64,000 bases of DNA from an uncultured bacterium (GTDB lineage Bacteria > Acidobacteriota > Thermoanaerobaculia > Multivoradales > JAHZIX01), in NCBI GenBank assembly GCA_965368975.1, contig CBDUPA010000028.1, positions 1 through 64,000 on the forward strand, read 5' to 3'. Positions 1-64,000 of this stretch are shown piece by piece. The translations under genes were made by a program, and so were the position numbers. Positions within the stretch are counted from its first letter, which is position 1. The number at the start of each line of letters is the position of its first letter. The notes below the pieces were generated by a model that was given only the letters and a program-made list of their open reading frames with translations, was not told the DNA's origin and searched no databases.

Positions 1-1
1 G

Positions 2-508
2 ACCTGCCTACACAAGGGCTGTGGCCGCGAGTGTCTGCATACGGAGATTGGGTTCTACCCGGCCGCGCCGGCAAGCGCGAGCACGGACCTGGTGCCCGAC
101 CCGAAGTGGAAGGAGCGCGCCGATATGCGCAACTGGCGTCTGCACCTGACGCGCTTCGACATGGCGTGCGAGATCTACATTCAGAGCCTGCCGACGTGGG
201 CCGTGAACCTGATGATCCGAACCGGCACCGGGGGTAGCGATGGCTTCGCCGCTGGCATGGTGCGGCGGTGGGCTCAGCACTCCGGCGGCGGGAAGGTACG
301 CAAGGGCATCTTGCGCGACAAGTATGGCGGCCAGGTGGCCACCCAGGAAGAACGCGACGTGTTCGTGAAGTGCGGTGTTCCGTGGGTAGCACCCGAGCGG
401 CGGCAGAGTGCTCAGCAGGTGTGGGACCTGGCGGCCGCGCAGACGGCGAAGGAGCGACGGAGCCGGGCAAAGACGATTCGGTGTATGCGCTACTCGGTGT
501 CGGCCTAG
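2..508 (+). CDS. DNA polymerase X (Pol beta) family protein, C-terminal part; 5' end outside the window
   Basis: Frame is open from position 2. 'WAVNLMIRTGTGGSDGF...EERDVFVKCGVPWVAPERR' matches the PolX palm/thumb signature (TGS..F; EE..F..LGLPWI.PE.R). Confidence 0.7.
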   Translation, partial: TCLHKGCGRECLHTEIGFYPAAPASASTDLVPDPKWKERADMRNWRLHLTRFDMACEIYIQSLPTWAVNLMIRTGTGGSDGFAAGMVRRWAQHSGGGKVRKGILRDKYGGQVATQEERDVFVKCGVPWVAPERRQSAQQVWDLAAAQTAKERRSRAKTIRCMRYSVSA

Positions 509-690
509 GCGTCGTCTTCGCTCTCTGATTCGGGATCGGGGATCGGTTCGCCGAGGTCATCCCGTGCCGCTTCAAGAGCAACCCAACGCATGTACCCGGC
601 GATGGTTGCTTGGCGCCTGGAGGCTGCCTTCTCGATGAACGCCTTGTGGGTTGGGCTGAGCCGAATCGAGATGTGGATCTTGGGCGGCAT
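505..690 (-). CDS. Ribbon-helix-helix protein, DUF1778/TacA-like
   Basis: 'IHISIRLSPTHKAFIEKAASRRQATIAGYMRWVALEAA' has a beta-strand plus two helices pattern. Confidence 0.7.
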   Translation of the reverse strand: MPPKIHISIRLSPTHKAFIEKAASRRQATIAGYMRWVALEAARDDLGEPIPDPESESEDDA

Positions 691-715
691 GGCCTAAGAG
701 TACCAGACTTCGCTG

Positions 716-750
716 TTGACATAGCCCGCGTTATGCGCGCATAATACGGG
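716..750 (+). promoter_or_regulatory. Sigma70-type promoter overlapped by a palindromic operator
   Basis: TTGACA (716-721), 18 bp, CATAAT (740-745). Perfect palindrome TTATGCGCGCATAA at 731-744, flanked by CCCG/CGGG. Confidence 0.6.
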
Positions 751-907
751 CATATGAGGTGATAAGAGGAAGTCGCTAAGGCGCAAGCGCGTAACTATGC
801 CAAGACTTCGAATCTTGACACGAACTTCAGTCCAGGGGACAATTCGAAGGTTTTGGCCTCGTGCCTTGAAATCATCTCTTGTGCTTGGGAGCGTTCAATA
901 GGCCGTT

Positions 908-2296
908 TTGGGTCTCGGGTGTTTGGACTTTGGAGGATTAGCTGACATGTGGCATATGCCTGAAGAGACGTATCGAGAAAGGACGCTGCGCGCCGTGACG
1001 GAACACTGGCTCGCGGTGTACCTGGACTCCCTGCGGCGAATGCCGGTTCTGTTCGACTTGTGGATGGAACTGGTTCGCCAGCATCCGGATCTCAGCTCCA
1101 AGCTCGAACGCCTCGAATCCCTGCAACGGGAACTCGCCTATCTCTTCGGCTTCCAGCACAGCCTGGAACGGATGGAGCGAGCAGGCCAGACCCTGGACGA
1201 AGCCGCGCGCGAATGCTGCGAGTCGCCAGACTGGCGCCACAACGCGGCCGCCTGTGCGGCGCTCGCGACGAGACGGTCACGCCAGACGGCGGGCCGGAAT
1301 CCCGCCAAGTCACTGTACTGGGGAGAAGTCGCCTGCAACGCAGCCGCGACGCTGAGCATGGAGGAAATGGAAACGGTGCTCGGTGGGTCCGCGGAGAAGC
1401 CCACGGAGACCATTCGAGACATTACCAAGCAGCGCGACGGGCACCTCCTGATCCAGGTGCGAGCCTTGGCCGCGAAGGCGAACGCCCAGAGAGTCAGTGG
1501 CGCCCCGCGAACTGCCGCGAAGCTGCTGGAGGAAGCGGACTATACCTTGCTGAGTGGGGGGCTGAAACCTGCCGTGGTGCTAGACGACCTGTATGACCTG
1601 CTGAGCATTCGGCTGTCGGTGCTGATCGACTTGGGGCAGTTCGATAACGCGCTGGAGATGGTGCCGCGGGTGCTGGGGATGGCTGCTACCGAGGAGCAGC
1701 GGGGGTGCGTCTCTTGTCAACAGGGAAGGCTCTTCGCCGAGAGTGGCCGGCCTGAAGAAGCTGTAAGCGCCTACAAGCGCGGACTCGAGTTGCTGCCAGA
1801 TTCAACTCACCATCGGCCGGCCATCGCAGTTTCAATTGCCAACAATCTACTAGACATGGACTGCCCCGACGAGGCCAAGGCCTGGATCAGGGATGTTCCT
1901 GCGCCTCGGGGCTCGGTTCTTCAATTCAAGATCATGACCGTTCGTGCACGGTTGTCGGCAACTGAGGGACAACCTGAGGAAGCCGAGCAACTGTTCGTGG
2001 CAACCTTCAATGGCTTCATGCAACATGGTGCTGTGGCGCTAGCAGCCCTCGTCTTGCTCGACATGGCTCAGGAGTGCGCACAAGGGAGCCGCGCTGAGAT
2101 TCTTGCAGCGTCTGCACGCCTGTTGAAGCACACCGAGCTGGAAGAGCCCGCACGTTTCGCGATCGACTTACTAAGACAGCATGTTCAGGCCAACACACTG
2201 ACAATCGGCGCTGTGGCCGCACTGCGTAACCATCTGGCGACAGGTAAAGATCCTGCCGCCAGACGGCAATCCAGCTCAGCCCCCGCCCGATCCTGA
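908..2296 (+). CDS. Tetratricopeptide-repeat (all-helical) protein; start may be the ATG at 948
   Basis: TPR-like repeats 'LGQFDNALEM', 'QGRLFAESGRPEEAVSAYKRGLEL', 'GQPEEAEQLF'. Confidence 0.75.
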   Translation: MGLGCLDFGGLADMWHMPEETYRERTLRAVTEHWLAVYLDSLRRMPVLFDLWMELVRQHPDLSSKLERLESLQRELAYLFGFQHSLERMERAGQTLDEAARECCESPDWRHNAAACAALATRRSRQTAGRNPAKSLYWGEVACNAAATLSMEEMETVLGGSAEKPTETIRDITKQRDGHLLIQVRALAAKANAQRVSGAPRTAAKLLEEADYTLLSGGLKPAVVLDDLYDLLSIRLSVLIDLGQFDNALEMVPRVLGMAATEEQRGCVSCQQGRLFAESGRPEEAVSAYKRGLELLPDSTHHRPAIAVSIANNLLDMDCPDEAKAWIRDVPAPRGSVLQFKIMTVRARLSATEGQPEEAEQLFVATFNGFMQHGAVALAALVLLDMAQECAQGSRAEILAASARLLKHTELEEPARFAIDLLRQHVQANTLTIGAVAALRNHLATGKDPAARRQSSSAPARS

Positions 2297-2389
2297 ACCG
2301 CTCGAGCCAGAGCCTCCGTTAGGGTCCATGCTGGTCCCCAGCTCATCCGGATCGACAATCCCCAGCCAAATCAGTAATTCAGTCCACAT
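2276..2389 (-). CDS. 37-aa peptide MWTELLIWLGIVDPDELGTSMDPNGGSGSSGSGSGGG
   Basis: AAGGAG Shine-Dalgarno upstream of the ATG at 2389. Convergent with, and overlapping, the 3' end of the TPR gene. Confidence 0.6.
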   Translation of the reverse strand: MWTELLIWLGIVDPDELGTSMDPNGGSGSSGSGSGGG

Positions 2390-2564
2390 ACTCTTTCTCC
2401 TTCTAACCGCGCGGACACGGGCCCCCACCCAATGCGAGAGCCTGCCGCGCAGGTAACCCGTAAGTGTAACTCTTTGCGCACTTGGGCGTCTTGCAGTGCT
2501 ACGAATACGGGCATTGGCATTTGCAAGGACTCTACTAAGAACACGAAGAGAGGGAGAAAGAAGG

Positions 2565-2589
2565 GCCGGCCGGTAACGCACCGGCCGGC
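2565..2589 (-). terminator. Probable intrinsic terminator of ORF 2603-2821
   Basis: 10-bp stem GCCGGCCGGT/ACCGGCCGGC with a 5-nt loop, followed on the minus strand by a pyrimidine-rich tract. Confidence 0.55.
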
Positions 2590-2602
2590 AAAGGGAGGAA
2601 AC

Positions 2603-2821
2603 TCAGCTGCCGTTTGCCGCCAGGCTGTAGAGCCGCGCGTTCAGCCTGGTCACGGCCTCCGCGATCCTTTCGGCTTGCCGGCGTGTGGCGGATGGCTCTT
2701 CGCAGTCGGTGCCCGCGGCGCGGAGGCGGTCGACGGCGAGTTGCAGCGCGGCGCTGGCGGCGACGATGGGACGGATGCCATCGCCGGCTCTGCGCTCAAG
2801 GCGGAGGTCTGTTCTGCTCAT
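2603..2821 (-). CDS. Hypothetical helical phage protein
   Basis: GGAG RBS upstream, terminator downstream. Confidence 0.55.
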   Translation of the reverse strand: MSRTDLRLERRAGDGIRPIVAASAALQLAVDRLRAAGTDCEEPSATRRQAERIAEAVTRLNARLYSLAANGS

Positions 2822-2948
2822 GATCTGTGCTCCGGTGTCGGGTTTAGGCTTCTCTCTTCTCTAGCGGTATCTCTGCCCACTATGGACCAATAATAAGACC
2901 TATTTATGGCTCCATATTGAATGCACGATAGGTCTATCCTTTGTGCGT

Positions 2949-3122
2949 ATGAGCAAGAAGAGTCGCCGCCGCCCTACCAAAGTCGGAAGAATGCACCCCG
3001 TGAAGGCGCTGTTTCACACGGACGAGTTGGATGCGCTGGACAAGGCTGCCGAGGAGCGGGACCGGTCGCGGGCGGAGATCATCCGGTTGGCGGTGCGGAA
3101 GTACTTGCAGATCGAGGACTAA
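2949..3122 (+). CDS. CopG-family ribbon-helix-helix regulator (57 aa, not in the ORF track)
   Basis: Translates to MSKKSRRRPTKVGRMHPVKALFHTDELDALDKAAEERDRSRAEIIRLAVRKYLQIED. 'L..LD..A......SRAEIIR.A...YL' is the CopG/RHH_1 pattern. Confidence 0.8.
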   Translation: MSKKSRRRPTKVGRMHPVKALFHTDELDALDKAAEERDRSRAEIIRLAVRKYLQIED

Positions 3123-3133
3123 GTACGCCCGCA

Positions 3134-3162
3134 TTGACATGTATATACGAGTGTAGTAGCCT
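3134..3162 (+). promoter_or_regulatory. Sigma70-type promoter, probably leaderless
   Basis: TTGACA, 17 bp, TAGCCT, with the ATG 6 nt downstream. Confidence 0.6.
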
Positions 3163-3168
3163 CCCCCC

Positions 3169-3318
3169 ATGGGCCAGATGAACCTTCGCATCGACGACGA
3201 CCTGAAGCGTCGCTTCATGGCACACATCAAGAGTCGGCACATGAGCGCGTCCTCTTTGATCGTGGAGTGGATCAAGGAGTGGACAGACACGTGTGACGAG
3301 GAAGGGGGCACGCCGTGA
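3169..3318 (+). CDS. ParG/Arc-like ribbon-helix-helix protein (49 aa, not in the ORF track)
   Basis: MGQMNLRIDDDLKRRFMAHIKSRHMSASSLIVEWIKEW... Its stop overlaps the GTG of the next gene. Confidence 0.75.
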   Translation: MGQMNLRIDDDLKRRFMAHIKSRHMSASSLIVEWIKEWTDTCDEEGGTP

Positions 3319-3926
3319 ACTGGAAGCAAGCGATGGAATGGTTGGCGATGAAAGCCCAAGGCTTCGACGCAGACCTTGGACCGCAGGATCTCGGCGTTCT
3401 CGCTCACAGCATTCAAGATCAATCCACCAAGTGGATCGACGGAGAGCTGGGCAAGAGATCAACTCCTACGGACCTCGGGCGGTTTCTCCTGGCGATCGTT
3501 GCCGGCGAGCACCTGGACGGTCGGGACCGTTGGGAACCAGCCCTCGAAGCGCTGTGGGCTCTGTGCCGGCGAGAGGTGGCCACCGGAACCCGCCCCTTGT
3601 GCATCAAGATCGATCGCGAGACGAAGAAGCACCTACTGCTAGGGCGAGATCGCTTCGGTTACCCTTTCTACTTCATCGACGCGGTTCACCTGGGGCCTGA
3701 CCGCTTTTGCGGTGTCGAAGTCGAAGTGCGGCGGGACCTGAGCGCTCAGGACGAACTGCACGGGCTGCGGCAGGTGTTCAGCCTGGCGCAGGCTGCCGAG
3801 ACAGGTTCATGGTTCGAGCCTCTCGCGCTCCGGATGGATGAACTAGAGCATGCGCGGCCGGAAGGGATGTCGAAGCCCATCTACGTCGAGGATCGCGACG
3901 ATCTCAACCTGGACGACTTGTTCTGA
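3315..3926 (+). CDS. Hypothetical phage protein
   Basis: Translationally coupled ORF (GTGA overlap) with plausible composition. Confidence 0.6.
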   Translation: MNWKQAMEWLAMKAQGFDADLGPQDLGVLAHSIQDQSTKWIDGELGKRSTPTDLGRFLLAIVAGEHLDGRDRWEPALEALWALCRREVATGTRPLCIKIDRETKKHLLLGRDRFGYPFYFIDAVHLGPDRFCGVEVEVRRDLSAQDELHGLRQVFSLAQAAETGSWFEPLALRMDELEHARPEGMSKPIYVEDRDDLNLDDLF

Positions 3927-3943
3927 CCTAAAGGAACACCACC

Positions 3944-4306
3944 ATGAGCGAGCCGCAGAAGTGCCTTATCATTCCGGATACCCAGACGCGCCGGATCATC
4001 GCGAAACTCAAGACCCACACGATGCTCCAGCCTGTAGACGAGAAGACCAGCTCTGTCGAGTTCAGGTTGACCTACCAGGACCGAACGCCGGAGCCCAGCC
4101 CCGACCAGGGCGTCGCGATCGAGGTGACGGGCGACGTCGACTTACCGCCCGCGAATCCCGTTGATCAAGAAGTGGTCGACCAGCTAGTCGAGTCGTGGAT
4201 TGCTGTGGAGTCCTTCCGGCGTTCTTGGGAGCAACAGCGGCTCAGGGACGAGTGGCTACACCCGCGTCAGAGCTGCCCGCGCGGGCTCCAGATGATCGAC
4301 TGCTAG
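3944..4306 (+). CDS. Hypothetical phage protein
   Basis: AAGGA RBS upstream. Confidence 0.6.
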   Translation: MSEPQKCLIIPDTQTRRIIAKLKTHTMLQPVDEKTSSVEFRLTYQDRTPEPSPDQGVAIEVTGDVDLPPANPVDQEVVDQLVESWIAVESFRRSWEQQRLRDEWLHPRQSCPRGLQMIDC

Positions 4307-4333
4307 TCGATCCAAGTTGCGCAATCTGTCAAC

Positions 4334-4996
4334 CTAGCCGCCGGTGCTTGACCCCGGCTCAATCCACACCACGACATACCCCCGCGTATCCAGATGCACA
4401 AACCACCGCTCCGGATACACCCCCACCCCACCCCGAATCACAAACTCCCTCGGCCAGTCCGGGTTCCAGCTGACGACCGGGATCAGCTCACGATACGGGA
4501 TCAGCACCGCCTGATCCCGCCGAGCCGGAACGGCGCCGACTGCCGGACGCTGGTGCCCCAGCCACACCGGTAGACGCGGCAACCCCACGGGCCAGCGGCA
4601 CTGGTAGTCGTGTTCCATCGCGTCCACCAGGTAGGCGCCCACCTGCTCGGGTGTCGAGCCCTCGACCCAGAAATCAACAGCCATGAACGCCTGGTGCTCC
4701 GATAGAGGCTCGCCGCCGATCAGCTGGTTATAGAGCGGCGCGCGAAAGCAGCTGGTGATGTGGGTCGGCCGGCCGAAGGCACGGCGGACGCGATCCAGCA
4801 GACAGGCTGTCGGGGCGATGTTGCCCCACAGGCAGCGCGGCGGCAGGTGGTTGCCGGGCTTCTGGCATGCCACGAGGAACTCCCACGCTTGGAAGTTCTC
4901 CACCCCCAGCGACGCGAAGTACTCCACGAACTCGTCGAGCAGGGTCAGGCTTGCCGGGTCGTGCGCGTAGTGCTCTCGTAGCTGGGGGTGGTTCAC
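4334..4996 (-). CDS. Peptidase M15A family endolysin
   Basis: 'ITSCFRAPLYNQLIGG...SEH....AVDF' and 'GGVGVY...FVHLDTRG' motifs. Last gene of the late operon. Confidence 0.88.
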   Translation of the reverse strand: MNHPQLREHYAHDPASLTLLDEFVEYFASLGVENFQAWEFLVACQKPGNHLPPRCLWGNIAPTACLLDRVRRAFGRPTHITSCFRAPLYNQLIGGEPLSEHQAFMAVDFWVEGSTPEQVGAYLVDAMEHDYQCRWPVGLPRLPVWLGHQRPAVGAVPARRDQAVLIPYRELIPVVSWNPDWPREFVIRGGVGVYPERWFVHLDTRGYVVVWIEPGSSTGG

Positions 4997-5000
4997 CGGC

Positions 5001-5228
5001 TCAGTCCGCAGGTTCCCGGGCAGCAGGAAGGTTCGGATGTCCTGCCCACAACTCGGCGACTTTGGAAGCCTCCTGGCGTACGATCCACCGTTTGCCGTTG
5101 CGCAAGTGGATCAGCGTTTGCACCGTGCCGTAGCCGTCCGTCTCGGCCTCTTCGACCGCTACGATCTCCCCTGCGAGAATCCAGATATCCCGCCCTTCGA
5201 CACCAAGAAAACAAACCATTCTGTTCAT
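5001..5228 (-). CDS. Small hypothetical phage protein
   Basis: Coupled ORF in the late operon. Confidence 0.5.
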   Translation of the reverse strand: MNRMVCFLGVEGRDIWILAGEIVAVEEAETDGYGTVQTLIHLRNGKRWIVRQEASKVAELWAGHPNLPAAREPAD

Positions 5229-5440
5229 CTCTTATCTTCCCGTTGAAGCCTCTCGGATGCTGCCCGGAAGCCGCCGTAGGCAGCGGTGATCGTCTTCTCA
5301 GACAGGCGGCCGCCCTCTTTCCCGAGAGCCCTTTGTGCGTCTCGGGCCGTCTTGACGGCAGCTTCTCGGCTTGTGGGTCGGTAATCTCGGGTGTAGGTTT
5401 CGGCCATGACGGGTCTCCTTGGTTTTCGAACCGGGTTCAT
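5225..5440 (-). CDS. Small hypothetical phage protein (start may be 5408)
   Basis: AGGAG upstream of the internal MAETY start; coupled to the next ORF. Confidence 0.5.
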   Translation of the reverse strand: MNPVRKPRRPVMAETYTRDYRPTSREAAVKTARDAQRALGKEGGRLSEKTITAAYGGFRAASERLQREDKR

Positions 5441-5459
5441 CCCGGCTCGGAGAGTTGGT

Positions 5460-6824
5460 TCAGCGGATCACCTCGAGGAACTCCAGCTCCGTCCCCACCA
5501 CCTCTGCCCCATCCCAGGCCAGCGCATAGCCGAGTTCTTCCTCGGGAACGGGCACCGGCTTGACCCAATAGGCCAACGGTGCCGGCCGGCCGGGCCGACC
5601 TTCGAAGGGGGCGAGCAGCAGCGGCAGACGGCCGCCGACCATGAGGGCCTGCAGGCGCGCGACGTCGGCGCCGCTGGCGTACTCGAGGCGCAGGCGGATG
5701 TGGCGATAGACGGGGGCGGCGGGATAGGTCTCGGGACCGTCGCCGGCTTCGATGGCGCGGGCCGTCGTGCGGGGCTCGATCCGGCTGCCCTTGTCCCAGC
5801 CGTTGTAGAGCGTCCAGCCGGTACCGAGGAACAGGTGGGCAGCTTCAAGGTAGGGGTCTGCGCCGGTGCCGGGGTCTGGCGGGGCCGGGTCTTCCAGGTC
5901 GATCCGCGCGTGCGTGACGCCGGCCACTCCGGCAAGGCTGGTGCCCTTGGGGGTGGTGAGCAGGTGGTGCAGGGTGCGCGGGACGCGCTGCGCGTCGCCG
6001 GGGCGTAGCGCGTCGACCACGGACGCCGGCACCGCGCGCAGGGGGCCACTGTCGTAGAGGGTTTCCGCGTCGTCCTGGGCCAGCTGTAGAGCCATGGGGC
6101 CGATCTCGTGACCGATCCCGGTGACGCTGAGGGTGAGCACCTCGCCAGCGGCCAGGCCGTCGCTACTCCAGCGCAGCTCGAGGACTCGTTCCCAGGTGGA
6201 CGGTGTCGGCGCCGGCAGCTCCCACGGGCGGCGCGGGGAGACGCCAAAACTGGAACTCGCCGTGCTGGCGATCACGGACGCATCGGCGCGCAGCACGGCG
6301 AGGGAGACGGGGCCAGGGACGGCGGCGGGGGTGGCCAGGCGCACCCGGACCAGGAACCGGTGCTCGGCAGCGCCCGCGAGCAGATCGGCCGGTAGCGGCG
6401 CGCTGACGGTGTCGAGCTGGGTAGACTGCGCGGGATTGGTGGGGGTCGACCAGGTGGCGCCCACTCCGCTCTCGGGATCGCCGGCCGGGACCGTCGCCGG
6501 CAGGTTGACGGCTGCCGCCACGCTGGCGGGGGCCTGGTGCAGCGGTGCCGGCGGTGGCGCGGTGCCCAGGCGCAGGCGCCAGTGCGCCAGCGGGGACAGG
6601 TTGTGCCCGGTGATCGCCGCGGCGGAGATCTCGGACGGTTCGACGAAGGCGGCCAGGATCGCGCAGTCCGCGACCGCGGCCGACGCCGAGCGCCACCGCT
6701 GGTAGTAGCCGGCGGTATCCGGCTGCACCAGGGTGGCCTCGGCGCCGACTTGCTCGCTCGAAGCGCTCACGGTGGTGCCGTGACGCGCTTCGGCGAGGTT
6801 GTGATCACAGAGGAACGTGGCCAT
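5460..6824 (-). CDS. Putative minor tail protein
   Basis: Position in the tail module. N-terminal 'RWRS...AITGHNL' resembles tail-tip proteins. Confidence 0.55.
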   Translation of the reverse strand: MATFLCDHNLAEARHGTTVSASSEQVGAEATLVQPDTAGYYQRWRSASAAVADCAILAAFVEPSEISAAAITGHNLSPLAHWRLRLGTAPPPAPLHQAPASVAAAVNLPATVPAGDPESGVGATWSTPTNPAQSTQLDTVSAPLPADLLAGAAEHRFLVRVRLATPAAVPGPVSLAVLRADASVIASTASSSFGVSPRRPWELPAPTPSTWERVLELRWSSDGLAAGEVLTLSVTGIGHEIGPMALQLAQDDAETLYDSGPLRAVPASVVDALRPGDAQRVPRTLHHLLTTPKGTSLAGVAGVTHARIDLEDPAPPDPGTGADPYLEAAHLFLGTGWTLYNGWDKGSRIEPRTTARAIEAGDGPETYPAAPVYRHIRLRLEYASGADVARLQALMVGGRLPLLLAPFEGRPGRPAPLAYWVKPVPVPEEELGYALAWDGAEVVGTELEFLEVIR

Positions 6825-6827
6825 GGT

Positions 6828-7157
6828 TCAGCCCTTCAGGTGGTCCAGGACACGGTCGAGATCCTCCATCAGCCTGAGATAGGCCAGGTAGGCTTTGTTG
6901 GTGCGTTCGTTGATGTCGGCGCCGGCTTCGGGATTGAGCCCGCGCACGGTGAGATCGTGGGTCAGCAACATGCGCTCGAGCGACGCCAACACCAGCGAGC
7001 TTTGGCGCACGGAGCTGGCCAGTTCTGCCATGGAGGCGGTGTTGGAGGTCTGGTTCTTTTGCAGCCAGCGCAGGCTGAAGACCAGCACGAGCAGCGGCAG
7101 GATGCCGGAACCGTAGGTTTCGTAGAGTTCCAGGATCATCGGCAAGGTGAGTTCCAT
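6828..7157 (-). CDS. Holin-like membrane protein
   Basis: Single N-terminal hydrophobic helix (YGSGILPLLVLVFSLRWL) followed by a coiled coil, near the endolysin. Confidence 0.45.
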   Translation of the reverse strand: MELTLPMILELYETYGSGILPLLVLVFSLRWLQKNQTSNTASMAELASSVRQSSLVLASLERMLLTHDLTVRGLNPEAGADINERTNKAYLAYLRLMEDLDRVLDHLKG

Positions 7158-8233
7158 CAGTCGACACCCGGGCCCTGGGTGGGGGGCTGGGCTGGCGCGC
7201 ACAGCGCCGCGGCGGCGCGCAGCAGATCGCACACGGACGGCTCGGCGGCCGGCACCGGCAGCACGGGCGGTTCCGGCGTGGTCGGCGGTGCGGTGGGGGT
7301 CACCGGCGGCGGCAGCGTCTCACCGGTGTTCTCGGGGATGTCGGTGGTCGCGAAGACTTCGGCGACGGTCTCCCCCTTGGCGTTGCACAGCCCGAAGGGT
7401 GGGCACTCGCCGATCGAACCGGATACCCGGTAGGCGGCGCTGATCGAGTAGCTGCCCGGCACGTTGGGCACGCTACAGGTGGTCTCGTGGGTGAGACTCG
7501 GCAGACAGTGCCCGCTGAGGCTCCAGTCCCAGCGCGGCCAGAACAGGGAGCTGAACGCCGTCTCGACGCGGCCGGTGCAGTCGAAGTCGACCATGTCGCC
7601 GCGCTTCTCGCGTTGAGCTGCCAACTCCCCGGACCGCGCGCAGTCGATCGAGACCACGATCGGTGGCGTGTCGCTGCGGATCTGCACGGTGTAGAAGGCA
7701 CCCACCGAACACACGGTGCCGTCGAGCAGGGAGACATCCGCCGTCGCCTGCACCTGGTGGGCACCGGAGATCGGGTAGGCGAAGGTCAAGGCCGGGCCGT
7801 TGGTGGGTACCTGGCTGTCCAGCCGGGACGACGGTACCCAGTGCACCGGCGGCCGCAACACCATGGTGTCGGGTACTACCAGCTTGAAGGAAGCCGGCTT
7901 GCCGATATCGCCGAAGTTCGGGCCCTGGATGCGCACGGCGGTGCGGATCAGGGACGGGCACGGCGCCTGTAGCCCCAGCTGGCGCGCGCTGCTCTTCAGC
8001 AGCCGAGCCGCGAGCGCTCCCGAGGGGTTGACGGGCTGGAGCTGGGTGACCTCGAACTGGTCGACCAGCTTCTCGACGCTCAGAAGGCCGGGGATGTCCG
8101 GCACCTCGGCGCCTGGCGCGGGGACGCTCTGGGGATGAATGGCCAGGGCGGGGCCACAGCCGGTGATCAGTACCACCAGCAGGAAGTACTGGAGGAGCGA
8201 GGTGATCGACGGGTGATACTTGGATTCAGACAC
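7157..8233 (-). CDS. Exported or lipoprotein-like protein with Cys-containing beta-rich domains and a Pro-rich tail
   Basis: 'LLQYFLLVVLITGC' signal/lipobox-like N-terminus; AAGGAG RBS. Confidence 0.55.
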   Translation of the reverse strand: MSESKYHPSITSLLQYFLLVVLITGCGPALAIHPQSVPAPGAEVPDIPGLLSVEKLVDQFEVTQLQPVNPSGALAARLLKSSARQLGLQAPCPSLIRTAVRIQGPNFGDIGKPASFKLVVPDTMVLRPPVHWVPSSRLDSQVPTNGPALTFAYPISGAHQVQATADVSLLDGTVCSVGAFYTVQIRSDTPPIVVSIDCARSGELAAQREKRGDMVDFDCTGRVETAFSSLFWPRWDWSLSGHCLPSLTHETTCSVPNVPGSYSISAAYRVSGSIGECPPFGLCNAKGETVAEVFATTDIPENTGETLPPPVTPTAPPTTPEPPVLPVPAAEPSVCDLLRAAAALCAPAQPPTQGPGVD

Positions 8234-8305
8234 TGGGGTCTCCTTGGGGATATGGACCCGCGGGCAGCTGCCAGCGGATCCTGTTGTTGAAATCGATATG
8301 AAGGC

Positions 8306-10483
8306 TCACAGCCCCCCGTACAGCTCGAGCGCCCAGCGGCCGCCGGCCAGCGGTTGCGCGCTGAGCACGACGAGGCGTTGATCGGGCAGCCACCACCAGC
8401 GGCTCACTTCGAGCGCGTGAAACTCGGCCGCGTCTCCCTCGAGCGCGTCATCGTCCTCGACGCACGCCGTCAGCTGCATGTGCCAGGCTCGGCCGTCGTG
8501 GAGCCAGGCGCGCAGCTCGGCCTCGGTCGCTGCCGCGCTGTCGCGGGTAAAGGCGGTGTCGTAGGGCTCGGCCGGCGGCGCGGTGCCCACCTGCCAGGCC
8601 GGCAGGGCTTCGGCGAGGGTGCGCCACTCGGCCAGAAGGCGGCGCGCTTCGGCATCGTCGGCACCGCCGAGCAGTTGATCAGCAGAGAGCGGGTCCCAGG
8701 TCCGCCCCCAGCGCAGAACCGGCCGACCGCTGTCAGGCGCGGCATGGATCAGGCGGATGTCCTCGACCGCGTACAGCCTCCTGACCGTCGAGGCCAGCGG
8801 CGGTTCCTGGATCTGGCGGAAGAGCACGTCATAGCCGCTGCTGGCGTCCGGATGCGGCAGTGCGGACGCGCGCACGGAGCCGAGCAGGGTTGCGACGCCC
8901 TCGGACAGGGGCTTGCCTACACGGTCCACGTAGCCGACCGTCTCCAAGCTCGAATGCAAGATGGTCAGCTCGCAGCTGAGGCCAGCAAGGCTGGCCAGCC
9001 GCGCGGCACACTCGGACGGGCTGTTGACGAAACCGCCCACGGCGTCGCCATCGAAGTTGATCCGCAGGTGCTGCACGGGGTTGTGCAGCTGCAACAAACC
9101 AAGCTCCGGGAAGTCGGTGTAGTCGGGGTTCTCGCCATTCTTGGAGAGCACAACACCGCCGCCGGTGGCGCCGAAGATGCCGCCGGCTTCGCGCGCGTGG
9201 TAACGGTAGGTCCCGTTGAGCGGGTCGACGAGCTGGGGTTCCATGCCCCACACTTCACCCACCGCAAAGGGCATCGGCTCCCCTGCCAGCTCGGGGCCAC
9301 CCAAGCCGGGATTGCCCCAGGTGGCTTCGTCGACGATCAACGCTTCGCGGGTGGTGACTTCGTCGTAGGTCGCCGGGTTGCCCTGGGCATCGGTGGCGTC
9401 GACGTCGTTGAGGCTCCACAGTGCGACCAGGCCAGCCTCGTCGCCGCGCGCGGGCTTGGCGTGGTTCTCGGCGATCTGAGTATCACTGAGGGCCACGTTC
9501 CACACACGGATCTCGCGCAGGCTGCCGCGTAGCGCGCGGTTGTAGTCGCTGCCGGGCCCGGCGGGCTCGTCGGGCGTCCGGACGCCGATGAAGAGATCTG
9601 CACCCGTGGCGGTGACGGAACCGCCGACCACCATCGAACCGAGCAGAGGCGTGGCGCCGACGAAGAGCTGCACCTCGTAGCCGCCGGTAACAGGCGTGCG
9701 GCGAGCGGTGAGGGTGACCCACTGCCCCAACGGCACGGCGCCGGCCGGGCTGTCGACAGGCGTGCCGGTGAAGTCGAAGCGCAGGGCGCCGTCCGGCTTG
9801 ATGCGCAGGTAGGCACCGTTGCTGTCGTCCACGTTCATCAGCTCTGCCGCTTGCGGCCGGCTCTCGACGAACAGCTGGAACTGCAGGGTCTGCTCGTCCG
9901 TCTCCAGCGCCGCGGCGTCTCCGGCCACGCGTAGATAGCCACGGCCGGCGACGTCGAGCGAGTGGCCGAAGCCGTCGTAGACAAAGCCGCCGGCAGACTG
10001 CGGACTCTCGGCGAGGGCGACGTCCGCCAGGTGGCGCGCCTCGAGGCGGCCGGAGGTGGGTTGCAGGTCGACCGCGTCGGCCAGGCCGTCGAAGACGACG
10101 TTGAATTCCGACCAGCGCACCGGCTCACCGGGAGCCGCGGCCGGCCCCTGGACGGCGACCAGGCGCCGCTGGTACCAGTGGCGGTCCCGCAGGATCATGG
10201 CCTCGCCGTTGTGCACGAAATCGACTTCGAACGTGCCCGGCTGGCGCTTGCCGCCCAGGCTTCCCGGCCGAAAGGCGTTGCGGGCCGGCAGGGTGACGGA
10301 GCTGAGGAGCGGCTGAAAGGCGATGTTCGAGATGTCGGTGCCGTCAGGTAGCGAGGCGCCCGGGGGGGCGTGGGTACCGTGGACGCTCCAATAGATCGGC
10401 GCCGGGTCGAGCACGGTCTGCCCGCTCACCACGGCGGCCGGGTCTTTCTCGGCAAACAGAATCACGAGGGTCTCTTGGCTCAT
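8306..10483 (-). CDS. Tail protein with LamG/concanavalin-A-like domain
   Basis: 'GQWVTLT...LFIG...LRGSLREIRVWNVALSDTQI...GLVALW' LamG signature; directly downstream of the tape measure. Confidence 0.78.
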   Translation of the reverse strand: MSQETLVILFAEKDPAAVVSGQTVLDPAPIYWSVHGTHAPPGASLPDGTDISNIAFQPLLSSVTLPARNAFRPGSLGGKRQPGTFEVDFVHNGEAMILRDRHWYQRRLVAVQGPAAAPGEPVRWSEFNVVFDGLADAVDLQPTSGRLEARHLADVALAESPQSAGGFVYDGFGHSLDVAGRGYLRVAGDAAALETDEQTLQFQLFVESRPQAAELMNVDDSNGAYLRIKPDGALRFDFTGTPVDSPAGAVPLGQWVTLTARRTPVTGGYEVQLFVGATPLLGSMVVGGSVTATGADLFIGVRTPDEPAGPGSDYNRALRGSLREIRVWNVALSDTQIAENHAKPARGDEAGLVALWSLNDVDATDAQGNPATYDEVTTREALIVDEATWGNPGLGGPELAGEPMPFAVGEVWGMEPQLVDPLNGTYRYHAREAGGIFGATGGGVVLSKNGENPDYTDFPELGLLQLHNPVQHLRINFDGDAVGGFVNSPSECAARLASLAGLSCELTILHSSLETVGYVDRVGKPLSEGVATLLGSVRASALPHPDASSGYDVLFRQIQEPPLASTVRRLYAVEDIRLIHAAPDSGRPVLRWGRTWDPLSADQLLGGADDAEARRLLAEWRTLAEALPAWQVGTAPPAEPYDTAFTRDSAAATEAELRAWLHDGRAWHMQLTACVEDDDALEGDAAEFHALEVSRWWWLPDQRLVVLSAQPLAGGRWALELYGGL

Positions 10484-10517
10484 TGCCTCTTCCTCTCTCA
10501 GTTCAGTCGTTCACTCT

Positions 10518-13500
10518 TCAGTCGTCAAAGGTCACTCGACGTCGCGGCGCGGGGGCCTTCTGCCCGTCGCGCGTGAGCTGGATATGGGTGTCGCGCTGGC
10601 CTTCGGCGGTACGCTGCCCACGGGTCAGCACGCGCGTCAGCTCGCCTACCTGTGCACTCAGCTGGCTGAGCTGTTCGCGGGTCTTGGTCTGCTCGGCGCG
10701 TAACTGGCGCACCTCGGTGGTCAGCTCTTGGTTCTGCGCTTCGAGCCGGCGTTCCATGGGTGACGGCACCGGCGCCGGCATGGGCTGCAAGGGCAGCTGT
10801 GCGGGCTGGAAGAGTTCGGTCGGTAGGAGCTGCGCTAGATTGCCGGCGATGCTCGGCAGCGCCGCGGGCAGGGGCAGCGATGGCAGCGGCACCGGGGACG
10901 GCAGAGGCACAGAGAAGCGCGCCGGGTCCCCGAGCAGCCTGGCGAAGAGCTGGCTTTGCTCCAGCAGGCGCGCAAGGGTCGAGTCCGCGGTCTGGCTCAG
11001 CCACGGCGGGACGCCGGCCGCCAGGTGGGACGCCATCGGGTCGGACTCTGGCGCGGTACGGGTGCCCACAAGATCGAGGTTCAGAAGCGGCTCTATCTCG
11101 CCGGCCAGGCGCTGGCGCAGAGCCTGGAAGGCACCCGAGCCGCCCCACATATCTTGCCCAGCACTGAGGACGGCTTCCGCCGCGCCGCGCAGCTGCTGGT
11201 AGGCCTCCAGGTCCCCAGCGCCGGCACGCGCGCGCAGGTCCGCATAGCGAGCCTCGGCGGCGGCCAGGGCCTGGCGCGGGTTGTTGCCGGCATAGGGGCC
11301 GGTATCGCTGAGCAGGTCCTCGTGCAGTCCGCGCAGGTCGCCGGTGATGTCTTCCATCAAGGCCTTGAGCCGCCGGCCGCGTTCCTCCTCGATGCGCAGC
11401 AGGTCACCACCGTGTTCGAGGGCCAGCTCGCGGTAGCGGTCGAACAGGTCGTGGATGTCGCCCGCCGCGTCCTGCACGGTGCTCGGCTCGGCGGGTCCCG
11501 TCCCGAGTTCCCGATTCCAGAAGTCATCGAGCAGCTTCTGGCGCACCTCCGGCAGCTGGTCGAGCGCGGCCTGCAGGTCGACGCCGAACTGGGCCAGGTG
11601 CGCGGCCTGTGGCTTGAGGCCTTCGAGCTGGGTGCTGATCTCGCCCAGGGTGGACAGCGCCGAGTTCAGTTGCTCGCCGGGATCGACGGGACCGCTCGAG
11701 AAGGTGTTGCCGAGGGCGGCCAGCTGGTCGAGTAGCCGGGTGGCGTTGGCCACCACGTCCGAACTACCACCACCGATCGAGCCGCCGACGCTCGAGGTGG
11801 TCGAGGTGGTGGTGTTGGCATTGGTGATCGCCGTCTCGATCGCTTCTTGCTGGCTCTGGTACCACGCGTCGATGAGGCCCTGGTACTCTGCCAGCTTGCC
11901 GAGCATCTCGAACTGAATCTCGTACTCGGCCTTCTTCAGCTCCAGTGCCAGCCGCGCCAGGTCCAGGCGTTGGCCTTCGTACTCTTCGAGCCCTTCGGCC
12001 TCGCGGAACAGCTGCTCGACCAGGCCGTGTTCCTTGAGCAACAGCGCCTGCGCTTCGCCGAGGTCGATGTCGGCCAGCGCGGCCGCGGCTTCGGTGTAGG
12101 TGCGGGTGGTCTTGCGCACCTCCTCGCGCAGGGCCTCGGCGCGGTCCTGGATGGTCGAGATCTCGGCCAGCGCGGCCGCGATGGGGGAAAGCTGTGACAG
12201 ATCGACCCCACTGCCGGCTTGAGGCCGGTTGGTGGACTGGTTGGCGGCGGCGGTCTCCATGGCCGCGTCGCGCGCCGCGTTCCACAGCTCGATGATGGCC
12301 GGGTCCCAGGCGTCCCACGCCTGCAACTGAGCCTTGTAGATCTCGAACTGGAGTTCCGCCAGCGCCTGGGCCCACTCGACGCGTTGCTGCTCGAACCGCC
12401 GGGAAGCATCCACACCGCGCAGCAGGTCCAGCACGATGCCGCCCACGCCCTGGGTGCGTGAGTTCTCGATCCCCTGCTCGACGGCGGCCAGCAGCGACGC
12501 GGCGCGCTCGGCGCTGAGATGGAGGCTGGCGATGTACTCCTTGTACAAGTCCGCAGCGGCCAGCTGCTGCTCAACGCCGAGGGCAGCCGAGGCCACGGGA
12601 TCGAGGCTCAGGATGCCGGTGCGCAGGTCCTGGAAGACGGCTTCGATGTTGCCCTGCAGCATCGCTTGCAGCTCGGCCAGGCGGGAGGCCGTTTCCTCCG
12701 CCGAGTAGCCAGCGGCGAGCGTCTCCTCGACCAGGCCGGCGTAGACATCCCTGAGCCGGTCGATGTTGTCCACCGGGGACTGCGCACCCTGACCGCTTCC
12801 GAAGTCTTGGACCCGCTGGTCGAGTTCGGCACGGGCCCGTTCCTCGGCCGCGGCGACAGCGGCGTCGCGCCGTGCCTGCGCCAGGGCCAGTTCTTCGCCT
12901 TTCAGTCGGCCCATCAGCTCGGTAGCCCGCTCGGCCTGCTCGGCGATCGCAGCGAAGGCGGCGGCCGTGGGGTTGAGAGGGTCTTCCAGGCCGGTGAACA
13001 AGCGGTCCAGTTCGGCGCGCACATCGGCCATGCTCTGGCCATTGCCGCCGCGCCGGACCTCGGCGGGGTCGATCCGGTCGGGCAGGGCATCGAGCTGGGC
13101 CAGGATCGCATCGATTTGACCCTGGATTTCCGCCGCCCGGTTGGCCACCGCACCACCTGCGCGCCCGATGTTGGTCACCACGATGTCGGCTGCGTCGGCG
13201 ATCGCCGCGCCGAGTTCAGCCGCATCGTTGAAGACGCGATGTCCTATGCCAGCAATCTCCCCGCTGGCGCCCAGGAGCTGGTCGAACAAGTTGAGCCATC
13301 GCTGCAACTCTTCTTGGAGTTCCTCCTCCCTTCCATCTCGATACCGATTGAATGGATCGACCTGGCCTAGCCGCTGCTGGTACTCGTCCGGCCGAACTCC
13401 TACGATTCCGTCGCGGATCGCCTGCATGGAGTTGTCGTAGGCAGCGAAGGCACCGGCCAGATCTAGACCAAGCTCGGTGAACCGCCTGATGCGGTCGTCC

Positions 13501-16500
13501 AGCAAACGATCGGCCTCTCGCATGCTCAAGATCTCTGGTGAGACCCCTAAGTCCCGATGCTCGACGGCCGTCTCGATGTGGGCCAGAAGCCCCTCGATCG
13601 TCGAGTGTGCCGTGGACTGCAACGCAGCCTGCACTGAGGGCGAGAAGTTCCCGCCCGCCTGGCGGAAGGCCTCGGCCACCGCGGCGTCGAGGGCTTCCTC
13701 GTAGCTGTAGAACGTGCCCACCAAGACGTTGCCCACCAACGCCTTGAACTTCTCGCCGTTCTTCTTGGCGCGGATGGCGATTCGCGGCAGCTCGTCGACC
13801 GCTTCGCCCATGGCCGCTTCGATTTGACGGATGGCGTCGGCTACCCCATTGGCGGCGTCCTGGAGAGAGCCCGCGGCATGGTCCACGTTGAGCTGCCCGC
13901 CCGTCACGGAGGCACCGACCGCGGTTCCGTACTGCTGCGCCGTGTTGTTGGCCGAGTAGGCTTCGATCGCCAGGTAGAAGGCGCCCACCCACAGCGCCGC
14001 GGCCGCGCCTGCACTCAGGCCGGCGCCGGCACCGCTACCCCCGGTGACCCCCGAGACGCTGGCACCGGTGCTCAGCAGGCCGTCGATTCCGCTGCCCGAG
14101 CTGCCCGAGGCTGTGCTGATCGCGAGCTTCTGCAGCTCCATGGCGGACCACTCGGCCAGCATCTGGACGAGCAGCGCCTTGAACTGGTCGAGAACGCTGT
14201 CGAAGATGTCGCCGAAGCTGTCATCTGTCATGCCGGCCAGGGAGCCGAGCATGTCGGTCCAGCCGTCCATGGCGATGCCTTGCGCGCTCTGCCAGGCCTG
14301 CTCGAAGGGTGCCACCATGCCCTCGGCGGCTTCCTCGGCGGCGCGCTCCTGGTCCTGCTGAGACTGCACGGTGTCGTCGATCACCTGGCGCAGCCGCATC
14401 AGCTCGACCACTTCGGCGCGGATCTGCGCGATCCGCTCGGCGGTGATCTCGCCGCCTTCGCTGGAGAGGCGGTTCCAGATTTCTTGCTGGATGGTGCGCT
14501 CACGCTCGGCGTCGGTGGCGTCGCGCACGGCGGCGGCGATGTGCCGCAGCCGCTCGAGTTCCCCGGGCCCCTGGGGTTGTTGCTGCTGCTCTTGGCGCTG
14601 CTGGTTGAGCAGATCGTCGCGCAGGTCGATCAGCTCCTGCCTCCAGACCAGTTCTTGCTGTAGCTGCTCCAGGGCCTCCTTGGAGGTGATCCCCTGTGCG
14701 GCCGCGCGCTGCGCGGCTTCGCGGGCGATCATCAGATCGGTGTATGCCTCGGCCCCGCGCCTCAGCGCCTTGATCTCCTCTTCGAGGTCGGCAACCTCGT
14801 TGAAGTGGTCGATCTGTGCGTCGCGCTGCTGCTGTAGAAGGCGGAGCCGTTCCCGCTGGGCCTCGTTGCTCTCCCGCTCGACCTGCACCAGCCGGCGCCG
14901 CGCGGTCTCCTCGTCGAGCAGGCGCTGGCGTTCTTGGTCGCGCAGTCGGCCGTGCTCTTCGAGTTCCGTCGTGATGTCGGCTTCTTGACCGGCGAGCTGT
15001 TCCAGCAGCCGCTCCATGTTGCGGATGTTCTGCTCGGTCTCGGCGAGTTCCTTGTTAGCTCTCGCCGCCTGTTGGGATAGAGCTAGATCCAGGTTCTGGC
15101 CATGCCCGCCCCGCTCGCGCAAGCGGGCCGCCTCGGCCGCCACCTGTAGATCCGCCAGCCTCGCCTGGGCGAGCTTGAGCTGTTCCTGTGTCTGGTTGCG
15201 CAGCTGCTGGGTGTGCTCGAGCAGCGACGTCGACGCCTGGTCGATTCCGAACCGATAGCGGGACAGAACCTCTTCGGCCGTCGACATCGTCTGGTGCTGC
15301 TGGCGAGTCGCCATCTCTGCGGCCGTTTCCTGCTGCTCGAAGTAGGCAGCGGCGGCCGCAGCTGCACCCAAGGTCACGGCCAAAGCGCCGATCGGGTTGG
15401 CGGCGATCACCGCGTTGAGCGACGCCAGAGCCACCGCCGCAGTTGGAGCGGCACCGGTCAGGCCGACCAAGCCGACGACGAGACTGGAGACGCCATAGGC
15501 AGCCGCTCCCACCGCCAGCCCTTTGATTGCCACGCCGACCAGCGGAAGGAGCTTCAGCACGGTCTGTAGGCTGAAGCCGAGCGAGCGACCCAGCGCCGCG
15601 GCGAGTTCTTCACTGTCGCGGGTGCCTTGGGTCAGTGCCTCGACGAACTCCCGCACCGCCGGCTCTGCCGACCTGCCGAAGGTGAGGGACAGAGCCTCCG
15701 TGGCCGAATCGAGCGAGCGGAACGCACCGCCGAGGGTGTTTTCCATCTCGGCGGCGAGATCCGTCGTCACCCCGCGCTGGCTCTGCATCCGGTCGGTGAG
15801 GTCGTCGACCTTGCCGAGAATCGATTCATCCAGTAGCACAAGCGCCGAGGCGACGGCTTCACGCCCGAACAGGTCTTCCGCCTGCTGCGGGGTCATGCCG
15901 GCTTCAGCCAGGCGCCGGAAGATGTCTTCGAGGCGGTTGACGGCGGGGTCCAGCTGCTCGGCGGTGAGCTGGAGTTCTCGCAACACGGTTTCCCGGGGCG
16001 AGGCCAGCGATAGCATGATCGTCGTGAGGGAGGTGCCGGCGATGTCGGCACCGATGGTGCGATCTCCCAACACGCCGATGATCGCCAGAACCTCTTCGAG
16101 GTCGCGCCCGAACGATGCCGCCAAGGAGCCGGCCTTGGACATGCCGAATCCGAGTTGCACCACGTCCGTGCGCGCGCCGGTCGAAGCGATGGTGAAGGCG
16201 TCGACCACGCGCTCTGTGTCCCCCACCGTCAAGCCAAAAGCGGAGAGGGCACCATCGACGACCGAAGCGCTTTCGCTCAGCCCGATCTGATCCACGTTGG
16301 CCAGGTTCAGGGAGTGGCGGTAGCTGCCCAGGATCTCGGCCGGCGATTTACCCGCGCGCGCCATGGCCACCATGCTGGTCAGCACCTCGGAGGCGGTGCG
16401 CGATGTCGTCGCGCCGAGCTGCTGCGCCAGGCGGTCGAGATCCTGCAGGCCGGAACCGGCCTCACCGGAGATCACGGAGACTTGCTTGAGCCGGTCGCCG

Positions 16501-16949
16501 TACTCGGTGCTGACCTGGTTCAGGTCCCGTAGAGTGCCGATCAGCCGCTCTGCACCTTCGAGCGCGACGAAGGCGCCCAGGGCGCGGCGCTGGAACTGCT
16601 GGAAGCTGGCAACGCTGGACAGGACGCGCTTTTCGACGTCGCTCAGTTCGTTGCGCACGCCGCGTAGGTCTTTGCCGAAGCGGCGGGAAGACTCGGCGCT
16701 CTGGCGGACCCAGCGCTCGTACTGCTGGTGCGCGCGGCCGCTACGCTGCGCCGAGTTGCCGGAACCCTGTAGGGCCTGCCCGCTGGCGCGGGAGCTGGAG
16801 GCGAGATCGCGGTTGGCAACGCTGTTGTTGCGTACCTGCTTCTGGTTCTGCTTCAGGTGCTTGAGCGAGTCGCGCAGCGCCTGGTTCAGACCCTCGTCCT
16901 TGCCGACCATCTTCACCGTCACGACGCGCGCCCGCGCGCGGCGACTCAT
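10518..16949 (-). CDS. Phage tail tape measure protein (TP901-type core)
   Basis: 2143 aa. 'LGATTSRTASEV...MARAG...SLNLA' and 'AGTSLTTIMLSL' core, then long helical repeats. Confidence 0.95.
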   Translation of the reverse strand: MSRRARARVVTVKMVGKDEGLNQALRDSLKHLKQNQKQVRNNSVANRDLASSSRASGQALQGSGNSAQRSGRAHQQYERWVRQSAESSRRFGKDLRGVRNELSDVEKRVLSSVASFQQFQRRALGAFVALEGAERLIGTLRDLNQVSTEYGDRLKQVSVISGEAGSGLQDLDRLAQQLGATTSRTASEVLTSMVAMARAGKSPAEILGSYRHSLNLANVDQIGLSESASVVDGALSAFGLTVGDTERVVDAFTIASTGARTDVVQLGFGMSKAGSLAASFGRDLEEVLAIIGVLGDRTIGADIAGTSLTTIMLSLASPRETVLRELQLTAEQLDPAVNRLEDIFRRLAEAGMTPQQAEDLFGREAVASALVLLDESILGKVDDLTDRMQSQRGVTTDLAAEMENTLGGAFRSLDSATEALSLTFGRSAEPAVREFVEALTQGTRDSEELAAALGRSLGFSLQTVLKLLPLVGVAIKGLAVGAAAYGVSSLVVGLVGLTGAAPTAAVALASLNAVIAANPIGALAVTLGAAAAAAAYFEQQETAAEMATRQQHQTMSTAEEVLSRYRFGIDQASTSLLEHTQQLRNQTQEQLKLAQARLADLQVAAEAARLRERGGHGQNLDLALSQQAARANKELAETEQNIRNMERLLEQLAGQEADITTELEEHGRLRDQERQRLLDEETARRRLVQVERESNEAQRERLRLLQQQRDAQIDHFNEVADLEEEIKALRRGAEAYTDLMIAREAAQRAAAQGITSKEALEQLQQELVWRQELIDLRDDLLNQQRQEQQQQPQGPGELERLRHIAAAVRDATDAERERTIQQEIWNRLSSEGGEITAERIAQIRAEVVELMRLRQVIDDTVQSQQDQERAAEEAAEGMVAPFEQAWQSAQGIAMDGWTDMLGSLAGMTDDSFGDIFDSVLDQFKALLVQMLAEWSAMELQKLAISTASGSSGSGIDGLLSTGASVSGVTGGSGAGAGLSAGAAAALWVGAFYLAIEAYSANNTAQQYGTAVGASVTGGQLNVDHAAGSLQDAANGVADAIRQIEAAMGEAVDELPRIAIRAKKNGEKFKALVGNVLVGTFYSYEEALDAAVAEAFRQAGGNFSPSVQAALQSTAHSTIEGLLAHIETAVEHRDLGVSPEILSMREADRLLDDRIRRFTELGLDLAGAFAAYDNSMQAIRDGIVGVRPDEYQQRLGQVDPFNRYRDGREEELQEELQRWLNLFDQLLGASGEIAGIGHRVFNDAAELGAAIADAADIVVTNIGRAGGAVANRAAEIQGQIDAILAQLDALPDRIDPAEVRRGGNGQSMADVRAELDRLFTGLEDPLNPTAAAFAAIAEQAERATELMGRLKGEELALAQARRDAAVAAAEERARAELDQRVQDFGSGQGAQSPVDNIDRLRDVYAGLVEETLAAGYSAEETASRLAELQAMLQGNIEAVFQDLRTGILSLDPVASAALGVEQQLAAADLYKEYIASLHLSAERAASLLAAVEQGIENSRTQGVGGIVLDLLRGVDASRRFEQQRVEWAQALAELQFEIYKAQLQAWDAWDPAIIELWNAARDAAMETAAANQSTNRPQAGSGVDLSQLSPIAAALAEISTIQDRAEALREEVRKTTRTYTEAAAALADIDLGEAQALLLKEHGLVEQLFREAEGLEEYEGQRLDLARLALELKKAEYEIQFEMLGKLAEYQGLIDAWYQSQQEAIETAITNANTTTSTTSSVGGSIGGGSSDVVANATRLLDQLAALGNTFSSGPVDPGEQLNSALSTLGEISTQLEGLKPQAAHLAQFGVDLQAALDQLPEVRQKLLDDFWNRELGTGPAEPSTVQDAAGDIHDLFDRYRELALEHGGDLLRIEEERGRRLKALMEDITGDLRGLHEDLLSDTGPYAGNNPRQALAAAEARYADLRARAGAGDLEAYQQLRGAAEAVLSAGQDMWGGSGAFQALRQRLAGEIEPLLNLDLVGTRTAPESDPMASHLAAGVPPWLSQTADSTLARLLEQSQLFARLLGDPARFSVPLPSPVPLPSLPLPAALPSIAGNLAQLLPTELFQPAQLPLQPMPAPVPSPMERRLEAQNQELTTEVRQLRAEQTKTREQLSQLSAQVGELTRVLTRGQRTAEGQRDTHIQLTRDGQKAPAPRRRVTFDD

Positions 16950-17254
16950 CGGTACGCTCCGCGGCGGTGCTCAGCTTCGGCGAGCTTGTCGTCCCACTTC
17001 TTCTGCTGGTGGCGCAGGCGCATCGAGTGCAGTCCCCACCAGATCGACTCGACAACGCGGAACTGCGCCGGTGGGAGACCGATGTAGCGGTAGACGTTCT
17101 GCATCTCCGCCAGTGTCAAGCCCTCAGCGGAGAGGCGCAGGAAGCCTTCCCACATGGCCTGCAAGTGAGGAAGCAGCACCGGGGGGCGCTCCGGTGCTGC
17201 CTGTACGACAGTAGGCGCCGCGGTACCGCTGAGGTTGCCGAAGTTCGGGTCCAC
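16946..17254 (-). CDS. Putative tail assembly chaperone (T-like part)
   Basis: Located between the chaperone G-like gene and the tape measure. Confidence 0.5.
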   Translation of the reverse strand: MDPNFGNLSGTAAPTVVQAAPERPPVLLPHLQAMWEGFLRLSAEGLTLAEMQNVYRYIGLPPAQFRVVESIWWGLHSMRLRHQQKKWDDKLAEAEHRRGAYR

Positions 17255-17286
17255 TTGCGCCTCCGAGGCACCCTGATCGGGCGCGA

Positions 17287-18114
17287 TCAGCCCTTCTTCT
17301 TGCTCTTGGGGCGGGGCTGTCGGCGCGCCTTCGCTTCGCTCAAGCTCGAAGCGAAGGCGCTGTCGTAACGTATGTCCCAGTCTCTGGCCTCCGAGGCGCG
17401 GTAGACCCGCGTGGTCTTGGTGATGGCCATGAACTCCTTGAGCAGGTGAGGCATGCGCGTGAAGTTATCCGCCAGCGCCGCGAACACCTCCGCCGTGCAA
17501 CCGGTCATCTCGCCCAGCTCAGGCACCAGCGGGTCGTAGCAGACCGTCCTGGTGGCGTGGCGGACCTGGATACCCCCGGTCCAATGCGCGCCGGCCTTGC
17601 GCCGAACATTCAGACCTTCGTAGTAGTAGTCGTGATCGAACTTCAGTCGCGGTCCCCAATCGGCCTTGGCGTCGTCCCACAACTTGACCGACAGGAAGCA
17701 GCGCGGCACCAAGTCTGCCGGCAGTACCAGCCGGTCGGGGTCGGCATTGTCGAGTTCGAGCACGGTGGTGTTCTTGCTCTCCTTCTTGGCAACCTTGATG
17801 CCGTACTCGCAGCCCGCCAGGATGTGCAGAGCGAAAGCCTTCCGGGTGTGCTCCTGATACGCCTCATCACGGGCAAGCTTCTCTTCCAACGCGGTCAGGT
17901 CCTCGTCGCTGGAGACGCTCAACGGCCGGCCGTCGAGATGGTAGGTCCGCAGGAAGCTTTCGAAGTCGCCGTTGCTGTCCTGTGCGCGCAGGGCGAAGCG
18001 TGAGCACTGGTCGATTCCGATCTGCCACCAGCGGATGCTGAGGGCTTCCCACTCGTCTTTGACCGAAGCACTGACGAGGGCGACGAGTTCGTGATTGTGG
18101 TCTGCTTTGCGCAT
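17287..18114 (-). CDS. Putative tail assembly chaperone (G-like)
   Basis: Follows the tail tube gene; AGGAG RBS. Confidence 0.5.
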   Translation of the reverse strand: MRKADHNHELVALVSASVKDEWEALSIRWWQIGIDQCSRFALRAQDSNGDFESFLRTYHLDGRPLSVSSDEDLTALEEKLARDEAYQEHTRKAFALHILAGCEYGIKVAKKESKNTTVLELDNADPDRLVLPADLVPRCFLSVKLWDDAKADWGPRLKFDHDYYYEGLNVRRKAGAHWTGGIQVRHATRTVCYDPLVPELGEMTGCTAEVFAALADNFTRMPHLLKEFMAITKTTRVYRASEARDWDIRYDSAFASSLSEAKARRQPRPKSKKKG

Positions 18115-18129
18115 GGTTCAGCTCCTGGA

Positions 18130-19377
18130 TCAGACCAGCGGCGGGAAGGTTTGGTAGAGGCACAGGCGCCCGAACACGTCGTCCGGCTCGCCCTTCCAGG
18201 GGCCGGAGAGGTCGACGTTGTCGCCGGAGAATGAGCGCTGGCGGTTCGAGTAGATGACCTGGTAGAAGACGAAGAACAGCATCCACCCCTCGGGGGTGGT
18301 CAGGTAATAGAAGAGCCGCGACGGCTTGCCGTCTCGGTAGTCGTTGTACATCTGGTGGATGTTCGCGATCTGGGTGGTGTCGATGGACGTGCCGAGCGCG
18401 AGCTCGCCGCTCACCATCAGCTTGTTGCGCGTCCAGCTGCCGGCACCGACACGCTTCTCGCCGGGACGTTTGCCCAGGCTTCGCTCCATGGTGAAACTCG
18501 CGGTGACCTTCGGCAGGGTGATCGCGCCCAGGTGGTCGAACACCATGCTGACGCCGGTCTGGTTCATGGGCCGCCGACGCGTGAGCGCGGCCGGTTCGGC
18601 GGTGAGAACCGAGGCCGTCGCCGGATCGCTGTTCCCGTCCAGCCCCATCGGCGTGTCGTACTTGCACGAGGCCGAGATGATGCCGGTTTCCGGACGTTGC
18701 ACGTTGACTCGCGTTGCGACCTGCCCGAAGTGCAGGGCATAGTCCGCGCCGGGTACGAAGCACTCTTGGGAGGTGGTGGCCAGCGTCTCGGAGCCTGGGA
18801 AGGAGAACGGACCGGAGCGCACGGAGGAGGCACCGTCCGGCGGGGTTTCGTCGCCGAGAACCAGGGTGGCGGGATCGATCACCAGTTCCGAGCCGTCCGG
18901 CGCCACCGAACTGACGAAGCCGACCGGCCGCAAGGGTGCGGCACCGCCGGGGTAGGTCGGCAGCGTGAAGCCGACCAGCTCGACGATGGTGCCGGGCTCG
19001 ATCGGATCGAAGGTGCCAGCGCTGGCGGTCAGCTTGTTGCCCGCGGCCACCGAGGTGATGTTGCCGGCGGCCTGATTGATCGTCTGCAAGGTAGTCATCT
19101 GCCGTAGCAGCATGCTCTCGAAGTGGTAGTCGAAGTGCTCGGCCGTCAGGTGCGCGGACACCTCGATACCGCCGGTACGGTCGGTGCGGACCTGGTAGCC
19201 GCTCTGCAAGTCGCCATAGACGGCTTCGTCCTCGGTGAGCGAGGTCTCGTCGGTGTGTACACCGGAATTGCGCAAGATGTACTTGTGCCCGCTCAGCACC
19301 GGCGCGTCGAGGTCGCCCGTCTGGCGTGCCATCGAGAGGGTGTAGTCGTGGGGGGAAGCTCCGTAGCCCTTGGCCAT
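18130..19377 (-). CDS. Phage tail tube (major tail) protein
   Basis: Synteny; beta-rich Thr/Gly/Ser composition; AAGGAG RBS. Confidence 0.7.
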   Translation of the reverse strand: MAKGYGASPHDYTLSMARQTGDLDAPVLSGHKYILRNSGVHTDETSLTEDEAVYGDLQSGYQVRTDRTGGIEVSAHLTAEHFDYHFESMLLRQMTTLQTINQAAGNITSVAAGNKLTASAGTFDPIEPGTIVELVGFTLPTYPGGAAPLRPVGFVSSVAPDGSELVIDPATLVLGDETPPDGASSVRSGPFSFPGSETLATTSQECFVPGADYALHFGQVATRVNVQRPETGIISASCKYDTPMGLDGNSDPATASVLTAEPAALTRRRPMNQTGVSMVFDHLGAITLPKVTASFTMERSLGKRPGEKRVGAGSWTRNKLMVSGELALGTSIDTTQIANIHQMYNDYRDGKPSRLFYYLTTPEGWMLFFVFYQVIYSNRQRSFSGDNVDLSGPWKGEPDDVFGRLCLYQTFPPLV

Positions 19378-19389
19378 GGCGGGATCTCC

Positions 19390-19944
19390 TTAGGAGTAGC
19401 GCCGCTCGACGAGGGCGGCGTCGCGGACGATGAAGTCGAGTTCGAGGTGGAGGACGGTGTATCCGCTGTCGTCGAGGAAGACGGGCGTATACGGCAGCTG
19501 GAATTCGAGATCTGGGTCGAAGTCGGCGCCCACTGTGGCGGGCGGCTCCGCTCGGCGAAAGCGCAGCAGCGGCGCGATATGGTCGTAGATGGCCACGGCC
19601 GCCGCGCGCTCGATGTCGCTGACGCCGGGCTGATGGATCTCGGCCGTCAGGCGGCAATCGGTGCTCTGCTCGATGCACTCGGCGGTGGTGCCGTCGTCGA
19701 GCTGGTAGGGAGTGATGCCGCCTTCAGCTCGCGGAGGACTCACGGCCCGCCAGCGCACCACGGCGAAGGCAGCTCCGCCACCCTCGCGCGCGTCGACGGC
19801 GGAGTGCCACAGCGTGGGCAGCGGCTCGCCGGGCATCTGTACCTGCTCGCCGACGATGACGGCTTTGGCCTCGGCGCTGACCTCGGCCCACACGGAACGC
19901 ACGGCGGCGTCGAGATTGGCGAGGCTCAATCCAAGCCCTCCCAA
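19390..19944 (-). CDS. Putative tail terminator / neck protein
   Basis: Synteny and size. Confidence 0.5.
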   Translation of the reverse strand: MGGLGLSLANLDAAVRSVWAEVSAEAKAVIVGEQVQMPGEPLPTLWHSAVDAREGGGAAFAVVRWRAVSPPRAEGGITPYQLDDGTTAECIEQSTDCRLTAEIHQPGVSDIERAAAVAIYDHIAPLLRFRRAEPPATVGADFDPDLEFQLPYTPVFLDDSGYTVLHLELDFIVRDAALVERRYS

Positions 19945-20255
19945 TAGGCGATGGTGTTCTCGGTAGCCGGGTCTGTGAAACCGTACGGCGCACGCATCGA
20001 GCCGATCGGACGGCCAAGACTGTCGACTGTGCGGCCCGGGTCCAGGAAGCGCGCGCCGAGGTGATCGGTGTCGTACTGAAAGCCGCGGCCGAACTCACGG
20101 ATGCGCGCCCGCCACTCGATCGAGCCAAAAGAGCTGTCGGCAAGCTCCATGCCCAGCCGCTCGACGAACTTGTCGCGCATCTCCTGCTCACCCTCGGACA
20201 GGTGATCGACGAAGGCGTCGAAGTCGGCGCCGAGTTCGAAGTCGATCGCGGTCAT
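19926..20255 (-). CDS. Putative neck (HK97 gp10-position) protein
   Basis: Synteny and size. Confidence 0.45.
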   Translation of the reverse strand: MTAIDFELGADFDAFVDHLSEGEQEMRDKFVERLGMELADSSFGSIEWRARIREFGRGFQYDTDHLGARFLDPGRTVDSLGRPIGSMRAPYGFTDPATENTIAYWEGLD

Positions 20256-20608
20256 CCGACCTCCCGCACGTAGAGCGTCACGGACTGGAGTTCCTCGCCA
20301 TTCGGCTTGGTCTCTTGGTACTGCTCGAGCGCGTACCGCCGGCCGGCGGAGACGACCTGATAGGCATTCCAGATCACTGTCTCAGGAAGCGGAACACCAG
20401 CAACATTGAGTTGCAGCGCGACCGCTCCAGCGCTCACGCCCAAGTGCGGCGCCTGGACCCAGTCGACCTTAGTGAACGTCCCGAAGAGCGGCGGCAGTTC
20501 GGGATGGCCCGAGTTGGACGACCTGAGCTGAAAGGTGATCAGCGTACGGCCACGGATCAGACCCCGGGCTTTCTGGCGCAAGCGGGCCGCCTTCGCCGAG
20601 GGCGTCAT
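20252..20608 (-). CDS. Putative head closure protein
   Basis: GGAGG RBS before MTPSAK; synteny. Confidence 0.45.
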   Translation of the reverse strand: MTPSAKAARLRQKARGLIRGRTLITFQLRSSNSGHPELPPLFGTFTKVDWVQAPHLGVSAGAVALQLNVAGVPLPETVIWNAYQVVSAGRRYALEQYQETKPNGEELQSVTLYVREVG

Positions 20609-20751
20609 CGGGACACCTCCCAAAAAGGGCACTCCCAAAAAGAGCACGGCGCCGCCGCCCACTCGTACCCGAACCGCAACGGGGTCGAAGCGGCGGGGGT
20701 GGACGACGGCAGACCGTGCACGCAAGTGGGAGATGTCATGGGCATGGAGGA

Positions 20752-21312
20752 CTACCCCAGCTGAGGACGCTTGAAGCTGACGACGTCAAGAAAGCGCTTG
20801 ACTTCGGCCGGCAGGGTGGACGGGTGACGGAAGGTGGCGGTGCCGCCTTCGTCGCCTTGGGATTGGAGCTGCGCGGGGACGCCGTTCCAGTCGTGCTCGA
20901 AGAGCTTGCGCGCGGCGGTGCGTAGAGATGCCATGTCCTCGGCACCGGCAAAGCCCACGGTCGCCTTGACCTGCAACACGGCGCCACACGGCCAGGCGCC
21001 CTTGGTGCTGTTCAGCCGTGGCCCAACAAGCACCCAGGCGCCAGCAGCGAGGGAAGTATCGTCGAGCGTGACGTCGACGATGTCCGCCTCTGCCGTCAGG
21101 GGCCAGGGCAGCAGTACCGAGGTCTGCGTGCTGCCGATCTCGAAGGCCTGGACCTGCTCGACCCGCGGCCAGAACGCCCAGCAGGCTTGCTCTTTCAGCC
21201 ATCGCAGACCAGCGTTCATGCAGTCGCGTAGCTCGTCGTCAAACGAGGTGTCCCCCGCGTCGACGTCGGCGGCGCGGCGGCGTAGCTCTTCGATCTGTAG
21301 CAGGTCGGGCAT
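20752..21312 (-). CDS. Head-tail connector (gp6-like)
   Basis: 'FDDELRDCMNAG..WL', 'VKATVGF', 'LPAEVKRFLD' pattern; follows the capsid region. Confidence 0.7.
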   Translation of the reverse strand: MPDLLQIEELRRRAADVDAGDTSFDDELRDCMNAGLRWLKEQACWAFWPRVEQVQAFEIGSTQTSVLLPWPLTAEADIVDVTLDDTSLAAGAWVLVGPRLNSTKGAWPCGAVLQVKATVGFAGAEDMASLRTAARKLFEHDWNGVPAQLQSQGDEGGTATFRHPSTLPAEVKRFLDVVSFKRPQLG

Positions 21313-21315
21313 GGG

Positions 21316-21639
21316 TCAGCTCTTGCTGGTGGCGTCGGTGGTGGTGGTCTTGGCGGCCGGCTTCTTGGCGGTGGTGCGCTTGCGGCCGGTGGTCTTGGTC
21401 TCGCGCCGCGCCGCTTGCGGGTTCGGCTTGGTCTTGCGCAGCGCGCCGACCGGATGCCGCTGCAGGGCGCGGCCGGCGGTGGCGGGGGTGACCGCGCGGA
21501 GAAAGCCGCGCTCTACCCATGCCGCGGCGGTCTGCGGAGTGATCTGCAAGGCGTCGCAGTCGAGCAGGGTGCCGGGCTGGGGGGTCACGGTGGCCTGGAA
21601 GGGCTGCAAGACTTGGTAGGTGGGGAGTTGGTCGGACAT
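21316..21639 (-). CDS. Small basic phage head-region protein
   Basis: GGAGGT RBS before MSDQLP. Confidence 0.5.
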   Translation of the reverse strand: MSDQLPTYQVLQPFQATVTPQPGTLLDCDALQITPQTAAAWVERGFLRAVTPATAGRALQRHPVGALRKTKPNPQAARRETKTTGRKRTTAKKPAAKTTTTDATSKS

Positions 21640-21643
21640 GGGT

Positions 21644-21964
21644 TTACCTCCCCCCGCTCCGGCGCTTCTTGCCGGCGGCGGGTTGGTTGCGATTGGCGGG
21701 AGTGTTGGTTTCGCCGTCGGTGCCGGCGCCGTCGCTGGCGTCGGTTTCGGACTGCGCCGGGGCGGGGGGGAGCTTTGGGAGCTTGCGCAGGCGCGCGGGG
21801 TCGGCTTTGTCGACCTTCTTGGCGATGCCGAGCTCGACATAGCGCGCGAGCACGTCGTCGGTCAGGCCGTAGCCATCGGTGGTCGTCTTGCTGTCGACCT
21901 GGTCGCCGGGGGAAAACGCCTGCCGGTTGGCGATCGCGCGCGCTTCGATGAACTGGACGATCAT
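21644..21964 (-). CDS. Small phage head-region protein
   Basis: ATGA overlap with the capsid stop codon. Confidence 0.5.
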   Translation of the reverse strand: MIVQFIEARAIANRQAFSPGDQVDSKTTTDGYGLTDDVLARYVELGIAKKVDKADPARLRKLPKLPPAPAQSETDASDGAGTDGETNTPANRNQPAAGKKRRSGGR

Positions 21965-23265
21965 GCGGCTGGTACCTCGAGCGCGGCGATGGCGTGACGC
22001 TTGAATGGAGTCATGCCGATACGCCGGATGAAGCAGTAGGTGTCGGTGCGCTGCTTGGCCGACTTGTCCATGTCGAGCAGCAGCTGCAGGCGCGGCCGCA
22101 GCATGATCGTCTTCGGATCGCCGTACCACAGGGGCAGCGCAGCGGTTCCCGCCGGCGGGATCAAGTCAACGCCCGGCACCGCGTCGATGGGAGCGCCGTA
22201 GAGGTAGTTGTCCTCCGTGGGGGTCTGGCGGTTGCTCCAGTAGTACTCACCCTGCGGGCTCTTGAGCTTGCGCAGCGCCGGCCGGTTCGCCTGCGCTGTC
22301 CACCAACGGCCACGCCGGGCGTAGCGCGCCTTCGGGGCTTCTTGCAGGTCAATGATGTCTTCCCAGTCGATACCGCCGGCCGCTTTGGCCTGCACTTTCA
22401 AGATGATGTCCGCCAGCTCACCCGCGTTGGCGTTGGCGATCATGTCGAGGCCGTCGAACTGCTTGTTGGCGTGGCCGGTACCCTTCTGCACCATGATGTC
22501 GAGGTCTTCGCTGAAGTCCTCGGCGAACTGATCGCGCACCGTGCCCACCAGGTCGACGTCGGCGTCCTCGACGACTGTGCGCGGGATGACCAAGTCTCCG
22601 TTCTGGTTCTCCACCCAGACCTCGCGCCTGCTCAGAAGGTCGTCGAGCTGCTGCATGGCCGGGAAGTCCTCGGGCGCCATATCTGCCCGCTCTCCCCAGT
22701 AGACGGTCAGCCGGCCGAACTCGCGCAGCTTCCAGGAGCGCTTGTTGATCGGCACCACGGTGCAGTGCTTCAACGCCCAGCTCAGCTCCAGCTCGGCGCG
22801 TAGGAGCCGTGCACTGGTCTCCGCCGGGGTGATGATCCGGCCGGCGTCCAAAGAGGCCTTGAGCTGCATCTCGTCCATGCCGGACTTGGTGACCTCGAAG
22901 CTCTTCAGGAGGTCCCGGAAGGCTCTGTACTGCGGGCTGGCTTTCTCGATCCGCCAGGCATCGACATCTTCCGCCGCGCTGTAGATCGCTTCCAGGTCCA
23001 CCGCCTTGGTGGCCGGCGGCAAGGTGCCGTCGTCGAGCATGGCCAGGAGCTTGGCTTCGAACTGACCCTGACGGGACTCGAAGGCCTTCTTGTGGGTGTC
23101 GAGCAGGTCGTCGAGTTCGTCGAGGTGCTCGTTGATCTTCGCTTGCTGCTCGATCAGATCGGCGCCTTTGAGGTTGTCGACGTTTTCCCGTAGGGCCTTG
23201 AGACCTCGGTTGCTCTCTTCGAGCATGTTCTTGACTTCAGCTAGGGAGTTCGGGACGTTGCCCAT
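21961..23265 (-). CDS. Major capsid protein, HK97 family
   Basis: N-terminal coiled-coil delta domain, 'LRKLKSPQGEYYW', 'GTG....QFDG'. GGAGGAG RBS before MGNVPN. Confidence 0.9.
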   Translation of the reverse strand: MGNVPNSLAEVKNMLEESNRGLKALRENVDNLKGADLIEQQAKINEHLDELDDLLDTHKKAFESRQGQFEAKLLAMLDDGTLPPATKAVDLEAIYSAAEDVDAWRIEKASPQYRAFRDLLKSFEVTKSGMDEMQLKASLDAGRIITPAETSARLLRAELELSWALKHCTVVPINKRSWKLREFGRLTVYWGERADMAPEDFPAMQQLDDLLSRREVWVENQNGDLVIPRTVVEDADVDLVGTVRDQFAEDFSEDLDIMVQKGTGHANKQFDGLDMIANANAGELADIILKVQAKAAGGIDWEDIIDLQEAPKARYARRGRWWTAQANRPALRKLKSPQGEYYWSNRQTPTEDNYLYGAPIDAVPGVDLIPPAGTAALPLWYGDPKTIMLRPRLQLLLDMDKSAKQRTDTYCFIRRIGMTPFKRHAIAALEVPAA

Positions 23266-24050
23266 CAGGTGGTCTCCTCCGGGTTGTTGAGCAGCTGTTG
23301 CCGCTCGCGGGCAAGAGCTTTGATGTCCGCGAGCGTGCGCGGGTCGAGGTCGAGCAGGTCGCCGGTGGGCTCGGCTGGTAGGTCTTTGACCACCTGCGCG
23401 GCGAGCTTTGGCGCTTCGGCGGCGGCGCCCATGAAGCCTGCCGCGGTCAGAGCCTTGGTGATCGCGTCGAGCTTCTGGAGCACGTGCGCGGTGGCGTCGC
23501 CACCTGCGGCCAAGCCCTTGAACAACCCGGTGTCGTCGTCGGCAGGCCATACCACTGGCGAGACCTCGAAGAGCTTGACCTCGTCGATCACCAGTGTCTT
23601 GACAGACCCGTGGTCCTCTTCGTGCGAGGCTGTGACGCGAAACCCCACGGAGCCATGAAGCACGGCTTCGTCGGCAACCTCGATCAGGGCCTCGTCGCCC
23701 CAGTAGCCGCGCGCCACCTTGAACGTGGCGCGCAATCCCTCGTCAGTGACTTGGAGCCCCTCGTCACCCGGAAGACAGGTTCCCAGCAGATACCAGTGCT
23801 TCCAGAAGCCTTTGACCAGACGCCGGGAGTGCTGCTCTTCGATCGTCTGATCGAACGCCCCCTTGGCGAACACATCGCCGTGCGCGTCGGGATTCGACGG
23901 ATCGCGGAAAGTGGCGAAGATTCCACTGATCAGCCGCTCGTCGATGTCGGCCTTGAAGCACGCCGGGCCGGTCTCAGCTTTCAGGCACAGGCCGTCAGGC
24001 GCGCCACCTTGCCGTTTCTGGAGCTGCGGGAGAGCTGTAGGTCCGTCCAT
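23265..24050 (-). CDS. HK97-family prohead protease
   Basis: 'DAHGDVFAKGAF', 'SVGF', 'LFEVSPVVWPA'. Confidence 0.93.
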   Translation of the reverse strand: MDGPTALPQLQKRQGGAPDGLCLKAETGPACFKADIDERLISGIFATFRDPSNPDAHGDVFAKGAFDQTIEEQHSRRLVKGFWKHWYLLGTCLPGDEGLQVTDEGLRATFKVARGYWGDEALIEVADEAVLHGSVGFRVTASHEEDHGSVKTLVIDEVKLFEVSPVVWPADDDTGLFKGLAAGGDATAHVLQKLDAITKALTAAGFMGAAAEAPKLAAQVVKDLPAEPTGDLLDLDPRTLADIKALARERQQLLNNPEETT

Positions 24051-24100
24051 GACGGACAGGATAGAGCAAGATGATTCTATTTCGCAAGCTGTACGTCATA

Positions 24101-25351
24101 TCACTTCTCCAGCAGCATCTGATCCAGCGGTACGAGACCTCTGCCCATGTAGCTCTTGTCACCTCCGTCAAACTCATCAAACGGAAGATGGAGCCCGCGA
24201 ATTAGCTGGTTTGGTGGCACGCCACAGCCTACGAAGTTCTGCATCGTGAGTGAGGCAGCTTTCAGGTCGCCACGCAGCTCGGGGATGTGACCCGTCTGAA
24301 ACCAAATGCGGCGGCTCATTCGCTCATCAGGCGAAATGAGAACCATATTGAGCGCACCCACTAGCAGCTTGAGCCAGGGCAGAACCACGTTCTTGAGCAG
24401 GTGCTCTTTAGCGTTGCGCAGATTCGAGTAGGTGGCACTCTTCGAGTCCCACATCGCTGCTAGAAAGCCAAAGGCAATGGCCACAAGCACGCGGTAGTTC
24501 TCGCGGCTCCGTATCCACTCGGCCTCCTGAGCGGTGTAGCTCACGGGTATCCACTTGGATTCCCCGCCAAGGAAGCGCGGTAGTCCAGGCATCTGGAGCT
24601 TGGCGGCCTCCTTTTCGGCTTCTACCCAGATCTTACGAACCTCGGTTGCCCGATCCGGGTTGGTGATGTAGTCGCTAGTGATGAAACCCCGCGGCACGCC
24701 CCCGGTCTCGGCCAGCTTGAGCGCGAGCGCTCCTATGGTCCGATCGGCCTGAGCGTCAGTGAAAGCGGGCTGCACTGGTGACATGCCGTTGTGGGGATGG
24801 ATCGGATGCGGCAGGAAGGCGGCGGCGACTTCGCCGGGCAGCAGAAGCTTGTTGTTGCCCCAGCCACGCCAGTGCTTGAGCAAACCGGCCTTGCCGATCA
24901 CCGGGTCGTAGTGGTCCGGCAAGAGCATCAGGTACTGGACTTTTCCGGTGGTGTCGCGCGCCGGCCGGACTAGCGCGCGGCCGCGCAAGGCCACATGCTG
25001 CCCCGCCATCCACCGCCAGGCCACAGCGGACAGGTCGGGATGCGGGTAATCGAGCAGTTCCTGCATCGGGTCGTCCGGCTCAGTCTCCCACTTGCGGCGC
25101 GATCCGTTCCTGGCGCGCACGTTCATCTCGAGCGGAATATCCGCCAGGGTTCGGCAAATGGTCTCGGTGGCGGCGTAGATGAGGATGGAGCGCTCGTAGA
25201 GGCCAGCCGCTCTCTCCAAGCTCCAGTTCGAGAACAGCCCGAGGCCATGCGCGCTCCAAGCGTTGTCAGCGTCGCCCCAGGTGTCGAACAGCGCTTCCTT
25301 TCGGAACAGGCTGGAGACCCAAGACTTGAAACGAGCAGGTAGCGATGGCAT
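24101..25351 (-). CDS. Phage portal protein
   Basis: 'LLDYPHP', 'GMSPV', 'ATYSNL' motifs; synteny. Confidence 0.9.
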   Translation of the reverse strand: MPSLPARFKSWVSSLFRKEALFDTWGDADNAWSAHGLGLFSNWSLERAAGLYERSILIYAATETICRTLADIPLEMNVRARNGSRRKWETEPDDPMQELLDYPHPDLSAVAWRWMAGQHVALRGRALVRPARDTTGKVQYLMLLPDHYDPVIGKAGLLKHWRGWGNNKLLLPGEVAAAFLPHPIHPHNGMSPVQPAFTDAQADRTIGALALKLAETGGVPRGFITSDYITNPDRATEVRKIWVEAEKEAAKLQMPGLPRFLGGESKWIPVSYTAQEAEWIRSRENYRVLVAIAFGFLAAMWDSKSATYSNLRNAKEHLLKNVVLPWLKLLVGALNMVLISPDERMSRRIWFQTGHIPELRGDLKAASLTMQNFVGCGVPPNQLIRGLHLPFDEFDGGDKSYMGRGLVPLDQMLLEK

Positions 25352-25361
25352 GGGAACCTCC

Positions 25362-26990
25362 TCAGGCGATAGCGAACATGGGAGCGTTGAGTGCCAGCAG
25401 TGCGCAGGTCAAGGCGTCCGCGCCGTCGTCCCGCTCATGGTCGTTGGGGTTGACGCCGCGCAAGGGAACCAAGCTTCGGGCCCACGCGAGATTCGCGTCG
25501 GTCATCAGCACGGCCACCTCCCCGTTTTGCACTGCTGCCGCAGCATGGACCCAGAAGTCGCAGCGCGGCCGGCTGCCGAAATGGACGGAGGCATCGAAGC
25601 CGGCGTTGTCGAGCAGGTCGCGTTGTCGCTCGGCGGACTCGCCGCCGGAACCCTTCATGTCTTGCAGCACACCGACTTTGCAGCGCTTGCCGTCGTCGAT
25701 TGCAATACCCAGGATCTTTGCTTCGCGGCTGGCCAGCTTCTCCTGGAAGGCCTGGACGTCCAGGACGTAGTAGAGCGGCTTTCCGAGCTTCGCAGCGGCT
25801 CGGCTGCGTGCCACCTTCACGCCTACCGTGCTGTCGCGGTTCTTGTCCTTGGTACCATCAGCCTTCTTGCTGCTGTAGGCGAGGTCGTAGCCCCGCGCGA
25901 TGCCGTCGTAGGTGTCGGGCAGCTCGTCGGCGGTCACGAACACGAAGCTCTCGAAGGGGAAGAGGTCCCCTTCTTGCAGCTCGTAGCGCATCACACCGCC
26001 GAGGGCGGCAAGGCGCTTGTGCTTGGGCAGAGTGAGTAGCTTCGTCAGATACCGCGGGTCTTCCCGCATCAACGCACGGTTGCCCTTGGCGTCTCCGTAG
26101 AAGTAGGCGAAGGAGCGCGGCAGCAGATGCCGGTCTTCCTCCGGGAGGTCGTCGCGTTGCTCTTCAGCAAAGGCGATCGCTTCGTCCAGCTCTTCAAACC
26201 AGCACGGCTTGTCTTCCTGGTCGGGAACGAACCACCGCATCACGCCCGAACGTTCGGGAATGACAACCCCGTTGTCGTCGAGGTACCACCTTAGGTACTC
26301 CTGGAGCCAGTGATCAGGCGGAGGAGCGTTGAACGAAAGAGACATCGTCGGCTCGAAACCGCAGGTGGAACGATTGCGCTCTCCTAGAACCTGGAAGTCT
26401 TCCAGCTCGTTCTGCTCGGCCTGCTCCATCGCGATGTAGGCGTAGTCTTGAGAACCCAGGTGTTCCCGGTCCGCGGGGGTGCTCAGATGTCCAGCCCAGA
26501 CCTCGACGTCGTTCTCGAAATGAAAAATCCCGTCTCGGATGCTCTCGCGCTTGAAGTTCGGCAGTGTCTTGAAGATCTGCCGTGCCTTCTGCCAGATCCC
26601 GAGCGATCCGAAAACGTCCTTGCGCCGCTTGCGGGTGAACAACCCCCGAAACCCGGGCGTCCACAGACCCCGAGTCATGTCTTGGATCACGCCTATCGTC
26701 TTGCCAGCGCCCTGGCCTCCCCCAGCCAGCCGTACATCGGCCTTCGAGGTCGTCAGCTGCCACTGCATCCCCTTCTGTGGTGCCCAAAGGTGTGTGACTT
26801 CTTCGAAGTCAGGGACCCGAATGCCTTCCAGATCTTGCTCTCTTACAACACAAGCTCTGCAAGCCTTCTTTCTCGGCCACTTCTGAAGTTCGTCCCCAAC
26901 CACAGCTGCCCCACATAGGGCTGTCTCTTCACCCCGATTGTCAAGCAGGTGAAGTGAGCGTCGAGGTCCGAGGGCTGGCCAGATCAGCAT
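25362..26990 (-). CDS. terL: Terminase large subunit
   Basis: Walker A 'GGGQGAGKT'; nuclease acidic motifs 'GYDLA' and 'HERDDGADA'. Confidence 0.92.
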   Translation of the reverse strand: MLIWPALGPRRSLHLLDNRGEETALCGAAVVGDELQKWPRKKACRACVVREQDLEGIRVPDFEEVTHLWAPQKGMQWQLTTSKADVRLAGGGQGAGKTIGVIQDMTRGLWTPGFRGLFTRKRRKDVFGSLGIWQKARQIFKTLPNFKRESIRDGIFHFENDVEVWAGHLSTPADREHLGSQDYAYIAMEQAEQNELEDFQVLGERNRSTCGFEPTMSLSFNAPPPDHWLQEYLRWYLDDNGVVIPERSGVMRWFVPDQEDKPCWFEELDEAIAFAEEQRDDLPEEDRHLLPRSFAYFYGDAKGNRALMREDPRYLTKLLTLPKHKRLAALGGVMRYELQEGDLFPFESFVFVTADELPDTYDGIARGYDLAYSSKKADGTKDKNRDSTVGVKVARSRAAAKLGKPLYYVLDVQAFQEKLASREAKILGIAIDDGKRCKVGVLQDMKGSGGESAERQRDLLDNAGFDASVHFGSRPRCDFWVHAAAAVQNGEVAVLMTDANLAWARSLVPLRGVNPNDHERDDGADALTCALLALNAPMFAIA

Positions 26991-27046
26991 CAGAGCGATT
27001 GTCGCCGATTCGAGGTCGACATATCAACCCAGGAACGAAATAGCAG

Positions 27047-27270
27047 TTTTCCACAGTTTCCACAGCCCCTACTCCCCCTCAGTTATTGATCTTCTAAAGG
27101 GTGGTGGGGAGGGGGAGTTGAAGAGGGTGACATAGAAGTCAGAACCTGAGATCTGACATAGAAGTCAGTACTAGACCACGCCTGCAGCAGCTTTCAACAT
27201 GCCTTTTCCACAGGGGTTCTGACATAGAAGTCAGAACAGCTACTCAGTTCTGACATAGAAGTCAGAACCC
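27047..27270. repeat. Putative phage replication origin: four iterons plus DnaA-box-like sites
   Basis: TGACATAGAAGTCAG at 27128, 27154, 27220 and 27251 (each with dyad CTGAC-N6-GTCAG). (T)TTTCCACA at ~27047, ~27057 and ~27204. Confidence 0.75.
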
Positions 27271-27403
27271 CAAGAGGAACGGCCAGCCTTCGCCAAAAAA
27301 GGGGGGGGCCACCTCGTGTGTGTGCTCGACCCGCCGGGCAGCTAGGCCTTGGCGGAGCCAGCGCAGCTATCCCAAAGGGGGGGGACGTCTCCGGAAATTA
27401 CCT

Positions 27404-27766
27404 TCAGCGGTTGCCGAACAGTCGATCAAGGCGGTTCGATAACGGCAGGTCTTCCGGGCCGGAACTCGGGATCAGTAGCTGGTACTGATTGACGCGATGA
27501 AGTCTCTCGACTCGCGAACGCTTGACTCTGACAAACCCTGCGCTCTCTAGCGCTTGCACCCGGCGAATGACCTGTCTCTCACCATACCCAGCGAAGGAAA
27601 CCAGCTGGTCATAGGACACTTCAGACAGACCGTCGTCATCTGCGTGGGCCAGCAGCGCGACATAAACAGCCAGCCCGCCTGCTCGCAGGTCGGGATCAGC
27701 AAGGATCTTTGCTGCGATCCATGTCTCAACGAGGGCGAAGCGCTGTCGCTTGTGGTCGGCAGGCAT
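27404..27766 (-). CDS. Winged-helix (HTH_36-like) replication initiator-type protein
   Basis: 'LAVYVALLAHAD...SYDQL...RQVIRRVQALESAGFV...NQYQL'; adjacent to the iterons. Confidence 0.8.
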   Translation of the reverse strand: MPADHKRQRFALVETWIAAKILADPDLRAGGLAVYVALLAHADDDGLSEVSYDQLVSFAGYGERQVIRRVQALESAGFVRVKRSRVERLHRVNQYQLLIPSSGPEDLPLSNRLDRLFGNR

Positions 27767-27844
27767 CGGCTGAACATTCGCATAAGTCTGCCATTTGTGT
27801 CAAAGGTAGACATGACACTATTTTCCCTGCTATGGTCCCCACCC

Positions 27845-28366
27845 ATGAGCATTGTCTACCTCTCGCCTGACCAAGTTGCCGAGTACTTCGCCCTGCCCCC
27901 CGAAGCGATAGCACGGTGGCGCCACAAGGGTTTCGGTCCCAGATTCCGCCAACTCGCGGCTCAGACCAGCACATACCAGATCGACCACGTTGTCGATTAC
28001 CTGGTTTCCTGTGCAGTTCCGAAGCCAGAACTACCGGGAAGAGGCTCTGCTGAGTGGTCGAAGCAGCTAGCTGAAGTCACCAAGTTCATCCGAGGCACTG
28101 GCTTCTCGGTGCTACTCACCGAAGATGAGGTCGCCGGATTCGCGGGTCTCAACTCGCAGACGCTGGAGGGCTGGCGACACAAACACAGAGGGCCTGCCTT
28201 CTATCGCTTCGGCAAAGGAGGCCGCGCACGCATCCGGTATCGGCTGGACCAAGTAGTCGATTTCCTTCTTGAGAATTCGTTGCCTACCGACTCACGCAGA
28301 GCGTGGAAGGACCAGTACAAGGCTTTGTCTCAGTTCATTCAGGAAGAAAGGAAGGGCCTGTCATGA
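27845..28366 (+). CDS. Tandem AlpA/excisionase-like HTH protein
   Basis: Two repeats: 'LSPDQVAEY...IARWRHKGFGP.F' and 'LLTEDEVAGF...LEGWRHKHRGPAF..FG...RIRYRLDQV'. Confidence 0.82.
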   Translation: MSIVYLSPDQVAEYFALPPEAIARWRHKGFGPRFRQLAAQTSTYQIDHVVDYLVSCAVPKPELPGRGSAEWSKQLAEVTKFIRGTGFSVLLTEDEVAGFAGLNSQTLEGWRHKHRGPAFYRFGKGGRARIRYRLDQVVDFLLENSLPTDSRRAWKDQYKALSQFIQEERKGLS

Positions 28367-29280
28367 CCTTCGATCCACGCGCCATCACCGCCGAAGTCTT
28401 CGAAGGCGGTGCCATGCACGGCTTGGCCTACGTGCCCGTCCTCCAAGCCCTCGACCAACTCGGCACGCTGCCCACCACGCACGTAGGCACCAGCGCCGGT
28501 GCCCTCGTCGCCTTGACGCGCGCGCTACGTGTACCGCCGTCGAACCTGTCGCGGCTACTGCAAGAGACCGACTGGTCAGCCTGGGGGCGTCGCTCTGTGG
28601 CGCGCCTGCTCTTCCGAGGTGGGCTGTGCTCCCTCGATCCCGCCAGGCAGTGGATCGAGCAACGTCTACGAGACGCCAGCCTTCCTGTCGATCTCACGTT
28701 CGCCGACCTGCTCGACCAGACGCGGCATGACCTGGTCGTCGTCGCTACTCGGTTCGTGCAGCTCGGCAAGCGCAGAACCGCCTTGCCGTTCCACTTCAGC
28801 CCCAGCAACACGCCGCGGGCCGTGGTAGCAGAGGCGGTCCTGGCCAGCATGGCAATCCCGGGGTTCTACCCCTTCGTCGAGGTCACAGAACACGGACAGG
28901 CGACCTACCAGTACTGCGATGGTGGAGTCGCTGCCAACCTGGCCTTGGATCGAGTCGCCCACCTGCCACCCGAGCAGATCATCGCCTACCGCGTCGACAG
29001 CTCCGAAGAGATCCGAGTTGCTGACGGGCGAGTCTCTGCCGAGCCCTACTCGCCGTCTCTGCTCGCCAGCGTCCCGATCATGGCGCGCGCTCTGCGGCGT
29101 GAAGCCCTGGCGCGTCACGTACCTGATCACCTGTGGCCGCGTGTCGTCCGGATCGATACCGGGGACATCAGCGCCCTCGACTTCGACATGGACGAAGCCA
29201 CCATGCAACGGCTGCTCGACTGCGGCCGGGAGGGTTGGGAGGCGTGGATCAGGAAGCAGGGACAGGAGGCGCAGGCATGA
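28363..29280 (+). CDS. Patatin-like phospholipase
   Basis: 'EGGAMHG' oxyanion loop, 'GTSAG' nucleophile elbow, 'ASMAIP', 'DGG'. Confidence 0.93.
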   Translation: MTFDPRAITAEVFEGGAMHGLAYVPVLQALDQLGTLPTTHVGTSAGALVALTRALRVPPSNLSRLLQETDWSAWGRRSVARLLFRGGLCSLDPARQWIEQRLRDASLPVDLTFADLLDQTRHDLVVVATRFVQLGKRRTALPFHFSPSNTPRAVVAEAVLASMAIPGFYPFVEVTEHGQATYQYCDGGVAANLALDRVAHLPPEQIIAYRVDSSEEIRVADGRVSAEPYSPSLLASVPIMARALRREALARHVPDHLWPRVVRIDTGDISALDFDMDEATMQRLLDCGREGWEAWIRKQGQEAQA

Positions 29281-29462
29281 ACACACGCTGTACAGCAGAG
29301 CCCGCAACCCTCGACCAGATCGCCCGCGCACACGCCGAGGTTGCGGCACTCTTCGACAAGGAGAAAGACGAGGCCAAGCGCGACCGGTACCGAATCCAGC
29401 TTGCAGCCCTGTCATCTGCCTACCTGCAACATCCTGACTTTCGACGCGGGGCCAGGCGATGA
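29277..29462 (+). CDS. Small hypothetical phage protein
   Basis: ATGA-coupled at both ends. Confidence 0.55.
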   Translation: MNTRCTAEPATLDQIARAHAEVAALFDKEKDEAKRDRYRIQLAALSSAYLQHPDFRRGARR

Positions 29463-29725
29463 GCGCAAAGGTCAGGGATTACAACAACGCCGTCTCTAGC
29501 TGGTGGGTTCACTGGTACGACTATGCCGAGGAGAGCAACGCAGTAGTAGCAACTGAGGTCGGCCTTGTGATGGTGCGCATCCTGCACCTGTGGGAGCGGA
29601 CCACGCTTTACTGCCAGATCGGGGCGAGGATTCACGAGCGAGTCTACGAGCGCTGCTGGTCTCAGAGGTACTCGATCACTCTGGCCAAGCGTTGGGCGCG
29701 AGAGCTGGCGGAATCTTTGCAATGA
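29459..29725 (+). CDS. Small hypothetical phage protein
   Basis: ATGA-coupled. Confidence 0.55.
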   Translation: MSAKVRDYNNAVSSWWVHWYDYAEESNAVVATEVGLVMVRILHLWERTTLYCQIGARIHERVYERCWSQRYSITLAKRWARELAESLQ

Positions 29726-30237
29726 GCAAGTGGACTCCCCGCAACAAGCAGGGCGCCAGGTGCCCACACTGCGAGCACATGCACCAGCTCGTGTGGCTGG
29801 GCTCCAGCGTGGTCAAGACCGAGAGGCGCACGTGCGAGCAGTGCGGCCAGCCGTTCATCCTCGAAACCCGAACTACGGTCAACTACCGAACACGCCCCGA
29901 CTGGCCCAAGGGTCCGGCGCCGGTCGCACGAAACCCGGATCGCAGGAAGCGGCACCACCTACGCATGTGGGGACCGCCGGGCTTTCGCGAGTGGCTCCTC
30001 AAGCACCCTTGCTGCATCTGCGGTGCCAAGGCTACCGACATGAGCCACGTCAAGAGTCGTGGAGCTGGGAACGGTGCCGAGAACAACGCCGTACCGCAGG
30101 ACCACCGGTGTCACCTGGAGTACGAAGCCGGCAAAGAGTCTTTCGAGAACCGGCACAACGTCGACATGCAAGAGATGGCGCGTCGGTATTGGGCGCGGTG
30201 GCTTCAGCATTCAGCAACAGAACAAGGAGGTAACTGA
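29722..30237 (+). CDS. Zn-ribbon plus HNH-like (DUF968/NinG-like) protein
   Basis: CPHC..CEQC, then 'WLLKHPCCICG....MSHVKSRGAG...VP...RCH'. Confidence 0.65.
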   Translation: MSKWTPRNKQGARCPHCEHMHQLVWLGSSVVKTERRTCEQCGQPFILETRTTVNYRTRPDWPKGPAPVARNPDRRKRHHLRMWGPPGFREWLLKHPCCICGAKATDMSHVKSRGAGNGAENNAVPQDHRCHLEYEAGKESFENRHNVDMQEMARRYWARWLQHSATEQGGN

Positions 30238-30347
30238 TGTCGTCCAGCTGGGTTCCAGATATACCGGGGTGTGGGTGTTTCGTCGCGCTGTTTCTTGCTG
30301 GCGCCGCTGTCACTCTCTGTATCGTCTGGATCGTGACCTGAATCGTC

Positions 30348-30572
30348 GTGAGCTACTACCGGAAGCCCCTACGCGGCGGAGGGTGCCGGATCATCCCTCG
30401 CGCCACCAACGGCCGCTTCTGTCGCGAAGTGATCGAAGCGAAGGTATGCCCAAGCTGCAACGGCTTCGTCGTGCCAGAGCAGGTCAACAAAGGTAGCGAG
30501 CGATTCCCCTTGTTCAAGTACGTCTACCCGGCGGAATGCCCCCGGTGCGGCAAGCCCCTACCGCGTGCGTGA
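30348..30572 (+). CDS. Small zinc-ribbon protein
   Basis: CPSC and CPRCG motifs. Confidence 0.5.
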   Translation: MSYYRKPLRGGGCRIIPRATNGRFCREVIEAKVCPSCNGFVVPEQVNKGSERFPLFKYVYPAECPRCGKPLPRA

Positions 30573-31383
30573 ACTGTCTCTCTTTACCGGCGGTGGCGGT
30601 GGACTCCTCGCTACCCACCACCTGCTCGGCTGGGAAGCAGTCGCAGGAGTCGAGATCGAGCCGTACCGACGAGACGAACTGAAAGCGAGACAAGCTGATG
30701 GCGTCCTCCCTGACTTCCCCATCTACACCGACATCCGAGCCTTCAATCCGATGCCCTGGCGCGGCCAAGTCGACATCGTCACAGGTGGGTTCCCCTGCCA
30801 GCCGTTCAGCGTTGCTGGCAAGCAGCTCGGCGAAGCGGACCCGCGCAACCTCTGGCCCGAGACAGACAGGGTCCTTCGCGAAGTGGGACCCAACCTCACG
30901 CTGTTGGAGAACGTTCCAAAGCTGCTTCATAACCGGTACTTCGGCCGAATACTCGGAGACTTGGCCGAGAGCGGGTACCGGTGGATCTGGGATTGTTTCC
31001 CAGCGTTCACCTTTGGTGCCTGCCACAAGCGGGACCGGCTCTTCATCCTTGCGTTCAAGAGTCGAGCCGACCTGGCCCAAATCGATTCGAACGCTCGTCG
31101 AGTCCTTGGGGCTCCGCTACCTGCCAACGCCGCTCAAGAGCGACGCGACCCGAGCAGGGGGACTCAAGGACCCGAAGCGCTGGGCAAGGAAGCGTGGCAG
31201 GCCCTACGACCTGAAGCTCTGCAACTGCATCCGTGGACCAGTGAACCCGGCGTGGGTCGAATGGCTAATGGCGTGGCCAGAAGGCTGGACCGCGTTGCAG
31301 CCCTTGGAGATGGACAAGTTTCGATCGTGGTTGCAGCGGCAGCGGTCCTACTTGCGCGCGCTGCTTTGGGAATAGCGAACTGA
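30565..31383 (+). CDS. DNA (cytosine-5)-methyltransferase, main (alpha-like) polypeptide
   Basis: Motif I 'SLFTGGGG', IV 'GGFPCQPFS', VI 'ENV', VIII 'HKRDRLFI', X-like 'RVAALGDGQV'. Confidence 0.92.
   Translation: MRELSLFTGGGGGLLATHHLLGWEAVAGVEIEPYRRDELKARQADGVLPDFPIYTDIRAFNPMPWRGQVDIVTGGFPCQPFSVAGKQLGEADPRNLWPETDRVLREVGPNLTLLENVPKLLHNRYFGRILGDLAESGYRWIWDCFPAFTFGACHKRDRLFILAFKSRADLAQIDSNARRVLGAPLPANAAQERRDPSRGTQGPEALGKEAWQALRPEALQLHPWTSEPGVGRMANGVARRLDRVAALGDGQVSIVVAAAAVLLARAALGIAN
30698..31375 (+). CDS. Nested +1-frame ORF, putative beta subunit of the C5 methyltransferase (true start uncertain)
   Basis: Carries motif-IX-like 'VNPAWVEWLMAWPEGWT' (31241-31291), which the main frame lacks. 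Confidence 0.65.
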   Translation: MASSLTSPSTPTSEPSIRCPGAAKSTSSQVGSPASRSALLASSSAKRTRATSGPRQTGSFAKWDPTSRCWRTFQSCFITGTSAEYSETWPRAGTGGSGIVSQRSPLVPATSGTGSSSLRSRVEPTWPKSIRTLVESLGLRYLPTPLKSDATRAGGLKDPKRWARKRGRPYDLKLCNCIRGPVNPAWVEWLMAWPEGWTALQPLEMDKFRSWLQRQRSYLRALLWE

Positions 31384-31384
31384 C

Positions 31385-32236
31385 GTGGCCACCACAATTA
31401 CCCGACCTGCCGTGCGGTACTTCGGCTCGAAGTGGCGACTAGCGCCGACAGTCATTCAACTGCTCGGTGAGCACTACTGCTACATCGAGCCCTACGCCGG
31501 TAGCGCTGCCGTCCTTCTGCGGAAGCCAAGGTCAGAGTTCGAGGTGATGAACGATCTGGACGGATCAGTGGTCAACTTCTGGCGTGTCCTGCGGGACTCA
31601 CCCCAGGAGCTGGCACGGGCCGTCGCCCTTACTCCTTATGCCCGCACCGAGCAGCAGTCATCGCGCCAGAAATGCGACTGCCCTATCGAAGCCGCCCGTC
31701 GCTTCGCTGTTCGGTGCTGGCAAGCGTTCTCGCCAGGAAAGCAATCCGGCTGGAGGTTCCAGCGAAAACCTCGCGGGCCAGGGCACCGACGAACTACCGC
31801 CGTTACTGACTGGGTGGAGCTTCCAGAGCGGCTGGCTGTCGTCGCCGAGCGGCTTCGAGGCGTAGCGATCGAGAGTGACGAAGCTCGGGCAGTGATCAAG
31901 CGCTTCGACGGCAAGGAAGCCGCCTTCTTCGTTGATCCCCCGTACCCGCACGATACGCGGTATGACAGCAGAGGTTACGGCGTAGAGATGTCAAACGAGG
32001 AGCACCGGCAGCTACTCGAGGACCTGGTGAAGCTGCAGGGAAGGGCAGTGGTCTCAACATATCCGAACGAACTTTACACCGATGCTCTCTCTAGCGCCGG
32101 CTGGCGCCAGATCGAGACGTCAGCCCACACCAACAAAGGCGGCACCTTTCGAACGGAACAACTGTGGTGCTCGCCACAGATCGAGGTCAAGCGCGAAGTA
32201 GCTCAGCAGGTCGACCTGTGGAAAGCAGATGACTGA
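31385..32236 (+). CDS. Dam-like (D12 class) DNA adenine methyltransferase
   Basis: 'RYFGSKWRLA', 'YIEPYAGSAAV', 'NDLD', 'DPPY'. Confidence 0.93.
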   Translation: MATTITRPAVRYFGSKWRLAPTVIQLLGEHYCYIEPYAGSAAVLLRKPRSEFEVMNDLDGSVVNFWRVLRDSPQELARAVALTPYARTEQQSSRQKCDCPIEAARRFAVRCWQAFSPGKQSGWRFQRKPRGPGHRRTTAVTDWVELPERLAVVAERLRGVAIESDEARAVIKRFDGKEAAFFVDPPYPHDTRYDSRGYGVEMSNEEHRQLLEDLVKLQGRAVVSTYPNELYTDALSSAGWRQIETSAHTNKGGTFRTEQLWCSPQIEVKREVAQQVDLWKADD

Positions 32237-32771
32237 CCTGATCGTCTGCATCCGCCGCAACGGCGAACACCGCGACCTTGCCCACCTGACGGCCGTTCCC
32301 GTCGTCCAGAACGACCGCAGGCTCATGGTCTCGTTCCAACCTCACGAAACCGCACGTCTCAGCCCCGGCCGGCGCTGGAAGCATGGGCAGGTCGTCAGCG
32401 AAGCCGAAGCACTTGCACGCCTGGTCCAGTTCGCCGGCCCCTTTCCACGCATCATCGCCTTTCGGACCTACCAAGCCTCCACCTACCTGAGGCAGGCAGC
32501 AGAGCGCTGCAACTCCAGTCTCAACCTCTCAGCCGAACCACTCAACGTCGAACAGCTCGCTCACTGGTGCTCGATGCTCGGGGAATGGGCGCCGGCTGAG
32601 ACTCCAGGGCTCAGCGCCTGGTGTCACCACCTAGACATCACCGTCACCGAGAAGGCCGGCCCCTTCGGAGAGGTCTACGCCACACGTGGTGTGCTCTACA
32701 AGCTGGAGACGATGATGGAGGAAGCTGCCATGAGTCGTGTACGGGCTGCGTTCGAGGAAGAAGTACAGTAA
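32229..32771 (+). CDS. Hypothetical phage protein, last gene before the prophage edge
   Basis: Coupled ORF. Confidence 0.55.
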   Translation: MTDLIVCIRRNGEHRDLAHLTAVPVVQNDRRLMVSFQPHETARLSPGRRWKHGQVVSEAEALARLVQFAGPFPRIIAFRTYQASTYLRQAAERCNSSLNLSAEPLNVEQLAHWCSMLGEWAPAETPGLSAWCHHLDITVTEKAGPFGEVYATRGVLYKLETMMEEAAMSRVRAAFEEEVQ

Positions 32772-32853
32772 GTCTACAGGCAGTGATCTCTCAACCCCTC
32801 AACAACCATTAAGCCTTAATTCTACAGCTATTTACGGACCACCTACCAAGTAG

Positions 32854-33615
32854 CAAGGTTCCGATGTAGGGCACATCCCAGCCGATGACGCGGCGTGTCG
32901 CGTCGAGGAAGAGCACGGCCAAGGCTTCGCGATCGTAGCTCTGCAAGATCAGCCACAGCAGAGCTGCGGCATCACCGTGAACGCGCACCCGTGGATAGGT
33001 ATGCAGCGGCCGGCTCGCCACGCGAACCAACTCGACACGCAGACGGGGAACATCCGGCAGCGTGTGCCTCTCGGCACCCAGTATCGGATGCACGGGTCGG
33101 CGCAACGGCAGATTCGCGCGGCAGGGTCGAGGGCTTCGCTGGTCGGCGCAGAGCCCGGCAAGAAACGGAGCCAGGATCGTCGGGTCGAAGGAGATCTGCT
33201 CAAGCTTCGCTTCCAGCTCCGCGCTCGGCTGAAGATCGACCCAGCCGAATCGGTGCACCCGCTCCCCCACCTCGAAGCCGACTTCCTGTGCGAGGTCACG
33301 GAATCTCCCGTTGTGGTACCCGCGATGGCAGCAGTCCTTGATACCGCGCACGCCGTTGACCCAGTGCACCATCGCGTGCAGCAGCGCCGCCAAGATCTCG
33401 AACTGCGAGCCGGTCAACGCGTGCACGGGTACGTGTACGGGGTATGACTGCCCGTCTTCTGTGCGCTCCGATCCTGGGGACAAGCCCCAGATGCGGACTG
33501 AGAGTGGATGTCGCGCAAGCTCCGGCCAGAAGCTGTCGAGCAGTTGAGCGCAGCAAAGGCCGATCTCCTGCTCTGCTTGTGCGACGGGGGTGCCGGTGTC
33601 CATGCCCGGCACCAC
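32854..33615 (-). pseudogene. radC: 3'-truncated SprT-like/RadC(JAB) fusion gene
   Basis: Collinear with 51597-52586 up to 'WDVPYIGT', then similarity stops; the HNHPSG metal site is absent. Confidence 0.88.
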
Positions 33616-34026
33616 TCAGCGCTCCAGGTCCGGAGGGGTGCCCAGTTTCTCTTCGAGCCGTGACGCCTGTGCGGCCAGTTGCTCGGAGACCTCGATCGCC
33701 AGGCTTTGGAACTGGACGACCTCGGCATCGTCAACGCTGCCCGGCTCAGCACCCAGGTGGTGGAGGTAGCCTTGAAGCTGGCGCAGGTCTTCGAGCGCGG
33801 CGCGAAGGTCCGACTTGACCGGTACCTCGCCGCGTTCGCGGTACGTCTCCTCGTGCAGCAGGGCGTTGTCGTAGAGCGTGATGCCCACGCGGCGGAAAGA
33901 GTCGCGGATGTGGGCTTCCGGGTAGAGGTGTAGGTACGTCTCGCGGAAGACGGCGCGAGCTTCCCAGTCACTTAGGTGCGGGAGGTTCGGCGGCTGCGTG
34001 TTGGTATGCTGCGGCTGGTCACTCAT
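33616..34026 (-). CDS. Conserved hypothetical protein of the integrative element (paralog of 52590-53000)
   Basis: Near-identical 'AVFRETYLHLYPEAHIRD.FR..G.TLYDNALLHEETY.ERGEVPVKSDLRAAL'; AAGGAG RBS. Confidence 0.85.
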   Translation of the reverse strand: MSDQPQHTNTQPPNLPHLSDWEARAVFRETYLHLYPEAHIRDSFRRVGITLYDNALLHEETYRERGEVPVKSDLRAALEDLRQLQGYLHHLGAEPGSVDDAEVVQFQSLAIEVSEQLAAQASRLEEKLGTPPDLER

Positions 34027-34328
34027 GGGACGTATCTCCTTTGAGTGGCAAGGCCCGGTTCGGTGCGTCAACACCGGATCGGGCCGCTTGGTTGATCGGA
34101 GGCCTGGACCTGAACCTCAAAGGGCAGGACCGGGCCAGTCTGGCCCACCAGTACCTCGGGCCACGACGAATGGTCAACCACAGAGCCGTTATTTCTTGGG
34201 CTTACCCGGCAAGACTGCCGATGGTGTCTTGTCGCCAGAGGAAGCGCCAGATCTGACAACAGCGGGACCAAGGTCCCAAGGTGAGCAGGCAGTGACCGGA
34301 CGGCGGTGCCCCCCTCTGACAGAACTGA

Positions 34329-35042
34329 TCACGTTCGAGGACGGCGATCACGGACAACGATGTTCTTCGACTTACTGTTGACCTCGAAAAGGCCAACGGC
34401 CTTGACCACTTCGCTGAGCTTCTTGAAGCCGTAGTTCCGAGGATCGAAATCAGGAGCCTGAGTCGCGATGTGATTGCCGACCGGGCCCAAGTGGGCCCAA
34501 CCATCATCATCCGAGACTGCATCAATGGCGGTTCGGATGAGATCTACCAACCGCGCATCGCCTCGAAGCTCCTTGGCACTCTTGGCCTTCTCTTGGATCG
34601 GAGCGTCGAGATCGGTCACCAGAACTTCTGAATAGACAAACTTATCGCAGGCCACGACAAAAGGGCGCGGAGTCTTCTTCTCACCAAAGCCGTAGACCAG
34701 CTTCCCCTCCTCACGAATGCGAGACGCCAACCGCGTAAAGTCACTGTCGCTCGAAACCAAGCAAAAGCCATCAAACCGATCAGTATAGAGCAGGTCCATG
34801 GCGTCGATGATCATGGCGGAATCGGTAGCGTTCTTGCCCGCAGTGTAGCGGAACTGCTGTATAGGATGAATCGAGTGTTCCAGCAAAACCGCCTTCCAGC
34901 TGCTCAACTGAGGCGTGGTCCAATCGCCGTAGATTCTCTTGACGCTGGCTACCCCGTACTTCGCAACCTCCGCAAGCAACGCGTCGATGAGTGAGGCGCG
35001 CGCGTTGTCGGCATCGATCAGAACTGCGAGCTTCTCTTGCAC
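34329..35042 (-). CDS. NYN (LabA/DUF88) PIN-like nuclease with OST-HTH/LOTUS domain
   Basis: 'AVLIDADN', 'KRIYGDW', 'GKNATD..MIIDAMDLL', 'SSDSDF', 'PDFDPRNYGFKKLS'. Confidence 0.93.
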   Translation of the reverse strand: MQEKLAVLIDADNARASLIDALLAEVAKYGVASVKRIYGDWTTPQLSSWKAVLLEHSIHPIQQFRYTAGKNATDSAMIIDAMDLLYTDRFDGFCLVSSDSDFTRLASRIREEGKLVYGFGEKKTPRPFVVACDKFVYSEVLVTDLDAPIQEKAKSAKELRGDARLVDLIRTAIDAVSDDDGWAHLGPVGNHIATQAPDFDPRNYGFKKLSEVVKAVGLFEVNSKSKNIVVRDRRPRT

Positions 35043-35098
35043 TGGGACTCCTTCTTGGCTTAGGCAACCACGCGCTGATCCTGAACTGGTCGGATCTC

Positions 35099-35359
35099 TC
35101 ACTCGTCCAAGTCAGGAGGCGGTGGCAACTCTTCTGCTGGTACGCCTTTCAGCCAACCTGTTGCATACTCGATTGCCCAGAGAAAAGATCTCAAGGGCAT
35201 CTTCAATGGCTGAGTCTCAGGATCCAGCTCAAGAACTGGCTTGTCGTCCGACTCTTCGACCGAGATCAAACCGATGAAGACAGAGTCCAGGTAGAGTTCG
35301 GCAACTACTTCCTCGTAGTCGGTCAAGCTGCAAATCTGAACCCTTACTCTGTTGCTCAT
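35099..35359 (-). CDS. Small acidic protein, possible orphan immunity protein
   Basis: Acidic 86-aa ORF downstream of the Rhs locus. Confidence 0.5.
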   Translation of the reverse strand: MSNRVRVQICSLTDYEEVVAELYLDSVFIGLISVEESDDKPVLELDPETQPLKMPLRSFLWAIEYATGWLKGVPAEELPPPPDLDE

Positions 35360-35418
35360 CTCAATTCTCGCGCGTAGTTGGGCAAGAAAACCACTCTGCG
35401 TTCATCATCTGCTCAGAT

Positions 35419-35979
35419 TTACAGTTCAAGCCCCATGATCTCAGAGAGGCCGAGGAACGTCTCCATAACCCCTTCACCCGTCGGTGCGATGGTCTCAAAG
35501 TACAGTGCCCCTGGCCAGTCCAAATCTTGCTTCAGGGTCTCCACATCTAGGACATTCTCAAGATCACGTTTGTTGAGCTGAAAGACAAGTGGAATCTGTT
35601 CCCAGTCTCGATCTAGGCGCTTGAGATCAGCCTGGAGCTTCTGAAGATGGAGTAAGTTCCGCTCGTGGCAGGGTGCCTGCGAATCGACAACAAAGATTAC
35701 ACCATCTACTCGACTCAAAAACTGAAGTTCGTCTACGGCAAGTGGGTCATCCGCCGCGTCTGATACATCTTCGTAGTGTCGCCAGGAAAGGTACCGCAAG
35801 TAGCCAATACTCAGAACCGGATGAGTCGAGTCGGCCACTCGAAACGTGGCGGACCAGTTCAGTTCCTGCCGGAGATCAACACCTGGACGAACAATTAGGG
35901 CCTTCTTGATTTGCCCGAGGGATGTCTCTCGCCCCGCAAACGCGGGGCCTGCGTAGAGGATCCTCTTTGCTAACCTCAT
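35419..35979 (-). CDS. Degenerate MglA-like small GTPase
   Basis: 'ILYAGPAFAGRET' (altered P-loop), 'VDGVIFVVDSQ..CHERN', 'IPLVFQLNKRDL', 'ETIAPTGEGVMETF'. Confidence 0.85.
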   Translation of the reverse strand: MRLAKRILYAGPAFAGRETSLGQIKKALIVRPGVDLRQELNWSATFRVADSTHPVLSIGYLRYLSWRHYEDVSDAADDPLAVDELQFLSRVDGVIFVVDSQAPCHERNLLHLQKLQADLKRLDRDWEQIPLVFQLNKRDLENVLDVETLKQDLDWPGALYFETIAPTGEGVMETFLGLSEIMGLEL

Positions 35980-38900
35980 CTAATCGCTCCGTTCACTGCT
36001 ACTTGTACGGGGCTATCGCCGACAATTGCAAGCTTGAAGTCTTGAATGGAATTGAAAACCCTCTCAAACAGAGGATCGAGGACTCTCCCGTCCGGAAGCA
36101 GCACGGCAAGGTGAAAGCCATATCGATGCTCCGTCAGGCCAGGTACCGTGTCGAGTGTGAGTCCCGACGGCGGAAGTAGAGAAACCTTCTCGCCATACCC
36201 GAGGTGGTTAATTGCCGCACCCGTAAGATCTCTGCAGTCCCCTCCTGGACAACCCGCTTTCACTGTTCGGAGCAGATCACCGAACTCGCTGTTGGCGTTC
36301 ACGCTCACCCGGCGCAACGAGCGAAGAGCCTGATTTCCGAACTTCTCTCGTAGCCCCTTGACCAGGCGAATCGCCTTGCCGAGTGCGTAGGTGGCCACTC
36401 CGACGGTGACCATCGTCAAGATGATATCTCTGATATTCAATTGTCCCCGATTCGAGGCGCCTTCGATCAGCAAGAACCCAACGTCAGCCTGAATACCGCT
36501 GACGATCGATCGAATTGTCGATGCGACCTGGAGCTCTCCTACTCCACCAACGAATTTTCCACTCGGATCCGTCCACCTCACCGGATTGGCCAGCGCATAC
36601 AGATACCGATGCCTGGACATCGGTTCGTTCGCCAACCCTGCAAACGGGTCCATCGACGCAAAACGTCCCACCCCCGGCACCATCCACCGAGCCCGCAGAT
36701 AGTCCAGCCCTGTAACGGCATCCCGTATCTCGCCAGCGAACAGGTACGGGTTCCGCGTCGAGCCCGACTGGTGCACCAGATCCCCGAACGACGCGAAAAC
36801 GTAGACATCCGTGAGCGCTCCGACCTCATCCGACAAGCCGCGAATCGATCCCAGCCCATCGGCCAGGTAGAAAGCCGTGGTGCTTCCGTCCAACGCGGCC
36901 AGCAGATCCGTACCCCGGACGTAGTACCGCTCTCCATCCGCGCTCAACTCCAACACGACCTGGATCAGTCCGGACGCCGGATCGACCAAGTACTCGACAC
37001 CATCCGTCGCGACGCGCGTGCCGTCCGCGTCATAGCCGTGACGCACGGTCGTTCCGTCCGCCAACCGCACCTCGACGAGCCGATCGTCGAAGTCCCAGCT
37101 GAACGTGGCACCCGCGGCACCGCTCTGGCCGACCAGGTTTCCGTTGACGTCCCAGGTGAACGTCACATCACCTTCAGTCAGCAACCGGTCACGGTCATCG
37201 AAGGTCGACGCAACGACCTCGACTCCATCTGTCGTCTCGTGGGTGCGCTGCGTCCGGTTACCCACGGCGTCGTATTCGAAGCCGTCGCGGAAGATCAGCA
37301 CGCCGTCAGCCTCGGTGACGGTCTCGCGAGTCAAGCGGGAGACCGGATCGTAGTCGTAAGCGCGCGTCGTGCCATCGGCCTCGTCGATGCGAACGCGGTT
37401 ACCGGTGGCGTCGAGGGTGTAGGCGTAGGACTGCAGCACCTCGCCAGCCGCATTCGTCGACACCAGGTCGAGCAGGCGGTTGCGGGCGTCGTGCTGGTAG
37501 GTGGTGGTGACGCCGTTCGGGAGCTGTAGCTCGGTACGGTTGCCGACGGCATCGAAGCTCTGCTGATAGGCGCGACCGTCCGGATCGGTGACGCTGGTCA
37601 TGCGTGCGGCAGCATCGAAGCCGTACGATGTCGTGAAGGTCTGCCCGGCTGCCTCTGCTGTCATGGAAGTGCGTAAGCCTGCAGCGTCGTAGCCGTAGCT
37701 CAGGCGACGACCGGCGGGATCGGTCAGCTGGACGAGGCGATCGCGGACATCGTGCCCGTAGCTTGTCGTGCCGCGACCGTCGGTGACGCTGGCGCGCTCG
37801 CCGGTGGGCGTGTAGCTGAAGCTGACCGTGGAGCCGTCCGGGTAGCGACGGCTGAGCAGCTGATCGAGCGCGTCGAAGGTGAAACTCGTGGTACGCCCAG
37901 CGAAGTCGGTCCGGCTGACCTGGTTGCCCGCAAGATCGAACGCGAACGTCTCGCGTGCCCCGTCGGGCAGAATGCGGGCGGTTTGACGACCGAGCGCATC
38001 GAACTCGTAGCGGGTGACGTGGCCGTTGGCGTCGGTTTGCGAAACGAGATCGCCAAGCTCGTCGAAGCTGTATCGAGTCACCTGGTCCAGGGCATCGACG
38101 ACGGCGACCAGCCTGCCCAGCGAGTCATATTGGAACTCGGTGACGCGGCCGACTTCGTCCGTCATGCTGAGGCGTCGGCCCAGCGCATCGTACGAAGTCT
38201 TCGTGGTGGTGCCGTCAGGGTGGGTGACCTGGATCGGCAAGCCGGCAGCGTCGTAGGTGGTTTGCGCGGTGTGACCGTTGGCGTCGGTGACGGTGGTCAG
38301 GTTGCCGGCGGTGTCGAAGCCGAACGTCGTGCGGTGGCCCAGCGGATCGATGATGGCCGTGCGGCGGCCAGCGGCGTCATATTCGAAGCGGGTGACCGAG
38401 CCGCGTTCGTCGGTGGTGGTGAGCAGGCGACCGTTGGCGTCGTAGGAGCGCTGGACAGTGCTGCCGTCGGGATAGGTGGTGAGCAGAAGTCGGCCTTCAG
38501 GATCGTAGGCGTAGCTCGTCACGCGGCCGGCGCGGTCGGTGGCGGTCAGGACTCGACCTTCGGCGTCGTAGGTCTGTGCTTCGTTGAGTCCATCCGCGTA
38601 GCTCGTCGTGGTCAGGCGGCCGAGGGCATCGAACACATACGAGGTCTTGCGGCCGAGGGGATCGGCCTCTTCGATGACCTGACCGAGGGCGTTGTAGGCG
38701 CTGCGCAGCACGGCGCCATCGGGCAGCCGGGTCTCGACGAGGCGGTTGAGTTCGTCATGGACGAAGCGACTCTCGACGACCTCCAGACCGGCTGGCGTGG
38801 TGCGCGTGACACGCTCAGCGCTACGGTTGCCGGCAGCGTCGTGCTGATAGCTGACGGTGATGCCTTCGCTGTCCGTGACGCTGGCAAGACGACCGTTGGC

Positions 38901-41327
38901 GTCGTGGGTGTAGCTCGTCTTGTGACCGAGAGGATCGGTCAGCGTGAGCAGGTCGCCCGCGTTGGTATAGGTGTAGCGCGTGGTTGCGCCAAGCGGGTCC
39001 TGGACGCTGAGCAGGTTACCGACGGCGTCATACGACAGCGCCGTCGTACTGCCCCGCGCGTCGGAGACGGTGAGCGGGCGACCGCTGGCGTCGTAAGTGA
39101 AGCGCGTCGTGGCGCCGAGCGGGTCCGTGACGCTGAGCAGGTCGTTATCGGCGCTGTAGGTGTAGCTCGTGGTGTTGCCGAGGGGATCGCGCTCGGTGAG
39201 CAGGTTGTCGCGCGCATCGAAGGTGCTGACCGTCTCGGCACCGGTCGCGTCGCGCTGGCGTACAACATTGCCGCGCTCGTCGAACTCGAGCAACCGTGAG
39301 TGGCCGAGCCGATCCGTCACGATCTCCTGGCGGCCGTCGAGGTCGTGCTCATAGGCGAACACTTGACCGTTGGCGTCGATGTGGCGCACAAGGCGGCCAT
39401 CTTCGTCGAACTCGTTGCGCACTGGCGAGATGCCGCGCGGGTCTTCCATCGCGTCGAGCAGGTGGCCGGGCTGGTAGCTGTAGCGGGCGGTCTGGTCGAG
39501 CGGATCGGTGGAGGTCAGGAGATCGCCGGTGGTGGCGTCGTAGGCGTAACGCAGGGTGCGACCCGTGGAGTCGATGATCCGGTTGATGCGCCCCTCGGCG
39601 TCTCGCTCGAAGTCGATACCATTGGCAGCCCCGAGCGCCGAGGTGTGTAGGATCCCGGCTTCCGAGAAGTCGACACCGTTGCCGTTGGCGTCCTCGATCC
39701 GCGTCACACCTTCGGCCAAGTCCAGGTCGAACCGCCGACCGTCGCGCGTGACCAGGCGCACCTGCCGAGGCTGGTAGACCTCCAAGGCATCGGCGTCGAC
39801 GAGGTGATTCGTCTCGTTGGCGTAGAAGACATTCGTGCCGTCCAGTATCTCGAGCTGCGCCGACATCGGACCGTCGACGTACTCGAAACCCGCCGTCGCG
39901 AAGCAGCCACCCGCCGCCGTCGCGGGCAGACTCAGGGACAAGCGGAAACGGTAGTGCTCGACATCGGACAGGCGAACTGACGTCAAGTGCGTTTGCGTCT
40001 CGACGACTTGCTGACACGGCAGAGACGCGGCACGGATCTGCCAGCCCTCACCCGGTGTGCGATTGTGGCGCACGGACCCCTTGCGCAGCTCCATCGACCA
40101 GCCGGGACCGAAGTCACCGACACGGCCGAGGCGGGCGTCGCGGCTGTCGTAGGTGCGTAGGACTTCCAGGTCGAGTCCGGACAGCGGGATGCGCAGGTCC
40201 GAGAAGGTCAGCTGGAAATGGCCGATCTTCATCCCGCCCTCGACCGCCACGCTGACGACTTGCTCGCTCGACTGCTCCGCGTAGTCAGTAGCGGTCAGGC
40301 GGAGCTGGTACAAATCGTTGGGCAGCAGCGTCGGGTCGAACCTCGCGAGCGTGCCCGAGGTGGGCGTCTGGCCTTCAGCAAGCGGCAACCACCCTTCCCC
40401 CTCATCCAGACTCGCCGGACGGTAGCTCAGCTCCCAGCTCTGCAAGAGATCGCTGTCGACCTGCGCTGTCACGTCGACCGGCGCGGTGATCTCGTCCAGG
40501 TCCAGCGGTGCCGTCAAGGCGATCTGTGGCGGCGGCCCATGGTTGGCGAAGCGCAGCGTCGTCGCCTCGGTCACCAGTACCCAGTAGCCGCGACCGGGCT
40601 GCATTTGCAGTAGGTCGTTCGCCCACTCCGGGACGTTGGGGTCGTAGACCTCCCACGGGTCCTTCTCGTCGAAGGCGTCGTAGCCGAAGACCCGCAGGTA
40701 CTTGCCTGCGATCGACGACAATGCCGCCGGCACCGGGCGTGGTTGCGCCAGCGGATAGCCGATCAGGTTCCAGCCGGGGCACACCGGAATCTCGGTCACA
40801 GTTGGCTGTTCACCTGCCGGCAACGTCCAGCCACCGGCGGCCGGGGCTTTGAGCCACAGGCCGTAGCGGTGGTCGATCGACGTCAGTTCATTGGCCGGAT
40901 CGCCGGGGGTGTACTGCTTCCAGGCGGCTTCGGCGGCACAGGCGTCCCAGGTCCACGCGCTCGTACCGGCCGGCGCTCCCGCGAGCACCTCCGCCGGAGC
41001 GGTCGACGCCGGTTCGACGGGCAGCGAAACGAGATTGAATTCCTCCTGCAGCGGCAGGTCACCCGCCTTGACGGGCGTCGTAGTGGCCGCGACCGTCTCA
41101 GCCGTGCCGCTGCTCGGCAGGCGCGGTGGCGAAGCCCGGAAGCGCTGCGCGTCGACGCCGTCTTGCTGCTCGGCCTGCTCCGCCGGCAGCGGAACACCCA
41201 GCGCGGGAGGGCTCAGCTGGAGCAACAGAGCGCCGCACAAGAGCTGAGCGGTGAGGTGGCGGAGAGCCTGCCACGAAGTGACGGGACGGACGGGCCCTGG
41301 GGATGCTGCTGAAGGGAGCGAGAGCAT
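35976..41327 (-). CDS. Rhs/YD-repeat polymorphic toxin with signal peptide and papain-like C-terminal tip
   Basis: AGGAGGA RBS; hydrophobic signal; many YD repeats; Rhs core 'YLRARW...GRFASMDP...YLYALANPVRWTDPSG'. Tip 'GGDCRD...YGFHLAV...VLDP'. Confidence 0.93.
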   Translation of the reverse strand: MLSLPSAASPGPVRPVTSWQALRHLTAQLLCGALLLQLSPPALGVPLPAEQAEQQDGVDAQRFRASPPRLPSSGTAETVAATTTPVKAGDLPLQEEFNLVSLPVEPASTAPAEVLAGAPAGTSAWTWDACAAEAAWKQYTPGDPANELTSIDHRYGLWLKAPAAGGWTLPAGEQPTVTEIPVCPGWNLIGYPLAQPRPVPAALSSIAGKYLRVFGYDAFDEKDPWEVYDPNVPEWANDLLQMQPGRGYWVLVTEATTLRFANHGPPPQIALTAPLDLDEITAPVDVTAQVDSDLLQSWELSYRPASLDEGEGWLPLAEGQTPTSGTLARFDPTLLPNDLYQLRLTATDYAEQSSEQVVSVAVEGGMKIGHFQLTFSDLRIPLSGLDLEVLRTYDSRDARLGRVGDFGPGWSMELRKGSVRHNRTPGEGWQIRAASLPCQQVVETQTHLTSVRLSDVEHYRFRLSLSLPATAAGGCFATAGFEYVDGPMSAQLEILDGTNVFYANETNHLVDADALEVYQPRQVRLVTRDGRRFDLDLAEGVTRIEDANGNGVDFSEAGILHTSALGAANGIDFERDAEGRINRIIDSTGRTLRYAYDATTGDLLTSTDPLDQTARYSYQPGHLLDAMEDPRGISPVRNEFDEDGRLVRHIDANGQVFAYEHDLDGRQEIVTDRLGHSRLLEFDERGNVVRQRDATGAETVSTFDARDNLLTERDPLGNTTSYTYSADNDLLSVTDPLGATTRFTYDASGRPLTVSDARGSTTALSYDAVGNLLSVQDPLGATTRYTYTNAGDLLTLTDPLGHKTSYTHDANGRLASVTDSEGITVSYQHDAAGNRSAERVTRTTPAGLEVVESRFVHDELNRLVETRLPDGAVLRSAYNALGQVIEEADPLGRKTSYVFDALGRLTTTSYADGLNEAQTYDAEGRVLTATDRAGRVTSYAYDPEGRLLLTTYPDGSTVQRSYDANGRLLTTTDERGSVTRFEYDAAGRRTAIIDPLGHRTTFGFDTAGNLTTVTDANGHTAQTTYDAAGLPIQVTHPDGTTTKTSYDALGRRLSMTDEVGRVTEFQYDSLGRLVAVVDALDQVTRYSFDELGDLVSQTDANGHVTRYEFDALGRQTARILPDGARETFAFDLAGNQVSRTDFAGRTTSFTFDALDQLLSRRYPDGSTVSFSYTPTGERASVTDGRGTTSYGHDVRDRLVQLTDPAGRRLSYGYDAAGLRTSMTAEAAGQTFTTSYGFDAAARMTSVTDPDGRAYQQSFDAVGNRTELQLPNGVTTTYQHDARNRLLDLVSTNAAGEVLQSYAYTLDATGNRVRIDEADGTTRAYDYDPVSRLTRETVTEADGVLIFRDGFEYDAVGNRTQRTHETTDGVEVVASTFDDRDRLLTEGDVTFTWDVNGNLVGQSGAAGATFSWDFDDRLVEVRLADGTTVRHGYDADGTRVATDGVEYLVDPASGLIQVVLELSADGERYYVRGTDLLAALDGSTTAFYLADGLGSIRGLSDEVGALTDVYVFASFGDLVHQSGSTRNPYLFAGEIRDAVTGLDYLRARWMVPGVGRFASMDPFAGLANEPMSRHRYLYALANPVRWTDPSGKFVGGVGELQVASTIRSIVSGIQADVGFLLIEGASNRGQLNIRDIILTMVTVGVATYALGKAIRLVKGLREKFGNQALRSLRRVSVNANSEFGDLLRTVKAGCPGGDCRDLTGAAINHLGYGEKVSLLPPSGLTLDTVPGLTEHRYGFHLAVLLPDGRVLDPLFERVFNSIQDFKLAIVGDSPVQVAVNGAIR

Positions 41328-41682
41328 GTAAAGTCCTCCTGACGACGATTTCAAAGGCCTCAAGGAACCGACTAAGAGACGGATGTCCCAGATCCTCGGA
41401 CCCGAGGCCAAACCTGTCAAGAGGGGATGGCGACTTCGCGCGCTCTGCGGCGAATTGGCTGCCACGAAGACCGCCGCGACCAGCGCAGGGCATGAGAGCG
41501 TGCACGGCTGCTTACCAGACCGGGACCGTCACGCCCTTGCATGAGACTTCATGCCAGCAGGCCCCGATGGAGTCCCGCTCAACAGAATCTCACTCAAGTA
41601 CTGAGCAGCTACAATAGACTAAGTCACTACAGGTAAATGCTTTACGTCAAGCGCAAGACTTGCTCAATAACTACTAACTATA

Positions 41683-41696
41683 TGATTACGAATCAG
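41683..41696 (-). repeat. att core remnant (tRNA-Thr CGT anticodon arm)
   Basis: CTGATTCGTAATCA on the minus strand. Flanking DNA is homologous to the flanks of the att at 53299-53347. Confidence 0.65.
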
Positions 41697-41991
41697 ATGA
41701 GCTCATGTTTTCAGGGTGCTCGAACGACTTGCAGGAGAGCACGCACATCGCCTCTAAGTACTGGAATAAATTGACTTGGAGTATTTCAGGAGCTGCCAGG
41801 AGGCATCGCCAAGTTAACGTCCCGCAGGACCCCCCTCTGGACCCACTTGCCCCGACTGGGTCCCGTCAGGAGTGCCTGGCGGCCCGAGCAATGGAAACCC
41901 TTGAAGGGAAACAAGACACTGAATCAGCACCACCTGAAACCAACTGGACAAACAGCGGGTACGCCTTTGGCCGATTCAAGGCCCTAAGAGC

Positions 41992-43458
41992 TTACTTGCC
42001 TCTCTTTCCGTGACACTTCTTAAATTTTCTCCCAGACCCACAAGGGCAAGGCTCGTTGCGGCCGACATTTCGATAGATAGGGTCCATCTGTCTCGCAGCT
42101 TCTTTGGCTGCAGCTGGTGTTGAATCATCGGAAAGAATCTGACAACTCCTCGGCACCTTTCTCTTAATTCTCGTCGTTGCCTGGGCACGATCAGCCAACG
42201 GAAACCGAAGCTGATAATGCAACTGAACCTCCTTAGCCTTCGAAATCAGCTCGTCTTCGCTCAGGCAAGCGGAGTCAGATCCGAAAAGGACGTGCGCTCT
42301 TTCGTGGACAAAGTCGTATACATACCTGAAGCATTCCGTAAATGTGGTAAACTTTTCCTCGAATAGCGGATCTTCCTCGATCAGATTCGTCGCGATAACA
42401 CCTACCTCGGATAGCCGCTCCTTACAGGTCTCGTAGAATTCCTGAGTCGCCAACCTATACGGGTGATGTCCAGCTCCGCTGAAGCAGTCCACAAAAATGA
42501 CATCATATGGGGGCTCGTCGAGCCTCTCCGCCAAAAATGCCCGACCATCTTCTCTAAAGAGGCGCATTCGATCATCTTGCTCAATAGCAAAATAGCGGTA
42601 AGCCAAGGGAATTACATCCTCCTCGATCTCGGTATTATCGAACGTGCCATCAAGGAGATAGTGATGGAGAACCATCGGAATTCGCCCGCCGCCGAAGCCT
42701 AACATATAGAAACGCTTAGGTGTCGACACAAAGACAAGGCAAAGTATCATCGCCTGAGTATAGATCCCAAGAAGATTGAATGGGTCGTTCAGATCAATTC
42801 GGGACATAATGCCACTCAAATCTTCCATCCGATCGTCGCCATAATACATCTGAACCTGATCTTCTTGCTTGAACAAGATAATGCTTTGAGTTCCTCGCCG
42901 GATGCGCCTGAGCACGCCATCTTCTGCCTCCTTGAAGTGAACCAACTTGTCTGTAACATGGAGACTATGTCTGGCGTAAGTCCAAAAACGAACTCGATCT
43001 TCACAATCTACTCTATCGATAATGAGAATTCCGTTTAGATGATCTAGTTCATGCTGAATGACAATTGCCTCGAAACCATCTGCATCAAATGCCACGTTGG
43101 CACCACTCAAATCCTGCGCTATCACACTAATCTTCTCCGCTCGCTTCACGTCAACTCGAAAGCCCGGCGTGCTCTTACATCCCTCTTGCCTTGAAACAAC
43201 TTGCCCAGATTCCCTTACTATCTGAGGATTAATGAGGACTTTGTAGTCTCTGACGTTGTCGGTACGATCTGGATGAATGATACATACTCTTAAATCGACT
43301 CCGATCTGTGGTGCAGCTAACCCTACGCCAGTAGTTGAGTACAGCGTGTCAGCGAGATCCTCGACAAGGCTCTGTATAGTCTCATCAACTGCCTGTACTG
43401 CCTTGGCGGGAGGCAAGCCGCCAAGTTCCGTGCAAGGTCTGATTTTCCTTATGGCCAT
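41992..43458 (-). CDS. def: Peptide deformylase fused to a spermidine-synthase-like SAM-binding domain and a SEC-C motif
   Basis: PDF motifs 'GVGLAAPQIG', 'EGCKS', 'QHELDHLNG'; 'MLGFGGG', 'EIEEDV', 'DGRAFL', 'YDVIFVDCF'; C-terminal 'GRNEPCPCGSGRKFKKCHG'. Confidence 0.9.
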   Translation of the reverse strand: MAIRKIRPCTELGGLPPAKAVQAVDETIQSLVEDLADTLYSTTGVGLAAPQIGVDLRVCIIHPDRTDNVRDYKVLINPQIVRESGQVVSRQEGCKSTPGFRVDVKRAEKISVIAQDLSGANVAFDADGFEAIVIQHELDHLNGILIIDRVDCEDRVRFWTYARHSLHVTDKLVHFKEAEDGVLRRIRRGTQSIILFKQEDQVQMYYGDDRMEDLSGIMSRIDLNDPFNLLGIYTQAMILCLVFVSTPKRFYMLGFGGGRIPMVLHHYLLDGTFDNTEIEEDVIPLAYRYFAIEQDDRMRLFREDGRAFLAERLDEPPYDVIFVDCFSGAGHHPYRLATQEFYETCKERLSEVGVIATNLIEEDPLFEEKFTTFTECFRYVYDFVHERAHVLFGSDSACLSEDELISKAKEVQLHYQLRFPLADRAQATTRIKRKVPRSCQILSDDSTPAAAKEAARQMDPIYRNVGRNEPCPCGSGRKFKKCHGKRGK

Positions 43459-43461
43459 TCA

Positions 43462-44688
43462 CTAGCTCCGCATGAATTCTAAGTGTCTTCCGAGCAGTTG
43501 TATCCGATACTGGATCCATTCAAGGCGAACCCTTGAACATAAAAGGGAATCAACTTCTCGACCGAGCGCCAGTGTATCACGCAGTCCAAGAATGGCATCT
43601 GCTGCTGCGCTTTGAACCGAGGTGACTGCAGTAAATTCCTTCTCAAACTCTGCAAGAGTTCTGCTTGCATCTTCCCAAGTCACGGCTTCAGCTCTGCCTT
43701 CACGTTCGGGCAGATAGTATCGATGTTGTCGTTGTGGGGAGAAGTGCGAGTCCCATTTCAAGAAATCACGAGCCTCCCTCCGCAGGATATCGGCTCTGAG
43801 AAGGTTCGCAACGAAAAGCCACTCCTTACTGTCTCCATTCTTGGTAACAGCGATAAGATTCAGAACACTTTCCTTAGCTCGATCTAAGTTCCCTGCATCC
43901 ATACTGCAACGTGCGGATACTTCTAGTGCTGATAAGTAGCCCCAGTGGTGTCCGGTCTCGGCAGCGATTACGAGAGCTTCCTCGCTCCAGTAGCCTGCTT
44001 CGTCGTCATCCCCTTGCAATCTAAAAAAATCTGCTTTCTTCGTTGCTAGAGTCATTCTAGAATAGGATGGGCATCCACTTTCAGTATTCTCCCACCCCTT
44101 GAGGAGATCGCCTGTAACCGCCAGATTTCCTGCCACTAATTCTAGATCAACCAAATTGGACAAATACTCGTCGGCTAGAAAACCGGGACCAACTGTATCG
44201 TTCTTAAAGGCCATCCAGGATTCACGCGCCAACGCAAGTGCATCTCTTAACTCACCGCGCGCTTTCATCAATTCTGAGAGTTTTCGTAACTCCATGTGCC
44301 GCCCAGCCAACTGGCCGATATACGACGAGGCTTCTGCCAAGTGCCGGTATGCAGACTGAAGCGTGCCATACGCAATCGGGATCTCTTGAGCCGCCTCAAT
44401 ATACTTGACCACACCAACATAGTAGTCGTGAGATCGGCCCTTGACCTCAGAGTTGACTAACGGAGCCAGAATCGCCAATGCGCCGATCAGTCGTCCACTC
44501 TCGAAGTAACATGCTCCAGTCCAGCGTCTTAGCATGGTTTCTTCGGCAGGATTCTCGTCAGGCTCCAAGAGGTCGAGCGCCTCCTTAAAATTGGACCCAG
44601 CTACCGCAACTTCAGAAGCAGAATATGCCTGATGGGCAATACTGCTTAGAATCTGTCTTCGAGCTGCACGCTGATGAGAGTCTAACAT
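43462..44688 (-). CDS. TPR-like helical repeat protein
   Basis: 'LSELMKARGELRDALALARES', 'KADFFRLQGDDDEA'; tightly coupled within the operon. Confidence 0.65.
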   Translation of the reverse strand: MLDSHQRAARRQILSSIAHQAYSASEVAVAGSNFKEALDLLEPDENPAEETMLRRWTGACYFESGRLIGALAILAPLVNSEVKGRSHDYYVGVVKYIEAAQEIPIAYGTLQSAYRHLAEASSYIGQLAGRHMELRKLSELMKARGELRDALALARESWMAFKNDTVGPGFLADEYLSNLVDLELVAGNLAVTGDLLKGWENTESGCPSYSRMTLATKKADFFRLQGDDDEAGYWSEEALVIAAETGHHWGYLSALEVSARCSMDAGNLDRAKESVLNLIAVTKNGDSKEWLFVANLLRADILRREARDFLKWDSHFSPQRQHRYYLPEREGRAEAVTWEDASRTLAEFEKEFTAVTSVQSAAADAILGLRDTLALGREVDSLLCSRVRLEWIQYRIQLLGRHLEFMRS

Positions 44689-44689
44689 T

Positions 44690-47302
44690 TCAGATGACTA
44701 GCTTTCGAAGCTCTGCCGTAATACTCCTTACTACGAACTCCTCAAGCTCTAGCCTCGCAATAAGATCGCTCTCGTCTGTCGCCAGGAAATCCTCTATCGT
44801 AGTAAATTCCCCTAGTATTCGCAGTATGTCAGCATCCTCAAGTCTTGTACGTGAGAAGTTCTCCAGAGTCTTCCTCGATAAGAATCGCTTCTCTCTACTC
44901 GCAACTAATTTCGCTAGGTCGGAGTGTGCTAGTTTCCCATCCCGCTCAAGCGCTTGCCTGATGTCATCTGCGATATCAATTGACGGGGCTGACGATTCGC
45001 GGTACTCAATGTATAGACGGTCACGCAAATCAGCGGGAACTCTCTCAACTACCTCTGCGCGGCGAAGGACAAAGATGGGTCTACCATTATCAGGCATCAT
45101 TGCAGCCCCTAATTCAAACATTACATTCGGATTCAAGTCCGAGATCTCAGCCACAAAGCCCATGCATGAATCAAAATGGGCACGGATGTTGCCAAGCAGG
45201 GACGGATTCAGGGTGCGATCTCGTGCGAGTAAAATCTCGAAGAAGTACGGTGCAGTTTCGAAAATTTCTCTTACCGCTGTCTCAACGTTCGAGTAAGCCT
45301 CATCAAAGGGAGTGATCATGAAGAGGCGCACATGATCCGCCTTCACCGTACTGCCGGCTCTCGGCCCGGAATACGACGTCACCCTACTTAGCCTAGAGAG
45401 CTTGACTTCCTTCTCGAACGACCTGAGTTTGTCGTCTTTGTCCACTAAACTCTGTAACAAATCTATCAGCTGCGAGTGAAGGGCATCTGCATTCGCCTTC
45501 GTGAGGTAGTTCTGTGCATATAAAACCGCGCTATGATAGATTCCTATTAAAATGTCATGGGGGACATCATTTTGATCCAGCTCCGAGATCTGCTTAAGCA
45601 AAGGGGACTGCGCATTCAGGTTCAAGAATATGGCACTTTGCTTGGCGCTCTTGAGCGCTTCGCGGGTTATCTCTTCCAATCCTTTTGCTAGCCACGGGTG
45701 CTCAGAGAAGTAACGTAGCGCTCCGCTGTCCGCTGATGACTTCGGAAACAACAGTACAGCAGGCAACTCCGGAGGATCGAACTTCCGGACTTGAACTCTA
45801 ATCTCTTGCCCTCCTCCAAAACCACGCCGCAGAACCGCATCCAAGATTCTCGCCACCCCTTCGACCGGATCATTGTCTGGCACTCGATGAAACAGAGCAG
45901 GGTCGTCAGACTCATCGATTGCCTGTAGAAAGACAGCATGTTCATTCTGCTCAGAATAGCGCTTAAGGAGTTCCTCCTCAAACACGCGCCCGGCATTAAT
46001 TACTACCCAATCGCGAGCTTCAGCCAAACGGTAGCATTGTGCCGCGCTGTCTCCGTGACGGAAATAATAGATCGGGACTCTCATTTCCTTGTCAGCCCTG
46101 GGGCTGTTCTTCGCGATATAATCTTGTAGCGCAAGCGGACCTCTATTTGTCTCGAACAGTAAGACATGCGCGATTTGATCAAAGAACTCGCGATGATAGT
46201 AGGCCATTCCCTTGAGGTGATAGTGATGCCAAGCATTGATCCTTTTGAAAGTTAAGGGATCTGAGCTAGAGATCTCCATCAGACGCGCTACAATAACTTC
46301 ACCTAGCTTACTCCGGAGCATCTCGAATGCACTATCTCGGCGAACATCATCTCGGGCAGCGTTCGGTTCGAGGTCAGCTGTATTGAGTACGCCCCGGACG
46401 AACTTGGCCCAACGAGGAAGGAGTGTAGGATCGGCTTCCCTGATAAACATTCGCCGAATGAAGAGATCAACCACGCCCGTAGTATTCACGTCTGGCACAT
46501 GCCGATCAGAGATCCAAAGGACTCCTTGTACCTGGCAGGGTTCGCTAAGGTTGATTGGAATCACATCGAGTGGAACCTCACCTTCGTCACCACAACGGTG
46601 ACGAATAAAATCTCGGTATGCGCTCTCTTTTTCTTCGTCGCAGGAGTAGGCTGTTCGGTCCCAAGGTGCATGAATTCGGTTGACTGGTCCCGCAGAATTT
46701 AAGGCTATAGGAAAAGGAACAAGATCGCAAAACTTGATAATGGAAGATCGAAGTCTTCGCTCAGCGAGCAGGTACGAATGCTCGCTCCGAATTGTGAGTT
46801 CAACTTCTGTCCCGATAACCCTACGAGGTATCGAAGAAAACTCGCACTCCGTGGATCCTCTGTTGGACCACTCAAAAGCGTCTTGGGTTCCGTGCCGTTG
46901 CGTTCTCACAATGACCCTCTCGGCTACTACAAAGGCCGAAAGAAGCCCAATACCAAACTGTCCGATTAGTCTGTTTGCAACTGCGAGTTCATGTTCGGTA
47001 TCTTGGCTACTGGCTCTGGCTGTTCCAGTCCCAGTAGAGCCAATTACTGAGAGGAAGTTTCGAATGTCAACCTCGCTCATCCCAAGTCCATTGTCTTGAA
47101 TGGAAAGCTGTCCCTCGTCCGGCGAGATTGAGATTTCAATCTTGCCTGCGAGGTCCGGTTCGACTGCTAGACGGCGAACGATTCCATCATGAGCATTCTG
47201 TACGAGTTCGCGCACAAAGACGTCGGGATGTGTGTAGAGACTTCGTGCAAGTAGCTCGATGAGACCCTCAAAGTTCGAGGTCATTTGAATCACTTCTGAC
47301 AT
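44690..47302 (-). CDS. HSP90/HtpG-like GHKL ATPase fused to a C-terminal nucleoside-deoxyribosyltransferase/TIR-like domain
   Basis: 'FVRELVQNAHD', 'IQDNGLGM', 'IGQFGIGLLSAF', 'GTEV'; C-terminal 'LFMITPF...FVAEISDLNPNVMFELGAA...PADL'. AAGGAGG RBS before MSEVIQ. Confidence 0.88.
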   Translation of the reverse strand: MSEVIQMTSNFEGLIELLARSLYTHPDVFVRELVQNAHDGIVRRLAVEPDLAGKIEISISPDEGQLSIQDNGLGMSEVDIRNFLSVIGSTGTGTARASSQDTEHELAVANRLIGQFGIGLLSAFVVAERVIVRTQRHGTQDAFEWSNRGSTECEFSSIPRRVIGTEVELTIRSEHSYLLAERRLRSSIIKFCDLVPFPIALNSAGPVNRIHAPWDRTAYSCDEEKESAYRDFIRHRCGDEGEVPLDVIPINLSEPCQVQGVLWISDRHVPDVNTTGVVDLFIRRMFIREADPTLLPRWAKFVRGVLNTADLEPNAARDDVRRDSAFEMLRSKLGEVIVARLMEISSSDPLTFKRINAWHHYHLKGMAYYHREFFDQIAHVLLFETNRGPLALQDYIAKNSPRADKEMRVPIYYFRHGDSAAQCYRLAEARDWVVINAGRVFEEELLKRYSEQNEHAVFLQAIDESDDPALFHRVPDNDPVEGVARILDAVLRRGFGGGQEIRVQVRKFDPPELPAVLLFPKSSADSGALRYFSEHPWLAKGLEEITREALKSAKQSAIFLNLNAQSPLLKQISELDQNDVPHDILIGIYHSAVLYAQNYLTKANADALHSQLIDLLQSLVDKDDKLRSFEKEVKLSRLSRVTSYSGPRAGSTVKADHVRLFMITPFDEAYSNVETAVREIFETAPYFFEILLARDRTLNPSLLGNIRAHFDSCMGFVAEISDLNPNVMFELGAAMMPDNGRPIFVLRRAEVVERVPADLRDRLYIEYRESSAPSIDIADDIRQALERDGKLAHSDLAKLVASREKRFLSRKTLENFSRTRLEDADILRILGEFTTIEDFLATDESDLIARLELEEFVVRSITAELRKLVI

Positions 47303-48557
47303 AAGTCCGATCCTCCTTCGTGGACGAAATCTCCTCAGACTAGACCCAAGGGCTAGGTAAGTCCGTGCGATCTCCCTTGGAGGAGGGAAACCTCGAACTC
47401 GCCCTCTCACAATAGGTACTCTTGATCCTGTCGCTCCGCCAACAGAGCAGCTTCCCATCCGGGCCGCGCCTTGCTCACCAGCAAACACAGTACAGGCGCT
47501 GAGGACTCTATCTGCTTGTATCCCGCTCTCAGCAGCTTTGGAGCCCTATGAAGGCTGTTAGAAGTAAATCTTCTAATAGCACATGTAGCGCTGTCAATTC
47601 GCTGTGAATATAGCTCATCAGATCGTTTGCGGCTTACTGCATGTGTATATGTAGATCTTATCTTGCAGCATCTTCGATCTTCCATCTCTAGCTAGGTGGC
47701 AATGATATTGCTTTAGGCATGGCCAATCCCGATCAGGCACCTTCCAGTGCGGTGTTCCGGGCCGACGGGAGATGTCCCCGAGATCGGGCGATAAATCGCC
47801 GACCCTCGTCACGATATCGCCGGTCGCTACGAGTTCGTATCGGCATCCCAGTTCGCGGATTCCGGGACTGGGTAACGAGCCTAGCGAGGGTGTGCGGTCC
47901 GCGGCCGACGGTACCCGCCGGGGTGCTGAGGGCTGGCACCCTCGACGCTACAGGGGTGCACGGGGGTGGCACCCCAGCGGCACCCTTGTTGTACCTCCGG
48001 CTTAATTGTCAAACCGAAACGGAAAATGACGAGGCACCTTGGCAAACGAGGCTGCAGCCAAGAGCCTGAGTTGACGGCGCATATCTTGTCGAAGTCGGAA
48101 CCAGAGCGAGCGATCCCGAACTCGGGTAAGCAACTGTAACACTGAGGTTTAGACTGATCCAGAGTCTGCGGTCGCTCCAGTCAGTTCGGGACCGAACTTC
48201 GGGATGGCCGGCAGGATGTCCAGAAGTGCCGATAGCGCGGCGCCTCGGTTGCAATTCAGCCATGTAGAGCTTTGGAAGTAGCCGTCTCGTGGTACGAATG
48301 CATGCAAGACTTCATGTAATGAGGTAGGAAGGGCAGGTACCCCGGATGGAGGCGGGTACGGCGAGGGTGGAGCGGGTGGGTACGAGGGGTGGTACCCCGT
48401 GCCCGACCGGCGTCGCGGAGTACCGGCTAGGGTACCCCGTCGGAGCCGGGTTGCATCGCCGGTCAGCAAGGCTGGGCGGTGCCTGGAAAGCAGAGAAACG
48501 GCAGGGGTGCAGGTGGCTACCCGGCTACCTCTGAGGCGATGGAGAGAGGCTGCCAGA

Positions 48558-49466
48558 TCAGGCAGCCAAGGAGGGGATGTCGAGGCTTTTCACAGCCTGG
48601 CGCTTGGCTGCCTCGCCTCTGCGGTCGTACCGAAGAGTCGTGTTGGCGTTGGCGTGGCCAGCGAGTTGCTGGACGGTGAAGACATCGACGCCAGCACTCA
48701 GCAAGTGCGTAACGGTTGAACGTCTAAGATCGTGGGCCGAGAAGTGGTCTACACCGGCTTGCTCCTGACGGCGGCGCAGGATGTAGGCGATGCAGCTGCC
48801 GCGCAGGCGGGTGTGGCGGACTTCTCCGGTCTGGCGGATCGGGCAGAACAGCGGGCCCGGCTCGTCACCCCGCACGTTGAGCCAGGCGGCCAGGTACTGG
48901 CAGCCAGCAGCGGTCAGGTAGACCGTGCGCTCTTTGTTGCCCTTGCCGTGCACGAGGATGGTTCCATCCTCCAGGTCGACATTGGCGACATCGAGCCTGG
49001 CGACCTCTCCTCTGCGCAGGCCGCAGCCGTAGAGGACGGTGAGCAGGGCGGCATCGCGGGCGCACTTGGGGCTGGCGTCGCTGGTGCAGGAGCTGAACAA
49101 CTGCACGATCTCCGGCATCTCCAGAGCGCGGCCGGCGGGCAGCTTGGAGACGCGGACGTTTGGCACCGCGGCGGCGCGTTGGTACGTGTCGGCGTCGATC
49201 AGGCCCAGCGCCCAGCTCTGCTTGAGCACGCCGCGCAGCGTCGACAGGATCTTGTTGACGGTCGCGGGTTGGTAGCGGGCGACCAGGGCTTGCCGGACGG
49301 CCATGCCGTCAGCGTAGGTCAGGCGCCACCAGGGGTAGGTGTCAATGGTGCGGCTCGGGTCGAGGATATCGACGATCTTGTCGAGGCAGCGGCGCATGCC
49401 TTGGCTGCCTTTGGACAGGCTGGCCATGTAGAGCCGGGCCGGGTTGGCGGTGATGGTCGTTCTCAT
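48558..49466 (-). CDS. XerC/D-like tyrosine recombinase
   Basis: 'RDAALL..LYGCGLRRGE', 'GKGNKER', 'HDLRRS', 'LAGHAN..TT.RY'. Confidence 0.93.
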   Translation of the reverse strand: MRTTITANPARLYMASLSKGSQGMRRCLDKIVDILDPSRTIDTYPWWRLTYADGMAVRQALVARYQPATVNKILSTLRGVLKQSWALGLIDADTYQRAAAVPNVRVSKLPAGRALEMPEIVQLFSSCTSDASPKCARDAALLTVLYGCGLRRGEVARLDVANVDLEDGTILVHGKGNKERTVYLTAAGCQYLAAWLNVRGDEPGPLFCPIRQTGEVRHTRLRGSCIAYILRRRQEQAGVDHFSAHDLRRSTVTHLLSAGVDVFTVQQLAGHANANTTLRYDRRGEAAKRQAVKSLDIPSLAA

Positions 49467-49882
49467 GAAGTGCCCTTTCTCCGGGTGAATGACTTGAAGG
49501 GTGAAACTGGAAAGGAGTCGGCTACGCTTCGTAAGTGTCCTCTTTCTCGTCTCTTGAGTCTCCGTGGACTCCATGGATACGGGATTTCGCGACGACTCGT
49601 CAACGGGGCTGCGTCGGATTTGTTCGGGGAATCGTTCGCGGGTACGACGGTGAGCGGGCAGGCACAGATGGAGGCCTTTGTGACCAAGGCTGTGGAGAGT
49701 GCCTGGAGGGCATGGATGCAGGGATCCAGGTGGTCAGTACCTGGCGGAGTGGTTCCAGGCTGGAGGCAGGCTCTCCACGATGGAGAGCAGTCGTGGAGGG
49801 CTGACAGTGGCCTCGAAGGAAACCGCCCCAATTGGAGCGGCAAAGTGGAGGTGGGGTTCTGAGTCAGCGGGAGATGCGTCCG

Positions 49883-50299
49883 TCACTTCTTGGCGCTGCG
49901 CGCCTTGGGTCGCGCTGCCGGCTTGCTCGGCTTCGCGGTCACCTCCGTAGCCTCAGGCAGTCGGAAGCCGACGACACCGTTTCCGAAATCCTCGGCGCCG
50001 AAGCGCTGGGCTTTCTCGGCGTTCAGGCCGTGGTGAGCAAACAGCCGCTTGCCGTCGACCAGGCGCGAGACGCTGTTGCTCTGCGTGCGCAGACGGTAGG
50101 CACCTCGGACACCCTCAGACGCGGCTTTGAGGCCGATGGCGCGGCTGGAAGGATTAAAGCCGAGTTGGACGTGGGTCGTACCCTTGCCCAGCATCTCGAC
50201 GGTTGCAGCCGTCAGGACCAGAACGCCGCCCCGGCGTACAGTGATTTCGGCGGCGGTGGCACTGTGGGTGGCGTGGCCTTCGTAGAATTCGAAACTCAT
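49883..50299 (-). CDS. Hypothetical beta-rich protein with basic tail (possible DNA-binding protein)
   Basis: AAGGAG RBS before MSFEFY; Lys/Ala/Pro-rich C-terminus. Confidence 0.6.
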   Translation of the reverse strand: MSFEFYEGHATHSATAAEITVRRGGVLVLTAATVEMLGKGTTHVQLGFNPSSRAIGLKAASEGVRGAYRLRTQSNSVSRLVDGKRLFAHHGLNAEKAQRFGAEDFGNGVVGFRLPEATEVTAKPSKPAARPKARSAKK

Positions 50300-50438
50300 C
50301 GTGAGGTCTCCTTGGGTTCGTTGACGGTTCAGTCTCTTGCTGCGTGGTGGTGGGTTGTATTCGCGAACACGGCGAATGGTCCACGGGGCCAGCTCGGTTT
50401 TCTCGTGGAGAGGCGGGATTCTCAGCAGTATCACCGGG

Positions 50439-51593
50439 TCATCCCGCAAGGATTTCGTCCAACCTGTCTGCCCACCGCGTCAAGGCTTCGAGCTTCTCGG
50501 GACCGTATGTATGACGGTCATACAACTGCGTGACGCCACTCTCGACGTGGTTCAGTAGCTTCGAGACCACCAGGCGCGAGATGCCCATCGAGGTCATGAA
50601 GGTCGCCACCGTGCGGCGCAGATCGTGAGGTACGAAGTCCACCTCCGCCCGCTTCGCGATCCGCTCGGCCGCTTTCTGTGCGGCAACGAAGTGACGCCCC
50701 GGCTTACGCGGACTCGCGAACACCCATTCCGAGATCCCGGTCAGCGGACGTAGCTCGCCGAGCAGCGCCAGCGCCTGCGGTGCGAGCGGTACACGGTGCG
50801 TCAGACCGTTCTTGGCGACATCAGCGGGGATCGTCCACCAAGCTCCGTCGATGTGCCGCCAGCGCATCTTCAGAACCTCAATGCCACGCTGTGCGGTCAG
50901 AAGTCGCATCCGAAACGTCGCCGCCATCACCGGGTACTCGTCGTCAAGCGCACGCCACAGGCGGCGGATCTCCTCTTCGGTCAACACCCGCTCGCGCGGT
51001 CGCTCGCGCGCCGGCATCGGCACGAGCAGACACGGATTGTGCTCGACGAGGCCGCGTCCGATCCCGAAGTTGTAGATCTTCGAGACCAACGCCTTGACCC
51101 GGTTCGCCATGATCGGCGCGCCGCGCGCAACGATCGCGTCGAGCACCTCCCCCACTTCCCTTCTACCGAGACTCTTGGCCTTGCGGCTTCTCCACTGCGG
51201 CAGCAAGTCGACGCGCAGGATTCTGTCGTCTTCCTTCCAGCGCCGCTTCTTGATCTTGGCGTGACGCTCCAAGTAGATCTCGGCAAGTTCCCCAAAGGTC
51301 GCCGCCTCACGCTCGGCGACCTTCTCGACCTGCGGATCCTCGCCTTTGGCAATGGCTGCGAGCTTCTTGCGTGCTTCGTCGCGTGCCTCGGCCAGGCTCA
51401 TCACCGGATAGACGCCCAGGTTCAAGCGGCGCTTGCTGCCGCTGGCACCCTTGTACCGCACGATGAAGGTCTTGCGGCCACTCTTCGAGACCCGCACCCC
51501 GAAGCCCGGCAACTGCTCGTCCCAGTAGTCTGTCATCCAGCGCCCGGCAACGAAGGTGTCGATGGCGCGGTGGGTCAGGTGCGCTTTCGGCAT
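50439..51593 (-). CDS. int: P4-like tyrosine integrase with arm-binding domain
   Basis: 'LPGFGVRVSKSGRKTF', 'LLTAQR..E', 'KNGLTHRVPL', 'HDLRRT', 'LLNH', 'YDRH'. Confidence 0.95.
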   Translation of the reverse strand: MPKAHLTHRAIDTFVAGRWMTDYWDEQLPGFGVRVSKSGRKTFIVRYKGASGSKRRLNLGVYPVMSLAEARDEARKKLAAIAKGEDPQVEKVAEREAATFGELAEIYLERHAKIKKRRWKEDDRILRVDLLPQWRSRKAKSLGRREVGEVLDAIVARGAPIMANRVKALVSKIYNFGIGRGLVEHNPCLLVPMPARERPRERVLTEEEIRRLWRALDDEYPVMAATFRMRLLTAQRGIEVLKMRWRHIDGAWWTIPADVAKNGLTHRVPLAPQALALLGELRPLTGISEWVFASPRKPGRHFVAAQKAAERIAKRAEVDFVPHDLRRTVATFMTSMGISRLVVSKLLNHVESGVTQLYDRHTYGPEKLEALTRWADRLDEILAG

Positions 51594-51596
51594 CGC

Positions 51597-52586
51597 TCAC
51601 CTCACCGGCTGGACCTGGCACCATTGCCCGGCGTCCGCGATGGTGAGCGAGGCGTAGAGGTGCACGCCCAGCGCCGCGCCCGCTTCGCGCAGGCGATGCG
51701 TGAAGCGCTCATCCTGACGGCTCGGCCGCGGATTGCCCGAGGGGTGATTGTGTGCGACGACAATCGCGCGTGCATTGGCGAATAACGCGGGCGCGAGAAT
51801 CCCGCGCGGCTCGGCTTGAGTTGCCGTCATCGTCCCGATGTACGGGACGTCCCAACCGATCACGCGACGCGCACCGTCGAGGAAGAGCACAGCCACAGCT
51901 TCGCGGTCGTAGCTCTGCAGGACCTGCCACAGCAGGGCTGCGGCGTCGCCTTGGCCGCGGACCTGAGGGTAGGTCTGCAACGGTGCATTCGACTCGCGAA
52001 CCAACTCAACACGGAGACGCGGCAGGTCCGGCAGCGAAGGCAACTCGGCAGGGCAAGCTGGACGAATCAGCTGGCGCTGGGGGAGGTTTGTGCGGCACGG
52101 TCGTGGCTTCTTCCGATCGGCCGGCAGCGCGGCAATCAGCGGAGCCAGAGCGCTGTCGTCGAACTCGACTTGTTCAAGTGCCGCCGCAAGGTCGGCACCG
52201 GGCCGCAGGTCGACCCAGCCGAAGCGTGGCACCCGCTCGCCGACCTCGAAGCCGACTTCCTGAGCGAGATCGCGAAAGCGATGGTTGTGGTAGCCGCGAT
52301 GACAGCAGTCCTTGAGACCACGCAGCCCATTCACCCAGTGCACCATTGCGTGCAGCAGCGCGGCCATGACTTCGGACGTCGAACACGTCAGCGCGGGCGC
52401 GGGCACGCGGACCGGTCGCGTTGGTTCCTCGTCCTTATGCCGCGCATCGGGTGAGATGCCTTCCACCCGTACGCGTAGCGGAACGTGCGCCAGCTCAGGG
52501 CCGAAGCGGTCGAGGAGCTGAGCGCAGCAACACTCAAGCTCCTGTTCCGCTCGTTCGACGTCGGTGCCGGTGTCCATGACCGGCAT
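51597..52586 (-). CDS. radC: SprT-like (HAxxH) domain fused to a RadC/JAB domain
   Basis: 'ALLHAMVH...GYHNHRF...A.EVG'; 'DREAVAVLFLD', 'AHNHPSGNPRPSRQD'. Confidence 0.88.
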   Translation of the reverse strand: MPVMDTGTDVERAEQELECCCAQLLDRFGPELAHVPLRVRVEGISPDARHKDEEPTRPVRVPAPALTCSTSEVMAALLHAMVHWVNGLRGLKDCCHRGYHNHRFRDLAQEVGFEVGERVPRFGWVDLRPGADLAAALEQVEFDDSALAPLIAALPADRKKPRPCRTNLPQRQLIRPACPAELPSLPDLPRLRVELVRESNAPLQTYPQVRGQGDAAALLWQVLQSYDREAVAVLFLDGARRVIGWDVPYIGTMTATQAEPRGILAPALFANARAIVVAHNHPSGNPRPSRQDERFTHRLREAGAALGVHLYASLTIADAGQWCQVQPVR

Positions 52587-52589
52587 CGC

Positions 52590-53000
52590 TCAGTTCTCCA
52601 GTTCCGGGGCTACCCCCAAGATCTCTTCGAGCTGGGCGGCTTTCGCTCCCAAGTGCTCGGACAGCTCGACGGCCAGCAGGTGCAGCTGCACCTGCTCGGG
52701 ATCGTCGACGCTGCCAGAATCCGCACCGAGGTGGTGGATGTAGCCTTGCAGCTGCCGCAGGTCTCGGAGCGCGGCGCGCAAGTCGGACTTGACCGGGACT
52801 TCGCCGCGCTCCTTGTAGGTTTCCTCATGCAGCAGGGCGTTGTCATAGAGCGTCACGCCAACACTGCGGAAGGCGTCGCGGATGTGCGCTTCAGGATAGA
52901 GATGCAGGTACGTCTCGCGGAAGACGGCGTGCGCCTCCCAGTGGCTCGGTTGCAGACGGTTCGGCGCTGGCGCCTTGGTAAGCTGCGGCTGGTCACTCAT
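52590..53000 (-). CDS. Conserved hypothetical protein of the integrative element
   Basis: Paralog of 33616-34026. Confidence 0.85.
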   Translation of the reverse strand: MSDQPQLTKAPAPNRLQPSHWEAHAVFRETYLHLYPEAHIRDAFRSVGVTLYDNALLHEETYKERGEVPVKSDLRAALRDLRQLQGYIHHLGADSGSVDDPEQVQLHLLAVELSEHLGAKAAQLEEILGVAPELEN

Positions 53001-53298
53001 GGGAAGAACCTCCTTTGAGTGGCTAGGCCCGGTTCGGTGTCTCACCACCGGATCGGGCCGCTTGGTTGATCGGATGGCCGAATCTCAACCCCCAAGGGCA
53101 GGGACCGGCCACTCTGACCCACCACTACCTCGGGCCACGGCGAAAGGTCAACCAAGACAGTGCAAGCAGAGCAGGGCACGGCAGCCAGTTACACTAAATC
53201 TCATGCCAGCAGGCCCCGATGGAGGCCCGCACCACGGCTTGCCACTCAAGTGCTGAGCAGCTACAATAGTCTAAGTGTTGGGAACAAAGAGGTTGGAC

Positions 53299-53347
53299 TG
53301 GAGCCGACGACCGGGTTTGAACCGGTGACCTGCTGATTACGAAACAG
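53299..53347 (-). repeat. att site: 3' half of tRNA-Thr(CGT)
   Basis: Minus strand reads CTGTTTCGTAATCAGCAGGTCACCGGTTCAAACCCGGTCGTCGGCTCCA (anticodon CGT, T-arm GGTTCAAA, CCA end). No D-arm or 5' acceptor strand. Confidence 0.88.
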
Positions 53348-53602
53348 TTAAGCTAGCTGCTTCATTAGGTTTGAGCAGATCTCACAGAGGCACAGGACCC
53401 ACCATAAAGCACTGAATTCCTTAAATCTAAGGCACTGCGAGAGGTTTCAAGGAGTTGCTTTGAATTAACGTCTCGCAGGACCCAGATATGGACCCAACTG
53501 CCCCCGCCCAGGTCCCGCCTGGAACGGTCCGTATATCCTTCCGATTCAGCCTTTCATCAGCGACCAGGAAGACTCCAATCTCAAGTCATAAACACAAATC
53601 CG

Positions 53603-54757
53603 TCAGGATCGCCCTGCGACGAGGCTCGCAATCATTGAGTAGTAGGCTTTCTCAGATCTATCCGCCCACGGGGCAAGCCGTTTCCTGAATGCTTCGTAGG
53701 AACGATGAACTTCGGCGGCTGCCAAGTCCCTGGAAATCGCATCCTCAATGACCTCTTGCGACCTATCGAACAGTGTCTCTAGAACGTCACTGGGAAATGG
53801 AACCGCCTGAATCCCATGCTCTTGAATCTTCTCCAGGTAGTCAAAATTATACGACTCAAATCTAGATAAGACACTTATGTGAATTTGCCTTGACGCAGCC
53901 TCGATTATACTCTGCATATCTTTCGGCAAAGACTCGAATACGGCCTTGTTAATAGAGAGCTCCAGGGTCAGTCCACACTCATGCCAGCCAGGATAATGGT
54001 AGAAGTTCGCGCCTGCTTGATGCAGTCCCAGGCTAAAATCGTCAAATGGCCCGATCCATTCAGCTGCGTCCAGTTGCTCACCACCCTCATTTCCTGCAAG
54101 TCTTCCTCGTATCTCTCCACCAGGGACGTTAACGACGTCCGCGAGTAGACGCTTTAGCACTTCTCCGCCTAAGCCCGGCATTCTGATTCTAAGTCCACGA
54201 AAATCCTCGGCAGATTCAATTCGATTCCGAAACCATCCGCCCATCTGGACCCCGGTGTTTCCCATCGGAAACGGAACTGCTCCGACCTGCTCATAAAGCT
54301 CCCTCCATAAGCGGAGTCCATCATCTTCAAATAACCAAGAATTCACCTGTTGGGCATTCATACCGAATGGTACTGCAGCAAAGAACGGCGCAGCAGCAGC
54401 TATACTGTCTTCGTTCCAGTAGTAAGCTGCACCATAACTTATATCAATGACTCCCCTCCTCATAGCTGTGAACGCTGTGAGGGGCTTTTCTGAATAATCT
54501 TCGGGATGCAGTACATCGATCATCAGCCTTCTGCCAGACATTTCAAAGACGAGTTCTGCAAAATCCTCAGCAGCCTGCCTCAAAATGTTGATACCGCTCG
54601 ACCACGTCGTCCTCATTACCAGAGTCTTCACATTCTCTGGAGGCTTAGGGGCAGGCGGCACGACATCATCGTCATCTCCACACCCAGAAAGCAGTACGGC
54701 CCCCGCAGCAAGGCCAAGTCCGTTAATAAACTGCCTACGATCCTTGCGTGTATCCAT
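53603..54757 (-). CDS. dctP: TRAP transporter substrate-binding protein (DctP/TakP-like), Tat lipoprotein signal
   Basis: 'RRQF..GLG.AAGA.LLSGC', 'GAAYYW', 'GNTGVQMGGWF', 'RMPGLGGEV', 'AAEWIGP', 'YPGWHE'. Confidence 0.92.
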   Translation of the reverse strand: MDTRKDRRQFINGLGLAAGAVLLSGCGDDDDVVPPAPKPPENVKTLVMRTTWSSGINILRQAAEDFAELVFEMSGRRLMIDVLHPEDYSEKPLTAFTAMRRGVIDISYGAAYYWNEDSIAAAAPFFAAVPFGMNAQQVNSWLFEDDGLRLWRELYEQVGAVPFPMGNTGVQMGGWFRNRIESAEDFRGLRIRMPGLGGEVLKRLLADVVNVPGGEIRGRLAGNEGGEQLDAAEWIGPFDDFSLGLHQAGANFYHYPGWHECGLTLELSINKAVFESLPKDMQSIIEAASRQIHISVLSRFESYNFDYLEKIQEHGIQAVPFPSDVLETLFDRSQEVIEDAISRDLAAAEVHRSYEAFRKRLAPWADRSEKAYYSMIASLVAGRS

Positions 54758-56693
54758 CACAACCTCCGTTCCTATCCAGCTTCTCAAGTTGGCTCATTTC
54801 AACAAGAAAGATTCGGGCAAGCCGACTGTGTGCCCAATTCGTCCCTGTTACTGAATCTGTTTCGCCACATCCAACTGACCGTATACGAGAACTCATTACG
54901 CCGCACTCCCGCATCTCTAACCTCACCGCAGATGCTCGCTCTCGACTCTTGAGCATGTTGAACTCAGCGGAGCCAGTTGAGTCAGCAAATCCTTGGATAA
55001 GAACACCAACCTCGGGAAAGGCTCCTAGAAACCTCCTCATCACAGTACACCGTCTTGCAAGATCGCTCTGAATCTCTGGAGAGATCTCACCCGACCCAGA
55101 TGTAAAAGATGACTCCCATCCGAGGACAGGCCTTACCTCAAGCAAACTCTCTTGATAGGCTGCAAAGTCCTCCTGAACCTTGAGCTTCTCTTGGTAAGTG
55201 ATACTGTTTTGATAAAGCAAACTAGGCTCTTTCTGTATCTGATCAAGTAGAATGCCGACTTCCGGATCGTCAAGCAAGTTATCAATCCACGGCTCAGAGA
55301 GCGAAGCAAGGAATGCCCGGCTTTCATCGAGATCGAAAAAGCCAACACGATCTCGCAGTGAAAGAGTCACATCTGCAACTAACCTCCCAGAGCTGTCCGA
55401 CGACCCCGCAGTGCTAAGCCACCTACCAACGACTTCTTGACCAACTCTCGCAAATCCATCTTCCTCTTGTCTCATAAGAGCGACGCTCGCAAACCAGTTT
55501 CGAGTGAATCTGTAGATGTCCTCTCGCTTGGACCTAAGCACCCTCATTGTTGTGATGAACAAGAAGGCAGCTCTTCGAGGTCCCCGAGCAGTAGAGCACA
55601 GCTCTACAACATCAGGTTGGCCGATAAATCTGCTCAACTGGGGCTCCCTCAAGCTAATAGCTGCCTTTCTCGGCAATCTCGCACCGCCAAACTCAGCTGA
55701 GTCAGGGTCCATCTCAGCAACCCAACCTCTCGCTTCAAGTACGTCACGACAGACTTCCAAGGCAGGGTCCTCTCCACTGGATACCAAGATGGTCTTTTCG
55801 ACATCTCGCGCAAACTGCTTGAGAACCTTCGCGTCTATTAGGATAGAGTGGCCGCCGAGTGAGTAAGAACCTACGAACAGAACTACTGGATGCTCAACGG
55901 CGAGAAAAGGTTCAGTTCCAACCAAACTCTCCAACTCACCCAGGCTGAGCGTGATCAGATCTGCAGAACCTTCCGCAAGTGACTCAACTCTCGCCGCAGC
56001 AGTACCATCTGTTTTGACTAAATTTCTATCAGTACTAGTCGATTGCGGAGCGCCTGAATGAACTTCCCGATAGCCGGAAAGACCTGCGAGATTTCCAACC
56101 CAGTCATCGGTATGTACTGTCAGATTGGCTCGCGAGGCAATAAGCCAAAAGCAAACTACAACAGCGGCAACAAGCAGTAGCCCACCAACCACTAGGAGCG
56201 CTCGACGTTCTGATCGGCGGTTGAGATCTTCTGAGGGGGGCTGGGCCTCGACGCTCAGACTAGCGACCATCCCCCGACCTAACTTGAGCTCCTGAGCTTC
56301 GGAAGAAAGGTAGTCCGATATATCCTCCAGGAGAGCCTTCATGGGCTCCTTGCCAAGCCAATCACTTACTCCGGTCGTTGCACCTCCCAGAGTCGGTAAA
56401 TCTACACTCTTGAGAACAGTATCAATACACTCTCTGAGGGCTTCGAAATGTGAATCAGTTGTCACAATAATCACTGCCGTCTGAACTGGGCGGACAGATA
56501 GGAGCGTTGAGAGCTGTTGTTCAAGATCAGCTAGCAAGGAGCTATCAGCTCGACTGACAATGAATACGGTTACGTCTCCAAGTCTGGGTACGCCAAGCTT
56601 CGCAATATCGGCGGACGCTTCTTGTATATCGACGGAAATCAGGCCAACTCCGCTGTTCATCCAAGCCTCCGTACCTACATCGCCCTCAGACAA
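54735..56693 (-). CDS. Membrane protein with periplasmic-binding-like region and C-terminal OmpA-like peptidoglycan-binding domain
   Basis: One TM helix (~aa 165-185); 'IQGFADSTGSAEFNMLKSRERASAV...GCGE' OmpA_C motif. Confidence 0.8.
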   Translation of the reverse strand: MSEGDVGTEAWMNSGVGLISVDIQEASADIAKLGVPRLGDVTVFIVSRADSSLLADLEQQLSTLLSVRPVQTAVIIVTTDSHFEALRECIDTVLKSVDLPTLGGATTGVSDWLGKEPMKALLEDISDYLSSEAQELKLGRGMVASLSVEAQPPSEDLNRRSERRALLVVGGLLLVAAVVVCFWLIASRANLTVHTDDWVGNLAGLSGYREVHSGAPQSTSTDRNLVKTDGTAAARVESLAEGSADLITLSLGELESLVGTEPFLAVEHPVVLFVGSYSLGGHSILIDAKVLKQFARDVEKTILVSSGEDPALEVCRDVLEARGWVAEMDPDSAEFGGARLPRKAAISLREPQLSRFIGQPDVVELCSTARGPRRAAFLFITTMRVLRSKREDIYRFTRNWFASVALMRQEEDGFARVGQEVVGRWLSTAGSSDSSGRLVADVTLSLRDRVGFFDLDESRAFLASLSEPWIDNLLDDPEVGILLDQIQKEPSLLYQNSITYQEKLKVQEDFAAYQESLLEVRPVLGWESSFTSGSGEISPEIQSDLARRCTVMRRFLGAFPEVGVLIQGFADSTGSAEFNMLKSRERASAVRLEMRECGVMSSRIRSVGCGETDSVTGTNWAHSRLARIFLVEMSQLEKLDRNGGCDGYTQGS

Positions 56694-57796
56694 GTTGCAA
56701 TAGATTGATAAACTTCAGCGAGATACTCTCTCATTGCATCTTCCGAGTGATCCTTAGATAATTCTTCACCGAGATTGAGTCGGTCAGTGTATGCCGCCAA
56801 CTCCTTCCGGAAGTAGGGTATGACGAAAACGTTGCCGGGGCGATGCCACCTTCTCTTTCCGTCGGTGGTTGTAACTGAACCAATTGCTCGCGCAATGTGT
56901 TCCAAATAGGTCTCACGTAGGCTGCTGCCCATTTCGCGTAGAGGTGTAGCAGCTGTCCTATAAAATGAAACGAAGTCTAGAGGACTCCCTACGGCATCCG
57001 AATTTAGCAAGGACTCAAGTCCCTCGACTGCGCTCCGACTCTTCCAAAGACGTTCATACCACGCATAGTCCTTCGAGAATGCGTGCAGATTCAGAACATG
57101 AATCAACTGCTCATTAGCAGTGAACCACTTCTGTCCATTCTTGGTAGTTACGGCTTCTAATTCAGTCAAGGTTCTCTCGATGGCCGAAACCTCGTCAAGT
57201 CTGTCTGTACCGAGAGATGCCAGCGTCCAGACGAACCAGATATAGAGATTGAAGCTCCTTATTCCGTCGAAGCTGCCACCATGCAGAGATTGAGCTTCAA
57301 TGACCTCTCGAATATCTGGGCGGTCTGAGAAGCGAGCTAGATACCTTTTAGACACGTTAGGACTAAAGTTGGTCAGATGAAGCCCGGTATCCACGATGCA
57401 CCGTATCGGGTTAAAATTGGGTCGAACTCCGCGACCATTCAGAACGTGTGACAGGATATTATCAAGATCTCTGAGGACGCCCAGTCCTCCCTCCCACGGC
57501 AATGACCCAAAGACGTCCCCTTTGCGATCTGGGAACACGAGATAATGATTGTCGCTCTGATGAGGCTCTCGGGGAATCGGAGCAATCTTAAATCCAGAAT
57601 CCGCCAAAGTTCGGATACTCCTTGGATCTATCAATGGCAGAAGGACCCCTGAGAGATCGTTATTTTGATAGTTTAAGTCAACAAATAGGCTCGGCCTATT
57701 CTCGTGAAGAGAGAACAGAACATATGATAAGGAGCAGAGTGTCTTACCAACTCCTCCCTTACCACCAGAAATCAGGTGCAGACTTGGATCTTTCAT
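56675..57796 (-). CDS. ParA/MinD-like P-loop NTPase
   Basis: Deviant Walker A 'ISGGKGGVGKT', 'FVDLN', 'IVDTG'. Confidence 0.8.
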   Translation of the reverse strand: MKDPSLHLISGGKGGVGKTLCSLSYVLFSLHENRPSLFVDLNYQNNDLSGVLLPLIDPRSIRTLADSGFKIAPIPREPHQSDNHYLVFPDRKGDVFGSLPWEGGLGVLRDLDNILSHVLNGRGVRPNFNPIRCIVDTGLHLTNFSPNVSKRYLARFSDRPDIREVIEAQSLHGGSFDGIRSFNLYIWFVWTLASLGTDRLDEVSAIERTLTELEAVTTKNGQKWFTANEQLIHVLNLHAFSKDYAWYERLWKSRSAVEGLESLLNSDAVGSPLDFVSFYRTAATPLREMGSSLRETYLEHIARAIGSVTTTDGKRRWHRPGNVFVIPYFRKELAAYTDRLNLGEELSKDHSEDAMREYLAEVYQSIATCLRAM

Positions 57797-57822
57797 TATT
57801 TTCCTCCGATGGAGTGCGCCGA

Positions 57823-58554
57823 CTAGGTTAGTACTATCTGCAATATAGCTGCTATCAACTGAAGTAAAGGAATCACTAGAGCCAGTGCAACCGAAACACT
57901 CCTTCGGAGAGCCGAAAGCCCATCCTCATACCTGTTCTCAAGGAGAGCGAGATACTTATCCAGCACCATAAATCGGATAATCTCTTCCATCTTAGCCATC
58001 TTCGATGTTTCGATATCTCTAGCGATGCTCTCGGTATTGAGCTCAGATTGTTTCAAGAACTCCTCGCTAGCGAGGCTGTCTGCATCAAGCATATCCTTTG
58101 CAAGCAACTCTAGGTGTGAACGGATTTTACTCAAAGAGTTCGTCTTCTGCCTGGACTCTCGATTTCGCAACCTCCGCGCGTAAATCGCAACTGGTATGAT
58201 TACGTCAATGGTTGCTACTCCCAGTGCAAACAGGCCGAGGATGACCCAAGCCTTCAACATGTCCAACGGAGGTAGTGACGTAGCAGCTCTAGCGTAAACT
58301 ACAAGAAAGAAGATATGTCCGCCTAACGCAGCGAACAGAGCCGGACTCGTAAATGCAGAACTCTCTGACATGAGCGCCAATGAGTCAAAGGATCGGAAAT
58401 GCATCCAACTCAAGGCGAGAAGGATTAGCGAGATCAAAACCGCAAGCACTTGGCCAGCGATTTCGTAGCCAGCAAGACTAGCTACTCCATATAGGATAAA
58501 ACCAAGAATCGAAATACCCAGCAGAAGACCTCGAACTCTTGCGGTGTTCCTCAT
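57823..58554 (-). CDS. Multi-pass membrane protein (about 4 N-terminal and 1 C-terminal TM helices)
   Basis: Hydrophobic segments; GGAG RBS before MRNTAR. Confidence 0.7.
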   Translation of the reverse strand: MRNTARVRGLLLGISILGFILYGVASLAGYEIAGQVLAVLISLILLALSWMHFRSFDSLALMSESSAFTSPALFAALGGHIFFLVVYARAATSLPPLDMLKAWVILGLFALGVATIDVIIPVAIYARRLRNRESRQKTNSLSKIRSHLELLAKDMLDADSLASEEFLKQSELNTESIARDIETSKMAKMEEIIRFMVLDKYLALLENRYEDGLSALRRSVSVALALVIPLLQLIAAILQIVLT

Positions 58555-59353
58555 AATTACTCCGTAAAAGATTGAAACACTCGGACATGCTGCCATTCAG
58601 GAGACCAAATTGTACGGTACAACTACCTTGTGGCATGCAGCCCGGCGTGAAACATGTAGTCATTCTTCACAGTCAGTCTAGTTCGTTTGCTGCCTCCTCG
58701 GAACAAGGTCTGACATGCCAGTGACAACGCTTGGCATGCTCATGATCTAGCAATTCTGATACCTACAATCGCTCCTTTACGGACTTAGAGATTCTAGCGA
58801 CAATAGCCTCCGAGGTCAAGGAAGTGCTTTAAGTTCTTTAAGTGGTGCTTTCCTGCGCTTTCCGTGCCTCGTGGCCTCAAGTTGGAGGGCTCCTTCCAGT
58901 TCGCTGTTCCGGGAGTACGGAAGATATCCCCGGCACCGGGCGACAAATCCCGCTCTCCCGGCATGATCTCCCGGCTCGGCACGAGTTCGTATCAAGAGGG
59001 GTTTATCGAGGGTCTCGCGGCACAGAGCGCGAGCCTCCCGCTCTAGCGAGTTGGTAGCCGAGCACCCTGGATAACCTCGATTGGACTAAGCCGCGGTCGG
59101 ATCAGCTATGGGGATTGAATGGGCAAGCTGTCGCCTGGGTGGGGGTTGGCACGAGTTGGTGAGGACATCGAGGCGGTTGTCGGAGCCGATTGCTTCCGAG
59201 ACCGGCTTCGGCTGAGCTGTTGACAGGGGCAGCGGCAAAACCGAGGCAAGCTGGTAGCTGTCGTTCCGCGACATGTGGACGCACCTCGGGCGGGCATCAC
59301 CGAAGGATGCGGTTCTGAGTCCGGCAGTGTTGGTCTGCGAGATCGAGCGGTCC

Positions 59354-60568
59354 TCATGACGAATCGATTCCTTCGACAGCCGTAGCGTGGTCGGGCCAGT
59401 GTCTGAAGACCTCGACGCAGACGAGTTGCCCCTGTCGGCACTCGGGACAGCGTCGCGAGAGCAGATCGACGAGCGGCTGCGGTAGCGTGGCTTCGCCGCC
59501 GAGTTCGTGCTGTGCAGCCACGCTCGCCTGCTGGTTGACCTCGATCAGTTCGCGCGCTCGCTGGAGCTTCTCGGCTCGTGACCGGTTGGCCAGGAAGCCA
59601 AAGTGCCGGATGCGCACGAAGCGGTCGGGCAACACGTGGAGCAGAAAGCGCCGGATGAATTCCTCAGCGCTCAAGGTCATCGTTCGGCTGCGGTTGTGGT
59701 GTCGGTAGTCGCGCCAGCGAAACGTCACCTGCCCATCGGCGACATCGACGATCCTGGCGTTGGAGATGGCGACCCGGTGTGTGTACCGGCCCAAATACGC
59801 CATCACCTGCTCAGGTCCACCAAAGGGTGGCTTGGCGTAGACGATCCATTCGCTGCGGCGAGCTGGCTCCAACCACTGCTGGAAGGCTTCAGGCTCTTGC
59901 AGTCGGGCTAGCGCCCCTTCGAGGCGCAGTTGCCCGCTGCGGTGGAGCTCACCGAGGGCTTCCAAGAAGACGCGACGAAAGTAGCGCGAGAGCACCCTGA
60001 CCGGTAGGAAGAAGCCAGGGCGGCACGAGATCCAGCGCTGAGCATCTGGACCAAAGCCACCACCCGGGACGATGCAGTGCAGGTGGGGATGAAAGCTCAG
60101 CGTTTGACCCCAGGTGTGGAGCACGGCCAGGAAACCGATCTCGGCTCCCAGGTGGCGCGGATCCGCCGCGATGGTGCGTAGGGTCTGGGAGGTGGCCTGA
60201 AACAGCAGCGAGTAGATCTGGCGCGGGTTCTGCAAACCGATGCTGGCGATCTGCTGCGGTACGGTGAAGACGACGTGGAAGTACTCGACGTCCAGCAACT
60301 CACCCAGACGGGCTTCGAGCCAGCGGATCTGCGCCCGACACTGGCACTTCGGGCAGTGCCGATTGCGGCAGGAGTTGTACGAGATCTGCCGAAGGCCGCA
60401 GCGCTCGCAGGCGTCCACATGACCGCCCAGCGCAGCCGTGCGACAGCTCTGCAGCGTCTGTAGGACTCGCTCGTGGCCCAGGCGCACAGCGCCGCCCTGA
60501 GCCTGGCGGTATCTTTCGCTGTAACGTCGCAGCACCTCGGCCACCTCCCACGGTGGCCGGGCCATCAC
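59354..60568 (-). CDS. IS91-family (Y2 HUH) transposase
   Basis: 'CRTAALGG', 'YNSCRNRHCPKC', 'HVVFT', 'LHTWG..L.FHPHLH', 'YLGRYTHRVAISN'. Confidence 0.95.
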   Translation of the reverse strand: MMARPPWEVAEVLRRYSERYRQAQGGAVRLGHERVLQTLQSCRTAALGGHVDACERCGLRQISYNSCRNRHCPKCQCRAQIRWLEARLGELLDVEYFHVVFTVPQQIASIGLQNPRQIYSLLFQATSQTLRTIAADPRHLGAEIGFLAVLHTWGQTLSFHPHLHCIVPGGGFGPDAQRWISCRPGFFLPVRVLSRYFRRVFLEALGELHRSGQLRLEGALARLQEPEAFQQWLEPARRSEWIVYAKPPFGGPEQVMAYLGRYTHRVAISNARIVDVADGQVTFRWRDYRHHNRSRTMTLSAEEFIRRFLLHVLPDRFVRIRHFGFLANRSRAEKLQRARELIEVNQQASVAAQHELGGEATLPQPLVDLLSRRCPECRQGQLVCVEVFRHWPDHATAVEGIDSS

Positions 60569-61407
60569 GCACTCACATCAGGCAGCGACTCCAGAGGGCT
60601 GACGACGTCCCGTAGCTTCTTCTGTGAGACGTGCGTATAGATGGCCGTAGTCCTCAGGCTGCTATGACCGAGCAGCACTTGGATTGTGCGCAGGTCAACG
60701 CCGTCCTCGAGCAGATGCGTGGCGTAGCTGTGGCGAAGACTGTGCAGGGTCACGTGCAGCCCGTCGAGATCACGCAAGACCTTGCAGCATGCTTTGCGCA
60801 CCGAGCCTGCGGCCATGGGGTGATCCGGATTGCGGCCGGGAAACAGCCACGCTTGGGGACGGTATTGCAGCCAATACTGGCGCAGAGTCGCCAGCAGCGT
60901 AGCGGGCAGAGGCACCTGCCGCTCTCGACCTCCCTTGCCATGGCGAACACGGACAAGCATGCAAGAGCTATCGATATCGTCAACTCGCAGGCGGAGGGCT
61001 TCGCCCGTACGCAGACCACAGCCATACAGCATCATCAACACGCTGCGATGCTTGAGATTGTGCACTGCACCGAGAAAGCGCGCGACCTGCTCGCGGCTCA
61101 GGACCAGTGGCAGCTTCTTGAAACCCCTGGGGACGGGGATTGTCTCGACATCCCAAGTGCACCGTAGAGTCGTACCGTAGAGGAATCTCAGCGCTGACAC
61201 CATCTGGATCAAGACTCTCGGCGACATCCCGTGCTCCTTGAGCAAGTGAATCTGGAAGTCACGAATCTCCTGTGGACCCATCACCGATGGACAGCGACAG
61301 AAGTACTCAGCGAATCGAGCTACATGGCGGATGTAGATGTCCTGAGTCGCCGGGGAGAGATTACGGATCTGCATGTCCTCGAGCATGCGCTGACGTAAGG
61401 GAGTCAT
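60565..61407 (-). CDS. Tyrosine recombinase associated with the IS91 transposase
   Basis: 'MTPLRQRMLEDMQIRN', 'YGCGLR..E', 'GKGGRER', 'HSLRHSYATHLLE.G.DLRTIQ.LLGH', 'TTAIY'. Confidence 0.95.
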   Translation of the reverse strand: MTPLRQRMLEDMQIRNLSPATQDIYIRHVARFAEYFCRCPSVMGPQEIRDFQIHLLKEHGMSPRVLIQMVSALRFLYGTTLRCTWDVETIPVPRGFKKLPLVLSREQVARFLGAVHNLKHRSVLMMLYGCGLRTGEALRLRVDDIDSSCMLVRVRHGKGGRERQVPLPATLLATLRQYWLQYRPQAWLFPGRNPDHPMAAGSVRKACCKVLRDLDGLHVTLHSLRHSYATHLLEDGVDLRTIQVLLGHSSLRTTAIYTHVSQKKLRDVVSPLESLPDVSA

Positions 61408-61693
61408 CAGGGGCTCCTTTCTTGGAGTTACTGGGAGGGCTACTCCAAGATTTTGCCCATACAGGCAGCTCGTTAGACGCAGATACGCAAGAAGTATCGA
61501 CGAGAGAAACTGCTGGAAGGGGCGAAGGAGGGAGGGCGCTCAGCGAAGACTGAGACCTACAATCGCCACCGCTGGCCCCGAAGCGGCTCTGATACCGCGG
61601 AGCGGTTTAGTCCTATCGCGAACACGGCGAGTGGTCAACGGGACCAGCTCGGATTTCTCGTGGAAGGGCCGGTTTTCCAGTACTTCTTCCGGT

Positions 61694-61870
61694 CACCCAG
61701 CAAGGATTTCGTCTAGCCTGTCCGCCCAGCGGGCCAAGGCTTCGGCCTTCTCGGGGCAGAACTGTTCCGGTCGTAGACGGAGGTGATGCCGCTCTCGACG
61801 TGGTTGAGCGGCCTCGAGATCCCAGGCGCGAGATGCCCATCGAGATCATGCAGCTAGCTACCGTTCGCGA
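61694..61870 (-). pseudogene. Degenerate 3' remnant of the element integrase
   Basis: DNA is homologous to 50439-50615, with indels. Confidence 0.7.
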
Positions 61871-62030
61871 GTCGTGTGGCGCAAGCTAGTGGCAAGGGGT
61901 GTGGGGAACCCCTGGAGGGCGTGGACGGAGGAGCCCAGGTGGTCAGATACCCGGCGGCGTGGTCCCAGGCTGGAGGTAGTCTCTCCACGATGGAGGGCGG
62001 CGATGGGATCCCATGCGGCGAGAGAATGCT

Positions 62031-62516
62031 TCACTCTTCCAGGTGAGCGAGTGCCTTCTCCAGCAAGTCATCGGAGACATACAGACCTACCCTGCGCAGA
62101 TTGATCAGAATAGGGCGTGCAGCCTGGATCAGGCCCTTTCGTTTGGCACGCAGGACGATACCGAGAGTACCGATCACCTCAACACCAAGCGCTTGAGCGC
62201 ACCGACGTGCTTCGAGGTCGTCGACAACAGCGCGATCAGCTTTCAGGTCGAGGGCTTGTGCTAAGACTTCCGACTCCCCGCGGCCCAGATCCCAGGCGGC
62301 AATCTGTCTCGGAATGTCGATTCTTGACGCAACTCGAACGTTTGCCTCGGATTGCAGCTCATCGAGAGAACGCTGGCCGTCTGTCTTGACCTGGACCTCA
62401 CGAGCTACCGCATCGGGAATGATCAAGTCCTCGGACAGTCCCAGCAGTAGAGGTGTTTGCTTCACCTTGCCGAGCAGAATCAAAGGAGAAGCATTGACCA
62501 CCCAGCGCTTACTCAT
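62031..62516 (-). CDS. DUF3368-family PIN-domain toxin
   Basis: 'VVNASPLI.L', 'LGRGESE', 'VDDLEARRCA', 'GTLGIVLRAK'. Confidence 0.9.
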   Translation of the reverse strand: MSKRWVVNASPLILLGKVKQTPLLLGLSEDLIIPDAVAREVQVKTDGQRSLDELQSEANVRVASRIDIPRQIAAWDLGRGESEVLAQALDLKADRAVVDDLEARRCAQALGVEVIGTLGIVLRAKRKGLIQAARPILINLRRVGLYVSDDLLEKALAHLEE

Positions 62517-62760
62517 ACTCGATCTCTTCGATCAGCTCCTCGTAGGTGACCTGGCAGGCAGGAACCTTCCGACGGTACAGTTCGTCAAGAAAATCCGCAC
62601 GACTAAGTCCAGCAATCTCAGCGGCCTTGCCCTGGGAGACCAGGCCTTGTGCATACCACTGGACGCAAGCGGCAGTCTTCATCTCGGTAGCAAACTCCTT
62701 CGGCGAGAGTCGCAAAGCAGAGAAGGTCTCTGGTGGCATGTCGTAGGAAATGGTGGCCAT
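62509..62760 (-). CDS. UPF0175-family antitoxin
   Basis: 'WYAQGLVSQGKAAEIAGLSRADFLDEL'; overlaps the PIN gene. Confidence 0.9.
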   Translation of the reverse strand: MATISYDMPPETFSALRLSPKEFATEMKTAACVQWYAQGLVSQGKAAEIAGLSRADFLDELYRRKVPACQVTYEELIEEIEYE

Positions 62761-62813
62761 CGTTTGTCTCCGTATCCAGCACCAGGAACATATTGGCGCG
62801 ACTGACACCTGCA

Positions 62814-63980
62814 TCACCGGCCCTGATCCTGGCCAATCAGTTCTTGCAGTTTAGCAGCCCAACGCGCCAAGGCATCCCGCTTCTCAGGGTCGTACGAGTG
62901 ACGGTCGTAGACCGAGGTGATGCCGCTCTCGACATGGTTGAGCAGCTTCGAGACCACCAGCCGCGAGATGCCCATTGAGGTCATGAAGGTGGCCGCCGTC
63001 CGGCGTAGATCGTGAGGCACAAAGTCGACTCCTGCCCGCTCGGCGATGCGCTCAGCGGCCTTCTGCACCGCGACGATATGGCGACCCGGCTTGCGCGGAC
63101 TCGCAAACACCCACACCCCCTTCCCCGTCAAGTGACGTAGCTCGTCGAGCAGCGCCAGTGCTTGCGGTGCGAGTGGCACGCGGTGGGTGAGGCCGTTCTT
63201 GGCGACGTCAGCGGGGATCGTCCACCAGGAACCGTCGATGTGCCGCCAGCGCATCTTCAACACCTCGATGCCGCGCTGCGCGGTCAGCAGCCGCATGCGG
63301 AAAGTCGCCGCCATCACTGAGTGCTCGTCGTCGAGAGCCTGCCACAGGCGGCGAATCTCCTCTTCGCTGAGCACCCGCTCGCGCGGACGCTCCCGCGCCG
63401 GCATCGGCACCAACAAGCACGGGTTGTGCTCGACGAGCCCACGCCCGATCCCGAAGTTGTAGATCTTCGAGATCAGCGCCTTGACGCGATTGGCCATGAT
63501 CGGCGCGCCGCGCGCAACGATCGCGTCCAGCACCTCCCCCACTTCCCTTCTCCCGATCCCCTTCGCCTTGCGGCTTCTCCACTGCGGCAGAAGGTCGACG
63601 CGAAGGATGCGCTCGTCTTCGCGCCAGCGGCGTTTCTTGATTTTCGCGTGGCGCTCCAGGTAGGTCTCGGCCATCTCCCCGAAGGTCACCGCCTCCCGCT
63701 CGGCGACCTTCTCGACCTGAGGATCCTCGCCCTTGGCGATCGCCGCCAGCTTTTCGCGTGCCTCGTCGCGGGCCTCGGCCAGGCTCATCAGCGGATAGAC
63801 ACCGAGGTTGAGGCGGCGCTTGCTGCCGCTTGAACCCTTGTACCGCACGATGAACGTCTTGCGACCGCTCTTCGAGACGCGCACTCCGAAGCCGGGCAGC
63901 TGCGCATCCCAGTAGTCGGTCATCCAGCGCCCGGCGGTAAAGGTATCGATGGTGCGGTGGGTCAGGTGGGCTTTGGGCAT
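62814..63980 (-). CDS. int: P4-like tyrosine integrase of element C
   Basis: Close paralog of 50439-51593 with all catalytic motifs present. Confidence 0.95.
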   Translation of the reverse strand: MPKAHLTHRTIDTFTAGRWMTDYWDAQLPGFGVRVSKSGRKTFIVRYKGSSGSKRRLNLGVYPLMSLAEARDEAREKLAAIAKGEDPQVEKVAEREAVTFGEMAETYLERHAKIKKRRWREDERILRVDLLPQWRSRKAKGIGRREVGEVLDAIVARGAPIMANRVKALISKIYNFGIGRGLVEHNPCLLVPMPARERPRERVLSEEEIRRLWQALDDEHSVMAATFRMRLLTAQRGIEVLKMRWRHIDGSWWTIPADVAKNGLTHRVPLAPQALALLDELRHLTGKGVWVFASPRKPGRHIVAVQKAAERIAERAGVDFVPHDLRRTAATFMTSMGISRLVVSKLLNHVESGITSVYDRHSYDPEKRDALARWAAKLQELIGQDQGR

Positions 63981-64000
63981 GCTCTCCCTCACCGCACCGG

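Follow-up and report, generated by a model that had tools for sequence, protein, structure and literature searches.

What might an operon do that encodes, side by side, an HSP90 paralog ending in a TIR-like domain, a TPR-like protein and a fusion enzyme built on a peptide deformylase? The operon lies on the minus strand of the window (the whole 64-kb stretch of DNA that was analysed), and a preliminary description of the sequence had proposed it as the cargo of a mobile element and a candidate defence or conflict system. Our analysis confirmed what that description had observed and partly supported its interpretation.

Layout and surroundings of the operon

Gene 1 (47302-44690) encodes 870 aa when read from the ATG at 47302, and its longest open reading frame begins at a GTG at 47488 instead; gene 2 (44688-43462) encodes 408 aa and gene 3 (43458-41992) 488 aa, all on the minus strand. 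The ORF calls place 1 nt between genes 1 and 2 (TGA a ATG) and 3 nt between genes 2 and 3 (TAG tga ATG), the tight spacing that had been noticed earlier. A Shine-Dalgarno-like element read from the sequence, GAAGGAGGA (47311..47319, minus strand), lies 8 nt 5' of the gene 1 ATG, and a consensus scan located a terminator-like hairpin at 41915..41931 (minus strand), ~60 nt past the gene 3 stop; the scan gave two sites per 7.2 kb against 5.9 expected, so the support for a terminator is positional only. Because of the two short gaps, the one Shine-Dalgarno site and the hairpin after gene 3, we read the genes as a single operon, and a translationally coupled three-gene module is the best explanation of the arrangement.

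The trio has a GC content of 49-51%, and the region from 41.5 to 47.5 kb has 0.476-0.516 compared with 0.62-0.68 on either side, as the preliminary description had seen. Two tyrosine recombinases are encoded near the operon (48558-49574 and 50439-51593), a prophage extends over ~4-33 kb of the window, and the trio sits between the prophage with an RHS toxin and the two integrases. The GC drop, the recombinases and the prophage agree with the proposed cargo of an integrative element, but ARAGORN detected no tRNA gene anywhere in the window's 64 kb and no flanking direct repeats (att) were found around the operon, so the further proposal of a tRNA-integrated island was not borne out. The fusion encoded by gene 3 was found neither in 40 relatives nor in 400 genomes sampled from one phylum. 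Within the HSP90 tree, phyla are interleaved in the clade that holds all forms with the C-terminal domain, and the other clade is taxon-coherent. Horizontal acquisition is the best explanation for the operon, since the 40 relatives are without the fusion, the GC content is low, the surroundings are mobile and the HSP90 clade interleaves phyla. A homolog is also carried by a mobilizable plasmid of Pseudanabaena, where TIR, VWA and AAA genes adjoin it.

The HSP90 paralog, its partner and its C-terminal domain

Residues 1-625 of gene 1 (45428..47302, minus strand) form an HSP90-paralog core comprising an N-terminal Bergerat ATPase, a middle domain and a C-terminal dimerisation region. NCBIfam NF010683 matched residues 7-624 (1e-100; 338 bits, under the equivalog cut-off of 455), and Pfam HSP90 (PF00183) scored 45.3 bits with a cut-off of 24.4. 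Across 26 homologs, E32, N36, D70, G74, G114-Q115-F116-G117-G119 of the GQFGIG motif and R317 are all invariant. Gene 1 encodes an HSP90 paralog that has every ATPase motif and that, judged by its sequence, would be ATPase-competent. The motifs quoted in the preliminary description were all recovered, FMITPF...FVAEISDLNPNVMFELGAA and VRELVQNAHDG in gene 1 and QHELDH in gene 3.

The 408-aa product of gene 2 (43462..44688) was assigned as TPR-like by homology to the partners of other loci. Searched alone, it matched TPR_19 below threshold (21.2 vs 25, 3.8e-4); hhalign against 12 partner proteins of other loci gave 93.8% (E 1.7e-7), tblastn gave 39% identity to the partner in L086, and TPR_12 of Pfam scores above threshold for the partners in L087, L098 and L039. 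Gene 2 encodes the TPR-like protein that partners this HSP90 clade and is specific to the family. A gene for such a partner lies next to the HSP90 gene, on the same strand, at 50 of the 80 genome loci of the HSP90 paralog family, in keeping with the pairing of divergent HSP90 paralogs with TPR proteins that had been put forward, and at 17 of the 18 genome loci bearing the C-terminal domain.

This domain, of TIR/NDT fold, occupies residues ~655-790 of gene 1 (44933..45340, minus strand) and carries the conserved NPNVMxELG glutamate as E730. Its AlphaFold2 model has a pLDDT of 92.1, and the best Foldseek matches are NDT, TIR and DNPH1 chains. Fold comparison with VIA gave Z scores of 12.5 for NDT, 12.2 and 12.1 for TIR and 12.0 in the same NDT/TIR set, followed by TIR-STING 7un8 (11.6), SARM1 (10.3), TIR-SAVED 7qqk (9.6) and ThsB (9.2), and it cannot tell TIR from NDT, DNPH1 or LOG for this domain. 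When compared with 16 genuine PF10137 domains by hhalign (95.9%, E 6.4e-9), NPNVMFELG pairs with RQNVxxELG. PF10137 was matched by 29 of the 47 members of the domain family at E<=1 (best 3.3e-6); the window's own domain reached only 15 bits, with a cut-off of 24.7. At least 90% of the 47 members retain the NVxxELG glutamate, which lines up with the near-invariant glutamate of PF10137 effectors. Structure, profile and Pfam evidence together uphold the NDT/TIR-like fold suggested earlier: the C-terminal domain is of TIR/NDT fold, is related to CAP12/Pycsar TIR effectors and is fused after the dimerisation region. The helical tail that follows (residues ~791-870; 44693..44932, minus strand) has helices with pLDDT >90 (155-230 of the model) and is probably helix-hairpin-helix, a weak assignment that draws on HHH_5 and HHH_2, each matched by 3 of the 47 members, and on weak matches to the MutY and ERCC1 HhH regions among PDB profiles (E 0.6-1.7).

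The deformylase-transferase-SEC-C fusion

In gene 3, a peptide deformylase with intact motifs is joined to a transferase of spermidine-synthase fold and to a SEC-C zinc motif, where the preliminary description had listed a deformylase, a methyltransferase and SEC-C. The deformylase (residues 1-155; 42994..43458, minus strand) matched PF01327 (1e-44) and TIGR00079 (135.5, cut-off 103.95) and superposes on solved deformylases with Foldseek TM values of 0.85-0.93. The METTL13-C-like transferase of seven beta-strands (residues ~180-435; 42154..42921, minus strand) matched Spermine_synth PF01564 (29 bits, cut-off 22.9), and the SEC-C zinc-binding motif (residues 467-485; 42004..42060, minus strand) matched PF02810 (39.4 bits, cut-off 20.4). 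The model of gene 3 has a pLDDT of 89.1 and a pTM of 0.85. Since 24 other cluster representatives (468-526 aa, 38-49% identity) share this fusion, gene 3 belongs to a real family. Throughout these 25 fusions, G46, Q51, G53, E92, C94 and H140 of the deformylase, GFGGGR, E277, D295 and D324 of the transferase and C471, C473 and C482 of SEC-C are invariant, and H136, E137, G305 and H483 are nearly so.

By sequence, the best solved relative of the transferase is the C-terminal domain of METTL13 (MT13-C, 5WCJ; 2.8e-15), with spermidine synthases at 3e-9 or weaker. MT13-C is described as trimethylating the N-terminal amine of eEF1A, and its motif residues are named in the same paper (PMC6109062, available part). 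Both enzymes belong to the spermidine-synthase-like branch and share the GxGGGx-[LI]-P motif I, the Post I Glu, the DG motif and the first Post II Asp. However, METTL13 is eukaryotic, acts after methionine removal and has one substrate; its second Post II Asp, D577, lacks a counterpart in gene 3 (VDCF), which retains the aminopropyltransferase N-terminal beta-hairpin domain and has Thermus SpeE (3anx, 291 columns) as its best structural match. Because sequence favours METTL13 and structure matches aminopropyltransferases best, transfer of a methyl or an aminopropyl group would both fit. Gene 3 encodes an undescribed enzyme, which probably first unblocks and then alkylates protein N-termini. 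The suggestion that the fusion acts on N-termini is consistent with a transferase most like an N-terminal methyltransferase.

All three genes recur, in the order of the window, on two metagenome contigs, L086 and L087, the HSP90s of which share 50% and 32% identity with that of the window; in L087 a HEC-01A gene (2.6e-153) lies immediately upstream. A third contig, L098, encodes an HSP90, an HSP90 with the C-terminal domain, a TPR protein and then a transferase without deformylase. Further paired matches with longest contigs of equal size (P0004/P0123, 8010; P0016/P0134, 24809) are a lead only. The trio thus co-occurs elsewhere, but as a conserved unit it held in part: the HSP90/TPR pair is conserved, whereas the fusion is present at a minority of loci and at 0 of the 18 genome loci bearing the C-terminal domain. 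Genes 1 and 2 are a conserved two-gene core, and gene 3 is a recurrent accessory.

A candidate function and its alternatives

We give about an even chance to the reading that the operon is an NTPase/TPR/TIR-like conflict module, of the defence or abortive-infection type, with an effector aimed at N-termini. In this conjectural scheme, which has in common with the preliminary description a defence role, the sensing of foreign proteins and a nucleotide-degrading output, the fast-evolving TPR protein would bind a foreign or stress-derived protein, and the HSP90 dimer would serve as an ATP-driven switch, rearranging two C-terminal TIR-like domains that would lie side by side directly after the dimer interface. 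These domains would then cut the N-glycosidic bond of NAD+ or another nucleotide by means of the conserved E730. The gene 3 enzyme, as a further effector or by modifying a client protein, would deformylate the N-terminal fMet and alkylate the alpha-amine so exposed, with methylation the likeliest reaction, and its SEC-C tail may anchor it to the ribosome or a partner.

The main rival, which we consider rather unlikely though by no means negligible, is a specialised module for proteostasis or nascent-chain maturation with no conflict role. The HSP90 paralog and a TPR co-chaperone would fold or hold particular clients, gene 3 would process client N-termini at the ribosome, and the TIR/NDT-like and helix-hairpin-helix end would bind nucleotide or nucleic acid in a regulatory or tethering role. 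The conservation of the HSP90/TPR pair across phyla suits this explanation, as does clade I (36 rows, half of the HSP90 paralog family), which is without an effector-like domain and follows taxonomy like a housekeeping chaperone/co-chaperone pair; the clade with the C-terminal domain, which interleaves phyla, does not. Many homologous pairs lie amid housekeeping genes (threonine-synthase-like, PGK, PEPCK, SOD, 2-oxoacid dehydrogenase E2), and PADLOC matches at E<=1e-12 were not enriched among the neighbours (9 of 130 ORFs at loci with the C-terminal domain vs 8 of 106 at clade-I controls), which also speaks against the defence-hotspot neighbourhood assumed earlier. In addition, all three enzymes would act on proteins or nascent chains, and SEC-C is known from SecA, as its Pfam name records. 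However, the source genome already holds housekeeping deformylases, and the operon, low in GC and set in a mobile region, is missing from the 40 relatives. Further evidence against a purely proteostatic role comes from the C-terminal domain and its surroundings: elsewhere it is fused to Trypsin_2, to EAD8 and Trypsin_2, or to TIR_2, and TIR_2 is encoded downstream in L013 and L056, together with SLOG genes in L013. The domain also occurs in a 2620-aa protein whose matches to AAA-type ATPase models (ATPase_2, AAA_22) are sub-threshold.

It seems improbable that, within a conflict system, the TIR/NDT-like domain is a sensor of a nucleotide signal and the deformylase-transferase the sole effector. 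Some members of the fold family, LOG-like and YtoQ-like proteins among them, do bind ligands, and the domain stands N-terminal to genuine TIR_2 and trypsin-like peptidases that look like the effectors of those proteins; yet its widely kept glutamate matches that of the PF10137 effectors, and 15 of the 18 loci, on our reading, are without another candidate effector, so that the domain would control nothing there. We find it more doubtful still that gene 3 is an accessory deformylase against actinonin-type natural inhibitors, linked to the HSP90/TPR genes by hitch-hiking on mobile DNA. Accessory deformylases of mobile elements are described as common and able to lower actinonin susceptibility (PMC12690207, available part), and gene 3 likewise is an extra, motif-intact deformylase beside housekeeping copies. 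The available part of that paper reports only a def-fmt fusion; neither a fusion to a transferase and SEC-C nor a chaperone partner appears in it. However, the explanation by inhibitors accounts neither for the invariant fusion in 24 other representatives nor for the gene order shared with L086 and L087 despite such divergent HSP90s; L098 has a deformylase-less transferase in the same slot, and no biosynthetic genes lie nearby. That chance alone brought the three genes together, with no common function, is scarcely credible, because this could appeal only to how seldom the trio is met in genome collections and is already contradicted by the gaps of 1 and 3 nt and by an order and strand that recur in L086, L087 and, in variant form, L098.

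As a candidate conflict module, the operon resembles several known systems. The C-terminal domain has the alpha/beta fold of CAP12 (CBASS TIR-SAVED/TIR-STING) and Pycsar PycTIR (PF10137) and a like motif order (NVxxELG ... R-P/V ... P-[AS]-D ... Y), but it falls under their Pfam cut-off (15 vs 24.7 bits), NDT and DNPH1 equal TIR in its fold score, it is attached to an HSP90 dimer with a helical tail after it, and the operon has no SAVED, STING, cNMP-binding sensor or cyclase. Tiamat (TmtA), described as a GHKL ATPase with TPR-like repeats and a C-terminal nuclease (10.64898/2026.09.30.754977, available part), likewise joins a Bergerat-fold ATPase to TPR-like repeats and to a C-terminal effector that varies, and PADLOC TmtA models match residues 5-130 of gene 1 (E 4e-9). 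However, only the ATP-binding fold is common: the ATPase of gene 1 is a genuine HSP90, complete with its middle and C-terminal domains, its TPR protein is separately encoded, and its effector-like domain is of TIR/NDT fold rather than a PD-(D/E)xK nuclease. The BcTir/BcTpr two-gene anti-phage operon also pairs a TIR-type domain with a separate TPR protein and is set apart, in the available description, by having neither an HSP90 ATPase nor a deformylase-transferase gene (10.1101/2023.05.26.542521). The combination of effector domain, NTPase switch and TPR-type or repeat sensor recalls the tripartite NTPase systems (STAND/Avs-like), in which, according to a single sentence in the available part of a preprint, an HSP90-like NTPase can replace the STAND module (10.64898/2026.10.19.760177). 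We found no primary description of such HSP90-based systems ('hsp90' has no text match in PMC7159879 or PMC8195603), and the available parts of the literature examined on tripartite NTPase systems mention no deformylase or SEC-C component. PADLOC named no system for the operon, as the preliminary description had expected, and a literature search found no description of it. With its HSP90 paralog, TPR-like partner, TIR/NDT-fold domain and an enzyme probably directed at N-termini, the operon looks like a candidate new kind of bacterial conflict system.

Operon layout and genomic surroundings

The minus strand holds three ORFs in tandem: gene 1 (47302-44690, 870 aa) encodes an HSP90 paralog with a TIR/NDT-like C-terminal domain, gene 2 (44688-43462, 408 aa) a TPR-like protein, and gene 3 (43458-41992, 488 aa) a deformylase-transferase-SEC-C protein. 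We placed the predicted start of gene 1 at the ATG at 47302 because GAAGGAGGA lies 8 nt upstream and the homologs begin there. The junction of genes 1 and 2 reads TGA-a-ATG (a gap of 1 nt) and that of genes 2 and 3 TAG-tga-ATG (a gap of 3 nt), and this three-gene layout, as well as the motifs that the preliminary description had quoted from the proteins, was confirmed throughout in the sequence. The stretch from 41.5 to 47.5 kb has a GC content of 0.48-0.52, versus 0.62-0.68 in both flanks. A terminator-like hairpin (41931-41915) follows gene 3, although such sites are no commoner than expected in the region, and the promoter scan upstream of gene 1 returned no promoter-like site on the minus strand, all 5 of its sites (5.0 expected) being on the plus strand.

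Because its neighbors include a prophage, an RHS gene, recombinases and a transposase, the trio sits in a patchwork of mobile DNA. Along the window, the order is prophage, NYN/OST-HTH gene, RHS gene with a small ORF, trio, two tyrosine recombinases, RadC, a second low-GC stretch, and IS91. The prophage (~4-33 kb; 4334-33000) carries a phage gene set with an M15 peptidase (4334-4996), a tape-measure-like protein of 2143 aa (10518-16949), a capsid gene (21961-23550), a portal gene (24101-25351), an HTH_17 excisionase-like gene (27554-28366), and two DNA methylases, C5 and N6 (30565-32236). After it come a protein with NYN and OST-HTH/LOTUS domains (34329-35102) and a minus-strand RHS/YD-repeat protein of 1829 aa (35976-41465), whose gene is overlapped downstream by its probable immunity gene, a 186-aa ORF (35419-35979). 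On the other side of the trio are four tyrosine recombinases (48558-49574, 50439-51593, 60565-61407 and 62814-63992), the second and the fourth of which have an identical Arm-DNA-bind_3/Phage_int_M architecture, a RadC-like JAB protein (51597-52586), and, ahead of the last two recombinases, an IS91-family transposase (59354-60568), a set that suggests tandem or nested integrative elements. The second low-GC stretch (53000-58600, GC 0.47-0.53) holds four co-directional genes, encoding a DctP-like solute-binding protein (53603-54787), a 652-aa OmpA-domain protein (54735-56693) and two ORFs that match no family (56675-57796 and 57823-58596), and it looks like another cargo block.

The trio had been assigned to a tRNA-integrated island, and this was not confirmed: ARAGORN found no tRNA within the 64-kb window, there are no flanking repeats, and no direct or inverted repeat around 41.3-48.7 kb marks an element end. 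The trio may be cargo between the prophage body and the integrases at 48.5-51.6 kb. The gene 3 fusion occurs in none of 40 relatives at the family or order level, which contain only housekeeping deformylases, SecA tails, and ordinary spermidine-synthase-like genes.

The HSP90 paralog, its TIR/NDT-fold domain and its TPR partner

Gene 1 scores above the Pfam cut-off for PF00183 (45.3 bits, cut-off 24.4), and the NCBIfam 'HSP90 family protein' model NF010683 covers its residues 7-624 (1e-100), but it falls below the NCBIfam equivalog cut-offs (338 vs 455 for NF010683 and 250.7 vs 371 for NF003555), and is therefore an HSP90 family member and not an HtpG ortholog. Across 26 full-length homologs, E32, N36, D70, G74, and the GQFGIG residues G114-Q115-F116-G117-x-G119 are invariant, and we take E32, N36, D70 and the GxxGxG lid to be functional Bergerat ATP-binding positions. 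R317 in the motif PxAARD, presumably the canonical catalytic arginine of the HSP90 middle domain, is invariant as well. Because the ATP-site residues and R317 are kept in all 26 homologs, the ATPase is taken to be competent, as a prediction from sequence. Proteins with the ~870-aa architecture occur widely, in Nostoc, Acidobacteriota, Streptosporangium, Actinoplanes and many metagenomes, at 37-49% identity, and HSP90 homologs of ~640 aa lack the C-terminal extension, residues 640-870 of gene 1. Among phage records, 36 have partial, canonical HtpG-like matches only, none of which covers the C-terminal domain.

That domain (residues ~655-790) had been called NDT/TIR-like, and profile-profile comparison, model, structure comparison, Foldseek and a conserved glutamate show the label to be right at the level of fold and superfamily. 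By Pfam's own threshold, it is a divergent relative of the CAP12/Pycsar TIR family PF10137 that stands outside the family (15.0-15.3 vs 24.7 bits). In the 47-member family of the domain, PF10137 is matched by 29 members (best E 3.3e-6) and the nucleoside deoxyribosyltransferase family by 11, and hhalign of the 47-sequence alignment against 16 PF10137 reference domains, taken from relatives' genomes and each above the Pfam cut-off, gave 95.9% with an E-value of 6.4e-9 over 67 columns. The AlphaFold2 model of the extension (pLDDT 92.1) was placed by VIA structure comparison closest to the deoxyribosyltransferase 7o62 (Z 12.5, rmsd 2.7, 119 aligned) and the TIR domain 7fcc (Z 12.2, rmsd 3.0, 133 aligned), in a leading group of deoxyribosyltransferases and TIR domains with Z scores of 12.5-11.4 against a typical background of 7-8; TIR-STING, SARM1, DNPH1/Rcl, LOG, TIR-SAVED, and ThsB came next. 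Foldseek likewise put NDT, TIR and DNPH1 chains on top, with modest E-values of which only one was ≤1e-3. One glutamate, that of NPNVMFELG (E730 in gene 1, E91 in domain numbering), opens the helix that follows strand 3. At least 90% of the 47 members retain it, and it aligns with the near-invariant E82 of the PF10137 reference alignment; we take it to be the catalytic glutamate. The final ~80 residues of gene 1 are modeled as a confident helical tail with weak helix-hairpin-helix signals. SAVED, STING, cNMP-binding, CD-NTase and cyclase domains, which would indicate a CBASS or Pycsar context, are all missing from the operon and its flanks.

A search of 1.84 billion representatives with the domain returned at least 193 at E≤1e-30, and a Pfam scan of ten of these found it joined to partners other than HSP90: a trypsin-like peptidase, EAD8 together with a trypsin-like peptidase, a genuine TIR_2 domain, and, in a 2620-aa protein, sub-threshold AAA-type ATPase matches (ATPase_2, AAA_22). 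Partners of this kind are typical of conflict-system components. Stand-alone copies also occur. One lies between the HSP90 and TPR genes of a mobilizable Pseudanabaena plasmid (NZ_AP017561.1, 7639-8412), adjoining TIR, VWA and AAA genes, and another ~2 kb upstream of the HSP90 fusion in a Microcoleus genome (locus L044, 3790-5055); the HSP90 fusions beside both copies already contain the domain. Elsewhere in the genome from which the window comes, contig C5 encodes a genuine CAP12/Pycsar-type TIR of PF10137 (8905-9246; E 6.9e-20), and at least one PF10137 domain is present in 19 of 61 genomes, this one and 60 relatives.

Gene 2 alone is sub-threshold for TPR_19 (21.2, cut-off 25). Its homologous partners pass TPR_12 (cut-off 30.1) in the comparison loci L087 (61.8), L098 (45.6) and L039 (248.7), hhalign relates gene 2 to this partner family at 93.8%, and it shares 39% identity with its positional counterpart in locus L086. 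With a partner HMM that was iterated on the very ORF set counted, and with ORF starts set to the longest possible, an adjacent same-strand partner ORF, mostly of 350-450 aa, was found in 50 of 80 HSP90-paralog genome loci and in 17 of the 18 whose HSP90 bears the C-terminal domain. The preliminary description had divergent HtpG paralogs often accompanied by TPR proteins, which thus agrees with these counts and with the several partners that pass TPR_12. Small third ORFs downstream of other loci have no mutual similarity and are probably spurious. The complex prediction that paired the TPR alignment with the fusion alignment scored 0.00 and is uninformative either way.

In a quick FastTree tree of 75 HSP90 cores with three long branches, two clades are well supported. 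Clade I (36 rows) contains no C-terminal domain and follows taxonomy; clade II (39 rows) contains all 19 forms with the domain, and its phyla are interleaved. Among loci without the domain, the HSP90s closest to that of the window are in two Pyrinomonadaceae, where the gene immediately upstream of the HSP90/TPR pair encodes a VWA-domain protein (L006, 5501-6766; L026, 5460-6716).

The deformylase-transferase-SEC-C fusion

The N-terminal module of gene 3 clears every deformylase cut-off (PF01327, 152.4 vs 22.8; TIGR00079, 135.5 vs 103.95; NF001159, 140.7 vs 125). In the motifs GxGxAAxQ, EGCxS, and HExxH, residues G46, Q51, G53, E92, C94, and H140 are invariant and H136 and E137 nearly so, and Foldseek aligned the domain to solved deformylases with TM scores of 0.85-0.93; by its scores, motifs and structural matches, the deformylase domain is complete. 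At the other end, the SEC-C motif (PF02810, 39.4 vs 20.4) keeps its CxC...C[HC] ligands, with C471, C473, and C482 invariant and H483 nearly so.

The second module passes Pfam Spermine_synth (PF01564, 29 vs 22.9) and misses the NCBIfam spermidine-synthase equivalog cut-offs (96 vs 304). A defining feature of spermidine synthases is the acidic residue after GGG, which selects decarboxylated AdoMet. The gene 3 family has instead an arginine at this position of motif I (invariant GFGGGR), and therefore AdoMet would be favored. In the PDB profile search, the METTL13 C-terminal domain (5WCJ) was the best match at 2.8e-15, with spermidine synthases at 3e-9 or weaker; taken together with its N-terminal beta-hairpin domain, the transferase has its best structural match in Thermus SpeE (3anx; Foldseek E 2.1e-14, 291 columns). 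According to PMC6109062, which names the motif I glycine and the Post I glutamate, DG and Post II residues, the METTL13 C-terminal domain is folded like a spermidine synthase and adds three methyl groups to the free amine at the N-terminus of eEF1A. At these motifs in the gene 3 family, G256-G258 (motif I), E277 (Post I) and D324 (first Post II) are invariant and G305 (DG) is nearly so. METTL13, however, has a second Post II aspartate, D577, that coordinates the peptide substrate, whereas the gene 3 family reads VDCF or VDCY after D324 and lacks it. In the whole-model Foldseek of the fusion (full-length model pLDDT 89.1, pTM 0.85), METTL13 was absent among the 50 matches listed, which were mostly deformylases, and this is no evidence against the METTL13 relationship.

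The predicted transfer may be of a methyl or an aminopropyl group; the acceptor would be an amine in both cases. Because the product of the fused deformylase is itself a free alpha-amine, that of the N-terminal methionine, we infer that it would be the acceptor of the transferase, such that the protein would deformylate and then alkylate.

The fusion is found in 24 other cluster representatives (468-526 aa, 38-49% identity), 23 of them with all three Pfam domains, and the same family includes many ~335-aa forms without the deformylase. These transferase plus SEC-C proteins stand alone in unrelated contexts (L084, L085, L091-L096, L122-L125), beside an IS1595 transposase, a SocA/Panacea antitoxin-like gene, or housekeeping genes, and the two transferase-only paralogs of one Microcoleus genome have no HSP90 or TPR neighbor. 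No transferase match was found in phage records, no fusion in plasmid records, which hold housekeeping deformylases only, and no transferase-family match at E≤1e-25 in 400 genomes of the phylum of locus L038, a set with no positive control.

Recurrence, relation to known systems and possible roles

Seen from the HSP90 side, none of the 80 paralog genome loci has a deformylase or transferase neighbor (tblastn). Starting from gene 3, the transferase-only alignment detected 15 loci in a metagenome scan, five of them with at least 2 kb upstream. L086 (868, 452 and 506 aa) and L087 (877, 352 and 503 aa) carry the full trio in the same order, and the trio therefore co-occurs elsewhere; L098 has two HSP90 paralogs, a TPR gene and a transferase without the deformylase; and L084 and L094 have the transferase-only form and no HSP90. 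Both deformylase-bearing fusions with upstream sequence thus belong to a trio, as does that of the window. Of the tandem paralogs in L098 (1001-5673), which precede the TPR and transferase genes, the first (722 aa) lacks the C-terminal domain and lies on a long branch of the tree, and the second (835 aa) carries the domain. Two further HSP90/fusion pairs have matching longest-contig figures (8010 and 24809) and are possibly co-located, which we treat as no more than a lead. Identity to the HSP90 of the window is 50% for that of L086 and 32% for that of L087, while the fusions of both loci are at ~47-56%, and the fusion-associated HSP90s fall in two separate subclades of the tree. These comparisons point to the fusion as a putative accessory cassette moving between HSP90/TPR cores. 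Other loci have extras of their own, namely TIR_2 and SLOG genes in L013, TIR_2 genes in L056, and a HEC-01A gene (2.6e-153) directly upstream in L087.

The preliminary description did not recognize the combination as a named system, and PADLOC-DB 2.0.0 likewise contains no system with full-length matches to all three proteins. The ATPase fold is partially matched by TmtA and REase_II, the transferase by mad2 (2e-10), and SEC-C by E2 and PDC-S12, and gene 2 has no match. The TmtA match is limited to residues 5-130 of gene 1, positions 22-133 of a 1655-position model, and Tiamat has a C-terminal PD-(D/E)xK nuclease, whereas gene 1 has no nuclease domain. The mad2 model of the MADS system covers residues 237-383 of gene 3 and also matches, at ~4e-20 to 4e-21, small ORFs near the HSP90 genes of L056 (15758-16282) and L058 (2764-3525), of which one locus belongs to the control clade; these matches may reflect a shared transferase fold. 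The logic of effector, NTPase and TPR sensor is already known from STAND systems and Tiamat (10.64898/2026.09.30.754977), one sentence of a preprint states that HSP90-like NTPases can replace STAND modules (10.64898/2026.10.19.760177), and a survey of accessory deformylases reports def-fmt as its sole fusion (PMC12690207). The open-access main texts searched contain no description of the trio, of an HSP90/TIR-like fusion with a TPR partner, or of a deformylase-transferase-SEC-C fusion, and the gene 3 enzyme architecture appears to be undescribed.

We see about an even chance that the trio is an NTPase/TPR/TIR-like conflict module with an accessory effector aimed at N-termini. We draw this reading from the C-terminal domain, with its effector-type fold and homology, its partners in other fusions and its place in a clade that mixes phyla, and from the mobile low-GC setting and the operonic TIR and SLOG genes in relatives. 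We infer the whole mechanism, from sensing and switch to paired domains and N-terminal editing: the TPR protein would act as a sensor, HSP90 would be an ATP-driven switch, the TIR-like domains would pair just past the HSP90 dimer interface, and gene 3 would carry out deformylation and then N-alkylation at the ribosome.

The main rival reading, which we regard as rather unlikely, is that the same proteins form a specialized chaperone and nascent-chain maturation module. It would fit the taxonomic coherence of clade I and the housekeeping genes that flank many homologous loci, and PADLOC matches at E≤1e-12 are not enriched near the C-terminal-domain loci (9 of 130 neighboring ORFs vs 8 of 106 at the clade-I loci, the control being a shortened list of loci), several of them being generic (kinases, helicase, repeats). 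The housekeeping flanks and the lack of enrichment, like the lack of a PADLOC system that fits the operon, speak against a role in defense. If it were true, the locus would represent a widespread, uncharacterized bacterial pair of HSP90 paralog and co-chaperone.

Returning to the conflict module, a more specific proposal, which we consider distinctly improbable, is that the HSP90/TPR pair is an immune switch controlling two outputs, an N-glycosidase and an N-terminus-rewriting enzyme. In plants, the HSP90-SGT1 machinery services TIR-type receptors, and the pair would be its prokaryotic counterpart. The first output would be the TIR/NDT-fold N-glycosidase fused to the HSP90 dimer; the second, a ribosome-directed enzyme, would convert fMet N-termini of nascent proteins, e.g. 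those of phage, to N-alkylated and most likely N-methylated methionine. If this were true, N-terminus rewriting would be a new effector chemistry, defensive or abortive. If the conflict-module reading as such is right, gene 3 would be the first enzyme for which a direct coupling of deformylation with alkylation of the released N-terminal amine is predicted, so that one polypeptide would edit N-termini in two steps. Prokaryotic immunity would then count HSP90-type ATPases with a dedicated TPR partner among its switches, alongside STAND, AAA+, and GHKL/MORC proteins, and the dependence of plant TIR receptors on HSP90 and a TPR co-chaperone would become approachable in a bacterial system of two or three genes. 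As for the C-terminal domain, its presence in at least 193 representatives and its EAD8, trypsin-like and TIR_2 fusions would make it a reusable building block, one that scores below the cut-offs of present Pfam and PADLOC models.
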